The translations under genes were made by a program, and so were the position numbers. Under the pieces are notes generated by a model that saw only the letters and a list, made by a program, of their open reading frames with translations, was not told where the DNA came from and searched no databases. A stretch of 64,000 nt of DNA from an uncultured Acidobacteriota bacterium (lineage in GTDB: Bacteria > Acidobacteriota > Thermoanaerobaculia > Gp7-AA8), in NCBI GenBank assembly GCA_963793695.1, contig CAWCBB010000009.1, positions 35,463 through 99,462 on the forward strand, read 5' to 3'. Below are positions 1-64,000 of the stretch, in pieces (within the stretch, counting starts at the first letter, position 1; the number at the start of each line of letters is the position of its first letter).

Positions 1-36
1 GCCGGCGGTCTCACAGAACACTAGAACGTTTGCCAT
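1..36 (-). CDS. etfA: Electron transfer flavoprotein alpha subunit, N-terminus (runs off window)
   Basis: ATG at 36 gives MANVLVFCETAG directly after etfB; typical EtfA start and gene order. Confidence 0.7.
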   Translation of the reverse strand, partial: MANVLVFCETAG

Positions 37-44
37 GTCGATCC

Positions 45-820
45 TCAGAACGCCTTCGCCTCGGATTGGATGTACTGGACGATCTCTTTCGCCGCCGCCG
101 CCGGATCGCTTCCGTCGACCCTGCGCCCGGCCGCCTTCTCCGGCGGCATCTCGAGAGACTCGATCACGATCCGCCCTTTCACGTCGGCGTCGCTCAGGCC
201 GAGATCCGCGACGGTCTTCGTCTCGATCGCGATCTTTTTCGCGGCCATGATCCCCTTGAGCGAGGCGTAGCGCGGCTCGTTGAGGCCCTTCTGCGCCGTG
301 AGGAGAGCCGGGAGGGGAGCTTCGATGACTTCCTCTCCCCCTCGATCTCGCGATGCGCCTTGACCGTTCCGTCTCCGAACTCGACCTTCGTGACGACGTT
401 CAGCTGCGGGAGCCCGAGCAACTCGGCGAGCATCGGGCCGACGAGGGCGTTGTCGGTGCCAACGCCCATCTTTCCGAGGAAGACGAGGTCGAAGGGCTGC
501 GCCTCGATCGCCGCGGCGAGGATCCGCGCGACGCCGAGCGGATCGACTCCGTCCAGGTCACTCTTGATGTGGATCGCCTTCGTCGCCCCACGCGCGAGGC
601 ATTCGCGCAGCGCCTGCGCGGCGCGGTCGGGGCCGCAGGTGAGGACCGTGACGTCCCCTCCTTTCGCTTCTTTCAACTTGATCGCTTCTTCGAGGGCGAA
701 CTCGTCATACGGCGAGACGATGAACTTCACTCCCGCTTCGTCGATGGTTTTCCCGCCGGCGGCGACCTTGATCTTCGCCTCCGTGTCGGGGACCTGGGCA
801 ATGCAGACGATGGAATTCAA
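45..820 (-). CDS. etfB: Electron transfer flavoprotein beta subunit (frameshift near 330-345)
   Basis: MNSIVCIAQVPDTE...SPYDEFALEEA...GATKAIHI; C-terminus (AAKKIAIE) in ORF 45-248; GGAGG upstream of TTG start. Confidence 0.93.
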
Positions 821-1052
821 GGGGATGTCCTCCGGGGTGGATCCAGCGGGAACGCCGGGTAGTCAGGGATCAGTCGTCAGTAATCAGGGTGAGAGCGCCC
901 CGGGAGGGGCGCCGGGCGGCATTCTAGGGGAAAAGGAAAATGGGCCGCAAGGAAAGCGGGGGCGAGCGTGGGCGTCCCCGGCCTTCGGCCACCCTCTCTG
1001 GGTCGGGGGAGTGGGCGCGGGCCCCTCACCCGGCCTTCGGCGCAACCGTCAT

Positions 1053-1068
1053 TGGCAACGCTCCTGCA
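1053..1068 (+). promoter_or_regulatory. Putative sigma-54 (-24/-12) promoter
   Basis: TGGCAACGCTCCTGCA: GG and GC at canonical spacing, about 70 bp upstream of the Hfq-like gene. Confidence 0.55.
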
Positions 1069-1135
1069 CGGCACTGCGCAGTTCCGAAATCCCCGCGGGC
1101 GTTCCGCGACAGAAAACCAAGGTGGAGGCTGGCCC

Positions 1136-1474
1136 ATGCCCAATGCCAATCGTTCCCGTCTGCTCGAGAGCCGACGCGGGCCGACCCGGGGAACCATCGC
1201 GGAATTCCGCGGCGAAGGGAGGCCGCGCCGGAACGGGGGCCCCGCGGAGCAGACGAACGCGGAGAGCTTCTACTACCTCAAGCAGATGAGCTCGAGGACC
1301 CCGATGGTCGTGGTCCTCACCGACGGCGAAGAGATCCGCGGATGGATCGAGTGGTACGACCGCGACTGCCTCAAGATCAACCGCCACGGCGCCCCCAATC
1401 TCCTCGTCCCGAAGCGCTCGATCAAGTATCTGTTCAAGGAGTCGGAGCTCGAGAGGAAGAGGAAGAGGAAGTAG
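1136..1474 (+). CDS. Hfq-like (Sm-fold) RNA chaperone paralog
   Basis: [13 protein letters not shown]...[26 protein letters not shown]...[10 protein letters not shown] resembles Sm1/Sm2; GGAGG RBS. Confidence 0.75.
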
Positions 1475-1546
1475 GAAGCCGCACCGGGTTGCTTTCCGTA
1501 ATCGCGGGAAAGCCCTGCCCGAGACCGCCTACACTCCCCCCTCAGG

Positions 1547-1660
1547 CGATCGCGAGCGCGATCCGCCTTTCCCCTTCTACTTCCTACTTCCTACTCCATC
1601 GATCGCGAGCACGATCCGCCTTTCCACTTCCTACTTCCTACTTCATACTTCCTACTCCAT
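1547..1660. repeat. Two imperfect ~55-bp direct repeats containing CTACTTC heptamer arrays
   Basis: cgatcgcgagc.cgatccgcctttcc + (ctacttc)n + ctactccat occurs twice. Confidence 0.85.
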
Positions 1661-2645
1661 GAAGCCCATCGCAATCTCCCTCGGCGACCCCGCGGGCATC
1701 GGAACCGAAGTGGTCCTGCGCGCGATCGAGGACCTCGACCCGGACATTCCGGTCCGCCTCTTCGGAGACTGGGAGTACGCCCAGCGGTCTCCCGGGCCGT
1801 GGCCCGAGCCGATGCGCCGAGTCCGGGCGGGCGAACCGATCGGGGCCGACGAGAGGGCCGTCTTCGTCGACGTCGCCACCTGGGGCGGGCGAACGCTGGA
1901 CTTCGGCGTCATCCACGCGCATTACGGCAGGACCGCGCTCGCGGCTCTCGAGGCGGCGCTCGCGTCGATCGACCGGGGGGATTGCCGCGCGCTCGTCACC
2001 GCTCCGATCCACAAGCAGGCGGTCCTCGCCGCCGGCTCGCCGTTCGCGGGCCACACCGAGCTCCTCGCCTCGCGTGCGGGCCTCACCTCCTACGGGCGCG
2101 ATCACGCGATGCTCTTCGACTCTCCCCGCCTCCGCGTGGCGCTCCTCTCCGTCCATGTCTCGCTCGCGTCGGCGATCGAGATGGTCACGGCGGAGCGCGT
2201 CCGAGATCTCGCGCTTCTCGTCGACCGTGAGAACAGGCGTCTCTTCGGACACGCCCCGCGCATCGCCGTCGCGGGACTCAACCCCCACGCCGGGGAAGGA
2301 GGCAACTTCGGATCCGAGGAGGAGAAGATCGCCGCCGGCGTGGAAATGGCGAAAGGCGCCGGCCTCGAGATCACGGGACCGCACCCGCCCGACACCGTCT
2401 ATCTCCGCGCCTCGCGCGGGACGTGGGACGTCGTCCTCGCCGCGCATCACGACCAGGGGCTCATTCCGGTCAAGATCCTCGACTTCGAGCGCTCGGTGAA
2501 CGTCACGATCGGCCTGCCGTACCTTCGGTGCTCGGTCGACCACGGCACCGCGTTCGACATCGCGGGCCGCGGAATCGCCGACCCTGCGCCGATGAAGTAC
2601 GCGATCGAGTGGGCCGCCCACCACGCGGAGGTGTCCCATGAATGA
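1659..2645 (+). CDS. pdxA: 4-hydroxythreonine-4-phosphate dehydrogenase
   Basis: GDPAGIGTE, TAPIHK, GHTE, GLNPHAGE, HDQGLIPVK, DHGTAFDIAG motifs. Confidence 0.96.
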   Translation: MKPIAISLGDPAGIGTEVVLRAIEDLDPDIPVRLFGDWEYAQRSPGPWPEPMRRVRAGEPIGADERAVFVDVATWGGRTLDFGVIHAHYGRTALAALEAALASIDRGDCRALVTAPIHKQAVLAAGSPFAGHTELLASRAGLTSYGRDHAMLFDSPRLRVALLSVHVSLASAIEMVTAERVRDLALLVDRENRRLFGHAPRIAVAGLNPHAGEGGNFGSEEEKIAAGVEMAKGAGLEITGPHPPDTVYLRASRGTWDVVLAAHHDQGLIPVKILDFERSVNVTIGLPYLRCSVDHGTAFDIAGRGIADPAPMKYAIEWAAHHAEVSHE

Positions 2646-2871
2646 CCGCACGATCTGGATCGTCCGGATCATCGCGGTCTTCGTCTTCTTGCTGCTCGCG
2701 TATCTGATGATGGACCTGTACACGAAATTGCGGAGGATGGGGAACGGAAGGGCCGACGCGACGCAAACCGAGTGCCGCCTTCCTCAGGAGCCGCGTAGCG
2801 GCGACATCGTCTACGGCCCGGGCGTCAGCCCGGGCGTCTGTTGCAGCCGCAGCGAATCCGAGCGCTCGTAG
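2638..2871 (+). CDS. Small single-TM hypothetical protein
   Basis: Overlaps pdxA end; N-terminal hydrophobic helix. Confidence 0.45.
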   Translation: MNDRTIWIVRIIAVFVFLLLAYLMMDLYTKLRRMGNGRADATQTECRLPQEPRSGDIVYGPGVSPGVCCSRSESERS

Positions 2872-2920
2872 GCGCGACATCCGTCTCATCGTGTCGGAGA
2901 TGAGGGAGCGCGAATTGTAC

Positions 2921-3006
2921 GCCGCTCACCGCGGTCGGGTTTGCGTGCGACCTCGAGATCCCCGGGCTCACGCCCGGGGCTGGCGATGTCGGCGCGTAAT
3001 CGCGCG
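2921..3006. repeat. REP-like palindromic element (CCCGGGCTCACGCCCGGG type)
   Basis: Hairpin ccccgggctcacgcccgggg; same core at 35501-35817. Confidence 0.6.
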
Positions 3007-3072
3007 CAATCTGGAATCGGAATGACGCAATAAACGCAATGCGGCAATTGTATCGGGTAACATGATCCCCCG

Positions 3073-3840
3073 ATGACCCCCCGCATCCTCGTCACGAACG
3101 ACGACGGCATCTACAGTGAAGGGCTCCGGAAACTCGCGGCGTCCCTCCGCGCGATCGGCGAGGTGTTCATCGTGGCCCCCGATCGCGAGCAGAGCGCCGC
3201 GTCTCACGCGCTCACGCTCAACCGTCCCCTCCGCATCCTCCAGATCGAGGAGGGAGAGTGGATCGTCGACGGCACCCCGACGGACTGCGTGAACCTGGCG
3301 GTCCTCTACATCCTGAAGGACCGCCGCCCCGACCTGATCTGCTCCGGCATCAACTTCGGCCCCAACCTCGGCGACGACGTGACGTACTCGGGGACCATCT
3401 CGGCGGCGTTCGAGGGATCGCTCCTGCGCATCCCGTCGATCGCCTTTTCAGCCCTCGTCGGCGAGCATTTCTCCTTCGATCGCTGCGCGGAGTTCGCCGG
3501 GTGGCTCGTGCGCGAGACGCTCGGGCGCAAGCGGGACCCCTCGATCATTCTCAACGTGAACTTCCCGGTCGAGGAGTTCCGCGGCGTCCGCATCACGAAC
3601 CTCGGCAAGCGCACCTACACGGAAGGCGTGATCGAGCGGCTCGACCCGCGCGGGCGGAAGTACTTCTGGATCGGAGGCGAGCCGCCCGTCTGGACGCACC
3701 ACCCGGGAAGCGACTTCGACGCGGTCGACAGCGGATTCGTCTCGATCACTCCCCTTCACCTCGACCTCACGCACCACCAATCCGTCGACGCACTGAGGGA
3801 CCTTGAACAGAGATTCGACGCCGCGCAGACGGAAGAGTGA
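3073..3840 (+). CDS. surE: 5'/3'-nucleotidase SurE
   Basis: ILVTNDDG, GTPTDCV, SGINFGPNLG, YSGT motifs. Confidence 0.97.
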   Translation: MTPRILVTNDDGIYSEGLRKLAASLRAIGEVFIVAPDREQSAASHALTLNRPLRILQIEEGEWIVDGTPTDCVNLAVLYILKDRRPDLICSGINFGPNLGDDVTYSGTISAAFEGSLLRIPSIAFSALVGEHFSFDRCAEFAGWLVRETLGRKRDPSIILNVNFPVEEFRGVRITNLGKRTYTEGVIERLDPRGRKYFWIGGEPPVWTHHPGSDFDAVDSGFVSITPLHLDLTHHQSVDALRDLEQRFDAAQTEE

Positions 3841-4504
3841 CCTCCCCGCGATCGCCGATCGCGAGTTCGCGCACCTCCGGGCGCAGATGGTCGAGAGGCA
3901 CGTCGCCGCGAAGGGCGTGTCGGACCCGGCCGTCCTCGAGGCGATGAACGAGGTTCCCCGCCATCTCTTCGTTCCGCCCGCGATGGCGGCGAAAGCCTAC
4001 GGCGCCGGCGCCCTCCCGATCGGTCAGCAGCAGACGATCTCCCAGCCCTTCATCGTCGGCCGGATGATCGAGCTCCTCGAGCTGACCGGCAGCGAGAAGG
4101 TGCTCGAGGTCGGGACGGGAACGGGCTATCAGGCCGTGGTGCTCTCCCGCCTCGCCGCCCGGGTCTTTTCCATCGAGCGCCACAACGACCTGGCGCTCCG
4201 GGCGGTGGAGATGATCCGGAGCCTCAAGATCAACAACGTGAGCGTCAAGGTCTTCGACGGCACCTACGGATGGTCGGACCAGGCCCCCTTCGACCGGATC
4301 ATCGTCGCCGCGGCGGCGCCCGAAGTCCCCGAGCCTCTCGTCCAGCAGCTCGCCCGGAACGGCCGCATGGTCCTTCCGATCGGCCCTCCCGGCCGCCAGC
4401 GCCTCGCCCGCGTCACGAAGGTGGCAACGAGACTGCAGATCGAAGACTGCGGGTCGGCCGAGTTCGTCCCGCTCGTCGGGCGCTTCGGCTGGAAAGAGCC
4501 ATGA
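3803..4504 (+). CDS. pcm: Protein-L-isoaspartate O-methyltransferase
   Basis: VPRHLFV, QTISQP, VLEVGTGTGYQ, APFDRI, FVPL; follows surE. Confidence 0.96.
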   Translation: MNRDSTPRRRKSDLPAIADREFAHLRAQMVERHVAAKGVSDPAVLEAMNEVPRHLFVPPAMAAKAYGAGALPIGQQQTISQPFIVGRMIELLELTGSEKVLEVGTGTGYQAVVLSRLAARVFSIERHNDLALRAVEMIRSLKINNVSVKVFDGTYGWSDQAPFDRIIVAAAAPEVPEPLVQQLARNGRMVLPIGPPGRQRLARVTKVATRLQIEDCGSAEFVPLVGRFGWKEP

Positions 4505-4989
4505 TTCGGCGTGCCGTCGCCATTCTCATCGCCATCGTCGCGCTCCTGATCGGGGCCGGAGCCTCCTGGGTGGCCATCTCCGTCCCGCGCGACGTCCGCG
4601 CCGAAGCCCTGCTCAAGGACGCGCGGACGAGACTCCAGAAGGGCGACCGCGAAGGCGCCCGGAAGAGCCTCCAGGAGATCGCCAAGTCGTATCCCCGCAC
4701 GGACGCAGGGGCAGCCGCCTCCTACGCCCTGTTCCGGATGTCGGAACAGGAAGCGGCCGAGTTGCGCGCGAAGCTCGACGCCCTCGATCGGAGCCGGTCG
4801 ACCCAGGAAAAGATGACCGCGGAGGAGCGGAAGGCGGCCGACAGGGAGCGACCCCAGCTCGAGGCGGACAGAAAGAAGATCGCGGAGCTCGAGGCGAAGA
4901 TCGTCGCGCTCGAAACGAAAATGGCCGCCGTGGAGAAGGCGAGCCGCGTGAAGGTGGCCCCCGCGAAAAAGACGACGCGGCGGAAGTGA
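4501..4989 (+). CDS. Membrane-anchored TPR-like/coiled-coil hypothetical protein
   Basis: ATGA overlap with pcm; TM helix, YPRTDA TPR-like segment, coiled coil. Confidence 0.7.
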   Translation: MIRRAVAILIAIVALLIGAGASWVAISVPRDVRAEALLKDARTRLQKGDREGARKSLQEIAKSYPRTDAGAAASYALFRMSEQEAAELRAKLDALDRSRSTQEKMTAEERKAADRERPQLEADRKKIAELEAKIVALETKMAAVEKASRVKVAPAKKTTRRK

Positions 4990-5069
4990 GATCGCGGCGT
5001 CCCTCAGCCCCTTGCCGCACGACACGCCGCGACGACAGACGATATGATGCGCCGGGAGAAGGACCTCTG

Positions 5070-5345
5070 ATGAAGGAATTGCGCGCGCTTCGAATTCACG
5101 GGAAGGTCCAGGGGGTCGGCTACCGCTTCTTCGCAACGCGGGTGGCGCGGAGGCTGGGCCTGAAGGGACACATTCAGAACCTGCGCGACGGAACGGTCGA
5201 GGCGATGGTCGAGGGAGAGAGCTCCGCGATCGAGGAATGGATCGAGGAGCTTCACGAGGGTCCGCGCTTCGCCGAGGTCAGCAGGATCGATCAGGAGAAA
5301 CGGGAGTATCGCGGGACGTTCGGGGATTTCGATGTCAAGTTCTGA
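5070..5345 (+). CDS. acyP: Acylphosphatase
   Basis: GKVQGVGYRF and NLRDGTVE motifs. Confidence 0.95.
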   Translation: MKELRALRIHGKVQGVGYRFFATRVARRLGLKGHIQNLRDGTVEAMVEGESSAIEEWIEELHEGPRFAEVSRIDQEKREYRGTFGDFDVKF

Positions 5346-5859
5346 GGCGCCCGGCGAGCTCGATCTCGCTCGCTTCATCCGCGACATTCCCGACTTCCCC
5401 AAGCCGGGGATCCTCTTCCGGGACATCACTCCCCTTCTTCGTGCGCCCGAGGCGTTCGCATCGGCGATCGAGCGAATGGCGCGGCCGTTCCGCGCCGCGG
5501 GAATCACGAAGGTCGCCGCGATCGAGTCGCGCGGCTTCATCTTCGGAGGGGCGATCGCTCCCCTTCTCGGCTGCGGGTTCGTGCCGATCCGGAAGCCCTC
5601 GAAGCTTCCCTGGACGACGTTCCGGCACGAGTACGAGCTCGAGTACGGGACCGACGCGCTCGAGATCCACGACGACGCTCTCGACCGCTCCGACCGCGTG
5701 CTGCTCGTCGACGACCTCCTCGCGACCGGCGGTACGGCGGCGGCGGCGCGCGCGCTGGTCGGCCTGTTCGGCGCGGAGCTCGTGGCGATTTCCGTCCTGA
5801 TCGAGCTCGAATCCCTCGCCGGTCGCGTCCGCGTGGGTGGCTGCCCGTTCACTCGTTGA
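5332..5859 (+). CDS. apt: Adenine phosphoribosyltransferase
   Basis: DFPKPGILFRDI, ESRGF, YELEYG, VDDLLATGGT. Confidence 0.96.
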   Translation: MSSSEAPGELDLARFIRDIPDFPKPGILFRDITPLLRAPEAFASAIERMARPFRAAGITKVAAIESRGFIFGGAIAPLLGCGFVPIRKPSKLPWTTFRHEYELEYGTDALEIHDDALDRSDRVLLVDDLLATGGTAAAARALVGLFGAELVAISVLIELESLAGRVRVGGCPFTR

Positions 5860-5874
5860 TCCGGTATCCGTAGA

Positions 5875-6111
5875 TCAGCTGCCCACCTGCAATTTCAGCG
5901 GAAGCGATCCGTCCCTCAGATGCATCGGCACGGTCAACTCGATCGTCTCACCGGGGGAGGTCGCTTCGTTGCCGAGGAGAAGGCAGAGGCGCGCGAGCTC
6001 GCGAAACGCGGGGCCGGTGCCCCGGATCTCGATCCCGCTCTCGCCGACGTCGGTCGTGAGCGGGGAGGAGGAGAGCCCTTCGAGAGCGCGGATCGCGAGA
6101 TCGTAGTTCAT
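5875..6111 (-). CDS. Small hypothetical protein (weak Imm32-like resemblance)
   Basis: GGAG RBS, codirectional with queD; IEIRGTGPAFRELARLCL. Confidence 0.55.
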   Translation of the reverse strand: MNYDLAIRALEGLSSSPLTTDVGESGIEIRGTGPAFRELARLCLLLGNEATSPGETIELTVPMHLRDGSLPLKLQVGS

Positions 6112-6141
6112 GTGGCCTTCCTCCGATTGCAGGGCGCGCGG

Positions 6142-6546
6142 CTACGACCCCGTGTAGACGACCGAGTTCCGATCCGTCTCGTGGACGACGATGCGCGCGA
6201 GGTGCCCGCGCGTGATCGCCGGCGCGATCTCGCCCCAGAACGCGCGCGCGAGGTTCTCGGCGGTCGGAATGATGCCGCGGAGAAAGTCGACGTCCTCGTT
6301 CAGGTTCCTGTGATCGACCCGGCCGATCACCCGCGCGCGCATGATGTCCTTGAGCTTCTTGAGGTCGATGACCATCCCCGTCTCGGGATCGATCTCCCCC
6401 TCGACGCTCACCTCGATGATGTAGTTGTGCCCGTGTCCCCCGGGGTTGTCGCACTTGTCGTAGACCTCACGGTTCCACGCGTCGTCGCGCGCGGGGTTGT
6501 GAAGCCGGTGGGCGGCGGAAAAGTCGAGCTTTGCGGTGACGAGCAT
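6142..6546 (-). CDS. queD: 6-carboxy-5,6,7,8-tetrahydropterin synthase (PTPS family)
   Basis: FSAAHRL, KCDNPGGHGHNY, GMVIDL, PTAENLA. Confidence 0.92.
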   Translation of the reverse strand: MLVTAKLDFSAAHRLHNPARDDAWNREVYDKCDNPGGHGHNYIIEVSVEGEIDPETGMVIDLKKLKDIMRARVIGRVDHRNLNEDVDFLRGIIPTAENLARAFWGEIAPAITRGHLARIVVHETDRNSVVYTGS

Positions 6547-6567
6547 GATTCGTTCTCCGTTCTCAGG

Positions 6568-7065
6568 CTACTCCAGAGTAACGAGGGGCGCTCCCCCCTC
6601 CACGGTGGCGCCGGAGGTCACGTGCACTTCCGCGATCCTTCCGTCTCGCGGCGCGGAGATCTCGTTCTCCATCTTCATCGCCTCGAGGATGAGGAGCCCC
6701 GCGCCCTTCTTCACCTCATCTCCGGGAGCGACGGAGATGCGGACGACCCGCCCCGGCATGATCGCTTTGACGACCGAGTCGCCGTCCGCTTCGTCGCCGG
6801 CCCGCACGCGCTTCGCGGCGAGCGGATCCTCGATCGTGAGATGGACCTTCTTCCCGGCGATGTCGATCGTCGTCCGGCCCCGGTCGTGGCGGTAGAGAAA
6901 GAGCTGCTGCCGGCCGTCCGCGTAGCGGAGCGCGTAGAGCGACTCGCCGGCCGAGACCAGCTCGAGAATCGCCTCCGTCCCGTTCCTTCGCACCAGGTAG
7001 CCCGAGCCGTACCGCTCGACTTCGACGGCGATCTCTCCCGACTCGTGTTTCGCGATGAAGCGCAT
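6568..7065 (-). CDS. Biotin carboxyl carrier protein of an acyl-CoA carboxylase
   Basis: EAMKMENEI biotinylation motif; TGATG coupling to biotin carboxylase. Confidence 0.93.
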   Translation of the reverse strand: MRFIAKHESGEIAVEVERYGSGYLVRRNGTEAILELVSAGESLYALRYADGRQQLFLYRHDRGRTTIDIAGKKVHLTIEDPLAAKRVRAGDEADGDSVVKAIMPGRVVRISVAPGDEVKKGAGLLILEAMKMENEISAPRDGRIAEVHVTSGATVEGGAPLVTLE

Positions 7066-8558
7066 CAGCGGTTCCGTCCGATCGACTCCATGCGGGCGGC
7101 GCGCCTCCACGCCGACTCCGACTCCCCGGGCAGCGAGACGTTCTGCGCGTCCTCGAACGCCAGGATCGCCGCGGCGGCGACGGCTGCGTCGAGCAACTCA
7201 CCCGCTTCTCCCTCGATCCTCGTTTTCGCGAGGAACCGATCGATGAAGCCGGTGTCGAAATCGGCCGTCTCGAACGCCGGATCCGCGAGAAGCGCGGAGT
7301 AGAAGGGGATCGAGGTCTCGATCCCTTCGACGCGATACTCGCGCAGCGCCCTCTGCATCCGGGCGATGGCCTCCGCGCGGTTCGACCCGGTCGCGATCAG
7401 CTTCGAGAGCATCGGATCATAGTGGAGGGGAACGTCATAGCCGGCGTATACGCCATTGTCGTTGCGAACGCCGGGTCCCTGCGGGAGGTAGAGATAGCGA
7501 ATCTCGCCCGGCGAGGGAGCGAAGTTCCTGTACGGATCCTCGGCGTAAATGCGGCACTCGATGGCGTGCCGGAGGGGCCGAAGGTCCTCCTGCCGGAGCG
7601 TCATCGGCTCTCCCCGCGCGATCCGCAGCTGCTCCTTCACCAGATCGATCCCGTACACCTCCTCGGTGACCGGATGCTCGACCTGGAGGCGGGTGTTCAT
7701 TTCGAGGAAAAAGAACTCCCGGTCCGGCCCCATGAGGAACTCGATCGTGCCGGCGGAGTAGTAGTCGACCGCGCGCGCGGCGAGGATCGCCGCCTCCCCG
7801 AGCCGTTTCCGGAGACCTGCGTCGACGACCGGAGAGGGGCACTCTTCGACGACCTTCTGATGGCGGCGCTGCAGGGTGCACTCGCGCTCGCCGATGTGGA
7901 CGAGGTTTCCATGGCGGTCGCCGAGAACCTGAACTTCGATGTGGCGGGGCGATGCGATCACTTTTTCGGCGTAGACGGCCGAGTCGCCGAAGAACGCCTG
8001 CGCTTCGCTCCGGACGCGCTCGAATGCGGGGAGGAGGTCTTCCTCCCGCTCGACCTGGCGCATCCCTTTTCCGCCGCCGCCGGCGCTCGCCTTCAGCATC
8101 ACCGGATAGCCGGCGCCCCGTGCGAACGCGAGCAGCTCCTCGCCGGACCTGGCCGCTTCCTCGAGCCCGGGAACGATCGGGACCCCGGCGGCCTTCATCC
8201 GCTTCCGCGATTCGGTCTTCGACCCCATCGCGCGGATCGACGCCGGCGAGGGCCCTACGAAGATGAGGCCCGCGGCGATGCACGCGTCCGCAAAGTCGGC
8301 GTTCTCCGCGAGAAAGCCGTAGCCCGGGTGAATCGCCTCGGCGCCCGACCGGCGCGCCGCCTCGAGAATCCGGTCGACGCGAAGGTAGCTCTCGCTCGAA
8401 GGGGCGGGGCCGATCATCACCGACTCGTCCGCCGCGATCGCGTGCAGAGCCGCACGGTCCGCCTCGGAGTAGACGGCGACCGTGCGAAGGCCCATCTCCC
8501 GGCAGGCGCGGATGATCCGGACCGCGATCTCCCCGCGGTTGGCGATCAGGACTTTCAC
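7065..8558 (-). CDS. accC: Biotin carboxylase subunit (acetyl/propionyl-CoA carboxylase)
   Basis: ANRGEIAVR, HPGYGFLAEN, GGGGKGMR, EMNTRLQVEHPVTE. Confidence 0.95.
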   Translation of the reverse strand: MKVLIANRGEIAVRIIRACREMGLRTVAVYSEADRAALHAIAADESVMIGPAPSSESYLRVDRILEAARRSGAEAIHPGYGFLAENADFADACIAAGLIFVGPSPASIRAMGSKTESRKRMKAAGVPIVPGLEEAARSGEELLAFARGAGYPVMLKASAGGGGKGMRQVEREEDLLPAFERVRSEAQAFFGDSAVYAEKVIASPRHIEVQVLGDRHGNLVHIGERECTLQRRHQKVVEECPSPVVDAGLRKRLGEAAILAARAVDYYSAGTIEFLMGPDREFFFLEMNTRLQVEHPVTEEVYGIDLVKEQLRIARGEPMTLRQEDLRPLRHAIECRIYAEDPYRNFAPSPGEIRYLYLPQGPGVRNDNGVYAGYDVPLHYDPMLSKLIATGSNRAEAIARMQRALREYRVEGIETSIPFYSALLADPAFETADFDTGFIDRFLAKTRIEGEAGELLDAAVAAAAILAFEDAQNVSLPGESESAWRRAARMESIGRNR

Positions 8559-8586
8559 GGTCAGCGATTCTATCCGACCGGGACGG

Positions 8587-8925
8587 TCATGACGGATCGG
8601 AGCGACGGGCCTCGTCGGCCCGCCTGCCGAACTCCGTCGCCCGCTCGAGATACGACTCGACGGAGCGCCCCAGGTTGAGCTTTTCGGTCAGATCCGCCGT
8701 CGACATGAAGGCATCGGTCAGCCGTTTCGCTTCGGCGAGATAGTAGTCGCGCAGACCGGACTCGATGCGGTACTCCGGATACTTCTCGGACAGGACCCGG
8801 AGCCACTCCTCGACCTGCCGGCGCTTGTCCACGTCGCCGTCGCCCTTCTTGAGGGAGTCCAGGAGCTCGCCGATGACTCCCTGAAGGAGCTCGGGCTTCG
8901 GAGCGGGTTGTGCGGGCGTCGTCAT
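8587..8925 (-). CDS. Hypothetical helical protein
   Basis: Plausible composition; lies between tRNA terminator and accC. Confidence 0.65.
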   Translation of the reverse strand: MTTPAQPAPKPELLQGVIGELLDSLKKGDGDVDKRRQVEEWLRVLSEKYPEYRIESGLRDYYLAEAKRLTDAFMSTADLTEKLNLGRSVESYLERATEFGRRADEARRSDPS

Positions 8926-8952
8926 GGGCGGGATTCTAACCTCAAAAATGGA

Positions 8953-8980
8953 GAAGGCTCGCGATCTCTCGCGAGCCTTC
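8953..8980 (-). terminator. Hairpin terminator downstream of tRNA-Leu
   Basis: GAAGGCTCGCGA-loop-TCGCGAGCCTTC, T-run shortly after on minus strand. Confidence 0.75.
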
Positions 8981-8981
8981 A

Positions 8982-9066
<85 letters not shown>

Positions 9067-9083
9067 AAGCGGTGAATGAACGA

Positions 9084-9395
9084 TTACTTCTGAGGCGCCT
9101 GCTGAGGCGCAGGCGTCGCGGGAGCCGAGCTCGCAGGAGCCGCCCCCGTCATGACCGAGCCCTTCGGCCGGACCTGGACGATCGCCAGGGCGAGGCACAT
9201 GAGCACGAACAGGACGAATGCGGTGACGGTCGCCTTGTGCAGGATCGTCGTCGCGCCGCGCGCTCCGAATGCGGTCTGCGAACCGCCGCCGCCGAACGCC
9301 CCGGCGAGATCCGCCCCCTTCCCCTGCTGGAGAAGGACGACCAGGATCAGAAAGAGGCTGACGATGACGTGGATCGTGACGATGACGTAGATCAA
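9084..9395 (-). CDS. secG: Preprotein translocase subunit SecG
   Basis: VLLQQGKGADLAGAFGGGGSQTAFG; tpiA-secG-tRNA-Leu synteny. Confidence 0.96.
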   Translation of the reverse strand: MIYVIVTIHVIVSLFLILVVLLQQGKGADLAGAFGGGGSQTAFGARGATTILHKATVTAFVLFVLMCLALAIVQVRPKGSVMTGAAPASSAPATPAPQQAPQK

Positions 9396-9505
9396 ATCGA
9401 GCTCCCGGGCCGGTCTCTACCCGACGCAAGCAGAACCGCCGGCCGGCGCGAATTCTTCCCGGAACGAGGGGTGGAGTCAAGCCGGGATGCGCCGGCCGCA
9501 GGACT

Positions 9506-9609
9506 TGTCATCCCGAGCGTAGCGAGGGATCTGGGCGTGGGGGCGGTGCACAAAACGCGTTTATCGCACCGCCCGGCCACCCGGATCCCTCGCTACGCTC
9601 GGGATGACA
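9506..9609. repeat. REP-like inverted-repeat element (GTCATCCCGAGC type)
   Basis: TGTCATCCCGAGCGTAGCGAGGGATC ... GATCCCTCGCTACGCTCGGGATGACA. Confidence 0.88.
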
Positions 9610-9651
9610 TCGGCACGGTCAGCCCCGCGGATCCAACCGGCCGCAGATCGC

Positions 9652-10404
9652 CTACGCCCCTTCCAGCGCGCGGCCGATCTCGAGAAACCCGGCCGACTCG
9701 AGGCTCGCCCCACCGACCAGGAACCCCTCGATCTCCTCGTTCGCGGCGAGCTCGGCGGCATTCGCCCCCTTGACGCTCCCGCCGTAGAGGATGATCGGAT
9801 GGCTCTTCCCCCCCGTCCGCTCGCCGATCAGCGCCCGAATCGCCTGATGCGTCTCGGCGGCCATGTCAGGCGTGGCGTTCCGCCCCGTCCCGATCGCCCA
9901 GACCGGCTCGTAGGCGACCCAGAGATCGCGCGGGAGCGCCGGCACGGTATCGAGGACGGCGCCCAGCTGACGGGCCAGAAGGGCCATCGTGCCGCCATTC
10001 TCGCGGGTCGCAAGGTCTTCCCCCACGCAGAGGAGGGGCCGGACCCCGGCCTCGATGGCTACGGCCACTTTCCGGGCGACGAGCGCATCGTCCTCCCGAT
10101 GAAGGGTCCTGCGCTCGGAGTGCCCGATGATCACGAAGGCGGCGCCGGAGAGGCGCAGCATCGAGGCGGAGACTTCCCCGGTGAACGCCCCTTCCCGATG
10201 CTCGGAGCAATCCTGGCCGCCGACGAGGAATTTGCCTCCGACGCGCTCGCGCGTCTCGACGATCGAGGGGAGGAAGGGGAAGGGAGGAGCGATCCCGACG
10301 CTCGTCCTCTTCCAGGGCGCCGATTCGGCCATGGCCTCGACGAACGGTCCGGCGCCTTCCTTGGGGAGATTCATCTTCCAGTTCGCGATCAGCAGTTTCA
10401 TCAC
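9652..10404 (-). CDS. tpiA: Triosephosphate isomerase
   Basis: ANWKMN, GHSERR, AYEPVWAIGTG, YGGSV, LVGGASL. Confidence 0.97.
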   Translation of the reverse strand: MMKLLIANWKMNLPKEGAGPFVEAMAESAPWKRTSVGIAPPFPFLPSIVETRERVGGKFLVGGQDCSEHREGAFTGEVSASMLRLSGAAFVIIGHSERRTLHREDDALVARKVAVAIEAGVRPLLCVGEDLATRENGGTMALLARQLGAVLDTVPALPRDLWVAYEPVWAIGTGRNATPDMAAETHQAIRALIGERTGGKSHPIILYGGSVKGANAAELAANEEIEGFLVGGASLESAGFLEIGRALEGA

Positions 10405-11640
10405 TCACCAGCTCACGCGGTTCTTTCCGAGCCGCTTCGATTCGTAGAGTCGCTCGTCCGCCCGCTGGATCAGCTCCGCGGCCGCCATCGGCGGAACGTA
10501 CGTCGCGATGCCGATCGACACCGTGCAGCGCACCTCGGTGAGGCCGTCGGCGGCGAGGATCCTGAGCGCGCGGGCGCGCTGGAGGATCCGATCCGCGACC
10601 GATCGGGCGCCATAGAGATCGCTGTGCGGAAGGACGACGGCGAACTCGTCGCCTCCGAACCGCGCGAGCGTATCGGGCGGTCGAACCGTCTCCCGGACCG
10701 TACCACAGAGCTCCGAGAGGAGCACGTCGCCGATCACATGCCCGTAGGTGTCGTTGATGTTCTTGAAATCATCGATGTCGAACATCGCCAGGGAGAGCGG
10801 GATGTTGTAGATCCTCGACCGGTCGATCTCGCTCGGGAGCTGCCGCCGCAGCCAGCGCTTGTTCCAGATCCCGGTCAAATCGTCCGTGTCGGCCAGGTTC
10901 TCGATCCGCTCGGCGGTCCGGATCATCCCGAGGACGATCGAGATCTGCCCGGAGAGGACTTCGAGAAGCCGCTCGGCTTCGGGCGCGAGCGGACTCTCGG
11001 AAAAGATCACCAGGACGCCGGCGTTCCGGTTTTCCTGCCTGAGCACCGTCTTCACGGTGTGCGCGTAGGGGTCGCCCACGTCCGCGCGCGCCGGCAGATC
11101 CGCGTAATCCGCCCGGACGAGCAGGTCGGTCTCGCCGAACTCTACGTCGAGGATTTTCTGCATGGCTCGCTTGATCTCGCCCGGAAAGCGATCGCTGAGC
11201 GGATCCTCGAGCTGCGCGCGCCGGCTCACGTAGACGTCGATGTTCTGCTCGAGGATGACCGCGGCGGCGAGATCGTATGGAACGACGCCCGCCAGAGTGG
11301 CGAACGAGGAACGCGTGAGGTCGGCGATGTTCCGGCTCCGCGTCATCCCGCGCGTGAGCTCCTGAATGAAGTCGATTCGGCTCTCGAGGGCCGATTCCGG
11401 CCTGGCGGGTGCGGCGGGCCGCTCCCGGGCCTTTCTCGCCAGCTCGTGGCCGGCGGGTGCGAGAAAGACTCTGCCCTCGCGGCGGCCCACCAACCCCGCG
11501 GCCTCCAGGTCCGCCACGGCGGAACGTTCGGCCGGAGCGAGGTACGACTCGTCGAGTCCCTCGACCGCGGCCGCCAGGAAACGCAGGAGCGTCGCGTGCC
11601 CCTCGTTCCCGAGCAGATCCTCGATCGAGCGCTCCGGCAT
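10405..11640 (-). CDS. Diguanylate cyclase (GAF-like + GGDEF)
   Basis: DDLTGIWNKR, DIDDFKNINDTYGH, RPPD I-site, ARFGGDEF. Confidence 0.93.
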   Translation of the reverse strand: MPERSIEDLLGNEGHATLLRFLAAAVEGLDESYLAPAERSAVADLEAAGLVGRREGRVFLAPAGHELARKARERPAAPARPESALESRIDFIQELTRGMTRSRNIADLTRSSFATLAGVVPYDLAAAVILEQNIDVYVSRRAQLEDPLSDRFPGEIKRAMQKILDVEFGETDLLVRADYADLPARADVGDPYAHTVKTVLRQENRNAGVLVIFSESPLAPEAERLLEVLSGQISIVLGMIRTAERIENLADTDDLTGIWNKRWLRRQLPSEIDRSRIYNIPLSLAMFDIDDFKNINDTYGHVIGDVLLSELCGTVRETVRPPDTLARFGGDEFAVVLPHSDLYGARSVADRILQRARALRILAADGLTEVRCTVSIGIATYVPPMAAAELIQRADERLYESKRLGKNRVSW

Positions 11641-11767
11641 TCCATTGCAATTATATGAGACGGTGCGTCTTTCCGTCGTCAGATGGACGTTCGGACCGCG
11701 CGACCCGTACCCGAGGGGGGCGCCACGCGCGGCCGGCGGGGCGGCTCAGGTGATAATCTCGCGCGAG

Positions 11768-13694
11768 ATGCGTTTCGTGGAACACGACCTCATCCCGTTC
11801 TCTCCCGAGCCTCTCCTCGGAGAGAAGCTCCTGGTGCTCGCACCCCATCCCGACGACGAGGTCATCGGATGCGGAGGGCTCGTGGCGCTTCACGTCCAGG
11901 GAGCACGGCGCGTCCATGTCATCGTCGCGACCGACGGCTCGGAAGCGGAGCGCGACGAAATGCCCAGGGAGGCCTTCGCGGCGTTGCGGGAAAAGGAGAC
12001 GAACGCCGGGCTCGCGCACCTCGGCGCCCCGCCCGCCGAGTTCCTCCGGATTCCCGACAGGGCCCTGGACGAGCACCGCGACTCGTTTCAGAGCGTCCTG
12101 CGGGACCGCCTGCTCGAGATCCGTCCGGACCTTCTCGTCCTTCCGAGCCCGATCGAGATCCATCCGGATCACCGTGCTCTGTCGGTCGCCGTGATCGAGC
12201 TCCTGCAGCGCGATCTCGAGCTTTCGGGAGCCCTGGCGCTCTGCCGCGTGGCTTTCATGGAGATCACGCAACCGATCCGCCCCACCACGCTCGTCGACAT
12301 CACCGACGTCGCGGCGCTCAAGCACGAGGCGATCGAGATGCACGTATCCCAGCAGCGCCAGCGGAACTACTCATGGTTTTCCCGCGGACTGAGCCAGTTC
12401 CGCACGATGACGCTCGGGCCGGAAAGCCGCCACGCCGAGGCGTTTCACGTGGTCCCGGCCGAATGGGTGCGGACGCATCCGCTGTCCGAGGCGGAGGCGG
12501 CGGTTCGGGGAGAGCCCCGACCGACGATCGAGCGCGAAACGCTCCCCGTGACGGTCCTCGTTCGCACCCTCGACCGCCCACGCCTCCTTCGCGAGGCCCT
12601 CGGTTCGATCCGCGCGAGCTCCGAGGCGCCGATCGTCGTCGTCAACGATGGGGGCCGGAGCGTCGCCGCCGTAACATCGGACCTCGCCGGCGTGACGCTC
12701 GTCGAGCACGACACGCCCCGCGGACGCTCCGCCGCCATGAACGCCGCCGTGGAGCGCGCGAAGACCGACTGGATCGCCTTTCTCGACGACGACGACCTCT
12801 ATTACCCGGAGCACCTGTCGACTCTCACCACGAGCGCCGCGGCCCTCGACGCGACCGCGTGGTACACCGACGCGCTCTCCGCCAGCTATGAGCTCGGAGA
12901 AGACGGCGTTCCCGTGATGCGCGCGCGGCTCCGCACCTACGCGCACGACTTCGATCCCGACCTCCTCCTGCTCGACAATTACATCCCCCTTCCGACTCTG
13001 CTCGTTCGAAAGAATGACTTTCTCCGCGCGGGAGGATTCGATCCTTCATTCGACCTCTTCGAGGACTGGGACTTTCTGATCCGCCTCTCGAAGCTGGGAC
13101 GCTTCGTCCGAATCCCGCGGCTGACCTGCGAGATCCGCCACTTCGCCGGCAGCGGCTCGCCGATGCTGGCAAACCCCGCCGGTTCGGCGGGGTACCGCGA
13201 CGCGAAGCTCGCGGTCTGGAGAAGGCACGGGGTGCTCGAGGCGCCGGAGCGCGTTCTCGCGGTATTCGAGGAGCTGAAGGCAAGGGCGATCACCGGAGCG
13301 AACCGACTCCAGGAAGAGATCGGGCGGGGCGAGTTCCTCGAGAACGCGGTCGCCGAGCTCGAGCGGGACAAGCAGACGCTGATCGACCGGGGGGGCCGGC
13401 ACGCGGGCGAGGTCGCGGAGCTCACCGGGGAGCGCGATGCGATTGCGGCTCAGGGCGGAGGATCTCGGCCGCGCCCTGGAAACCATCGACGCGGAACGGA
13501 CGCGCCTGGAAGCGGACCGGCAGCGCCTCGAGACCCTGGCGGAAGAGCTTCGAATCAGCGCGACGGCGAGCGCCGAGACCGTTCGAGCTCTGTACGCCGA
13601 GCTCGCGCGGCTCAACGCTCTCATCGCCGAGATGCAGGGCACGCGCGCCTGGGCGCTCCATCGCGCGGTCGAAAGGCTCCGGGGCCGCAGGTGA
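11768..13694 (+). CDS. PIG-L family deacetylase + GT2 glycosyltransferase + C-terminal coiled coil (frameshift near 13450)
   Basis: APHPDDEVIGCGG, HPDH; VVNDGG, FLDDDD, FEDWDF; heptad tail continues in ORF 13437-13694. Confidence 0.85.
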
Positions 13695-14920
13695 GCCGGG
13701 TTCTCCTCGTCTGCCCGGAACCGCTCGGCCATCGCAATCCAGCAGGCGTCGGGATTCGCTTTCTCGAGTTCGCGCGGCGTCTCGTGGAGGACGGTCACCA
13801 GGTCGAAGTCCTCAGCCGCGATGGCGGATCCGTCGCCGGCTGCGCCGCATCCGCGATCTCCGTCGAGAGCCTCCGGCGCGCCACGGGAAGCGCCGACGTG
13901 ACCGTCGTGCAGGGACACGCCGTCAACGAGGTCCTCACGTTCGGGGTCGAGACGCCCCTCGTCGTCGATCTGTACGACCCCTTCATCGTCGAGAACTTTC
14001 ACTACTGGAGCGAGCGAGGCGAGCAGGTGTTCCGGCACGACCACGCGACGCTGATGGCCTCGCTCGCCGCCGGCGATCTCTTTCTCTGCGCGTCCGACGC
14101 GCAGAGGCTCTTCTACGCGGGCCTCCTCGTCGCCGCAGGACGGGTCAATCCCGAGCTCTTCGATGCGGACCCCGTGCTCGAGTCCCTGATCCGGATCGTT
14201 CCGTTCGGCGTGCAGCCGCCGCGGGAATCGCCGCGGCAGCCGGGCCCGATCTCCCGAAAGGTATTCTTCGGCGCGGTCTACGACTGGTACGACCCGTTCA
14301 TGGCGGTCGACGCCGTGGCGCTCGCCCGAAAGGAGGAGCCGGAGCTTTCGCTCACCTTCACGCATCATCCGAACGCGGACCTCACGCCGCAGAGCCTCTT
14401 CGGGCGCCTGCGAGCGCACGTCGAGACGAGCGACGCGTCCTTCGTGAATATCGAGCCGTGGGCCGCCTACGATGAGCGCGCGGCGTTTTACGACGGCTTC
14501 GGGCTGGCGCTTCTGACGTTCCGCAGCTCGCTCGAAACGGACCTGGCGATGCGCACGAGGATGTTCGACTGTTTCTGGGGAGGACTGCCGGTCATCACGA
14601 GCTCCGCCGGCGGCACCGATCCGCTGATCGCACGGTACGAGGCGGGCACCGTCGTCGCCGGCGATGATCCGGCGGACTACGCGCGGTCGATCGTCGATCT
14701 GATCCGCTCTCCCGCGCGCTACGAAGAGGCGCTTCGCGGGTGCCGGCGCTTCACGGCGGAGCATCAGTGGACGCGCCTTCTGGAGCCGCTGCTCGAGTTC
14801 TGCCGCGCTCCGCGCAGAGAGACGACGCGCGCCGCGTTCCCGATGGCCGCACCCGCCCTGCGCGACGGGACGGAGCACCCTCTTCGGAGAATTCGCCGCC
14901 GGCTGCGAGGTCTCTTCTGA
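13691..14920 (+). CDS. GT-B (GT4-like) glycosyltransferase
   Basis: GTGA overlap; AGVGIRF, VVDLYDPF, RTRMFDCFWGGLPVI. Confidence 0.82.
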   Translation: MSRVLLVCPEPLGHRNPAGVGIRFLEFARRLVEDGHQVEVLSRDGGSVAGCAASAISVESLRRATGSADVTVVQGHAVNEVLTFGVETPLVVDLYDPFIVENFHYWSERGEQVFRHDHATLMASLAAGDLFLCASDAQRLFYAGLLVAAGRVNPELFDADPVLESLIRIVPFGVQPPRESPRQPGPISRKVFFGAVYDWYDPFMAVDAVALARKEEPELSLTFTHHPNADLTPQSLFGRLRAHVETSDASFVNIEPWAAYDERAAFYDGFGLALLTFRSSLETDLAMRTRMFDCFWGGLPVITSSAGGTDPLIARYEAGTVVAGDDPADYARSIVDLIRSPARYEEALRGCRRFTAEHQWTRLLEPLLEFCRAPRRETTRAAFPMAAPALRDGTEHPLRRIRRRLRGLF

Positions 14921-16130
14921 TGTCGAGCGTCGACGTCATCATCGTCACGTGGAATGGGCGTGCCGACACGATCCAGGCGGTCGAGGGGGTCTCTCGCAGA
15001 GGATCCCGCAGCGGGTCTCCAGGCTGACCGTCACGGTCGTCGACAACGGATCGAAGGATGGAACTCTGGAGGCGCTCGCGGCGCGTTTCCCTCAGGTGCG
15101 CGTCCTCGAGCTCTGGTCGAATCGCGGCTTCACCGGAGGCGTCCGCCTCGGCGTGACCACCTCGGATGCCGACCTCGTCATCCTCCTCAACAACGACGCG
15201 ATCCCGGAGCCGGAGTGGCTTCGCGAGCTCGTCGAGGCGATCGATTCCGCGCCTCCGGACGTGATCGCGGTCGGAGGCGAGATCGTCGACCTTTCCGGAA
15301 CGCTCGTCGATTTCGCGCGCGGCGCGATGACGTTCGACGGCCACGCCTTCCAGGTCGGGTTCAGGAAGAGGCGGGAGGAAGTCCGTATCCTTCCGTCGGG
15401 GAGCGAGATCCTCTTCGCCTGCGGCGGGAACATGATCGCGAAGCGCGAGCCGTTCCTCGCGATCGGCGGCTTCGACGACGACTACTTCGCCTATCTGGAG
15501 GACGTCGATTTCGGCTGGCGCTCGTGGATCGCCGGGTATCGAACGCTGTGGGAGCCGCGCGCGCGCGTTCGCCATCGTTCCGCCGCGACCAGCGACCGCC
15601 TCGGCTCGTTCGAGCGCGGCGTCCTCTTCGAGCGGAACGCGCTGCAGACCTCGATCAAGAACTACGAGGATGGACTGATGCAGAAGGTCGCCGGGAGCGT
15701 CTTTCTCGCGGCGCTCCATCGCACGCATCGGTATACCGTCGACCGGAACGAGGCGTCGCGCCTGCGGCGCCCGCCGCTCGACGAAGCGCCGATCGAGCGG
15801 CCGCACGCCTCCGGCCTTCTCGCGCGCGCCCTCCGGAAGCTCGGCCTCCGCGTCGCATCCCGATCGGCCTGCCTCGATGACGAGCTGACGGCGATGCAGT
15901 TCCGCGCGCTCGAATGGTTCTTCCGGAACGAGCCAAAGGTGATGGCGAAACGCGCCGCCGTGCAGGCGATGCGCCGCCGGCCCGACGGCCAGATCCTCGA
16001 GAAGTTCCCGCCGCTGGTCGTCCCGACCTACCCAGGCGACGAGGCGCTCATGTCCAGCGCTCTGTTCCGGGAGCTGATGCAAGGCATGCCGCACATGAGA
16101 TCGAGCCTCGACGACATCATGCGGCGATAG
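14920..16130 (+). CDS. GT2 glycosyltransferase (frameshift near 14995)
   Basis: DVIIVTWNG, VVDNGSKDG, NRGF, LLNNDA, GGFDDDYFAYLEDVDFGWR. Confidence 0.9.
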
Positions 16131-16163
16131 GGGTTCTCACTTCTCGGACCCACCGGCAACCGG

Positions 16164-16377
16164 GACGCCGAAGGCGTCCCAGAGGGTAGCCGGGCGTCGG
16201 CGTAAGCCGACGCCCGGAAAAAGCACCCGACATAAAGTGAGCACCCCGGAGGGGTGCCAGAAAGCGGGCGTATCTCTGTAGCACCCCTCCGGGGTGCGTT
16301 GCACGGCGCACCTCTCGCGATCCGGGGGTCGCGCTTCGCGCGACGCCCCGGCTACCCCCTCAGACGCCTCCGGCGTC
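16164..16377. repeat. Multi-hairpin REP-like palindromic element
   Basis: GACGCCGAAGGCGTC...GCACCCCGGAGGGGTGC / GCACCCCTCCGGGGTGC...GACGCCTCCGGCGTC nested inverted repeats between convergent genes. Confidence 0.8.
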
Positions 16378-16514
16378 TAAGACTCGGCGCGGAGACGCAT
16401 AGAGAAATGCTGACTGAAAACGGGGATGAGCGAGCTTCTGAATTCGAGTTTCTCGGCCAAAGCCCGAAAAGAACAGAGAATCGGGAACCGAGAACTGAGG
16501 TCTGAGGCCCGCCC

Positions 16515-16958
16515 CTACGGCGCGACCGCGCGAATGAGCTCGAGCAGATCGTCGAGATTGAACGGCTTCGGCAGGATCGCCTTCACGCCCATCTGCAGAA
16601 CGGCCTGCGGATCCTTCCGGAGATGCGCCGATACGACGATCACCGGAACCTGCCCGGCGAAACCGGTGTCGCGAAGGCGCTGGAGGAAGTCCCACCCGTT
16701 CACGCCCGGCATCATCAGGTCCAGCAGCACGACATGCGGCTGGTGGAGAACGAGGGCGCGCTGCGCCTCGTCCCCGTCGCCGGCCAGAAAGACCTGGAAC
16801 CCGTGCCGCCGCAGAACCGACGAGAGCATCCCGCGCAGGGGCAGGTCGTCGTCGACGACGAGCACCCTCTTGCGCTCGACATCGGCGGTCCCCCGCTCGG
16901 GCGGGCGATGGTCGGCTCGATCCATCATGGGCGCCTCAATGGACGTCGTAGTCTCCAA
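16515..16958 (-). CDS. Single-domain response regulator
   Basis: VLVVDDD, LLDLMMPGVNG, SA, KPF. Confidence 0.9.
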   Translation of the reverse strand: METTTSIEAPMMDRADHRPPERGTADVERKRVLVVDDDLPLRGMLSSVLRRHGFQVFLAGDGDEAQRALVLHQPHVVLLDLMMPGVNGWDFLQRLRDTGFAGQVPVIVVSAHLRKDPQAVLQMGVKAILPKPFNLDDLLELIRAVAP

Positions 16959-17856
16959 GCGTGTAGTACAGCTCTCCGGCTCGCGGGAGCTGGCGTTGCG
17001 TGAACCAGCGCATCTCGATCCAATGGTCCCGAAGGGCGACCGCGAACCCTCCCTCCGCGAGCAGGGTGTTCACCGGATGCGCCGGTGAGCCCCAGAGGAC
17101 GACTTCTCTCCCGACTCTCGAGAGCGCGTCTGCGAGATCTTCGACTGCCGCGCGCGAGAACCGCCCCCCGATCTCCATGACATAGAGCCGGTCCGCGTCG
17201 CTGCGGACGAGCGCTGCAATTTGCGTCCCCAGTCCGAAAGTGCCGCGGACGCTGACCTTTCCGTACTTCCACGTCGGGTGATCCAGATAGCGCCAGCGAA
17301 GATAGACCTCGTCCCGCAGCGCCCCCACGTCGATCGGTACCCGGCTGAACAGCACCAGGTCCCGCCTCGCGAGCGGCTCGATCGCCCTCCCCTCCCCGCG
17401 CGGCTCCATCCGGAGCTCCGCGACCCGCTCGACCGGGCGGTATCCGAGGAGCTTCTCGCCCAGCAAGCGGTGGCGCTCGCCGGGAAAGCCGTAGACCAGA
17501 GGGATTTTCGCGGGTCCGCAATAGGCGCTGAAGAATCGCTCGGCCGTCCTGACGAAGACGCCCCCCCGGCCGATTCCGCCGGGGTACGTCGGACTGCTCA
17601 TGAAGTCCACGGACTGGAGCGCGACCAGCTCCGCGCCGTAATCGCGGAATCGGACGGGAGTGCCGCCGCAGTGGCTGACGATCCTCCCTTCCGCCTCGCA
17701 GACCATGCTCGTCACGCCGCGCGGGTTGTCGAAGTACTTCCACCGCCAGACCGCCGGGAGGCGCGGCGCGCCGAAGACTTCCTCGAAAAGGACGCCGAGC
17801 GCCGGGAGGTCGGACGGAACCGCCGGGCGGATGATCTCTTTCACGTCAGCGCGCAT
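16936..17856 (-). CDS. GNAT family N-acyltransferase
   Basis: WRWKYFDNP, QSVDFM, GRGGVF, YGFPGERH. Confidence 0.8.
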   Translation of the reverse strand: MRADVKEIIRPAVPSDLPALGVLFEEVFGAPRLPAVWRWKYFDNPRGVTSMVCEAEGRIVSHCGGTPVRFRDYGAELVALQSVDFMSSPTYPGGIGRGGVFVRTAERFFSAYCGPAKIPLVYGFPGERHRLLGEKLLGYRPVERVAELRMEPRGEGRAIEPLARRDLVLFSRVPIDVGALRDEVYLRWRYLDHPTWKYGKVSVRGTFGLGTQIAALVRSDADRLYVMEIGGRFSRAAVEDLADALSRVGREVVLWGSPAHPVNTLLAEGGFAVALRDHWIEMRWFTQRQLPRAGELYYTLGDYDVH

Positions 17857-19510
17857 GAGTCGGTTCGACCGCGCGGATCGCCCTCGCGCTCAGCGGGGGC
17901 CCCGAACGGCGGCGCGCGACGATCCGGATCGAGCCGGAGGTCACCGCGAGCGGATCGGGGAGGAGCGAGAGGACCGGTTTCGCGGCCGCGGCGGCCGCGG
18001 GATGCAGCGCGTCGAGCCTCGAGAGGAGGAAGGGGTGATCGCAGTACTCGAAGTCGGATGACGCGGAGACGATCTCGAATCCCGAGTGCTCGAGGAGCTC
18101 GATCAGCGCCGATCGCGAATAGAGGATGAGGTGCTCCGGGAACTTGTAGCTCACCCACCGATCTCCGGAAATCGCGCAGAGGAGGCTCTCGGTGTCGGGC
18201 GTGATGACGACCAGAATGCCGCCCGGACGGAGGAGCTCCCCGAGGGTCGCGAGAGCGTCGTGGGGGTCGGCCAGGTGCTCGAACACATGGAAGAGGGTGA
18301 CCGCGTCGAACGCCGCGCCGGTGTTCACGTATCGCGCGAGGCTCGCCCGGTACACCTCCAGCCCCCGAGCGCGCGCCGCGCGCACGGCCTCGTCGCAGAG
18401 ATCGATGCCGACGTACTCGAATTCGCGCGTCGCGCTCTGGCCGAACAGCCCGTTTCCGGCTCCGACTTCCAGAACCCGCGCGTTCGCGGGCAGGTGCTTC
18501 CGCAGAATCGCGAGACGCCGCTCGTTCGTCTTTCGCGCCGCGGCCGTCAGCTCGCGCGATGCGTACCCATGCTCGGAATCCCTTCCGCTCGAAAAATACG
18601 CGTCGTTGTAGAGGGTCTCCAGCTCCTCATCCGATGGGAAATTTCCGAGGTATCTGCATTTGCAGCGCGAACAGGCGCGCACGACCCAGCCGCGGAGCTG
18701 GGTGAGCGTGCGGATCTCCCGGGAAAGGCAGACCGGACAGCGCCGCGGCGAGCGGTACGCCTGCGCGCGATTCCAGTAACGGACCCGCAGCACGTCGGCG
18801 AACATGCGGACGGAATCCGCCACCAGGCGCACCTTCGACGCGTGCCGGTGCGACATCGACACGGGGATCCGCTGGATCCGGAAGCCGTACTTCCGCGCCA
18901 GGAAGAGGACCTCGAAATCGAATCCGAACCTCTGAAGCTTCGACTCGGAAAAAAGGATCTTCGCCGTCGACGAGGAGAACGCCTTGAGCCCGCACTGGGT
19001 GTCGGGAAGCCCCGGAACGAGAAGGAGGCGAACGACCAGCGAGAACGTGCGCCCGAGGATCTTCCGGAGAAGCGGGTACGAGGGGTCGTGATCGGAGGCC
19101 GGCAGATCGCGACCGCCGATGGCGATCTCGGTCGTGCCGGAATGCACGAGGGCGATGGCATGCCCGAGGTTCTGGAGCTCGTACGGGAGATCGGCGTCGA
19201 GAAACGCAATCACCGCCCCGCGCGACTCGAGGACGCCGCGGCGAACAGCGGCCCCCTTCCCCTGATTGGATTCGAGCGGAAGGAGCCGGATCCCCGACGA
19301 CTTCCCGGCGCGCTCCCTCACGAGCTGCGCCGTGGAGTCCGTGGAACCGTCGTCGACGACCACGATCTCGTGGGACAGGCCGCTCGCCGCGAGATAGCCG
19401 GCGAGCTCGTCGAGCATCGCGCCGATGGACGCTTCTTCGTTGTATGCCGGCACCACGACCGACACGTCCGGCGCGTCCTCGCGCAGCGGATTGGAGCTCA
19501 TCCCGGTCAT
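17846..19510 (-). CDS. Polyprenyl-phosphate glycosyltransferase-like GT2 fused to a class I SAM methyltransferase
   Basis: VVPAYNE, DDGSTD, GKGAAVR, DTQCGLK; CPVC..CSRC; VLEVGAGNG, FHVFEH. Confidence 0.88.
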   Translation of the reverse strand: MTGMSSNPLREDAPDVSVVVPAYNEEASIGAMLDELAGYLAASGLSHEIVVVDDGSTDSTAQLVRERAGKSSGIRLLPLESNQGKGAAVRRGVLESRGAVIAFLDADLPYELQNLGHAIALVHSGTTEIAIGGRDLPASDHDPSYPLLRKILGRTFSLVVRLLLVPGLPDTQCGLKAFSSSTAKILFSESKLQRFGFDFEVLFLARKYGFRIQRIPVSMSHRHASKVRLVADSVRMFADVLRVRYWNRAQAYRSPRRCPVCLSREIRTLTQLRGWVVRACSRCKCRYLGNFPSDEELETLYNDAYFSSGRDSEHGYASRELTAAARKTNERRLAILRKHLPANARVLEVGAGNGLFGQSATREFEYVGIDLCDEAVRAARARGLEVYRASLARYVNTGAAFDAVTLFHVFEHLADPHDALATLGELLRPGGILVVITPDTESLLCAISGDRWVSYKFPEHLILYSRSALIELLEHSGFEIVSASSDFEYCDHPFLLSRLDALHPAAAAAAKPVLSLLPDPLAVTSGSIRIVARRRSGPPLSARAIRAVEPTHAR

Positions 19511-19511
19511 T

Positions 19512-20576
19512 TTATTCGTTTTTGTCCACTCTCACGGCCAGCCCGGTGCGTCCCGTGGAGAGATCGGTCGCGACGACGAAGATCGACTCGCCCCGAAAAT
19601 CGCGCAGGATCTCCGCGGGGATCCGCAGCTCCCCTCCGCCCGCGAACGATCCCGCAGCCGTGCTCAGGTCCTCGAGAGGAGATGCCTCCACCAGCCACGA
19701 TCCCGCCTGGGAGGTGAAGCGATGCGTCCGACGAGACGACCCGGAAGTCGGCTGGTCGCGGCAAGGCTCCCCGCCTGCGAGATCACCCACCGCGCGAACC
19801 GCGCTCCGTACCATTTCGACAGGAAACGCAACTCGGACTCGACGTATCGCGAGGCCGCCGTCGTGGTCCTCCCGGCGCTCTGGTTGTAGAGGTGATGGCA
19901 CCTCGCGCCGGGGAGATGAAGGAGCTTCCATCCGCGAGCGCGAAGCCTGGCCATGAGGTCGATCTCCTCGAAGTAGAGGCGGAACGCCGGATCGAATCCT
20001 CCGGCGCTGTCGAATGCCCCCTTGCGCATGCAGAGGACCGCTCCGGAGAGCGCCTCGACCTCGGTCGGGTCCTCGAAGCGCCAGAAACGAACCCGGGCGT
20101 CTCGACGACGACTCCGCCACCACGCGCCCCAGCGCCGGCCAGCTGCCGGCCAGGAGTCGGTCGATCTCGCGCCCCCGGGTCGGGACGTCGGGCGGTGGAA
20201 GGAGCCATCGACCCCCGGTGTCCCAGGAGAAGCGGGGGCCGGTCATCGCCACGCGGTCCTGCTCGAGGGCTCCGACCAGGAGGTCGATCGAATGCGGCGC
20301 GAATTCGACATCGGGATTCGAAACGACGAGGACCTCGCCTTCGGCCGCCGCGACGCCGCGGTTCGCTCCCTCTCCGTAGCCGGGATTGTCGGGAGCATCG
20401 ATCACCAGATCGACGTCGAGAGCGCTCACGCGCTCCCGTTCGGCGGGATCCCCGGAGTTGTCCACGAGAACGACGTGGAGCGGGAGCGCGGAGGCGGCGC
20501 GCGCCGTCTCGATCGCCCTCCGCGCCATCTCCGCGGAGTGGTAATTGACGACGATCAGGGTTCGCCTGCGCGTCAA
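19512..20576 (-). CDS. GT2 glycosyltransferase (frameshifted)
   Basis: IVVNYHS, VDNSG, NPGYG, NPD; GGFDPAFRLYFEEID in another frame. Confidence 0.82.
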   Translation of the reverse strand: MTRRRTLIVVNYHSAEMARRAIETARAASALPLHVVLVDNSGDPAERERVSALDVDLVIDAPDNPGYGEGANRGVAAAEGEVLVVSNPDVEFAPHSIDLLVGALEQDRVAMTGPRFSWDTGGRWLLPPPDVPTRGREIDRLLAGSWPALGRVVAESSSRRPGSFLALRGPDRGRGALRSGPLHAQGGIRQRRRIRSGVPPLLRGDRPHGQASRSRMEAPSSPRREVPSPLQPERREDHDGGLAIRRVRVAFPVEMVRSAVRAVGDLAGGEPCRDQPTSGSSRRTHRFTSQAGSWLVEASPLEDLSTAAGSFAGGGELRIPAEILRDFRGESIFVVATDLSTGRTGLAVRVDKNE

Positions 20577-21343
20577 CGGACCAGCGCTCCCGCGAGCCGT
20601 TCGGCCGCCTGCCTTCGGATCGCCGCCGCGGCCGCTTCGTTTCGCGGGCGTTTCCCGGCCGCGATCGCGGCGTCCGCGAAGGCCTCGCCGCTCCATTCGG
20701 AGACGACGAGGACACCTTCCCATCGCTCGACCCGGAATCCCTCGTGAAGCACGGTCGGGATCCCGCTGGCACGACCGATCGCTGCGGCGAGCATCGCCTC
20801 CGGCGTGACCTCGTCGGATACTTCCACCAGAGCGGAGGCCGCGCCGAGGAGCCTCGTCAGCTCGTCGGCACGGAGGTCGGAGTGCACCTCGGCGATGAAT
20901 CGCTGACGGAGGAGATCGTCGGGGAGATCGCGCCAGGCGATGCTCTCGGAGCCGCCGTGGCGGCGCAGCGCCTCGAGCATCTTTCCGATCATCCGCGTCC
21001 TGCGGCCGGCCGCGCCGCCGATCAGGAGAATTCGCGAGGGCGGCGGTCCGGGCTCAGGGAGCGAGGGAAGCGGAAGCGGAAGCGACGAGGAGCGATCGGA
21101 CGGGTCGAGCAGCTCGAGGTCGGCTTCCGGGCCCAGCCCGAGCCGCCAGCGGCCGGGAAGATGGTCCGGGTCGCCGACCTCGATGATCGTCGTGCGGCCC
21201 GAGAGCGCCTCCGGCCACGGGTCGACGAGGATTTCACAAGCGCGCCCGATCTCCGTGAGGCCGTCCGCGAGGGCGCTCGCGGCGAGCGCGAGCTCCGGAG
21301 CGACGGCCGCGTCGATGGCGAAGGTGACGGATTCACTCTGCAT
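20573..21343 (-). CDS. Hypothetical protein, possibly degenerate GT-B fold
   Basis: Overlaps wzt and the downstream GT; GRASGIPTV. Confidence 0.6.
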   Translation of the reverse strand: MQSESVTFAIDAAVAPELALAASALADGLTEIGRACEILVDPWPEALSGRTTIIEVGDPDHLPGRWRLGLGPEADLELLDPSDRSSSLPLPLPSLPEPGPPPSRILLIGGAAGRRTRMIGKMLEALRRHGGSESIAWRDLPDDLLRQRFIAEVHSDLRADELTRLLGAASALVEVSDEVTPEAMLAAAIGRASGIPTVLHEGFRVERWEGVLVVSEWSGEAFADAAIAAGKRPRNEAAAAAIRRQAAERLAGALVR

Positions 21344-22573
21344 GAAGCGCTTCGGGCACGGCGGCGGGGAGAGCGCTCGAGATCCTGTGGCCGTTGACCT
21401 CCCATTCGTGGTCCACGGCCATGAGGCCGATCTCGTAGCGATCCCCCGCGATCGTGAATGCGGGGCGAAGGTCGCGCCGGTCGAAGACGTGGAGCGCGTT
21501 CTCGTCGCCGACGTAGACGACGAGCTCGTACTCGCCGCGGACGAGGGGCACGTTGCGCAGGCGGGCGCGGACTTCGTACGAGGGCGCGGCCGCGAAGAGG
21601 GGCGACCCCGTCGGGGACGGTGCCGAACGCAAAGCACTGCATCTGATCCGCCGCCCGGTTCACGCCGGCGAGGATGTGGATCTGCTGTCCCGGATCGAGC
21701 GATTCGATCACCAGCCGCATCACGATGTCGTCACCGGTCTCGAAATCGCCCGCCGGGTTGCCGTACGGATCGAGAACCTCGAGCTCACGGATTCGAACCG
21801 GCTGCGCGACCTCTTCGACCGGAGCTTCGGGCGGGGCGTTCTTCTCCTGCTCGAGAAGGTAATTCTCGTATTCGTGCACGACGTCGATCGACGGGCCGAT
21901 CCGCCGCATGGTCCCGTGGTCGAGCCAGATCGTCCGCTCGCAGAGGTTCGAGATGTAGTAGAGAGCGTGCGAGCAGAAGACGATCGTGCGCCCCTTCCGC
22001 TGAAACTCCCTGATCTTGTCGATGCACTTCTTCTGAAAGTAGCCATCCCCGACGGCGAGGGCCTCGTCGATCACGAGGATGTCCGGCTCCACGTTGACGG
22101 CGACGGAGAACGCCAGGCGCATGTACATCCCGGACGAGTACGTCTTCACGGGCTGATCGAGAAAGCCCCCGAGCTCCGAGAAATCCAGGATCGCCGGAAG
22201 GGCGCGCCGCACCTCCGCCGCCGAAAGGCCCAGGATCGCGGCGTTCAGAGCCGCGTTGTCCCGCCCCGTGAACTCCGGGATGGAATCCCGTTCCGAGCTC
22301 GAGGATGGAGGCGATCTGACCCGTGGCGTCCAGCGAGCCGGAGCTCGGCGCCGTGACTCCGCAAAGCAGCTTGAGGAGCGTGCTCTTTCCGGCGCCGTTG
22401 TGGCCGATCAGGCCGATCGTCTCTCCGCGGCGGACGTCGAAGGAGACCTCCTGGAGGGCCGGGAAGACGGTATGGCGGGGATGTCGCGTGAAGAGCTCGA
22501 GAAAGCGGTCGATCGGCCGGCCGTACAGGCGGTAGACCTTCGAGAGCTCCTCGGCGCGGATGGCGACGTCCAT
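21333..22573 (-). CDS. wzt: Polysaccharide ABC exporter ATPase with Wzt C-terminal domain (frameshifted)
   Basis: GHNGAGKSTLLK, YSSGMYMRLAF, IDEALAVGD, C-terminal beta domain (LVRGEY). Confidence 0.92.
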
Positions 22574-22613
22574 CGTGGTGATTCTACGGATTCGGGGGGG
22601 CGACCGCCCAATG

Positions 22614-22643
22614 AAAAGGGGTGGCGGACGAATCCGCCACCCC
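22614..22643 (-). terminator. Intrinsic terminator after PKD protein
   Basis: GGGGTGGCGGA-loop-TCCGCCACCCC-TTTT on minus strand. Confidence 0.75.
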
Positions 22644-22665
22644 GGAAGGCGACCTGCCTGGGATC

Positions 22666-25600
22666 TCAGTCGAGCGGGATGGCCGGGACGTACTCCGGGT
22701 CTTTGGTCGTCCGGTCGATGATCGAGGCGAAGGCCCAGACCGCGGCCTCGTTCGTGACCTCGATCCTTATGCTGCCCCGATCGGCGGTCTGGTGGAGGAA
22801 CCGGATCATGTCAGGGAGGATCTTCGACTCGTTCGGCGCGAGGCTGAGAGAGTGGATTCCGATGACCTGGCCGGTCTGCTGATCGAGCAGTGAAATCGTC
22901 ACGTTCGCGCTGGCGGACCCGACGTTCACGAGCCCGACATTCGAGTAATAGAGCTGGTCGCTGCGGACCGCCGGAAGGATCGCCGGCTTGCCCGTGGTGA
23001 CGTTCGCGCTCGCGGCGGCGAATCCGAGGATTCCCTGGCCGAAGCGCTGCTGGTTGCCGGCGTCGCTGTAATTTCTCTGTGCGACGACGACGAACCGATG
23101 GGCCAGGGGGCTGTCGACGTTCACGCGGAGGGTCCCCACGGCGTCCGAGGTGACCTGCGGGATCATCGCGTGCGAGGTGATGACGTCGTCGAGCTGCAGG
23201 AGTCCCTTCGCGGGAAGGATCTGGTCCTTCGCCTCCGAGACGAGAGCGCCGCTCTCGCTGTGGAATGCGAGGTCGAACTGCACCGCCTGATCGTCGGGAT
23301 TGAAGATGGTGACGTCACTCCTCCACGTAGCCAGATGGCCGACGCTGGGGACGACCTGCGTCCGCATCGAGGGATCGGAGAGATCCGCCGTTGCGATCGC
23401 CGGGATGTAGATCGGGTCGTTGCTGCCGTTGTCGACCACCGACTCGTAGGCGATCAGCCCGTTCGATGTCCCCTGGATCGCAACGCTGAACGGCTTCGTC
23501 GTCGGAAGGCCGCTGATGCGGCTGGCGAGATCGCTGATCGGCGTGAGCTGGAACGGGGTGACGTTGACCGAGAACTGGCCCACCGCCGCGCCGAACTGCC
23601 CTTCATACGCCGTGATCATCACGGGCATCGTCTGGCCCGTGATGTTCAGCAGGTAGACGTTCGTCCTGTACTTCTCGGTCAGGCTCACACCCGTCATGAA
23701 GAGGACCGTGTCGCCGGCCGTGAAGTTCTGGTCGCCGTCGATCCGGACCGCCGGGATGAGGTGCCCGAACGTCCCGATGCCCGACGCGCCGACCGAATAC
23801 GTGCGCGTCCAGATCTGGAGATCGTGCGTGGCCGCGCCGCGGACGATCACGGGGCCGGCCGTGTCGCCGTCCGTGAAGAAGCTCATGAAGTCTTCGTAGA
23901 TGAGCGTCGAGGTGTTGAGGCTGAACGCCTTCTTCACGCCGGTGGTCGTCAGCTCGAATTCGAGCTCCACCGGTCCTTCGCCGACGTTGCTGTTGTAGAT
24001 CTGGACGTCCGTCCGCCACTTGCTGCCGTTCGCGCCGTTGAGGTGCGCGACGACCGGCAGGAGGTAGGTGAATGCGTTCGCCTTCAGGACCTTGATCTGC
24101 TTGGTGACCGGAGGCGCCGCGCCGCCGGCGTTCCCCGCCGTCAGCGTGACGTTCCAGGTCCCCTCGGTCGAGAACGTGTGCTGGACCGGATTGCCCGACG
24201 CGGTGATTCCGTCGCCGAAGTTCCACTGCCAGCTCGTGACGGGATGCGCAACCGGCGCCGTCGCGGTCGCGGTGAACGTGACCGGCACGCCGAGGATCGG
24301 CGTGGCGCCGCCGACGGTGAAGTCGACGCTCGTCGGCTTATCGGCGCCGAGGAGCCCGAACCGGACCTTCTCGGTGAGGTTCACCGAGCCCGCCGCGTTC
24401 TTGACCGTGACGGTGACCGTGTACTCCGGCAAGGTGGCCGGGAAGGTGTGTTGAACGCTCTGGCTCTTGGTCTTGAGGGTCGTGGTGCCGTCGCCGAAGT
24501 TCCAGTCGAAGGTGTCGCACGACTGGAACGGGGCTCCGATCGTCCGGAGGCTGAGCGTGACGACCTCGCCCGGGTTGCACGGCGTCGCTCCGGGGGCGCT
24601 CGGCGGCCACTGGCGCGGTGATCTCGATGAACGCGCGATCCGTCGGCGCCTTGCAGCTCGGATCGACCGGTGGAGGCGTGGAGCCGCCCATCACCTTGAT
24701 CGAAAGGGTCGCGACGACGCCGGTCGGGAACGTGCTGTTCGAGACCGTCAGTTTCACGGTGTAGCTGCCGCCCTGCGAATACGCCTTGGTCGGATTCTGC
24801 TGGCTCGCGGTCGAGCCGTCGCCGAACTCCCACGTGAACAAATCGCAGCTCTGGAACGCCTTGCTCTGCGGGAAGTTCACGGCCGTGAAGGAAATGGACT
24901 CGCCCGTGGCGCAGTCGGGCGCCCGGATCAGGGCCCGTGCACCCCGTGGTGGTGCCTCTCATGTTGAAACCGAGAAGCTGGCTCGGCGCTTCGCAGCCGC
25001 TCGTGGGCGGAGGCTGCGGAGGAGGCGGAGGCGCGATGGTCCCGAGCTGAATCGTGGACTCGGTTGCGAATCGCCCTGAGGAAACGAGTCATTCGTTACC
25101 GTCAGCCGGACTTTGTGCGGGTCCGTCTCCGGCGTACTTGTGGAGAGGAGGGGATTTCTCCTGCGAGGTCTTACCATCGCCGAAGTCCCACAAGAAGCGG
25201 TCGCAATTCTGAAAGTTGTACGTGGCGCTCTGTTCTTTGGCGGTAAATTGAATATTGCTGGCTGAAGTGCATGAGCCCGGCAAACAGCTTGGACTTCGTG
25301 CCACTCCACGTGAAGATCAGCATTTCCGGCTTTGCCGTGCAGAGAGCCGGCGCGAGCGTGAAGTTGGCCGCGGTCGAATCGGCCGCGATGCCCGCCTCGT
25401 TCCGTACGCGTACCTTCACGGTGTAGGAAGCCGCCTGTCCGATGTCCGAAGACGAAGGCGTATAGGTCTTGCCGGTCGCTGACTTCTGTGTGTTGTTGAG
25501 GAACCATGTGTAGGTCCACGCGGACTGATTCTGACCCGCGGTCGAACCGGCCGTGATCGAGCAGGGGCCGCTCACGTGCGTGCAGCCGCTGACGGTCAGC

Positions 25601-27939
25601 ACGGGATCGGGAACGAGAAGCTGGACCGAATCGCTCGAGGAGATGATCCCCGAACACCCCTGGCCGACGATGGCCGTCCCATCGAGCAGGGTGACCGTGA
25701 GGCGGACGCTGTTGCCGGTCGTGAGCTCCCCGGACGAGACCGAGAACTCCGCCGTGTCGGCCAGGGTCGACGTCACCAGGGAGTTTCGAACCGGTTGCCC
25801 GGAGGCGCCCAAGAGCTCCCACAGAACGGTGGCTGCGAGCGCGGAGCCTCCCGTGACGGCGCCGGTGCCGACCCGAATGTCGGGTCGGAAGCGTGATGCC
25901 GCTCGCATCGGAGCGCGACGACGGAGATCCGGCTCGCGAACGGCCGGACCGCGTACTGGATGTTGCTCACCCCCACCGAGTAGTCGCGGCGAGGATCGCG
26001 AGGTGAACGCGCTGTCGTAGGCGCCGTAGGCGGCGCTGAACGAGAGCGTGCGGTCCGCCGCACTGGCCGGCGCCGAACAGCGCGCTCGGAAGCTGGGCGA
26101 CCGGCGCCGCGCCGTCGAGTACCCACGACGAGTAATGGCTTTCGACCGAGCCGTCGGAGGCGTCCACGAACGCGTCTCCCAGCACGAGGGGCGCCGTCGC
26201 GCTCGCGTTCGGCTGGATGAAGAGCAGCGAGGGATCCTTGATCCCGGTCGCAGCGCCATCCGCGGACGCGCGCCACGGGAACGTCCATCGTCACGTTGAT
26301 CGAAGAGGTCTTCGTCGAGTCGGCATCGGCCGCGATCTTCACGGTCCGGGTCTGCTGGATCTTGGCCGCGGAATTCAGGCCGGAGTAGCGATAGGAAAGA
26401 GACTGGCCGGTCGTCGCGGGAACGATGTTTCCCGTGGCCGACTCGGGATTTCCGTAGTCGACCGTGATCGCGGTCTGCGCCCCGGTCGACGCGGTCTTGA
26501 ATCGGAAGACATCCCCGTAGAACGGACCCCCGCTGCCTTCGCTGTGCGGATTCGCGGTGCCGTTGCCGGCCGCGGTGTCGCGCTCGATGCTGATCCCGTC
26601 GCTCGCCTGGATCTGATAGACGTCGCCGAGGCCGCTCGTCGCGAAGATGACGTATTCCTTGCTGCCCTCCTTGTAGAAAAGGCCAGTGAAGGCCGTCTCG
26701 CAGAAGGGAGCCCCCGCATACTTCACGCCCGTCACGGGATCGGTCCACCCGGAGTAATACTTCTTGAAGTACTCGCGGAAGTCCACGTACTCCGGCGCGC
26801 CGCTGGTGAGACGGAACATGTGGAGATCATTTCCGCCGCCGCCGTAGCCGACCGTCGTGACCACGCCCATCGAGTACGTGACCGACGCGGGGTTGAAGCG
26901 GGTTCCCGGAATCGAATAGCGATCGGCCGAAAAACTCTGGATGCTGCTTCCGTTCGGCGAGATCACGGCCAGCTTGCCGGGGAAGAAAGTCCCCCCTCGA
27001 GCGCCTGAAGAACTGCGTCCCGTCCGAGGCGATCCCCATGAAGCGGATCCCGTCCGACGGGGCGATGACTTTTTCGGGGCCGGCGCCCGCGATGAATCCC
27101 GCGGCGCTGAACAGCTTGATCTCTCCCGTGTTGGGATCGGTGTAGCCGATCACCTGGTTTCCGCCGATCGTCACCTTCGCGAAATTGTAGATCGCGTGGG
27201 TCAGGGGCTTGACGTACGTGGGATCGTGAAGGGTTCGTGACGTCGAAGAGCGCCCCGCGCGTCGCGTGCGTGTCATAGACGTAGACGTAGTACTTGCCTT
27301 CGCTCTTGAACGAGATCGTCCCTTTCGGCGTCACGTCGGATCCGGCGCCGGCGAGAGGGCCGCCCATCTGCTTCACGAACGTGAAGCTCCCCTCGCGATC
27401 CTGCACGATTCCCCATCCGAAGATCGTGTACGGAAGATAGACGTAGCCGCGATCAGTCCCAGTCGTATCCGAGAGCGAGCCGCTCCTGACCGTCCGCGAA
27501 CACGACCTCCCATCCCTGTTTTTTCTGGATAGACCGAGTCGATGAAGGGAAGGTACTGCTCCCGCCGGATCGCGGCCGCTCACGGCGGTCATCGGTCCGT
27601 TGAGGTCCCTCACGAAGAAGGTGGAGAGGCGATAGCTGACGAACGTCGAGCCGAACTTCATGTAGATGCGGTCTCGCTCGGGGACGATCGAAACGCGCTC
27701 GGCGCGATACGTACGAATCGGCCACTGCAGCGAGCGAACCTTGGTCGAGTCGAGGAACGGCCCCGATGGTTCAGGATCGGCGCCGAGTACGGGTAGGTGG
27801 GGAGGTTCCCGCACGAGACGCAGGTCACGGGCGGCTGGCTCGAGGAACCCGGCATGGGGTAGTTCTGACCTAGGAACGTAGCCGGGGCGGTGATGACCGC
27901 GACGAAGAGCCAGACGACCGACTTGAACGGAAATTTCAC
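22666..27939 (-). CDS. Giant secreted PKD-repeat surface protein (~1750 aa, multiple frameshifts)
   Basis: Signal peptide after GGAGG; repeated W(N/D/E)FGDG PKD motifs; C-terminal duplicated VAH..GANGSKWRTD / YYSNVGLVN / DPxYIPA domains. Confidence 0.8.
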
Positions 27940-28002
27940 AGGGCTTCCTCCCTCCCACTGGGGCAATTGGGGTATCGCAAGAATCAGGACCGCTACCGAG
28001 CA

Positions 28003-28048
28003 ATTCTACAGTCCACGCCCGGCAGAGGCAATTTTATATTTGAATTAA
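28003..28048 (-). promoter_or_regulatory. Sigma-70 promoter with AT-rich UP element for PKD gene
   Basis: TTGCCT-17 bp-TAGAAT with AT tract upstream. Confidence 0.6.
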
Positions 28049-28077
28049 GGGACCACGGCGCCGAAGAACCTCGAAAA

Positions 28078-28111
28078 GAAAAAAAGTGGGCCGGCTGACG
28101 CCGGCCCACTT
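28078..28111 (-). terminator. Strong intrinsic terminator
   Basis: AAGTGGGCCGGC-loop-GCCGGCCCACTT followed by long T-run. Confidence 0.9.
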
Positions 28112-28120
28112 GACGGTGCT

Positions 28121-29732
28121 TCAACAGCTGGGACTCGGGGCGATCCGGGGTGAAGTTCGCCGCCGGACGGATGGCCGTCTCGGCGTCGGCAGCCGAAGCC
28201 GCGAGAGCCGGCGTGCAGCCGTTCTCGAGCTGTGCTGCGTCATAGAGAACCGCATAACGGCCCTCAGCGAACATCTGGATCGAGACCCAGTTCTGGGTTT
28301 CGTGGGTCGTGCGGAGAGCAATCAGCGGTGCGCCCGTCTGGATGCCGTTCAGGTCGAGATAAATCCAGTCCACCGAGATCGCTGGTGGATGGTGTTGTCC
28401 GGCGGGAAGTACGTGGCGTTGGAGGTCGAAACGGCCTGAGTTTCCTCATGGTTCGTCTCGAAGATGTCCGGCGCGCAGGGCGAAATGCGGCAGTTTTGGA
28501 CTGCACGTTCGGGTTTTCCTGCTCGTCGAAGCGGACCACGGTCTGCGCCGGGATGCCGTGTTGAAGGCGGTGCCGGTCGTGGAGCTGCACTCGACGGTTC
28601 CGGTGTCTCCACCTTCACGCCAGATGATCAGGTTCGTGGTGAACCCGGTCGGGCCAGTCGCGGTGTCCTGAATGAAGCGGGCCGCGAAACGGGCCGGAAG
28701 CGGCTGGCGGCGATCCTTCTTCCTTGTTCGCTGACCGAGCGTGTACCGATCGTAGAACGTGAAGGGGAAGTTCGTCGTGACCGGCAGAATGCCGTCGGCG
28801 CGAGCTCCCCGCGCCGAACGTCGGGGTGCCGAGGTGGGTCGTTGTTGAGCGGGCCACCCTCCGGGATCGCCCGGATGTGAACCATCGGCTTGTCGCCGGC
28901 GTAGTTACCAGTGGTCGTCGAGGAGTTGATCAGCCTGTACGTCGCCGATGAGCGAGTTGTCCCAGAGGATGTCGGTCGAGTAGAAGACCTTCGTCGTCGG
29001 GGAGCAGCTGCGAGCCTTGTTGGTGACGTCGACGGGTGACGTCGCCGACCGCAACAGCGTTGGTGCCACCGGCGCGGGGTGCAGGATCCATACACATTCG
29101 GTCGTCAGGGCCGACTGGATGCCGCGCGAGAAGCGTGCCGTTGGGATCGGGCCCGGGAGCGAGGCGCAGCCGGTGGTCGCGTCCTGAATCGAGCGCGGGA
29201 TGGTCGTGGTTCGGGTTGCCAGTGAGGTCCGTTAGTCGCCGGCGGAGTAGACACCGATGTTGGAGATGTCATAGCCGGTCGGCGGGATCTGGCCGTTCCG
29301 GAGGATGTCGTAAAGGCTGACCGGGACCACGTCGTAGCCGGTGAGCCAGAGGTTGAAGTCGATCACGGGATAGGACCAGTCGGTCCAGATCGTGACGTGA
29401 GCGATCTGCGGCTGCTCGGTCACGTTCGTGAGCGTGAAGACCGTGTTCCGGGCACTGCTCGAGGGGCTCGCGATGTCAACTTCGAAATACGGCAGAAGAA
29501 GCGTCGCCGCCGGCATCACGGAGATGTCGCACGAGTCGTCGTTGTTCGTGGTGCTCGGGCCGGTCAGAAGACCGGTCGCGTAATCGCCGGTAGCAGCAGC
29601 TCCGGTCACCGCCGCCGTCGTCCCAGAGTACGACGCATTCGGCTGAACGAAGAGCCGGTCCCCACCGACACCGGCGAATGCCGCGCCGGCGACGAGGAGC
29701 ACGAGGCTCATCACTGTCAAAGTTTTCTTCAT
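28121..29732 (-). CDS. Secreted Thr/Asn/Gly-rich protein, S-layer candidate (multiple frameshifts)
   Basis: MKKTLTVMSLVLLVAGAAFA signal; NNDDSCDISVMPAATLLLPYFEVD; WIYLDLN and QNWVS near C-terminus; own promoter and strong terminator. Confidence 0.7.
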
Positions 29733-29760
29733 TGAGTGTCTCCTACACTTCGTCTTTATG

Positions 29761-29807
29761 GAACCTGAGAGTTGGCGTTTCATTGAACCTGAGAGTTGGC
29801 GTTTCAT
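29761..29807. repeat. Perfect 23-bp direct repeat x2 (period 24) in leader
   Basis: GAACCTGAGAGTTGGCGTTTCAT at 29761 and 29785. Confidence 0.9.
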
Positions 29808-29887
29808 AGCAGAAGTTCCGCCATCTAAGCGATACGATCACCTCCCGCGCCGATTTCAATTCTGAGCTTTCATGATTCTGTCGGGAT

Positions 29888-29917
29888 AAGCTAAGCCATA
29901 TCCACGGGGCAAGTCAA
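29888..29917 (-). promoter_or_regulatory. Putative sigma-70 promoter of S-layer candidate
   Basis: TTGACT-18 bp-TAGCTT with AT-rich upstream tract. Confidence 0.5.
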
Positions 29918-29933
29918 CAAAAAAATGGGATTT

Positions 29934-31776
29934 TTATGGGATACCACCATAAAATTTCCCGGGCCAAGGAGCCGCATTATACTGCAGGCCCTCCCCGGGG
30001 CGACTACTCCTGCCGCCCTTTCCGAGCCAGACGCGCACCGAACCGTCCGATCCGTGTCTCCCTTCTCGAACATCAGAAGGATGTCGGCGTTCCCGTCCCG
30101 ATCCAGATCCGCGACTTTGATGTCGTACAGGTTCCGATTGGGGATCTCGATCCCCTCCGCCTCCGCCGTCCGGAATCCCCCCTTGCCGTCGCCCAGCAGG
30201 AACCTGAGCCCCGCGGGGTTCGCCAGGGCGTAGACCAGATCGAGGTGTCCGTCGCGGTTGAAATCTCCCTGGGAAAGGCCCCAGACCGGCATGCCGTTGC
30301 TCCAGGAGAGGATCGTTTCGCGAATCGGCCCCTTCTTCGCGTTCCAGCTCACCCGCTCCAGCCCCGTGATGTCGGTGAGCGCCGGCGGCTCGAAGTCCCC
30401 CTTCCGAATCCCGCTCGGCCAGACGCGGCGGAACCCGAGGATCACGTCGTTCTTCTTTTTCGAGGTGAAGGGGGCGCTGGTGAGCGCGTTGTAGTACGAG
30501 AAGAACGGGAGCCAGCCGCGGCCGAGAGGGCGCCACTGCCCCCCTTGCCCTGGAGATACATCACATCGGGCCCTCCGAAGAAGATGCTCGACCCCGCGAC
30601 ATCGACGCGCCCGTCGCCGTCGAAATCGCTCGCGGTCAGCCAGTCGCCGCCGACCTGCCGCCCGACCTCCGCGATCTTGACCTCGCGCCACCGTGCCGCC
30701 TTCTCTTCGTTGAGGTAGGCGCGCAGATAGCTGACGTCCCCGACCTCTCCTCCGATCGTCGGTCCCTCGCTGAGGGCGAGGATGTCGAGATCCCCGTCCG
30801 CATCGATGTCCGAGAGCGCGACCCGCCGCGTCGGGAACCGCTCGGGCAATCCCTCGCTCGAGAGCTCGAACTTTCCCTTGCCGTCCCCGAGGAGAGCGAA
30901 GATGCGCAACAGATGGGCTCCCGCCACGATGTCGTTATGCCCGTCGCCGTTCAGGTCCCCCACGGCGACCGTCCCGTAGTTGAACCCCGCCGACCAGACC
31001 GTTTCCCTCCACGGGTCCCATCGCCCCTCGGGCGTCCCGCGAAAGATCACCGGGAAGCCGTTCCCACCGCGCTGAGGGGGGACGATGATGTCGAGCCGCC
31101 CGTCCTCGTCCATGTCGGCGACATCGAGGCCGTTCCGCCACGATCCCCGCGTCGGAAGCCCTTCCGACGATTCCTCGAAGCGAAGCGTCACTCCGCTCGA
31201 GGGGACGGTCACTTCGCTGAACTCTTTCTCGAGAGCCGTCAGGAAAGGACGGACCTCGTCGGTGACCTCGATCTTGCGCGTATTGAGGCTGTCGTCGAGA
31301 GGAGTTTCGGCGACGGGCGGCGCGGGCGGAACCTCCGGCTCCGGCTCGACCGCCTTCGCCGCCGGCGGAGCCTCCGCGAGCACGTCGATCCAGACCCATA
31401 CCGACTCCGGATCCTCGCGGTAAATCTCGAACCGGACCGTCGCGCTCCGGCTCGGCCGGACCCACCCCTTCGGCGATCCGCGGTAGATGGATCTCGCCCG
31501 CGGAAACTTCTCGATCATCCAGTCCGCGCCGTTCCGACGCCACACCGCCTTCGGATCGGGATCGAGACCGGGATCGACGTCGAGGCCGATGCGCGCTTTC
31601 CTCTGTTCCGAGGTTTCCCCCTGATAGAGGAGGGGCGGCACCTCCTCCGCCTTCCAGACCGGTGGGTCGTCGTCGCTCCATCCGGAAACCTCGGCCGGGG
31701 GTGGCTGCTGCTGCGCGAGCGCCGGCAGGGCGAGCGCGAAAATCAGGGACAACACGATCCAGGCTTTCTTGGTCAC
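29934..31776 (-). CDS. Secreted FG-GAP/VCBS repeat beta-propeller protein (frameshifted; 3' end approximate)
   Basis: Signal peptide; DMDEDGRLDI, DLNGDGHNDI, DIDADGDLDI, DFDGDGRVDV, DFNRDGHLDL, DLDRDGNADI. Confidence 0.85.
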
Positions 31777-31801
31777 TTCAGGGTCTCCTCGGCTGTGTGC
31801 G

Positions 31802-32635
31802 TCAGATCAGGTCGGCCAGACTCGCCTGCGCCCGCCGGAAGAACCCGAGGCCGAGCGCGAAGATGCCGAGCGCAACGATCACCAGAAATACGATCGATGG
31901 GGCCGGAGGTAACGGCGCGGCGAGCACCGCACTGCGAAACAAACCGAGGAGCGGGGTGAGCGGATTCCAGGCGAAGAACTTCGCCCACTCGGGCGGCGCC
32001 CTGTAAATGATCGGGCTCAGCCAGAACAGGATCGAAAGCGCGAAGCCGAGGACCTGGACCACGTCCCGGAAAAAGACGTGCATGGTCGCCAGGATCCAGG
32101 AGAGCCCGGCCTGGAGCGCGAGCTGAAGCACGAGCGCGAAGGGGAGAAGCCACAGGCCCCAGAGCGACTGTCCCTGGAGGCCGACGTACACGATGAACAG
32201 CCCGAGGCCGATGATCTCGAACAGCAGAGCCGAGATGTTCGGGACGAGAACGAGCAACTCGCTTCGGAACGTCAGCTTCCGGACGAGTGCGGCGTTGTCC
32301 ACGATGCTCGTCGTTCCGCGGATCACACCCTCATTGAATCCAAGCCATGCGATCAGGCCGCAGATGAGGAAGAAAACGTAGTTCTCACCCCCCGCGAGAC
32401 CTGTCGGCCGGCCACGGGGGCTGGAGCCGCCGGCGCCAAAAATCTTCGTGAAGACGAACCAGTAGAGGAGAACGAGGCTCAGAGGCTGGAGGACGGCCCA
32501 GGCGACGCCGAGCGCGGAGCCCGTGAAACGCATGGAGAAGTCGCGCCTGACCAGCTCGATGAGGAGGTGTAGATTCCGAAACCCGCCGGTGAGAGAATGC
32601 CTGGCACCGTCAGCCGGCGCCGCTGGACTGGACAC
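31802..32635 (-). CDS. wzm: Polysaccharide ABC exporter permease
   Basis: RDFSMRFTGSALGVAWAVLQPL, FFRDV, FWLSPIIY, NPL, ADLI end. Confidence 0.93.
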   Translation of the reverse strand: MSSPAAPADGARHSLTGGFRNLHLLIELVRRDFSMRFTGSALGVAWAVLQPLSLVLLYWFVFTKIFGAGGSSPRGRPTGLAGGENYVFFLICGLIAWLGFNEGVIRGTTSIVDNAALVRKLTFRSELLVLVPNISALLFEIIGLGLFIVYVGLQGQSLWGLWLLPFALVLQLALQAGLSWILATMHVFFRDVVQVLGFALSILFWLSPIIYRAPPEWAKFFAWNPLTPLLGLFRSAVLAAPLPPAPSIVFLVIVALGIFALGLGFFRRAQASLADLI

Positions 32636-32643
32636 GCCCGGCG

Positions 32644-32673
32644 AGTTTATTGTGTGGTAGCATAAAGTGTCAA
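32644..32673. promoter_or_regulatory. Overlapping divergent promoters of wzm and XRE regulator
   Basis: Minus: TTGACA-18 bp-TAAACT; plus: TGnTAGCAT extended -10; TTTAT-N11-ATAAA dyad. Confidence 0.5.
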
Positions 32674-32683
32674 CGAGCCCCTC

Positions 32684-33043
32684 ATGAGCAGGCCCGCACA
32701 GGTAGAACTCGTCGGAAGAAAGATCCGACAACTCCGACGCCAGCGCAAGCTGACGCAGACCGAGCTCGCGGATCGGATCGGGATTCATCAGTCCGATCTT
32801 TCGCGAATGGAGCAGGGGGAGTATAAAGTCGGGCTCGATACGCTGCTCAGGGTCCTCCAGACGTTCAATATCTCCATCGGAGAATTTTTCGAGGAAGGGG
32901 CGAAGGAGCACGGGGTGATCGACAGCTTCCGCCGCCTGAGCCCTTCCGCGCAGAAGGAAGTGGAAAGCTTCATCGAGTTCAAGCGCCTTCAGGAGGGCGA
33001 GCTCGATGAGGAGGGTGGGAGCGAGGGTGAAGATGAGTCCTGA
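32684..33043 (+). CDS. XRE-family HTH transcriptional regulator
   Basis: IRQLRRQRKLTQTELADRIGIHQSDLSRMEQG. Confidence 0.93.
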   Translation: MSRPAQVELVGRKIRQLRRQRKLTQTELADRIGIHQSDLSRMEQGEYKVGLDTLLRVLQTFNISIGEFFEEGAKEHGVIDSFRRLSPSAQKEVESFIEFKRLQEGELDEEGGSEGEDES

Positions 33044-33932
33044 GACGATGACGGTCGAAGAGCTGCGGCGCGAAGGATTGCGCCTGTACTACGCGAGCGC
33101 GCTCGAAGAGGCGCTCCCGTACTTCGATCGCGCGCTGGCGCTCACCTCCGAGGGCGAGACCCGCGACCTGCTGACGATTCACAAAGCGAGCGTCCACGTG
33201 GCGCAGCAGAAGTCGTCCCCGGAAGTGCAGGCGCTCCCGGCGATCATCATGCGGCGGCGCCCGCTGCGCGGCCTTGCGGCATACCACCTCGCGACGAAGT
33301 TCGAGAACGAGAAGGATTATGCCCGCGCGCGCTTCTACCTGGACATCGCCCTCGAGGCCGCGAACGAAGCCGAAGACCACCGCCTGCGGGTCGTCACGAC
33401 GATCGATCTCGGGAACCTCTGCGTTTACGATTCGCGTCCGGAAGAAGCGGTCGAGTACTACGACCGCGCGCTCGCGCTGCTGACCGAGGCGAGCGTGCTG
33501 TCCGCCGTCGGCGAAAAGGAAGCGCAGCTCTGGGCCGCCTTCGCGACGCAGAACCTCGGCTATTGCCGCGTGATCGGCGATCGCGCCGACGATGGGATCG
33601 CGCTGCTCCACCGCGCGATCGAGATGCTCGAGAGCTGCGAGGGCCACGCGTACGCGGCCGAATCGCATCTCGACCTCTGCCTCGGCTACATGGAGACCGG
33701 CCATCTCGAGGAGGCGCGCCTCCACGGGGAGATCGGCCTTCGCGACGCGACCGAAGACCGCCAGGTCCGCAACGGCCATTACCTGCTCGGCGAGGTGGCG
33801 TACACGCTCGGCGATACCGCCGCTGCCGAACATCACTTCGACCAGCTCGCGCGCTACTACCCCGACTTTCCCCAGCTCCGGAATCTGCTGCTCGCGATCG
33901 ATCTCCGGAAGATCGTGAATTTCAAACTATGA
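33033..33932 (+). CDS. Tetratricopeptide repeat protein
   Basis: Repeated TPR helices (EEALPYFDRAL, EEAVEYYDRAL, HYLLGEVAY); overlaps XRE gene. Confidence 0.85.
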   Translation: MSPETMTVEELRREGLRLYYASALEEALPYFDRALALTSEGETRDLLTIHKASVHVAQQKSSPEVQALPAIIMRRRPLRGLAAYHLATKFENEKDYARARFYLDIALEAANEAEDHRLRVVTTIDLGNLCVYDSRPEEAVEYYDRALALLTEASVLSAVGEKEAQLWAAFATQNLGYCRVIGDRADDGIALLHRAIEMLESCEGHAYAAESHLDLCLGYMETGHLEEARLHGEIGLRDATEDRQVRNGHYLLGEVAYTLGDTAAAEHHFDQLARYYPDFPQLRNLLLAIDLRKIVNFKL

Positions 33933-34972
33933 AACGGCTCTTCCTCGTATTCGGGCTTCTCGCGCTGCTCGCGACCGCCGGCTTCGGAAGCCAGGCGGAC
34001 AACGAGCTCCTGGTCGCACCTGACGGCACCGTCTACCTCGTCGAAGTCGTATCGGGCGAGCAGATCGGTGACGCCACGGGACGTCGCTCCGCGCTCAATC
34101 TCCGCATTACCCGCGGGGAAGACTCCGAGGCGATCCTGATCCCGGCGTCCGCCGGCGAGGGAGAGAACTCCCAGCCCGCGCTCGCCTACGACGCCGCCAC
34201 CGAGACCCTCTTCATCCTCTGGGTGCGGGCGCCCCAGATCACGACGAGCGAGCTGCTCCTGACCTCGTACCGCGACGGCAGCTTCGGCGAGACGACGTCT
34301 CTCGACCTCGGCGTGTTCCGCTATCGCGAGAATCTTCGGGTGGCGATCACCAAGTACGCGCAGAACACCGTCACCGTCGATGGCGCGGAAGAGACCAGGA
34401 AGGACGCCATCCTCGCGGTGCACGCGGTCTGGTGGGATACCGACGGGTGGACGGAGCGCGCGCGATACGCGTTGCTCCAGATCACGGCCGGAAAGGCGAG
34501 CGTCGTCACGATTCAGGACCTGATCGACGTCCTCGGCGCCGGGCGGAACCCCGAGCCGGTCATCGCGCCTGAATCGTTCGATCCCAGGATCCTGCAGTTT
34601 CCGACCGTCGCCGCCAACCCCGCGCTCGACCGCGCCGACGTCGTCTTCGGCGATCCCGAGATGAACCGCATGTACCGGCTCGACCTCGTCCCGGTCGCGG
34701 CGCACGGCGTGCTCAAGCCGCCGATCGGAATCCGCCGCGGCGAGGTCCCCGCCCCGGTTCTCGAGGCCGTCCGCGCGAACTCCACGACCACCGCGATTCC
34801 GCATCCCGTCGATCCGTCCTCGCTGATGCTCTACACGATCACGGACGGGAAGGTTCAGTACCTCGTCTATGAGGGCGGCGCGTGGGGCGAAGCGAAGTCG
34901 ATCGCTCTCGACGGCAAGGTCACTGAAGAGATCGCGGTCGAAGCCCTCAAGCGCCGCCTGGCAGAGCGCTGA
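33929..34972 (+). CDS. Secreted hypothetical protein (beta-rich)
   Basis: ATGA coupling; MKRLFLVFGLLALLATAGFG signal peptide. Confidence 0.8.
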   Translation: MKRLFLVFGLLALLATAGFGSQADNELLVAPDGTVYLVEVVSGEQIGDATGRRSALNLRITRGEDSEAILIPASAGEGENSQPALAYDAATETLFILWVRAPQITTSELLLTSYRDGSFGETTSLDLGVFRYRENLRVAITKYAQNTVTVDGAEETRKDAILAVHAVWWDTDGWTERARYALLQITAGKASVVTIQDLIDVLGAGRNPEPVIAPESFDPRILQFPTVAANPALDRADVVFGDPEMNRMYRLDLVPVAAHGVLKPPIGIRRGEVPAPVLEAVRANSTTTAIPHPVDPSSLMLYTITDGKVQYLVYEGGAWGEAKSIALDGKVTEEIAVEALKRRLAER

Positions 34973-34995
34973 TTCGCTGCCTTCGATCCAGCACG

Positions 34996-35021
34996 AAGAG
35001 CCGGCTCGCGCCGGCTCTTTT
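34996..35021 (+). terminator. Intrinsic terminator
   Basis: AAGAGCCGGC-loop-GCCGGCTCTTTT. Confidence 0.8.
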
Positions 35022-35041
35022 CATTTGCGGGGCGAGCCCGC

Positions 35042-35209
35042 TCAGCCGCGCGGCTTCGAGCTCTTGACCGAAGCGATGATCCCGACGCCGATGAGAGCGA
35101 GGACGCCGACGGCGATCCAGACCGGAGGGGCTCCGAGCAGATGCGCCGCGATCCCGATGGCAATGCTGAGTACGACCCAGCCCACGAGCGAAAGATTGAA
35201 CCAGTTCAC
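35042..35209 (-). CDS. Small two-TM membrane protein
   Basis: GGAGG + GTG; two hydrophobic helices. Confidence 0.6.
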   Translation of the reverse strand: MNWFNLSLVGWVVLSIAIGIAAHLLGAPPVWIAVGVLALIGVGIIASVKSSKPRG

Positions 35210-35514
35210 GTCGAAACCTCCAGGCGTGCTCGTCAGCAAGGACCGCGCCCAACCCGCCCGCCCGGTCTTGAGCGTCCAGAGCGTCTTGGGTCTAGAGCGT
35301 TGGGCGGCTAGAGCGTCTTCAATGTCGTGGTACCGATTTTCAGAAATCGGGGCTCTCCGTGAGGCGCGAAGCGCCGATACAAACGACAGCACCGGGCGCC
35401 AGCCCGGTGAATTGGAACCGATGTCAACACGTGAGCCGCGCTGGCGGCGACACGTTGTGCCGCCGCTGCGCGGCTCGAAATCGAATTGCGGCCTCTTCCA
35501 CCGGGCTCACGCCC

Positions 35515-35803
35515 CAATGCCGTTAACTTACTTAAGGCGAGATGCCCGGAGCTGTCATCCCGAGCCCTCACGTCGCGCTTCGCGCTCCTCAGGGCAGGCT
35601 CCGCGAGGGATCTGGGCGGGGGCTGCGAAAGAACGCGGCGCCCGAGCAGGGCAGCAGGATCGGCATTCGCTTCGGGGTCGCCAGCGAATTTCGAGCCTGT
35701 GCCCTGCTTCGGTGCGGCGTCACGCGCACCACACCCGCCCAGATCCCTCGCTACGCTCGGGATGACATCGTCGCCCGAACCATTGCTTAAGTTAACGCCA
35801 TTG
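35515..35803. mobile_element. Non-autonomous IS4-like MITE (289 bp) with 12-bp target-site duplication
   Basis: TIRs CAATGCCGTTAACTTA / TAAGTTAACGCCATTG (15/16 match); GGGCTCACGCCC duplicated at 35503-35514 and 35804-35815. Confidence 0.8.
35553..35767. repeat. GTCATCCCGAGC-type REP-like element inside the MITE
   Basis: Ends match the element at 9506-9609. Confidence 0.85.
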
Positions 35804-35999
35804 GGGCTCACGCCCGGTGCTGACCTCTGTTCCGGCGCTGCGCGCCGGGCGAAGTCTCGTTCCCGCACGTCCAGAGTCCTGGCACCGCTGGGCGCCCCTG
35901 CCCGAAGAACGCTCCGAGACGCCCTCAGACGCCTGGACGCCCATACGCAAACAGCCCGGCTTTAGCCGGGCTGTGGGTGCTGCGAGTGTGCGCTGGCGC

Positions 36000-36327
36000 T
36001 TACTTGTTGACGGCGATGAACGCGATGATGAGCGCGTAGATGACGAGCGACTCGATGAGCGCGAGACCGATGATCATCGCCAGGCGGATGGCGCCGGCCG
36101 CGCCGGGGTTGCGGGCGATGCCTTCGCAGGCCGCGCTGATCGCGCGCCCCTGGCCGATGGCGCCCGCGGCGGCCGCGATGCCGAGAACGAACGCCGCCGA
36201 GATCAGCCCCCACTGCGACGCCGCCGGTTGCGGCCGGCGCGGTCTGCGCCGCCTCCTGCGCGAACGCCGCCGTCGCCACCAGCAGCAGCAGCGCGACGAA
36301 CACGATCGATTTCATTCTGTTCACCAC
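36000..36327 (-). CDS. atpE: ATP synthase F0 subunit c (frameshift near 36205)
   Basis: GIAAAAGAIGQG, ARNP, GLALIESLVIY. Confidence 0.92.
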
Positions 36328-36373
36328 GACTCCTCCTTTACGGAATATCCGATTCCGATTCTTCGAAACATTC

Positions 36374-37075
36374 TCAATGTTCTTCGGCGGTCACAGCGCC
36401 GCCGATGTAGACCATCGTCAGCATGATGAAGACGAACGTCTGCAGGACGGCGCCGAAGATGCCGAGCCCATCATCGGCCACGGAAGGACCAGCGGGAACA
36501 GCCCCATGAAGATCCCGGTCGCGGTGTGCTCGCCGAAGATGTTGCCGAACAGACGCATGCCGAGCGAAAGGATGCGCGCGAAGTGGCCGATCAGCTCGAT
36601 CGGAAACATCAGCGGCGCGAGCCACCAGACGCGGCCCCATGAAGTGCAGCGAGGTAGTGCCCGAGCCCCTGCGCCCGGATCCCCTGCCAGTTGTAGTAGA
36701 GGAACGCGGTGATCGACAGCGCGAACGTCGTGTTGACGTTCGCGGTCGGCGGCTGCAGGAAGAAGAACAGGCCGAAGATGTTCGAGACGAAGATGAAGAC
36801 CGTGAAGCCGCCGATGACGTAGAGGAACTTGTTCGCGGCGCCGTGGCCGACGATGTCCTCGAGCAGCCCTTCAGCCCGCCGACGAGCAGCTCGAGCAACT
36901 GCTGGAGCGGCCCGGGATCGTCCTTGCTGAGGTTCCGCGCGATCGAGCGGAAAGAGGATCAGGCTGATGAGCAGAACCAGCAGAGCCATGATGACGTGAT
37001 CGGGGAGGTGAAATGCCCAGCGATGCCGAGCAAGCGCGTTGACCGGACCGTAAAGGATCGAGTTTCGTGATCCAT
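36374..37075 (-). CDS. atpB: ATP synthase F0 subunit a (frameshifted)
   Basis: PPTANVN, PIELIGHFARILSLGMRLFGN, LQTFVF. Confidence 0.93.
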
Positions 37076-37102
37076 TCAGACTCCACCGAGATCCAACCCG
37101 GC

Positions 37103-37550
37103 TCACGAGCTTTCCCCGGAGGCCCTGTACACCGCGTACAGGACCTCACACCCGATCCCGATCACGAGGACCGAGAATCCCGAACAGCACACTGAGCGCG
37201 TTGAAACGAGCTACGAAGATTGAGACCGCGAGCGCTACCCCGAAGAGAGCCATGCGCGCCAGCGCGCGCACTCCCAACCGCCATGCCTGGACTCGGGGTG
37301 CCGGCTGAAGGACGTGAACCACGATGCCCTCCAGCCAAAGGAAGTTGATGATAACGACGCCCCCGCTGCAAGTCAATCCGAGCAGACCCCACCATTTCCC
37401 CTGCGCCGCATAAGCCGCCGCGAGCAGGATCCACGCCCCGATCGCGAAGCGGACGATCCGGGCGACCATGGCCCGTTCCTCGCGGAAATCGGGTTCATCC
37501 GGTGCCGGATCCTCCCGCCGGGGGCTCGTTTCGGTCGTTGCGTGCTCCAA
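37103..37550 (-). CDS. atpI: ATP synthase protein I-like membrane protein
   Basis: Multi-TM protein with NF motif, directly upstream of atpB. Confidence 0.7.
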
Positions 37551-37753
37551 GGCGAAATAGCTGAACGAAGGCCCCGATGACGCCGAGGCCCGTGAGAACG
37601 ATGGTCAGCCACGGGCCCGTCCCGAGCTTCCGATCGAGCCACCACCCCAGACCATACCCGACGGCGATCGCGATGCGGAAACAGTCAATCCGAGCGACGG
37701 ATGATTTCGGCGAAGGCTCTGCCACCAGCTCGCGGTCGCTTCGTTTCGTCCAT
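37495..37753 (-). CDS. atpZ: AtpZ/AtpI family protein (frameshifted)
   Basis: GYGLGWWLDRKLGTGPW motif. Confidence 0.8.
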
Positions 37754-37769
37754 TCGGCTCGAGCGCAGT

Positions 37770-39233
37770 CTACCTCATCGCGACCGTGACGGCCCCGCGC
37801 AGGGATCGTCCCACCTGCGCGAGCAGCGGCTGCGGGGCCACGCCGAGCGCGAGCGTGATCACCAGGCAGACCGCCGCCACGAACTTCAGCGACCCTGCCC
37901 CCTGCGAGCTCCGCGCCCGCGTCGTCCCGCAGATACATCGCCACGACCAGCCGGAAGTAATAGAACATCGACACGGCCGACATGAGCACGGCGATGATCG
38001 CCAGCCAGCCCCACCCCGAGCCGATCGCGGCGAGAAAGAGATAGTACTTCCCGATGAATCCCGCGGTCGGCGGGATCCCTCCGAGCGAGAGCAGGAAGAT
38101 GACCATCGCGAACGCCCAGAACGGCGCGCGGCTGTGCAGCCCGGCGAAATCGTAGATCGCTCTCGCCCGCGTACTCGCGCTTCGCGAAGCATCAGAACGA
38201 GCGCCCAGATCCCGAGCGTGGCGAACGATGTAGACGAGCATGTAGACGAGCACGGACGTGAGGCCGAGCTCGCTCATCGCGAGGATGCCGAGGAGCGCGT
38301 ACCCCGCGTGGCCGATCGAGGAGTAGGCGAGCATCCGCTTGACGTTGTCCTGCGTGACGGCGGCGAGGTTCCCGACGATCATCGAGAGCGCCGCGACCGT
38401 GGCGAGCACGGCTCCCCAGTCCAGCCGGAAGTCGGCGAGCGCCATGTAGAAGATGCGCGCGAAGATCGCGAACGCGGCGCCCTTCGAGGCGGTCGAGAGG
38501 AACGCGGTGATCGGCGTCGGCGCGCCGACGTAGACGTCGGGGGTCCAGACGTGGAACGGCACGGCCGCGACCTTGAAGCAGAGCCCCGCGGCGAGGAGGA
38601 TGATCCCGAGGAGGAGCGCCTCGTTCCCGGCGATCCCCCGGATGCTCGTGGCGATCGCCTCGAGCCCGAGCGAGCCCGTGACGCCGAAGATCAGCGAGAT
38701 GCCGTACAGGAGGATCGCGGAGCTGACCGAGCCGAGGATGAAGTACTTCATCGCGGCTTCGGTCGACGCGTTCTCGTTCCTTGTAGTAGCCGGCGAGGAT
38801 GTAGCTCGAGAGCGAGAGGAGCTCGAGGCCGATCCAGATCGAGATCAGGTGAACGCCCGAGACCATGAACATGGTCCCGCACAGGGCGAACGCGAGCAGC
38901 GAGAAGTACTCCCAGGCGGAGTAGCCCCCCTCGCGGAGAAAGTCCTCCGAGAGGAGCGCGACGAGCGCCATCGCGGAGATGAGGAGCAGCTTGAAGAAGG
39001 TCGCGAACCCGTCGAGTGACGAACATCGCGGCGAGCATCGCGGTCGCGGGCTGGCGCTGCGCCCCCGCGGCCCAGAAGACCGTCGCGGCGGTCGCCGCGA
39101 GGACGAGGAGCATCTGCCACTTCGCCGCGGCCACGTTCGAGCGGCGGAAGATGAACGGCGCCACGAGAAGCCAGCTCGCGCCGAGCGCGATGACGATCTC
39201 CGGAGCCAGGAAGACGACGTCGCTCCACTTCAT
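37770..39233 (-). CDS. nuoN: NADH-quinone oxidoreductase subunit N (frameshifted)
   Basis: GLELLSLSSY, KYFILG, FKVAAVPFHVWTPDVY, KRMLAYSSIGH. Confidence 0.94.
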
Positions 39234-40875
39234 CGGGCGGCCCCATGCGCCGGCTCGGAGTCCGACCCCTCTTCCATGAGCGCCGGCATCGCCGGGGCCT
39301 CGGGATAGACGAGCTTCCTAGCCGTGAAATAGTTCGGATCGACCTTCTGAACGAGGTAGTTGACCGGCTTTTCGAGAACGTCGAACATCGGCTTCGGATA
39401 GACGCCGATCCAGACCATGAGGGCCACGAGCGGGATCAGCGTCCACGCCTCGCGCCCGCCGAGGGTGATGTCCTTGAGGTTCTGGTTCTTCGGGTTGTCG
39501 AGCGGCCCCCAGAAAACGCGCTGGTAGAGCCAGAGCAGATACGCGGCGCCCAGGATGATGCCGATCGCCGCGGCGGCGCCCCACCAGATGTTCCGGTTCG
39601 CGGCGCCGAGAAGAATCGTGAACTCGCCGACGAACCCGTTGAGCGCCGGCAGCCCCAATCGACGAGAGCGCGGTGATCAGGAAGAACGTCGCATACACCG
39701 GCATCTGCTTCGCCAGCCCGCCGTACTCCGAGATCAGCCTCGTGTGGCGCCGCTCGTAGATGATGCCGACGAGAAGGAAGAGCGCGCCCGTCGAGATGCC
39801 GTGGTTGATCATCTGGAGGATCGAGCCGCTCAGCCCCATCGGGTTGAGAGCGAACATCCCGAGCATCACGAACCCGAGGTGCGAGACCGACGAGTAGGCG
39901 ACGAGCTTCTTCATGTCCTTCTGCACGAGCGAGACGAGCGCGCCGTAGATGATGCCGATGATCGCCAGAATCACGATCGGGATCGTCAGGTTGACCGTCG
40001 CCTCGGGGAGGATCGGAAGCGAGAATCGGACGAAGCCGTAGGTGCCCATCTTCAGGAGGACGGCGGCCAGGATGACCGAGCCGGCGGTCGGAGCCTCGAC
40101 GTGCGCGTCGGGCAGCCACGTGTGGAACGGGAACATCGGGACCTTGATCGCGAACGCCGAAGAAGAACCCGAGGAAGAGCCAGAACTGGAGCGTCGCCGG
40201 GAATGAGGTGCCCGATCTCGTGGTACTGCAGCACTTCGAAGGTCGGCGCGTTGCCGAGGCCTTTGATATTGAGCAGCGGGATGCCGCCGCTGTTGAAGAA
40301 GTAGAGACCGAGGATCGAGAGCAGCATCAGGACCGACCCGGCGAGCGTGTAGAGGAAGAACTTGATCGACGCGTAGAGCTGCCGCGGGCCGCCCCAGACC
40401 CCGATCAGGAAGTACATCGGCACGAGCATGACTTCCCAGAAGACGTAGAAGAGGAAGAAGTCGAGCGCGCAGAAGACGCCGATCATGCCCGTCTGGAGGA
40501 GGAGCAGGAGGACGTAGTACTCCTTCTCCCGGGTCGTGATCGCGGTAAAGGACGAGTAGACGGCGATGAAGCCGATCAGCGTCGTCAGAAGGACCAGCAC
40601 CAGCGCGATCCCGTCGATCGCGAACAGATACTGGACGCCGAGGGATCGATCCAGGGTGCGCGCTCCGAGAACTGGAACAGCGGCGCCTCCGCCGCCCGAT
40701 CGAAATGCCACCAGAGCGGGAGACTGACGAGAAAATCGAGACCGACCACCAGCGTGGCCCACGAACGGATCGCCCGGACGCTGCCCTTCGGAAGGAAGAG
40801 CAGCACCAGCGCTCCCGCGAGCGGGATATAGGTGATCAGCGAGAGGATCGGAAAACCACCGCTGTACAGACCCAT
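39230..40875 (-). CDS. nuoM: NADH-quinone oxidoreductase subunit M (frameshifted)
   Basis: [32 protein letters not shown]. Confidence 0.94.
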
Positions 40876-40944
40876 GGAACCTGTTTCTCCTCTATCGCGG
40901 ACCGGCGCGCTCCGGCCGCCGCGATCTCAGCTGCCTCGGATGAA

Positions 40945-43133
<2,189 letters not shown>

Positions 43134-43245
43134 TTCGATCCCCGGGCGCGGCAGGGCGCCCCGTTCATTCCTTCGAATCGCGCCGGACCGACCTCGGCAC
43201 GCGGCAACCGCCGCCGGGGCGGCGGCTCCCGCGTGGCGACGGCGC

Positions 43246-43548
43246 TCAGCCGTTGAGCTGCCGCGCCTCGTCCACGTTCACGCTGTTCTTGAGCCGGTAG
43301 AGCTGGATGGCGATCGCGAGTCCGACCGCCGCCTCCCCCGCCGCCACCGCGATCGTGAAGATCGCGAAGATCTGCCCTTCGATCGACCCGAGCCGGTTGG
43401 CGAAGGCGATGAAGTTGATATTGACCGCGTTGAGCATCAGCTCGACGCACATGAGGATCACGATGATGTTGCGGCGGAGGACGACTCCGACGAGGCCGAT
43501 CGAGAACATCGTGGCCGACAGGAGCAGGTATGCGGTGGTGCTAGGCAC
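43246..43548 (-). CDS. nuoK: NADH-quinone oxidoreductase subunit K
   Basis: [23 protein letters not shown]. Confidence 0.96.
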
Positions 43549-44210
43549 GGAGGGCCTCCTTTTCCCGCTTCTCTTCCGCCACGCGGTCGGCGATGAACTG
43601 CGGGACGGCTTCCTCCTCCTCGGCGGCGAGGCGGCGCTTGCCGATGACGATCGCGCCGATCATCGCGACCAGGAGGAAGAGGGAGACGACCTCGAAGGGA
43701 ATGAGGTAGTCCTGATAGAGCGCCATGCCGATCGCCTCGGAATTGCCGACGATCGTGCCCGCGGCGCGCGGCGGGCGACCCGTCGGCCGCGACGAGCGGC
43801 GCGGTCGCGGGCACGGAGCGGAGCGCGTCGGTCGAGAGGGCGGGCGCGCCGAACTCTCCGGCGCGGAACATCGAGAGGAACAGGACGAAGAGGGCGATTC
43901 CGACTCCGATGCCCGCTTTCCAGAAGGGGGAGAGCATCGGCTCGTTCGGGAGCTCGCGGACGTTCGTGAGCATGACGACGAAGAGGAAGAGGACCATGAT
44001 GCCGCCCGCGTAGACGAGCAGCTGCACCGCGCCGACGAACTCGGCGTGCGCGAGGATGAAGAGCATCGCGACGCAGAGGAACGTGAGGAGCAGGAAGAGC
44101 GCCGAGTGAACCGGGTTGCGCATCGCGACGACGAGGATCGAGCTCGCGACGGCGATCCCGCCGAGCACCAGAAAGAGGATCATCGGGAAGGAGCTCGTCA
44201 GCCAGTCCAT
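43541..44210 (-). CDS. nuoJ: NADH-quinone oxidoreductase subunit J (frameshifted)
   Basis: [36 protein letters not shown]. Confidence 0.94.
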
Positions 44211-44785
44211 CAGCGCGTCTCCCCGGTGAGAAGCTTCGGCGCTCCGAGCGCCGGCTCGTCCTCGCCATCGTCCACGGTCAGGCCCGCGTTCCGGGCCGTC
44301 TCTTCGAGCGACGGGTACTGGGGCCGCTGGTCCCAGTACTCGAGCTCCTGCATGTTGAAGTAGAGATCGCTGCGGTCGTAGGCGGTCAGCTCGTACGTCT
44401 TCGACGTGAGCCAGATCGACTTCGGCGTCGTCGGGCAGGCCTCTTCGCAGAGCGCGCAGAACATGCAGCGCTTCACGTCGATGTCGTAGCGGTCGAGGAC
44501 CTTGACCTTCTTCTTCTTGCCGTCGACCTCCTGCGTCTCGTCGTGCACGTCGATGTAGATGATGTCGATCGGGCACGCCATCGCGCAGAGCTTGCACGCG
44601 ATGCATCGCTCGAAGGAGAAGCGGAACATCCCGCGGAAGCGATCGGACGGCTCCATCCGCTGTTCCGGGTATTCGACCGTCACCTTCTTCTTCCAGAGCT
44701 CGCGCCAGGTGGTCCGCAGCCCCTCGATCAGATCGAGGAGGAGGAACTTCTCGCTCCACTTCGTTTTCGGACGTTCGACGAACAT
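44210..44785 (-). CDS. nuoI: NADH-quinone oxidoreductase subunit I
   Basis: CIACKLCAMACP and CMFCALCEEACP. Confidence 0.95.
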   Translation of the reverse strand: MFVERPKTKWSEKFLLLDLIEGLRTTWRELWKKKVTVEYPEQRMEPSDRFRGMFRFSFERCIACKLCAMACPIDIIYIDVHDETQEVDGKKKKVKVLDRYDIDVKRCMFCALCEEACPTTPKSIWLTSKTYELTAYDRSDLYFNMQELEYWDQRPQYPSLEETARNAGLTVDDGEDEPALGAPKLLTGETR

Positions 44786-45862
44786 CAGATGCCTTTCGAG
44801 TTGACCAGCAGGACCACGATGCCGGTGACGGCGATGTTGACCAGCGCCAGGGGGATCATCCACTTCCAGCCGAGACTCATCAGCTGGTCGAAGCGGTAGC
44901 GCGGGAAGGTCCCGCGAAGCCAGACGTAGACGAGCATGAAGAACATGACCTTCGTGAAGAAGATCAGCCCTCCGAGGATGGCTCCGAGCGCGCCCCAGCC
45001 GACCAGAACTTCGGTCGTGAGGCCCCACCCGCCCATCGCGAGCGTCCACCCTCCGAAGAAGAGGACGACGACGAGCGCCGAGTTCACGAGCATCGCCGCG
45101 TACTCCGCCAGGAAGAAGAAGGCGAATTTCATCCCGGAGTACTCGGTGTGGAATCCGGCGACCAGCTCCGACTCCGCTTCGGGGAGATCGAAGGGCGCGC
45201 GGTTGTTCTCCGCGATCATCGCAACGAGGAAGATGAAGAACGCGACGATCTGCGGGATCACGAACCAGAGGTGCTGCTCCTGGTAGCGGACGATCTCGCC
45301 GAGGTTGAGCGTCCCGGCGATCATCAGGACGCCGATGATCGAGAGGCCGAACGGGACCTCGTACGAGACCATCTGCGCGGCCGAGCGGAGCCCGCCCATC
45401 AGCGAGTACTTATTGTTGGAAGCCCAGCCGCCGAGGATCATGCCGTACACGCCGGTGGAGGTCAGCGCGAGAACGAGGAGGATCCCGATGTTGACGGAGC
45501 TGATCTCGAACGCCGGTGGCGGTCCGACCGGAATGATCGCGAAGACCGTCATCGCCGGGATCAGAGGGAGCCATGGCGCGATGAAGTAGGGGACCTTCTG
45601 CGCGCCCGAGGGGACGATGTCCTCTTTCAGGAGGAGCTTGATCGGGTCGGCGACGAACTGCAGCAGCCCGTAGGGGCCGACGCGGTTCGGACCGAGCCGC
45701 GCCTGGAGAAAGGCGAGGAACGCGCCGCTCGACGAGCGTCATCGCCGCCACGACCGTGATGACGATCGCGAAGGCGACGACGAACTTGATCGCCGGCCAG
45801 AGGACCCACTTCATCAGCGGGCTCGTCGCGGCGACGGCGGCCAGGGAGAGAGAAGCGTTCAT
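44785..45862 (-). CDS. nuoH: NADH-quinone oxidoreductase subunit H (frameshifted)
   Basis: GPNRVG, KYSLMGGLR, ENNRAPFDLPEAESELVAG. Confidence 0.95.
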
Positions 45863-45876
45863 CACGGGGCCTCCGT

Positions 45877-45974
45877 GGCGAATGGCGAATGTTGAATGTT
45901 GAATGTTGAATGGAAGACCGACCCCGCCCGAGGGAGGGGGCATTCAACAGTCAACATTCTCCATGCAACATTCT
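45877..45974. repeat. Heptamer tandem repeats (GTTGAAT) with inverted counterpart between nuoD and nuoH
   Basis: ggcgaat x2, gttgaat x3, then cattcaa/caacatt arm. Confidence 0.8.
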
Positions 45975-45986
45975 GCTTTGAGCGGC

Positions 45987-47126
45987 TCATCGGTCCACCT
46001 CGCCCAGCACGATGTCGATGGTCCCGATGAGCGCGACCAGGTCCGAGACCAGGTGACCCTTCGCCATCGCCGGGAGCGCCTGCAGGTTGATGAACGAGGG
46101 CGGCCGGACGTGGATGCGATACGCGTTCTGGCTCTTGCCGTCGGAGACGATGTAGTAGCCGAGCTCCCCTTTGGGCGCCTCCACCGAGTGGTAGATCTCT
46201 CCCTCGGGCGGGCGGATCACGCGGGAGATCTTCGCCTTCAGGTCGCCCTCCGGCGTGTCGGCGATCTTGACGATGCACTGCTCGCAGGATCCGGTTCGAC
46301 TGCCGCATCTCCTCCATCCGGATGAGGTAGCGGTCGTAGGTGTCTCCCTTGCTGCCGAGCGGGATCTCGAAATCGAGCTCCGAGTAGATCTCGTAGGGAT
46401 GCGCCTTCCGGATGTCCCAGTCGACGCCCGAGCCGCGCAGCGGCGGGCCGGTCAGGCCCCACTCGATCGCCTCTTCGGGAGAGATCACGCCGATGCCGAC
46501 CGTGCGGCGCTTCCAGATGCGGTTGTTCGTGAGCAGCGCGGCGTACTCGTCGATGCACGGCTCGAACTTGTCGACGAACGCGGCGAGCTTCCCGAGCCAC
46601 TGCGGCGTGACGTCGTACGGCTGCCCGCCGATCTTCATGCAGTTGAGCGTGAGGCGCGCCCCGCAGTAGTCCTCGAAGAGGTCGAGGATGTCTCTCTCTC
46701 GCGGAACGTGTAGAAGAACGGCGTCATCGCGCCCAGGTCGATCGCGTGCGTGGCGAGCCAGAGAAGGTGGGAGCTGATCCGCTGGAGCTCGGCGAGCATC
46801 ACGCGGATGATCTGCGCGCGGCGCGGGATCTGATCCGCCACCCCCATGAGCTTCTCGACGGCTTCCACGAAACCCATGTTGTTCGTCGCGGAGGCGACGT
46901 AGTCCATCCGGTCCGTGTGCGGCACGCACTGCGGGAAGTTCATGTTCTCGAACAGCTTCTCGGTGCCGCGATGGAGATAGCCGATCACCGGCTTCGCGTC
47001 GATGATCCGCTCGCCGTCGACCTTGAGGATCACGCGCAGAACGCCGTGCGTGGAGGGATGCTGAGGCCCGAAGTTGACCTCCATCTCCCGGATATTGAGC
47101 ATCGTGCTCGATTCCACGGTCGTCAT
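45987..47126 (-). CDS. nuoD: NADH-quinone oxidoreductase subunit D (frameshifted)
   Basis: [37 protein letters not shown]; no NiFe CxxC. Confidence 0.95.
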
Positions 47127-47133
47127 CGCGTCC

Positions 47134-48411
47134 TCAGGGCTTCCCTGCCGCGGTCATCAGCTTGCGGAGCGAGTCCGCCGTCTCGGGATCGCCCGGGACG
47201 CAGAGCTCCACGTCGTTCGTCTCGCCGCTCACCAGGGCTTCCGCGTATCCCTCGCAATCCCACCCGCAGGCGCCGCAGTCGGTCTGCGCCATCGAGGCGA
47301 AGAGCTCGGCCCGGAATCCCTTGCCCTGCGCCATCGCGAGCCGCTCCTCGAGCGTGAGCCCGTCGTCGTGCCACGGGCAGGGCTCGGAGGCGCCGGTGAC
47401 CGGGGCCGCGGCGGCGGGGGCGGGAGTGGGGGCGGGAGTCGCGACGGGCTCGGCCTTCGGCGCCGCCGGAGCGGGCACGGGTTTCGCCGCCGCCGGAGCG
47501 GCGGCGGCAGGCGCGGCGCCGCCCGCCGTGGCTGCAACGAGCTTCTCGATCGTCGCGGTCAGCTGGCGGAGCTGCGCTTCGATCTGGTCCATCCGCTTTT
47601 CGAGGGATTCCATCTGCACCTTCTTCTTCTGCGCGTCCGCGTCGGTTGCCGGCGCCGCGGAGGGTGGAGTCTGCGGCTTCGGAGCGGCGGGCGCGGGAGC
47701 CGCGGCCTTCGGCGGCGCGATCGCCTTTTTCACGGGAGGGGGCGGGCCGGCCGGAGGCGAAACGCCGTACGCTTTCCACTCTCCCCGATAGATGTTGACG
47801 TCGTCCTGGTTCTTGCCGGTCGATCCTTCCTTCGGGCCTCCCCCCTCGGGGAAGACCTCCGGGTAGATCCTCGCTCCGGTGTCGATTCCGCGGATCGGGA
47901 AGTCCTTCCGCAGCGGGTGGCCGTTGAAGCCGTCCCACGTGAGGATTCGCTCGAGGTTCGGATGCCCCTCGAACTCGATTCCGAACATGTCGAACGTCTC
48001 TCTCTCGGGCCAGTTCGCCGTTTTCCAGACCGAGGAGACCGACGGGACCTTCACGCCGTCCGCGACGCGAAGCTTGAGGCGGACGCGGAACTTCCGATCG
48101 AACGAGTAGAGGTGGTAGACCACGCCGAACCGGAGATCGCCGGGTGGTGTGGGGTACGTCGAGTAATCGACGCCCGTGAGATCGACGAGGTAGGAGAAGC
48201 CGTCGCGCTTGAAGCTCTCGCAGACCTCGCGGATTCGGCGGCGCTCGACCAGGAGAGTGATCTCTCCGGCGAACTCGCGGGCTTCGAGGATGGCCGCGCG
48301 GACGGGAGCCACGGCCGCGGCGATTCGCGGATCGGCCGCGATCTCGTCGAGACCGCGCGCCGCCGGGACGCTCGTTTCCCCACTCTTCTGGACTTCCGAC
48401 TGTTCGCTCAT
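47134..48411 (-). CDS. nuoC: NuoC fused to linker, coiled coil and C-terminal four-Cys Fe-S domain
   Basis: [21 protein letters not shown]; tail [17 protein letters not shown]...LCVPG in one uninterrupted ORF. Confidence 0.93.
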
Positions 48412-48478
48412 GGACGATCCGGACCGCGGCGCGAGCTTCGTTGAACTCGAGCCTTCTGGTGCCGCCGGGACGAGGAGG

Positions 48479-49514
48479 CTAGATGCCTTCGATCTCCCGG
48501 CCGGCTTGCTTCATCAGCCTGGCCAGCGCGTCGAGTGTCTCCGACTCGCCAGGCACGCAGAGCGAGACGTCTTTCGTCTCGCCCGTGAAAAGAGCATTCC
48601 CATATCCCTGACAATCCCACCCGCAGGCGCCGCAATCGGTCTGCGCCATCGCTGCGAACAGGCTCGCCTCGAGACCTCCGCCGGAGGCGGCGGCCATCTT
48701 CAACCGCTCTTCGAGCGAGAGGGACTCGTTGTGAAAGTCGAGATTTTCAGAGGCGCCCGTGATTGCGGGAGTGGCCTCGGCGACCGTGGCCGCCGAGGGC
48801 TCGAGAAACCCGGGCACGGGCGCGGGCTCGGGCGCGGGCTCGGGCTCGGCGTCGGTCTGAAGTCTGAGGTCCGCAGGTCTGAAGCCTGAGGTCCGCGGTC
48901 TGAGGTCCAGGCTCGGGAGTCGGCAGCACCAGGGCTGCGGCCTGTTCCGCGCGGAGCGCCGGACCTTCGTGCCCGGGACGGCCGCTGCCGTTGCCGTCGC
49001 GCACCGCCTGGCGCGCGAAGTCGTACGCCTCTCCCCCTTTGCGGAGGACGTGCATCTTGTCGATCTTCTTCTGGAGCTCCATGAGCCCCCAGAGCAGCGC
49101 CTCGGGGCGCGGCGGGCAGCCGGGAACGTAGACGTCGACCGGGATGAGCCGGTCGACCCCCTGGGTCACCGCGTACGTGTCGTACGGCCCTCCGCAGGTC
49201 GCGCAGGAGCCCATCGCGATGACCCACTTGGGCTCCGGCATCTGCTCGTAGAGGCGCTTGATGACCGGCGCCATCTTCTCGGTCACCGTGCCGGCGACGA
49301 TCATCAGATCCGCCTGGCGCGGGGTCGAGCGGAACACCTCGGCGCCGAAGCGCGACATGTCGTGCCGCGGGTCGAGCACGGCCATCATCTCGATGGCGCA
49401 GCAGGCGAGCCCGAACTGCATCGGCCAGAGCGACGACTTGCGCGCCCAGTTGAAAATCCTGTCGACCGATGTCGTGAGAATGTTCGGGTCGAACCGGTTT
49501 TCGATCAGACCCAT
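48479..49514 (-). CDS. nuoB: NuoB, very likely fused to a C-terminal four-Cys Fe-S domain (1-bp insertion at 48875)
   Basis: [22 protein letters not shown]; removing base 48875 joins it to ORF 48479-48817 ([12 protein letters not shown]...LCVPG). Confidence 0.88.
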
Positions 49515-49865
49515 GTGAGAACGTCCCTCTTCCAGGCGTAAAAATAGCCGACCAGCAGAATGCCGATGAAGATCGCCATCTCGATCGCACCGAACCAGCC
49601 GAGCTGCTTGAATCGGATCGCCCACGGAAAAAGGAAGATCGTCTCCACGTCGAAGATGATGAACAGCACAGCGATCAGAAAATAGCGGACCGAGAAGCGC
49701 GTCGACGAAGGCATCCGAGGTGGCCTCGATGCCGCACTCGTACGCCTCGAGCTTGACCTTCGAGGCCCGCGAAGCGCGGATCAGGGGGGTGATGACGAAG
49801 ACCGTGAGGACCGGAAAAGAAAGGACGATCAGCGCGGCAATCAGGATGCTCAGGTAGTTGGCCAT
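49505..49865 (-). CDS. nuoA: NADH-quinone oxidoreductase subunit A (frameshift near 49705)
   Basis: [27 protein letters not shown]. Confidence 0.94.
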
Positions 49866-49889
49866 TCGGTGCCCTCTCGGGCCAGCGCT

Positions 49890-49917
49890 ATTGTAGGGGG
49901 GGACCCACCTTCGTCAA
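49890..49917 (-). promoter_or_regulatory. Sigma-70 promoter of nuo operon
   Basis: TTGACG-16 bp (contains a homopolymer run)-TACAAT, about 25 bp upstream of nuoA. Confidence 0.65.
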
Positions 49918-49919
49918 GG

Positions 49920-51050
49920 TTACTCCATCACGTTCGCAAAGAGACTGCGATCACTTTCGAACGTCCATTCGTCGTGCGAGGCCCCCCTCGCCTGGACCAG
50001 GACGCGCATCTCTTCGCCGATCCCGTCGGGGAGCACCAGCCGGCGCGCCGCCTCCCGCATCGTCGCCAGCTCGACCGCGTCCCGGGCGTCCCCGGCGACC
50101 TCTTCGAGCGGCGCCAGCAGAGGATGGCGGGTGATCCCGATTCTCAGGAGAAACCGCGCCTGACGCTCCAGGAGCAGGGTGCGCCATCCTCTGGCCTCCC
50201 CGGCCGCCTGAAGATCCGTGAAGTTGATGTGGGCCGTCAGATCCTGAGCCCCGGCGTCCGCCAACAGGTCCCGCGTCAGCCGGTGGCGCCGGAAGGCGAC
50301 GGCAGTCCCGTACCGCCGGATCCTCACGTCGAAGAGCTTCTCCTGAGGAAACCCGTAGTCGATCGTCACGATCAGACCGCGGTCGACCCTCGAGGCGAGA
50401 TCGCCGTAGACCCTCCCCCATTCGGGCGTGATGTCGGCGAACTGCCCGGGCTCGAGCGCGAGGCCCCGCTCCGAAAAATAGTCCGCGAGCTCACGGTCAG
50501 CTTCGCGCTCCTCCCACTCGAGGGAGCCACCCTCGCCGGCGCGCACCCAGAGCTCGGAGAGGCCTCCCTCGCGCCGGACGACGCGCGCCACGGGGAACGC
50601 GTCGAAAAGCTCATTGCTGAGCGCAAGGACCGTCCCCGCGAGATCGACCTCGTCGAGAGAACCGACGAAACGAAGCTCCGGATCCGTCGCCAACTCGGGC
50701 CGGAGGCGTCCGAGGCTCCGGTCGACGCCGAAGAAACGGGCGCGGTTCCGGGCCGCTTCCGGCATGTGGTCCCGGATGCCGGCGAGGAGAGTTCCATCGC
50801 CGCATCCAATGTCCACTATCGGGCACAGAGCGTCGCCGGAGCGGTCCAGGAACTCGGTGGCGAGTCGCGAGAGCGCGAACGCGAATGAGGGTGAAAGATC
50901 GACCGAAGTCGCGTAGTCGAGCCCGCTCTTAGGTTGGGCGTAATAGCCGAATTCAGGGTCGTAAAGCGCCAGCTCCATGAATTCGCGAAACGGTATGCTT
51001 CGGCTGCTCAAGCGCTTAGCTACCCATCCCTCGTCGCTACCTGAAGACAT
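49920..51050 (-). CDS. MidA/NDUFAF7-family SAM-dependent methyltransferase
   Basis: FREFMELALYDPEFGYY, DIGCGDG, SNELFDAFP, IDYG, QDLTAHINF. Confidence 0.88.
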   Translation of the reverse strand: MSSGSDEGWVAKRLSSRSIPFREFMELALYDPEFGYYAQPKSGLDYATSVDLSPSFAFALSRLATEFLDRSGDALCPIVDIGCGDGTLLAGIRDHMPEAARNRARFFGVDRSLGRLRPELATDPELRFVGSLDEVDLAGTVLALSNELFDAFPVARVVRREGGLSELWVRAGEGGSLEWEEREADRELADYFSERGLALEPGQFADITPEWGRVYGDLASRVDRGLIVTIDYGFPQEKLFDVRIRRYGTAVAFRRHRLTRDLLADAGAQDLTAHINFTDLQAAGEARGWRTLLLERQARFLLRIGITRHPLLAPLEEVAGDARDAVELATMREAARRLVLPDGIGEEMRVLVQARGASHDEWTFESDRSLFANVME

Positions 51051-51126
51051 GGACGATCTCCCCCAAGCGGGCCGAGCAAAGCCCCGGCCGCGGCGTTTCC
51101 GCCCCTGCCATTGTACCGAATAAGAA

Positions 51127-51142
51127 TGGCACTCCGCGTGCG
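51127..51142 (+). promoter_or_regulatory. Putative sigma-54 promoter
   Basis: TGGCACTCCGCGTGCG. Confidence 0.6.
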
Positions 51143-51233
51143 ATCCGGGAGGGCACGGTCCGACGAAAAAAGCGGATCGGAACCTTGGCCGGGACATCCG
51201 GCTCGGCGGGCCCGAGGGGCCCGGGAGGACGAG

Positions 51234-51887
51234 ATGAAAAAGTATGTCGCAACATTCATGATCGCTGCGATGTCGCTCTTCTCGGCCGCGACGTATGCGG
51301 GCGATCCGGCGACGCGCGATCAGACGCGCAAGGGCGCGGTCATCGGAGCGGTCGCCGGCGGCGTCCTCGGCGCGGTGGTCGGGAACAACCGAGGAAGCGG
51401 CAACGCGAAGAAAGGCGCCCTCATCGGCGCCGTCGCGGGAACGGCCATTGGGGCCGGGATCGGGGCCTACATGGACAAGCAGGAGCGCGAGCTCCGGCAG
51501 ATCGAGGGCGTCGACGTTTACCGCACCGCCGAGGACGAGCTGAACGTGGTCGTCCGCAACGAGGTCCTCTTCGACTTCAACTCCGCGGCGCTCCGCTCGG
51601 CATCGAAGAGCTCCCTGCGGGAGATGGGGGACGTCTTCGAGCGCTACGGCGACACCACGATCGCGGTCGAGGGACACACGGACTCGGTCGGCTCGGACGC
51701 GTACAACCGGCGGCTCTCCCAGAGGCGGGCGAGCTCGGTCGCGAGCTACCTCGAGCAGCTCGGAGTGAGCGGCGGCCGGCTCGACACGATTGCTTATGGC
51801 GAATCGCAGCCGCGCGCCAGCAACTCCTCCTCGAGCGGCCGGCAGCAGAACCGCCGCGTCGAGCTCAAGATCCGCGCGAACGGCTGA
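51234..51887 (+). CDS. OmpA family protein (glycine zipper + OmpA C-terminal domain, YiaD-like)
   Basis: GAVIGAVAGG, YMDKQ, GHTDSVG, LSQRRA, NRRVE. Confidence 0.93.
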   Translation: MKKYVATFMIAAMSLFSAATYAGDPATRDQTRKGAVIGAVAGGVLGAVVGNNRGSGNAKKGALIGAVAGTAIGAGIGAYMDKQERELRQIEGVDVYRTAEDELNVVVRNEVLFDFNSAALRSASKSSLREMGDVFERYGDTTIAVEGHTDSVGSDAYNRRLSQRRASSVASYLEQLGVSGGRLDTIAYGESQPRASNSSSSGRQQNRRVELKIRANG

Positions 51888-51892
51888 CGGCG

Positions 51893-51990
51893 GTCTAGGA
51901 GTCTGGGAGTCTAGGAGTCTAGGAGTCGGTCAAAAGTCGGGAGTCGGGGAAACCCTGGCTCCCGACTTTTCTTCGTCTAAGGAGTCTAGG
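51893..51990. repeat. GTCTAGGA octamer tandem repeats plus terminator-like hairpin
   Basis: gtctagga/gtctggga x4; AAAAGTCGGGAG...CTCCCGACTTTT. Confidence 0.75.
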
Positions 51991-52121
51991 GGTCTTGGGC
52001 GTCTCGGGCGTCCGCGAGAACGGAAAGATCCCGTCATGGCCCCACCAGACGCCCCGGACGGCCTCGACCCCCAACGCCCCAGGGGACCCCCGGGCCTGGA
52101 CTCCCGGGCGCCCGACGGGGC

Positions 52122-52137
52122 TGGCACCCTCCTTGTA
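52122..52137 (+). promoter_or_regulatory. Putative sigma-54 promoter (variant -12)
   Basis: TGGCACCCTCCTTGTA. Confidence 0.5.
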
Positions 52138-52171
52138 ACCTTGATTCTCGGATTACCGTGGAGGATTTGAA

Positions 52172-52810
52172 ATGAAGAAACTCGTTGTATTGACGATCGT
52201 TACGCTGTTCATGGCCGCGTGTATCAGCGCGGACGACCCGAATCGGCGGACGAAACAGGGAACCGCGGTCGGCGCGGCCGCGGGGGCCGCGGCCGGAGCA
52301 GCCATCGGGAACGCCTCCGACAACCCCCGCACCGGCGCGGTCGCGGGGGCGGTCCTGGGCGGAGTGATCGGGGCCGCGGTCGGCCGGCGGATGGACAAGC
52401 AGCAGGCCGAGCTCGAGCAGATCGAGGGAGTCGAGGTTCAGCGCCCGTCCGAGGACACGCTGAACGTGAATCTGCGGAACGAGATCCTGTTCGATTTCGA
52501 CTCCGCGTCGCTTCGCTCCGAGTCGCGCGACACTCTCCGCGAGTTCGCGACGGTGCTTGCGCGCTATCCGGACCAGTCCGTCTCGGTTGCGGGACATACG
52601 GACGCGACGGGAACCGACTCCTACAACCAGACGCTCTCCGAGCAGCGGGCGGCGGCCGTCAAGGACTTCCTGGTCGCCCAGAGTGTCCCCCGCTCTCGGG
52701 TGGCTGCGTTCGGATACGGCGAGACGCGTCCGGTGGCCTCGAATACGACGGCCGAGGGGCGGCAGCTCAACCGGCGGGTTCAGGTCTTCATTCAGGCCGA
52801 TCCCGAATAG
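52172..52810 (+). CDS. OmpA family lipoprotein (paralog)
   Basis: Lipobox MAAC; GHTDATG, LSEQRA, NRRV. Confidence 0.93.
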   Translation: MKKLVVLTIVTLFMAACISADDPNRRTKQGTAVGAAAGAAAGAAIGNASDNPRTGAVAGAVLGGVIGAAVGRRMDKQQAELEQIEGVEVQRPSEDTLNVNLRNEILFDFDSASLRSESRDTLREFATVLARYPDQSVSVAGHTDATGTDSYNQTLSEQRAAAVKDFLVAQSVPRSRVAAFGYGETRPVASNTTAEGRQLNRRVQVFIQADPE

Positions 52811-52833
52811 CGACGACCTCGCGACCCCTGACG

Positions 52834-52862
52834 GAAAAGGCGGCCTTCGGGCCGCCTTTTTC
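52834..52862 (+). terminator. Intrinsic terminator
   Basis: AAAAGGCGGCC-TTCG-GGCCGCCTTTTT. Confidence 0.9.
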
Positions 52863-53028
52863 TCATTCGAAGGAGCGGCTTCCGGGGCTCATTTCCCTCC
52901 CCCCTCGCCCCCACCCCCCCGCCCTGCTACAATCCGCGCGCCGGTCCGCGGTCGAGCATCGCAGGCCGCCAATCTCACCAACTGAAACAATGACGCGCCG
53001 TGCGTCCTGGCGCGTTCCCGGAGGAATC

Positions 53029-55553
<2,525 letters not shown>

Positions 55554-55568
55554 GATTCGTCACCGATC

Positions 55569-55600
55569 CGAAAAGGCGGGCCGCGGGGCTCGCCTTTTCG
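55569..55600 (+). terminator. Intrinsic terminator
   Basis: CGAAAAGGCG...CGCCTTTTCG. Confidence 0.75.
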
Positions 55601-55618
55601 TTCATTCACCGGCAGCAC

Positions 55619-55717
55619 GTAACCTGAGCGAAGCGAAGGCATCTCACGATGCAATGAACGAGATCGTTCGCAACTTGAGATCCTTTGTCGCGGCCTGCGG
55701 CCGCTCCTCAGGATGAC
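55619..55717. repeat. REP-like element (CCTGAGCGAAGCGAAG...CTCAGGATGAC)
   Basis: Related to elements at 9506 and 35553. Confidence 0.7.
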
Positions 55718-55761
55718 GACGGGGTGTCGCGACCCGCACAGGCTCGAATACAATCGGCGCC

Positions 55762-56160
55762 ATGCGCTCGAAGACGATTCACGTCCGAACCTCTTCCCGC
55801 GAGCAGGTCCTGCTCGTGACGGACGAGGTCGACGCGGTGCTTCGCGAGCTGGCTCCCGAGGACGAAGGCATCTGCACGATCGTCACGCCTCACACGACGG
55901 CCGCGCTGACGGTCAACGAGGACGCGGATCCCGACGTCCGCACCGACCTTCTCGCCGCGTTCAAGTCGCTCGTTCCGCGGAACGTCGCGTTCCGTCACGC
56001 CGAAGGAAACTCCGACGCGCATTTTCTCTCGTCCGTCATCGGCGTCTCCCTCCAGGTCCCCTACCGGAAAGGCCGCCTGCTCCTCGGCCGCTGGCAGGGG
56101 ATCTGGTTCGTCGAGCTGGACGGGCCGCGAACGCGGGAGATCGTCGTCCACCTGCCATGA
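55762..56160 (+). CDS. yjbQ: YjbQ family protein (secondary thiamine-phosphate synthase)
   Basis: PHTTAALTVNE, HAEGNSDAH, LGRWQGI, ELDGPR. Confidence 0.92.
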   Translation: MRSKTIHVRTSSREQVLLVTDEVDAVLRELAPEDEGICTIVTPHTTAALTVNEDADPDVRTDLLAAFKSLVPRNVAFRHAEGNSDAHFLSSVIGVSLQVPYRKGRLLLGRWQGIWFVELDGPRTREIVVHLP

Positions 56161-56247
56161 TCCGGCTCCATGGCGGATTCGTTGCATCGAGATCCCCGGA
56201 TCTGAGGTCTCGGGCCCGAGGTCTCACGTCGTGACAGAGGAGGAATC

Positions 56248-56784
56248 ATGAAGAAGCTTCTCATCCCGATTCTCGGACTCCTGTTCGCCGCGGCCTGCGC
56301 GAGCGTCCCTCCGCCGAGCCTGGCGGCGACCGCGCCGCTCGAAGCGAAGAGCGGCTCGAGCGTGAGCGGCATCGTCCGGTTCGAGGAAGTGATGGCGGAG
56401 GGCGTGCCGGCGGTCCGGGTGACGGTCGACGCGACGGGCGTTCCCGCGGGGATCCACGGATTTCACGTTCACGAAAACGGCGACTGCAGCGCCCCGGACG
56501 CGACCTCCGCGGGAGGCCACTTCAATCCGGGGAGCGACCCGCACGGGGCTCCGGGAGCATCGGCGCACCACGCGGGCGACTTCGGCAATGTGGAAGCCAG
56601 CGCCGGGGGCCGCGTGAGCGTCACCTACATCATGCCGCGCGTCACGCTCGGGAGCGGCACGAGCTCGATCGTCGGCAGGGCGGTCGTGCTCCACGCGAAT
56701 CCGGACGACCTCGTCACGCAGCCGACCGGCAACGCCGGCGGCCGCATCGCGTGCGGAGTGATCGCGCTCGGGCCGGTGCAATGA
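56248..56784 (+). CDS. sodC: Cu/Zn superoxide dismutase lipoprotein
   Basis: HGFHVHE, AGGHFNP, HAGDFGN, VVLHA, GGRIACG; lipobox AAAC. Confidence 0.95.
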   Translation: MKKLLIPILGLLFAAACASVPPPSLAATAPLEAKSGSSVSGIVRFEEVMAEGVPAVRVTVDATGVPAGIHGFHVHENGDCSAPDATSAGGHFNPGSDPHGAPGASAHHAGDFGNVEASAGGRVSVTYIMPRVTLGSGTSSIVGRAVVLHANPDDLVTQPTGNAGGRIACGVIALGPVQ

Positions 56785-57275
56785 TGAGAGCGGTCGCGAT
56801 CCCACTTCTGACGCTCGCTCTGCTGGCGCCCGCCTGCGCGGATCGCGCTCCGGCCCCGGCCCCCGCGCCCGCGCCGTCCGTCTCGCCTCAGGGAGGGCTC
56901 TCGATCCTCGTCGATCCGAACCCGATCCTCGCGGTCCCGGCCGGGGGATCGACGTTCGAGTTCCCCTTCACGATCGCGATTCGGGAGACGGGCGGAAGCG
57001 AGGTCACGATCGAGCGCGTCGGCATCGACGTCCTGAGCGTGGGGGGCCTCAAGGTCTACTCCTCGGAGCTCGGCCCGGCGGACATCGAACGGAGGGGCTA
57101 TCGCCGGACCCTCGCGGCCCACGGCGAGGTCCGTTACTCGATGCGTCCAAAGCAACAGGTCCCCGACGAACGGCTGTTCGGGTCGCTGTGGGGAGAGCTC
57201 TGGGCGGAAGGGACCGACGCCGGAGGGCGGAGCGTGTCGACCCGCACGCGCGTGACCCTGCGCCGTGGAGCCTGA
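56781..57275 (+). CDS. Hypothetical lipoprotein
   Basis: ATGA coupling with sodC; LLAPAC lipobox; beta-rich. Confidence 0.75.
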   Translation: MMRAVAIPLLTLALLAPACADRAPAPAPAPAPSVSPQGGLSILVDPNPILAVPAGGSTFEFPFTIAIRETGGSEVTIERVGIDVLSVGGLKVYSSELGPADIERRGYRRTLAAHGEVRYSMRPKQQVPDERLFGSLWGELWAEGTDAGGRSVSTRTRVTLRRGA

Positions 57276-57357
57276 GGGTCTGGGGTCTGGGTCTGGGGTC
57301 CGGGGTCCGGGGTCCGGGGTCTGGGGTCCGGGGTCTGGGGTCTGGGGTCGGGTCTGG
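57276..57357. repeat. GGGTCTG/GGGTCCG heptamer tandem array
   Basis: About 11 imperfect units. Confidence 0.9.
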
Positions 57358-57414
57358 CAATAACGCGCGCCCGACGTCACGTTAGGGTGTGACGAGAACA
57401 CGTCAGGAGGCACC

Positions 57415-57831
57415 ATGTACCCGGAAGAACTGGTTCACCCGATGCGCGAGGAGCTCACGCGCCTCGGCATCGAGGAAACCCGCACCGCCGAAGAGGTCGA
57501 CGCCGTCCTCGGCGAGCGCAAGGGAACGGCGCTGGTCGTCGTCAACTCCGTCTGCGGCTGCGCGGCAGGCAATGCGCGTCCCGCCGTCGCGATGGCCCTT
57601 CGGAACGGCACGAAACCGCAGAAGATGATCACCGTCTTCGCCGGCAACGACAAGGAAGCGACGCAGAAAGCGCGCTCCTACTTCGCCGGCTACCGCCCCT
57701 CCTCCCCCTCGATCGCGCTCCTCCGCGACGGAGACGTCGTCAAGATGTGGGAGCGCCACAACATCGAAGGGCGCGAAGCGGCGGAGATCGCCGACGAGAT
57801 GATGAGCGCGTTCGAGCAGTATTGCGGCTGA
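57415..57831 (+). CDS. BrxA/BrxB family bacilliredoxin
   Basis: MYPEELV.PMR, NSVCGCAAG.ARP, TVFAG, PSSPS, IEGR. Confidence 0.92.
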   Translation: MYPEELVHPMREELTRLGIEETRTAEEVDAVLGERKGTALVVVNSVCGCAAGNARPAVAMALRNGTKPQKMITVFAGNDKEATQKARSYFAGYRPSSPSIALLRDGDVVKMWERHNIEGREAAEIADEMMSAFEQYCG

Positions 57832-57844
57832 TGTCGCGCGATCC

Positions 57845-57921
57845 GTAGGGGCGCGCTGCGCGCGCCCGGACTCTCGTTCCTCGCACCACGTGGATTCCAG
57901 GCGCGCGCAGCGCGCCCCTAC
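57845..57921. repeat. GTAG-type REP doublet
   Basis: GTAGGGGCGCGCTGCGCGCGCCC ... GGGCGCGCGCAGCGCGCCCCTAC. Confidence 0.88.
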
Positions 57922-59150
57922 GGGCGTTTCACCAGCCTTCCCCGCGTCTGCGCGAAGATGACCCACGCGACGAGGTCCGTGCTGTCGACCTTCCCGTCCT
58001 CGTTGACGTCCGAGCCCCACGATGCGGCGAAGCTCCCGCCGTGGATCTCGAGGACCGAATCGCGATCGCCGTCGACCAGCTCGTGCGCGAGCCCTTCGAG
58101 ATCGCGCTCGGTCAGGTCGCCGTCCCCGTCGACGTCGCCGCGCGCGGGCGGGACGAGGCGCCAGATCGCGCCGGCCGTGGCGAAGAAGATCTCTCCATCG
58201 CTCTTCTGCGCGACGTCGAGGATCGAGTTGAAACCGCCCAGCTGCGGGAGATCCTCGATGAGCGGGATCGGCGCCTGAACCGCCGCGCCGGCGTCGGGAA
58301 AGTAATAGATCGCCCTCGTGACGAAACTCGCCACGAGATATCCCGTGCGGCCCCCGGGAAGGAGGCCGCGCACGAGCGAGAGGCCGGTGGGCGCGACCGT
58401 GTCGGGGAAGATGTAGACGGGCGGTGTCACCCCTTCCGGCACGTCCGTGCTGCCGGAGGTCGTCGGCCACCCGTAGTCCCCTCCTTCGCGCACGAAGGAG
58501 ACCTCGTCCCGCGCTTCCGGCCCGTTGTCGCCGACGATGAGGAAGTCGCCGGAGGGCGCGACCGCCAGGTCGTAGGGGTTTCTGAATCCCCGCGCGAACG
58601 GGGTTGCGCTCCCGCCGGAGGCGATCCGGAAGATCCGCCCGGCGGGCGAGTCGTTGCGCGCAGCCAGGTTCGGGTAGCCGAAATCGCCGATGCCGACATA
58701 GATCGTCCCGTCGGGCGCGACGGTGGGATTCCCGCCGTGGTGCTCGGAGGAGCACGGCTGCCCCGCCGCGCAGAGGATCCGCGCGAGCTCCCGGATCGCG
58801 CCGTCGCCGGGATCGATCTCGCTGATGATGTCGGCGGTCAGATCGGGGGCGACGTAATGAGCGACGATCCTCTCTCCCCGGAATGCGATCCCGAGGAGAA
58901 CGGCGTTGCCGATCACGGCCGTCGGCACGGTCGCGACGAGGGTCGTGCCCGACGGGTCGACGCGGTAAATGCCGCCTTCCGTCACCGAGTAGAAGAGCCG
59001 CCCCTCCGGATCGAAGGCGATCGACGTGACGAAGCCGCTCGCGGCCGCGACCTTCTCGACGCGGAAGCCGGGAAGCAGCGACGCGGCGTTCGCCTCGCCG
59101 GCGCCGAGCGCGAGAAGCAGAAGAGAGATGATCGCGTGAATCGAACGCAT
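57918..59150 (-). CDS. Secreted PQQ-dependent glucose/sorbosone dehydrogenase-like protein with dockerin-like C-terminus
   Basis: HHGG, GDFG, GFRNPY, DNG, DYGWP, APTG; GDVDGDG and SDVNEDGKVD repeats. Confidence 0.85.
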   Translation of the reverse strand: MRSIHAIISLLLLALGAGEANAASLLPGFRVEKVAAASGFVTSIAFDPEGRLFYSVTEGGIYRVDPSGTTLVATVPTAVIGNAVLLGIAFRGERIVAHYVAPDLTADIISEIDPGDGAIRELARILCAAGQPCSSEHHGGNPTVAPDGTIYVGIGDFGYPNLAARNDSPAGRIFRIASGGSATPFARGFRNPYDLAVAPSGDFLIVGDNGPEARDEVSFVREGGDYGWPTTSGSTDVPEGVTPPVYIFPDTVAPTGLSLVRGLLPGGRTGYLVASFVTRAIYYFPDAGAAVQAPIPLIEDLPQLGGFNSILDVAQKSDGEIFFATAGAIWRLVPPARGDVDGDGDLTERDLEGLAHELVDGDRDSVLEIHGGSFAASWGSDVNEDGKVDSTDLVAWVIFAQTRGRLVKRP

Positions 59151-59225
59151 ACCGAGCTCCGCCGCCCCCATTGCAATCCCGGTGCTCGCTCCTGAGCGAT
59201 TGGGACCCGACCCGACGCCCGACCC

Positions 59226-59468
59226 TCAGACACCCGGCGCCCGAAGCGCCGGGGCCAGGTCGAGGTCGAAGGATGCCGTCATCCCGAAATCGGGTGGTAT
59301 CTGCAGATCGAGAAGGAGGCAGCCGTCGCCGTCGGGGGATGCGTCGAGAAACGCGCGGGCGGAGGCGAAGCCGCGGACGTGGATGCCGGCCGAGCGGATG
59401 AGCCGGATCAGGCTTCGACGGACGGAGTCGTCGTCGTCGACGATCCAGATGGTCGGAGGGGCGGTCAT
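59226..59468 (-). pseudogene. Truncated FixJ-like receiver domain
   Basis: IWIVDDDDSVRRSL...CLLLDLQIP then diverges; lacks the conserved T/S and K. Confidence 0.55.
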
Positions 59469-59557
59469 GGTGGCGATGATTCTGCGTCCGCGGGAGGGGA
59501 GGCGCATCGGCCCTTGGGGCGGAATTTCGACTCCGGGAGGGAGGTTCTTGAGGGTCC

Positions 59558-59587
59558 TTGACGCTGCGAGGAGGGGGTGGCCATAAT
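59558..59587 (+). promoter_or_regulatory. Sigma-70 promoter for tRNA-fMet
   Basis: TTGACG-18 bp-CATAAT followed by GC-rich sequence. Confidence 0.65.
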
Positions 59588-59636
59588 GGCGATCCTTTCG
59601 CGGCGGCCGCGGCAGCACGGCGGTCGAGGCGCATGA

Positions 59637-59714
<78 letters not shown>

Positions 59715-59729
59715 CTTTTTCAATGATCT

Positions 59730-59756
59730 ACGGCCACCCTCGCGGTGGCCGTTTTT
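59730..59756 (+). terminator. Intrinsic terminator after tRNA-fMet
   Basis: ACGGCCACC-loop-GGTGGCCGTTTTT. Confidence 0.85.
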
Positions 59757-60040
59757 CGTTGGTCGGGCGCTTGACGTCACACTTCACAGCCTCCGCGGGC
59801 GAATCCGCGAGCTCGAGGGGCGCAGCGGAAGTCCTCGCCTTGCGTCCGCCATGTCCGAACCCCTGCAGCTCTGACCCTGCCGCCGGGTCCGCTTGATGAG
59901 CCAAATCGAGGCGGATGCGACGCGTGACGGCACGCGGCCGTCACGCGTCGTGTGTGGCGGGGCGCACCTCCCTCCGATCGCCGGGGAGCAACCATTCGAC
60001 TGCGACTCCGGAGTACGCCCGGTGTAAATTGCGGGGGACC

Positions 60041-63000
60041 ATGAAGGTGCGCGACGTCCAACCGCTTCAATGGCTGCGGATCCGATTGCGCCGCCGGATG
60101 GGGAGCTCCTCCGCCCCCCGCCCATCCGGCATCGTTCAGCAGCCGGACGTGCCGCTCTGGAGGCCGTGGCGGCTCGCCGCTCTCATGGCGGGATTCGGCA
60201 TCGCCAGCGCGCTGCTGTTCTTCGATTTCTATCGCGACGCGAAGGACGCGGCCGTCAGGAATCTGACGCACGAACAGCGAACCCACGCCCGGCAGGCGGC
60301 GCACGGGATCCAGGATTTCTTCGGAACGTGGACCAGCACCCTTTCCGCCCTCGGCAAGATGGACGGCGTCGTCGACGCCAGCGCCGTGGGTCGACAAACC
60401 ATGGCGCTCTTCTATGAAGCTCACAAAGGACAGATCCGTTCGATCACTCGGATGGATGAGCGCGGCACGATCCTCGCGGCATACCCGTCCGAGCGATCGG
60501 CTGGCTCCGACATCTCGAATCAGCAACACGTGAGGGAAATGCTGCGCGATCACCGGCCGGTGGTCAGCGACGTATTCCGCGCGGTACAAGGGTTCGACGC
60601 CGTCGCCCTGCACGTGCCCGTATTCGAAGGAACACGGTTCAAAGGCTCGATCGCCGTCGTCATCAATTTCGAGAGTCTCGCGAGAAACTACTTCGACGTC
60701 ATCAAGATCGGCGAAACGAGCCACGCCTGGGTGATCAGCCGCGATGGGACGCTGCTGTACACCCCTGAACGCGGGCTCACCGGAACATCGGCTTTCGAAG
60801 CGTTCCACGACTTCCCCTCGGTCACGGCGCTGCTCACGCGCATGGTCCAGGGCCGCGAAGGCGCCGTGATCTACACCATGCCGTCCACACGGTCTCCGGC
60901 GCCGAGGCCGACTCGGTTCTACGCCTTGTACGAGCCGATTCGAATCGGTCATACATTCTGGTCGGTGGTCGTGGCCTCCTCCGAGGGAGAGATGCTGGCC
61001 GGCCTGAATTCGTTCAGGAACCATCTCGCCCTGGTCATTGGCCTCGTGTTCATGGGCGGCCTCCTCGGCGCGGTCGTCGTGGTCAGGGCTCGGCTCATCG
61101 TAGAAGAGGAGGGAAAGCGCCGGCGGGCGGAGGAGGCGGTTCGATCGAGTGAACGGCTCCGAGCCATGATGCACGACGCGATCACCGACGTCCTCTTCTA
61201 TCTCGGCGTCGAGGCCGACGGAGGGTATCGCTTTCTGTCGGCGAATCCCGCGTTCCTCAACACCACGGGCCTGAGTGAGAGCGACGTCATCGGGCGATCG
61301 GTCCAGGAGGTGATTCCCGAGCCCGCACTCGGGATCGCGCTCGAAAAGTACGCTGAAGCGATCGCGAGCCGCAAAACGGTCACCTGGCACGAGACGTCCG
61401 CGTATCCGGCGGGGTCGAGGCACGGCGAGGTGTCGATCACGCCCGTCTTCGATGCCGGCGGTCGATGCACGCATCTGTTCGGGACCGTGCACGACGTGAC
61501 CGACCAACGCGTGGCCGAGGCCGCACTGCGAAAGAGCGAAGAGCGTTATCGGATGCTGTTCGAAAACGGCCCGCAGCCGACGATCGTCGTCGATGACGAG
61601 ACCGATCGAGTCGTCGCCACCAACGAAGCCGCGTTCCGGCAGTTCGGCTACGACATCGCAGAGCTGCTCGCGTGCCGCCTGGCCGACATCGTCGATAGAG
61701 GAGACAGGGAGCGCGTGGCTCAAGCCCTCCATCAGAGCGATCGATCGAGGAAGTACTCCGATCTCGCCTTCCGGCGAAAGGACGGTTCCATCTTTCTGGC
61801 AGATGTCGCCTTGGGCACCATCGCCTACGAGAGGCGCCCATCGCGGCTGGTCGTCATCACGGATGTCACCGAGCGCGCCACCGCGAGGCGCGCACTGAGC
61901 GACGCACAGTGGTTCCATGAAGAGCTGATCTCGAGTGCCGGCGAGGGGATCGTCGCTTTCGATCGCGAGCTTCGTGTCCTCGTTTGGAACAGGTTCATGG
62001 AAGCGCCTGACGGGGAGTCCCGCCCCGGATGTCGTCGGCAGGAACGCGACTTCGTTGTCGCCTTTCCTGCACACTTCTTCGGAGAGCGCGTTGCGCAGCA
62101 CCCTTCAATCCGGCGAACGCCGAACCACCGAGTTCACAGTCGAACTGCAGGGCGAAGCGTGCTGGTTGCAGCAGGTCTCGGTGCCGTACTGGGACCAGTC
62201 CAGCTGAGATCGTCGGGGTGATCGCGATCGTTTCCGACATCACGGAGCGCAAGCGGCTCGAGGAAGAGCGCGAAGTCCTGAGCGCGCGGATGGCAGACCT
62301 GGACAAGATGGAAGCCCTCGGGACTCTGGCGGGCGGGATCGCTCACGACTTCAACAACATCCTCTCGGTGATCCTGTCGTTCGCGGCGGTCGCGGAACGA
62401 AGCAAGACCGAAGAGCAGCGATTCTCGGAAGCGCTCGAAATGATCCGGCAGGCAGTCCGCCGCGGCGCGGATCTCGCGAAGCAGGTCCTGACGTTCGCGC
62501 GCCGAGCGGACTCGACCGCAGAGGCCGTCGATCTGAACCAGCTCCTGACCGAGATCATGAAGATGGCGCAGTCCACCTTTCCTCGGACGATCACCTTCGA
62601 ATCCGCCCTTGACGAGACTCTTCCGCTCGTCATCGCAGACGGATCGCAGCTTCACCAGGCATTCCTGAACCTCCTGATCAACGCGCGTGACGCGATGCCG
62701 ACCGGAGGATCGATTCGCGTTGCGACGAGAGTCACGTCCGGCGCGGAAGCCCAGCGGCATTGCCCCGAGGCCCGTGGGCCTTCATACGTATCGGTTCAGG
62801 TGCGGGATACCGGACTCGGAATGCCTGAAGACGTCAGGCAAAGGATCTTCGAGCCGTTCTTCACGACGAAGGGCGAGGGACGCGGCACCGGGCTCGGTCT
62901 CGCCGTGACCTACGGCGCTGTGAAAAGCGCCGGCGGAACCATTGCCGTGGAAAGCGAGGAGAGCCGAGGAACGACCTTCGAGATCTTTCTTCCCCTGCCG

Positions 63001-63474
63001 GAGGCGTGGAGCTCCTCGAACGGCGAAAGCGTGCAGCCCCCGATGGAGCTCACCGGAAACGAGACGGTCCTCTTCGTCGAAGACGAGCCCGTCATTGGCC
63101 CACTCATGGTCGAGAACCTCCAGCAGCACGGATACTCTCCGCTTCTCGCGCGCGATGGAGTCGAAGCTCTCGCCACGTTCGACACTGCAGGCGAGCGAAT
63201 CGACATCATCGTCAGCGACGATGGCCTCCCGGGTATGGCTGGCCGTGATCTGTTCGTCGCCTTGAGAGCGCGTGGCGAGCTCGTGCCATTCGTCCTCGCG
63301 AGCGGATTCGTGGACTCCAAGGCTCTCGACTCGCTGCGGCGGGCCGGCCTGGATCAGTTTCTCCAGAAGCCCTATACCGTCGATCAGTTGCTGGTCGCGA
63401 TCCGGTCCGCTTTGAAAGACGCGAATCGCCGACGCGGGAATTCGACCGCCTCGAATCTCACCGGCGAAGATTAG
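60041..63474 (+). CDS. Hybrid sensor histidine kinase (Cache + PAS x3 + HisKA/HATPase + REC; frameshifts near 62000-62200)
   Basis: Two TMs around a Cache-like domain; [26 protein letters not shown], receiver with KPY. Confidence 0.9.
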
Positions 63475-63542
63475 GAGCGCTCGACTCGCGCGGGACGCCC
63501 GGCTCGCCGATCGCCGACTCGAAGCTCAGGCCCGGAGATCCG

Positions 63543-64000
63543 CTAAAACCCGGTCGCCTTCTTCGGGATGCGCCCGCTCTTGATGGTCTCGCTCCGCAGG
63601 CGGCGGCCGACGATGCGCTCGACCATCCGGCCGGCGTTGAGGACGCGATCCACGTCGATCCCGATGTCGATTCCCATCTCGTCCAGCATGACGACGAGAT
63701 CCTCGGTGCAGACGAGGCCCACGTTGTTCGGATCCTGGTAGTAGTACTTCCCCGTTCCCGAGACCGGAGAGCCGTCGAAGAAGTTCGCCGGCTGGCCGCC
63801 GATCCCCCCGAGCGTGCTCTCGTAGCGAACGATGCCCGCCTGCAGAGCCGCGAGAACGTTCGCGAGACCCCACCCGCGCGTCACGTGGAAGTGCGCGAGG
63901 TGCTTCGACGTGTCGGGGATCGCGTCGAGAATCATCGAGTAGTACTCGTACACCTTGTTCGGGGGAGCGGAGCCGTCGTGGTCGGCGTGCTCGATGTCGT
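63543..64000 (-). CDS. HMG-CoA lyase-like (DRE-TIM) protein, C-terminal part
   Basis: HADHDG, HFHVTRGWGLAN, GGIGG, TEDLV. Confidence 0.8.
   Translation of the reverse strand, partial: DIEHADHDGSAPPNKVYEYYSMILDAIPDTSKHLAHFHVTRGWGLANVLAALQAGIVRYESTLGGIGGQPANFFDGSPVSGTGKYYYQDPNNVGLVCTEDLVVMLDEMGIDIGIDVDRVLNAGRMVERIVGRRLRSETIKSGRIPKKATGF

Follow-up and report, generated by a model that had tools for sequence, protein, structure and literature searches.

How do electrons enter a complex I-like enzyme that is encoded without nuoE, nuoF and nuoG? For 11-subunit enzymes of this kind, such as that of Desulfitobacterium hafniense, the electron donor is discussed as an open question, and an earlier attempt at finding a common donor protein failed, according to the accessible part of the source (PMC11238625). 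The question arises again at a locus within the 64,000-nt stretch of DNA analysed here (the window, to which all coordinates refer). By tblastn of the intact proteins of a related genome, G002, we mapped the genes nuoA-B-C-D-H-I-J-K-L-M-N, in that order, to the minus strand at 37770-49865, where they are contiguous and nuoE, nuoF and nuoG are missing; clean assemblies of the relatives G002, G016, G006 and G092 have an identical gene order. The mapping bears out the order that had been read from the letters of the window alone (the original prediction), together with the close spacing of nuoD and nuoH, which have no gene between them and lie about 125 nt apart if nuoH starts at 45862. The description of the system as lacking NuoEFG holds for the operon and fails for the genome, where NuoF and NuoG are encoded elsewhere.

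The subunits that would form the electron path to quinone retain their characteristic motifs. The HPSTHG and DRMDY motifs, which we take to be marks of the quinone-reducing type, can be read in the NuoD translation as predicted, and the expected lack of NiFe cysteines is seen in the absence of a hydrogenase-type CxxC at the corresponding N-terminal position, with NuoD scoring 194 bits against PF00346 versus 15.6 bits against PF00374. NuoB has the cysteines of the N2 cluster, including GCPP, and NuoI has two 4Fe-4S motifs, CIACKLCAMACP and CMFCALCEEACP, the cysteines of which are invariant or nearly so in 32 NuoI sequences. The operon is predicted to encode a complex I-like enzyme, the second of this genome, that lacks NuoEFG, reduces quinone and pumps protons.

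Table 1. Features of the nuo locus, in window coordinates.
Feature	Position	Strand	Remarks
SAM-dependent methyltransferase, just upstream of nuoA	49920..51100 (start approximate)	-	PF02636, 111.5 bits
nuoA	49508..49865	-	One frame break near 49700; two frames in tblastn with G002 NuoA; ORF list
nuoB, whole gene	48482-49514	-	G002 protein mapping
nuoB core	48906..49514	-	PF01058, 102 bits; N2-cluster cysteine motifs; 95.6% identical to P0044 residues 1-202
22-nt tandem direct repeat in NuoB linker	48854-48874 / 48876-48896	.	Spacing 22; 95% identity
NuoB Fe-S tail (putative)	48482..48766 (scored stretch 48479-48817)	-	81% identical to P0044 residues 215-336
nuoC	47134..48411	-	Intact 425-aa ORF: core, Pro/Ala linker, putative Fe-S tail; 81% identical to P0002
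Predicted 41-residue helix inside NuoC linker	47524..47646	-	Residues 256-296; AlphaFold2 block with pLDDT 89-95, flanks <50
NuoC Fe-S tail (putative)	47137..47409	-	Residues 335-425; PF04060 match at residues 376-406; RnfB profile hits
nuoD	45990..47126	-	Three frames; HPSTHG and DRMDY present; indel at 46691 vs independent contigs
nuoH	44785..45862	-	Two frames
nuoI	44210..44785	-	Intact; two CxxCxxCxxxCP motifs
nuoJ	43544..44210	-	Two frames
nuoK	43246..43548	-	Intact
nuoL	40945..43133	-	Three frames
nuoM	39239..40875	-	At least four frame segments; indels at 39660, 40157, 40195, 40644 vs independent contigs
nuoN	37770..39233	-	Four frame segments; 3' end approximate; indels at 38775, 39015 vs independent contigs

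In the window assembly nuoA, B, D, H, J, L, M and N are each spread over at least two frames. At seven of the breaks, in nuoD, nuoM and nuoN, the window differs by a 1-nt indel from near-identical contigs that come from four independent studies; these breaks are therefore assembly errors, and a reading of the three genes as pseudogenes is ruled out. The break between the NuoB core and its tail coincides with the 22-nt tandem repeat in the linker. One contig, from run X6, spans 48819-49250 with 22 fewer letters, which restores a single NuoB frame; the duplication may nevertheless be genuine in the window strain.

The feature that sets NuoB and NuoC of this operon apart is their C-terminus, where a Pro/Ala-rich linker is followed by a four-cysteine, PF04060-type domain of about 85 aa. 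In NuoC, PF00329 matches residues 54-175 (146.5 bits) and PF04060 residues 376-406, the latter with 29.4 bits, and 33.7 bits in a genome-wide profile search, against a Pfam gathering cut-off of 23 bits. The NuoB tail falls short of this cut-off (20.6 and 22.2 bits), and the proposed Pfam check of both tails was thus positive for NuoC and negative for NuoB; among the matches listed, most NuoB-fusion orthologues carry a precomputed PF04060 label. Since the NuoB tail is 62-63% identical to the NuoC tail, which itself matches PF04060, the view of the two as paralogous domains on long Pro/Ala linkers stands. The closest intact relative of the window NuoB, P0044 (336 aa), runs from NuoB through the linker into the tail without a break, and the window aligns to it in two frames. 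The cysteines C45, C48, C52 and C70 and 11 further positions are invariant in all 30 of 30 tails aligned. Across the 4.46-Mb genome PF04060 matches at two sites only, the NuoB and NuoC tails, so that their occurrence together in one operon is not due to chance.

The linkers have a median length of 85 aa in NuoB fusions (range 57-108, n=109) and 99 aa in NuoC fusions (range 43-160, n=13), with Pro and Ala making up 45% and 55% of the residues, respectively. An AlphaFold2 model of NuoC shows a folded core, a single helix and a folded tail, with pLDDT values below 50 for the Pro/Ala stretches; the linkers are probably disordered. Modelled alone, the NuoC tail has a mean pLDDT of 87.1, and it is predicted to be a compact folded domain.

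The original prediction would have fallen had the fusions been absent from relatives; this refutation fails because they are conserved. Of the 24 other genomes in the family, 21 have the tail, 15 of them twice and six once, and the open frames that match span 320-490 aa with no stop. More widely, 530 database proteins match the tail at E<=0.001, and the 78 named species-level loci, 34 with both tails and 34 with the NuoB tail only, all come from metagenome-assembled genomes (MAGs) of uncultured Thermoanaerobaculia/Acidobacteriota. Included in these tallies are G023, scored as 'no match', and G030, counted among the f6 matches, both of them unpublished genomes. The architecture also varies: P0145 is a NuoI-linker-tail fusion, P0140 is a NuoC fused to a different tail subtype, NuoB of G092 has at least five tandem tail domains, and G025 has four directly upstream of nuoD. 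The fusions have arisen repeatedly and independently, with NuoB, NuoC and NuoI as carriers. In the genus of G007 (97% complete) neither NuoB nor NuoC of the orthologous operon is tailed; together with the single tail in six of the 24 family members, this indicates that the tails are not indispensable.

Two groups of electron-transfer proteins contain relatives of the tail. Among NCBIfam models, NF004859, 'sulfite reductase subunit alpha', matches both tails best, with its N-terminal part (E 4.6e-23 and 2.3e-26), which agrees with the suggested kinship to sulfite reductase flavoproteins, as do 51 of 269 retrieved proteins in which the domain is N-terminal to CysJ-like FAD_binding_1/NAD_binding_1 modules, one of them also joined to a NIR_SIR hemoprotein. 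The tails are not themselves full members of NF004859, as they match model positions ~42-145 of 539 only and score 81.7 and 92.5 bits where the family requires 432, with no match to the FAD and NAD(P)H domains. The PRK06214/NF004859 flavoproteins are the closest relatives of the tail by sequence, sharing its PWHD...AMAQTDC signature, and they place the domain where a mobile one-electron carrier would be expected; the same position in CysJ holds a mobile FMN domain. Unlike the Nuo tails, which are joined to NuoB or NuoC, the domain is part of an NAD(P)H/FAD reductase there, in some cases with a siroheme hemoprotein fused on as well. We found no biochemical study of this family, and PMC4724949 is silent on such a domain.

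The second relative is RnfB. An alignment profile of the tails matches RnfB chains 8AHX_B (E 0.003) and 7ZC6_B (E 0.0054, residues 40-89) with the four cysteines aligned; a single tail sequence gives E 0.63, and a Foldseek search of the PDB with the tail model returned nothing at E<=0.001. Assignment of the tails to RnfB proper (TIGR01944) is rejected by scores of 31.9 and 37.1 bits, below the family cut-off of 68.7, with a match to the FdI-like part alone. In cryo-EM work, residues 40-90 of RnfB are named 'FdI', a domain described as very mobile, with a solvent-exposed linker on either side, and proposed to shuttle electrons by means of a [4Fe-4S] cluster (PMC9588780, accessible part). The Nuo tails resemble this domain (PF04060; chain B of 7ZC6 and 8AHX) as small helical domains with four cysteines in the same order and, on linkers that are probably flexible too, would share the role of a swinging single-[4Fe-4S] shuttle that is proposed for it; the homologous domain offers a precedent for the swinging arm of the original prediction. 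The similarity is distant, with a cysteine spacing of CxxCx4C in RnfB versus CxxCx3C in the tails, and RnfB differs in having an N-terminal transmembrane anchor, in continuing into polyferredoxin domains and in being part of Rnf rather than complex I.

A search for nuoEFG elsewhere, as had been suggested, recovered NuoF and NuoG with a second nuoA/B/C/D/H/J/K/L/M/N set, a canonical complex I. The NuoB and NuoC copies of this set (NuoC on contig C10) are tail-less, and within this genome the tails are restricted to the EFG-less operon. The predicted co-occurrence of tails with absence of nuoEFG is not seen at the genome level: NuoF-type genes are present in 40 of the 41 genomes searched, and the tails are thus not linked to genome-wide loss of the NADH module. 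The genome also has a NiFe hydrogenase and, at four loci, genes of the 2-oxoacid:ferredoxin oxidoreductase type; a search for Rnf in it found none. Full-length RnfD/NqrB was found in none of the 25 f1 genomes versus four genomes of other families in the class, all four lacking a Nuo tail, a complementarity counted over related, non-independent genomes. This genome, 68% complete, yielded neither a CysJ-like FAD module nor a match to PF00667.

We think it reasonably probable that the tails work as ferredoxin-like carriers on tethers and feed low-potential electrons into NuoI. Cluster binding by the tails, their mobility, where on NuoI they dock, which donors reduce them and which way the electrons run all belong to an inferred scheme, in which the NuoB and NuoC tails, as single-[4Fe-4S] domains of the PF04060/RnfB-FdI type, would stand in for the docked NADH module. 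The tail cluster would be reduced by cytoplasmic low-potential oxidoreductases, and the tail, on its Pro/Ala linker of 43-160 residues, would swing back to the peripheral arm at its exposed upper end and hand electrons singly to the NuoI clusters, from which they would pass to the N2 cluster of NuoB and on to quinone. More tentatively, the tail arrays (at least five on NuoB in some genera, plus one on NuoC) might be iron-sulfur swinging arms with which the respiratory proton pump reaches several cytoplasmic oxidoreductases and draws electrons straight from them, with no soluble ferredoxin in between, and the tails might mark a general mode of electron entry in EFG-less complex I; this extension we would regard as possible though doubtful.

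A static version of this arrangement can be envisaged, in which the tails are permanently docked on top of NuoI and NuoD, with an extra cluster at the place of the NuoG clusters as a landing site for soluble ferredoxin and the linkers as spacers. An extra surface cluster would be useful to an enzyme without NuoG, the tail is modelled as compact and folded, and the carriers NuoB, NuoC and NuoI all belong to the peripheral arm. However, arrays of four to at least five domains cannot share one site, linker lengths vary over the range given above, the G007 operon has no tails at all, and the homologous RnfB domain is described as mobile (PMC9588780, accessible part); we consider permanent docking unlikely. 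Reversal of the electron flow, with proton-motive force driving quinol electrons up to the tail clusters as a built-in ferredoxin for reductive enzymes, strikes us as distinctly unlikely. It could draw on the placement of the domain in CysJ-like relatives, where it would feed a reductase, on the presence of a canonical NADH-oxidising complex I in the same genome, and on the reversibility of complex I. Rnf is also described as reversible in the accessible text of PMC9588780. Against reversal, no sulfite or nitrite reductase hemoprotein was found in the 68%-complete genome, and the several ferredoxin-reducing 2-oxoacid oxidoreductases, with no Rnf found, point to a need to oxidise rather than to make low-potential carriers.

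The dispensability of the tails (none in G007, a single one in six of 24 relatives) and the coexistence of two versions of complex I, between which regulation is plausible, would also suit cluster domains that sense redox state or oxygen, or help in assembly, and so switch the EFG-less enzyme on or off instead of transporting catalytic electrons. We judge this very improbable, because the characterised contexts of the domain seen here, RnfB FdI and CysJ-like reductases, are all in electron transfer, sensor arrays of five have no obvious use, and a tail-less enzyme would have no visible electron entry module. Finally, the many 1-nt indels of the window assembly and the split NuoB raise the suspicion that the fusions derive from frameshifted assembly or gene-calling errors, an explanation with next to no probability: it is refuted by the intact NuoC of the window, by P0044 and by continuous NuoB-tail and NuoC-tail proteins in hundreds of independent assemblies.

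Tethered carriers would distinguish this enzyme from other EFG-less systems. Cyanobacterial and chloroplast NDH-1, Campylobacter Nuo with flavodoxin and archaeal Fpo receive electrons from ferredoxin, flavodoxin or F420H2 via lineage-specific adaptor subunits; their carriers are soluble or separate subunits (NdhS, FpoF), and none is known to us in which NuoB or NuoC bears a covalently attached carrier domain. The lipoyl domains of 2-oxoacid dehydrogenase E2 are likewise small carriers on Pro/Ala-rich linkers, in one to several tandem copies, an analogy without sequence relationship, with lipoyl/acyl transfer there versus iron-sulfur/electron transfer here; if our reading is true, the tail arrays would be the electron-carrying counterpart of lipoyl-domain arrays and a new class of swinging-arm carrier. 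The D. hafniense enzyme has the same gene set and order, without nuoEFG; fused carrier domains go unmentioned for enzymes of its type in the accessible part of PMC11238625, and likewise in those of a Nuo survey preprint (10.1101/2025.03.13.643058) and of two papers on Acidobacteriota MAGs. We found no published description of the Nuo-tail fusions, in keeping with the initial impression that this architecture had not been described. The immediate donor to the 11-subunit enzyme is here likely written into the polypeptide, as a single-cluster ferredoxin-like domain on the peripheral arm, which bears on the donor question for the widespread 11-subunit complex I-like enzymes and suggests how abundant uncultured soil Acidobacteriota, no Rnf complex being found, may couple ferredoxin-level electrons to the quinone pool.

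It counts against our reading that the operon has no conserved neighbour encoding a redox partner; the genes next to it are a methyltransferase, an OmpA-like protein, an H+-PPase and ATP synthase F0 genes. The methyltransferase is in the matching position in G006, G025 and G007 (in the last two by reading only).

The nuoC gene of the window encodes a 425-residue protein in which the 30-kDa-subunit domain occupies residues 54-175 and a PF04060 domain residues 376-406, the latter scoring 29.4 bits against the Pfam cut-off of 23. The core of NuoB and its paralogous tail are found in different frames; this tail scores 20.6 and 22.2 bits, slightly below the cut-off, yet its sequence identity with the NuoC tail is 62-63%. 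The twin PF04060-type domains of the original prediction are therefore upheld, and they are the only PF04060 matches in the entire genome. P0044, the closest intact relative of the NuoB fusion (336 residues), carries core and tail in one continuous protein and is encoded on the same public contig as P0002, a relative with the NuoC tail; the window is 95.6% identical to P0044 over residues 1-202 and 81% over residues 215-336. The NuoB frame break is the site of a 22-nt tandem direct repeat, and one contig from the sequencing run X6 spans this repeat with 22 fewer letters; as 22 is 21 + 1, the difference brings NuoB back to a single frame. If the extra copy is real in the strain of the window, the NuoB tail is uncoupled from its core there.

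Mapping of the intact proteins of the related genome G002 onto the window gives the order nuoA-B-C-D-H-I-J-K-L-M-N, with no gene inserted between nuoD and nuoH. The frames of nuoC, nuoI and nuoK are intact, and the remaining eight nuo genes are broken into two to four frames. The genome comprises 4.46 Mb in 30 contigs, with a completeness score of 68%. Four runs, each from a different study, have contigs with sequence about 98-99% identical to the window, and seven single-base indels in these contigs relative to the window coincide with frame breaks in nuoN, nuoM and nuoD. Many single-base indels, in this region and genome-wide, set the assembly apart from independent near-identical contigs (12 plus 38 further ones in the comparison) and split most long genes. 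Because single-base indels in independent contigs fall at the same positions, we attribute the breaks to assembly errors, which probably also explain the low completeness score. A pseudogene reading of the whole operon was rejected, since the frame breaks match these indels. Clean operons with the same A-B-C-D-H... order are found in G002 and G016, which have twin tails, in G006, which has only the NuoB tail and a NuoC of 252 residues, and in G092.

Coordinates of the operon, its neighbours and related loci (C, contig of the window's genome; L, stretch of a relative)
Sequence	Feature	Position	Strand
C9	Window	35463-99462	
Window	nuoA to nuoN	49865 to ~37770	-
Window	NuoB core	49514-48906	-
Window	NuoB tail	48766-48482	-
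Window	NuoC linker helix	47524-47646	-
Window	End of nuoD	45990	-
Window	Single-base indels in nuoN, nuoM and nuoD	38775, 39015, 39660, 40157, 40195, 40644, 46691	
Window	Region compared for indels	37400-49900	
Window	PF02636 methyltransferase	49920-51100	-
Window	Energy-conversion gene cluster	54123-55553	+
Window	Energy-conversion gene cluster	51111-51887	+
Window	Energy-conversion gene cluster	36377-37064	-
Window	PF01012 gene	194-820	-
L021	Methyltransferase	3786-4958	
L022	Methyltransferase	5388-6566	
L106	Methyltransferase		
L022	Four tandem domains (G025)	8743-10073	
L023	Tail domain on non-Nuo protein	7944-8612	+
L024	Tail domain on non-Nuo protein	9641-10315	-
L025	NuoB with tandem domains (G092)	1-1059	+
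L026	NuoB with tandem domains (G092)	1-997	-

Fusions of this kind are widespread among relatives. The 40 relatives searched include 24 other genomes of the window's own family (f1); of these, 21 match the tail, 15 of them twice, with copies 1.0-1.3 kb apart, and six once; all of these matches lie in stop-free open frames of 320-490 residues. Among 300 other genomes sampled evenly across the phylum, strong matches (E <1e-20) are confined to three families of one class: f1 (6/6), f6 (2/2, one being the unpublished genome G030) and f10 (3/3). The 25 weaker matches beyond these families (E 1e-4 to 1e-6) cover the motif region only and are assumed to be RnfB-like. In f6 and f10 the domain forms the end of a 222-224-residue protein unrelated to Nuo, the N-terminal part of which has no Pfam match; in f6/f10 stretch L023 its gene adjoins one for a metallo-beta-lactamase fold. 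A scan of species-representative genomes gave 287 stretches with the tail, and the best 80 of these represent 78 loci, all from metagenome-assembled genomes that carry the label Thermoanaerobaculia or Acidobacteria/Acidobacteriota; none is from a cultured strain. Both NuoB and NuoC are tailed at 34 of the 78 loci and NuoB alone at another 34; the others have a NuoC tail with an unclassified tail ORF (four), a NuoC tail only (two), an unclassified tail ORF only (two), an array of four with a NuoC tail (one), or two domains on NuoB with a NuoC tail (one).

The number of domains and their carrier subunit also vary. In G092 (100% complete), NuoB leaves the contig end past its first Fe-S domain, and a second contig begins with four further domains, after which comes a nuoC that is itself tailed; taken together, the two contigs imply at least five tandem Fe-S domains on NuoB, of the CxxCx4C subtype, with the contig break within the repeat array. 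Genome G025 has four tandem domains in one 445-residue open frame ending at the start of nuoD. The same tail follows a Pro/Ala linker in P0145, a NuoI-type protein named NuoI by its source, and P0140 is a 278-residue NuoC with a tail of another subtype. In G007 (97% complete), the orthologous methyltransferase-nuoA-B-C-D locus encodes NuoB and NuoC proteins that stop soon past their cores. G007 represents the only genus examined in which the operon lacks both tails. This genome has three NuoF-type matches, compared with one in most of the family, a single case that could be coincidence.

The best curated match of the tail is NF004859, "sulfite reductase subunit alpha", at N-terminal positions ~42-145 (E = 4.6e-23 for the NuoB relative and 2.3e-26 for the NuoC relative), with RnfB families as weaker matches. 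An exhaustive search with the tail only, over 1.84 billion representatives, returned 440 proteins at E<=0.001. Architecture was assigned among 269 retrieved proteins, comprising 110 NuoB fusions, 13 NuoC fusions, 51 in which the domain lies N-terminal of a CysJ-like FAD/NAD(P)H module, and 95 others or fragments. FAD_binding_1 and NAD_binding_1 were verified by Pfam in sampled long proteins, one of which also has a fused NIR_SIR hemoprotein, and this bears out the link to sulfite reductase flavoproteins drawn in the original prediction. A profile of 30 tails matches RnfB in solved Rnf complexes (8AHX_B, E = 0.003; 7ZC6_B, E = 0.0054, residues 40-89), and all four tail cysteines align with RnfB cysteines. 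The paper on 7ZC6 (PMC9588780) names RnfB residues 40-90 "FdI", describes this domain as highly mobile and joined to its anchors by two flexible solvent-exposed linkers, proposes that it swings by ~65 degrees as an electron shuttle, and sees a resemblance between its fold and that of the [4Fe-4S] domain in the corrinoid iron-sulfur protein. The FdI cluster is inferred there and not resolved in the structure, so that the precedent is itself partly inferential. In a tree of 88 tails and 89 columns, window-type NuoC tails cluster with NuoB tails, with support (97/71) that is not robust, while a second NuoC type, "TEEAPWH...CTAC", stands apart, unplaced at the base; these sequences hint at two origins of NuoC tails, or at gene conversion.

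When 30 tails drawn from 18 sources are aligned, the cysteines CxxCx3C...C (tail positions 45, 48, 52 and 70) are invariant, as are Q42, D44, G49, D51, Y55, A58, G62, L69, G73, E76 and T77. The tail alone is predicted to form a compact helical domain (mean pLDDT 87.1). Linkers have a median length of 85 residues in NuoB (57-108; 45% Pro+Ala; n=109 fusions) and 99 in NuoC (43-160; 55% Pro+Ala; n=13). The full-length NuoC model has a folded N-terminal core and a folded tail, with Pro/Ala stretches at pLDDT <50 and a confidently predicted 41-residue helix in mid-linker (residues 256-296, block pLDDT 89-95). This helix, possibly a coiled-coil or docking element, is present in P0002 and absent from P0008 and the other NuoC fusions, and is thus a local feature. 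When the tail model was compared with the PDB by Foldseek, 11 structures matched at E<=10, none of them at E<=0.001 and none an Fe-S protein; this outcome speaks neither for nor against the RnfB link, which is based on the sequence profile.

The genome also contains a second nuo set in three places: nuoB-C-D on contig C10, nuoA and nuoF on one strand of contig C16, and nuoG-H-J-K-L-M-N on the other strand. No nuoE was identified in this set, the ORF between nuoA and nuoF has no match in a Pfam search, and a PF04060 search found no tail on the C10 NuoC. The tails had been expected to accompany a lack of nuoEFG; this holds for the tailed operon itself, but not for genomes, as NuoF-type genes are present in 40 of 41 genomes searched and in 23 of 24 other f1 genomes. 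The tails therefore mark the EFG-less enzyme and not genomes without an NADH module. Among candidate redox partners, the 2-oxoacid:ferredoxin oxidoreductase N-domain occurs at four loci of the genome, which also encodes one NiFe hydrogenase large subunit. PF00667 and PF01077 were not found in this 68%-complete assembly. A search for full-length RnfD/NqrB turned up no copy in the 25 f1 genomes, with partial weak matches only in 12, and detected it in G027, G031, G033 and G035, genomes of other families that all lack the Nuo tail; as the genomes are related, this complementarity is only a hint. The unpublished genome G023 is included in the NuoF tallies and the weak PF03116 matches, and is one of three f1 genomes in which the tail search had no match; like G030, it contributes to the counts alone.

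The quinone-site motifs are retained in NuoD, the N2 cysteines in NuoB and the two cluster motifs in NuoI, and the three antiporter-like subunits are encoded; judged by these motifs, the operon core is predicted to be an ordinary quinone-reducing, proton-pumping module. Electron entry is missing from this core, and the tails are its sole redox-type addition. They are confined to this operon and conserved in at least 15 genera, the length of their linkers would put every part of the arm within reach, and the two other known contexts of their domain family are mobile or carrier positions. Since the tails are operon-specific, conserved, on long linkers and from a carrier-type family, we favor, with moderate confidence, their being tethered ferredoxin-like carriers: cytoplasmic low-potential enzymes, the donors we infer, would reduce the tail clusters, which would then hand electrons to NuoI.

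A fixed extension of the electron wire would account for a single docked cluster, but the tandem arrays argue for mobile carriers instead, and we regard the fixed arrangement as unlikely. Both the direction of flow and the docking site in the tethered-carrier proposal are postulated. A complex prediction that paired NuoI (alignment of 32 rows) with the tail (alignment of 30 rows), run without controls, scored 0.01 and 0.02, the mark being 0.32, and counts neither for nor against the proposal. The reverse flow, with electrons leaving through the tails at the expense of the proton motive force, seems rather improbable to us, and a sensor or assembly role for the tails very improbable. That the fusions are an artefact is scarcely credible.

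Neither the 11-subunit enzyme nor the PF04060 domain is new in itself, and database entries already name the fusion proteins "NuoB" or "NuoC" and assign them both Pfam domains. We found no published account of Fe-S tails attached to NuoB, NuoC or NuoI in the full-text literature outside subscription journals, and passages of 10.1101/197269, PMC11238625, 10.1101/2025.03.13.643058, 10.1101/2020.10.01.322446, PMC9588780 and PMC4724949 do not mention them. PMC11238625 treats the question of what donates electrons to 11-subunit enzymes as open; the fusion makes this problem testable, in host organisms that are uncultured.

The neighborhoods compared (window and relatives) share no conserved redox gene next to the operon. 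In the window and in G006, the gene immediately upstream of nuoA, in the same orientation, encodes a SAM-dependent methyltransferase that Pfam assigns to PF02636; G025 and G007 have it at the same place, by reading only. The mitochondrial complex I assembly factor NDUFAF7/MidA belongs to this family; such kinship would point to NuoD being arginine-methylated in bacteria. The operon is situated within an energy-conversion gene cluster, with genes for an H+-pyrophosphatase (also in G006) and for an OmpA-like lipoprotein on its upstream side and, downstream, the gene for ATP synthase F0 subunit a (also in G002 and G092). At the left edge of the window there is a gene with a PF01012 electron-transfer flavoprotein domain.
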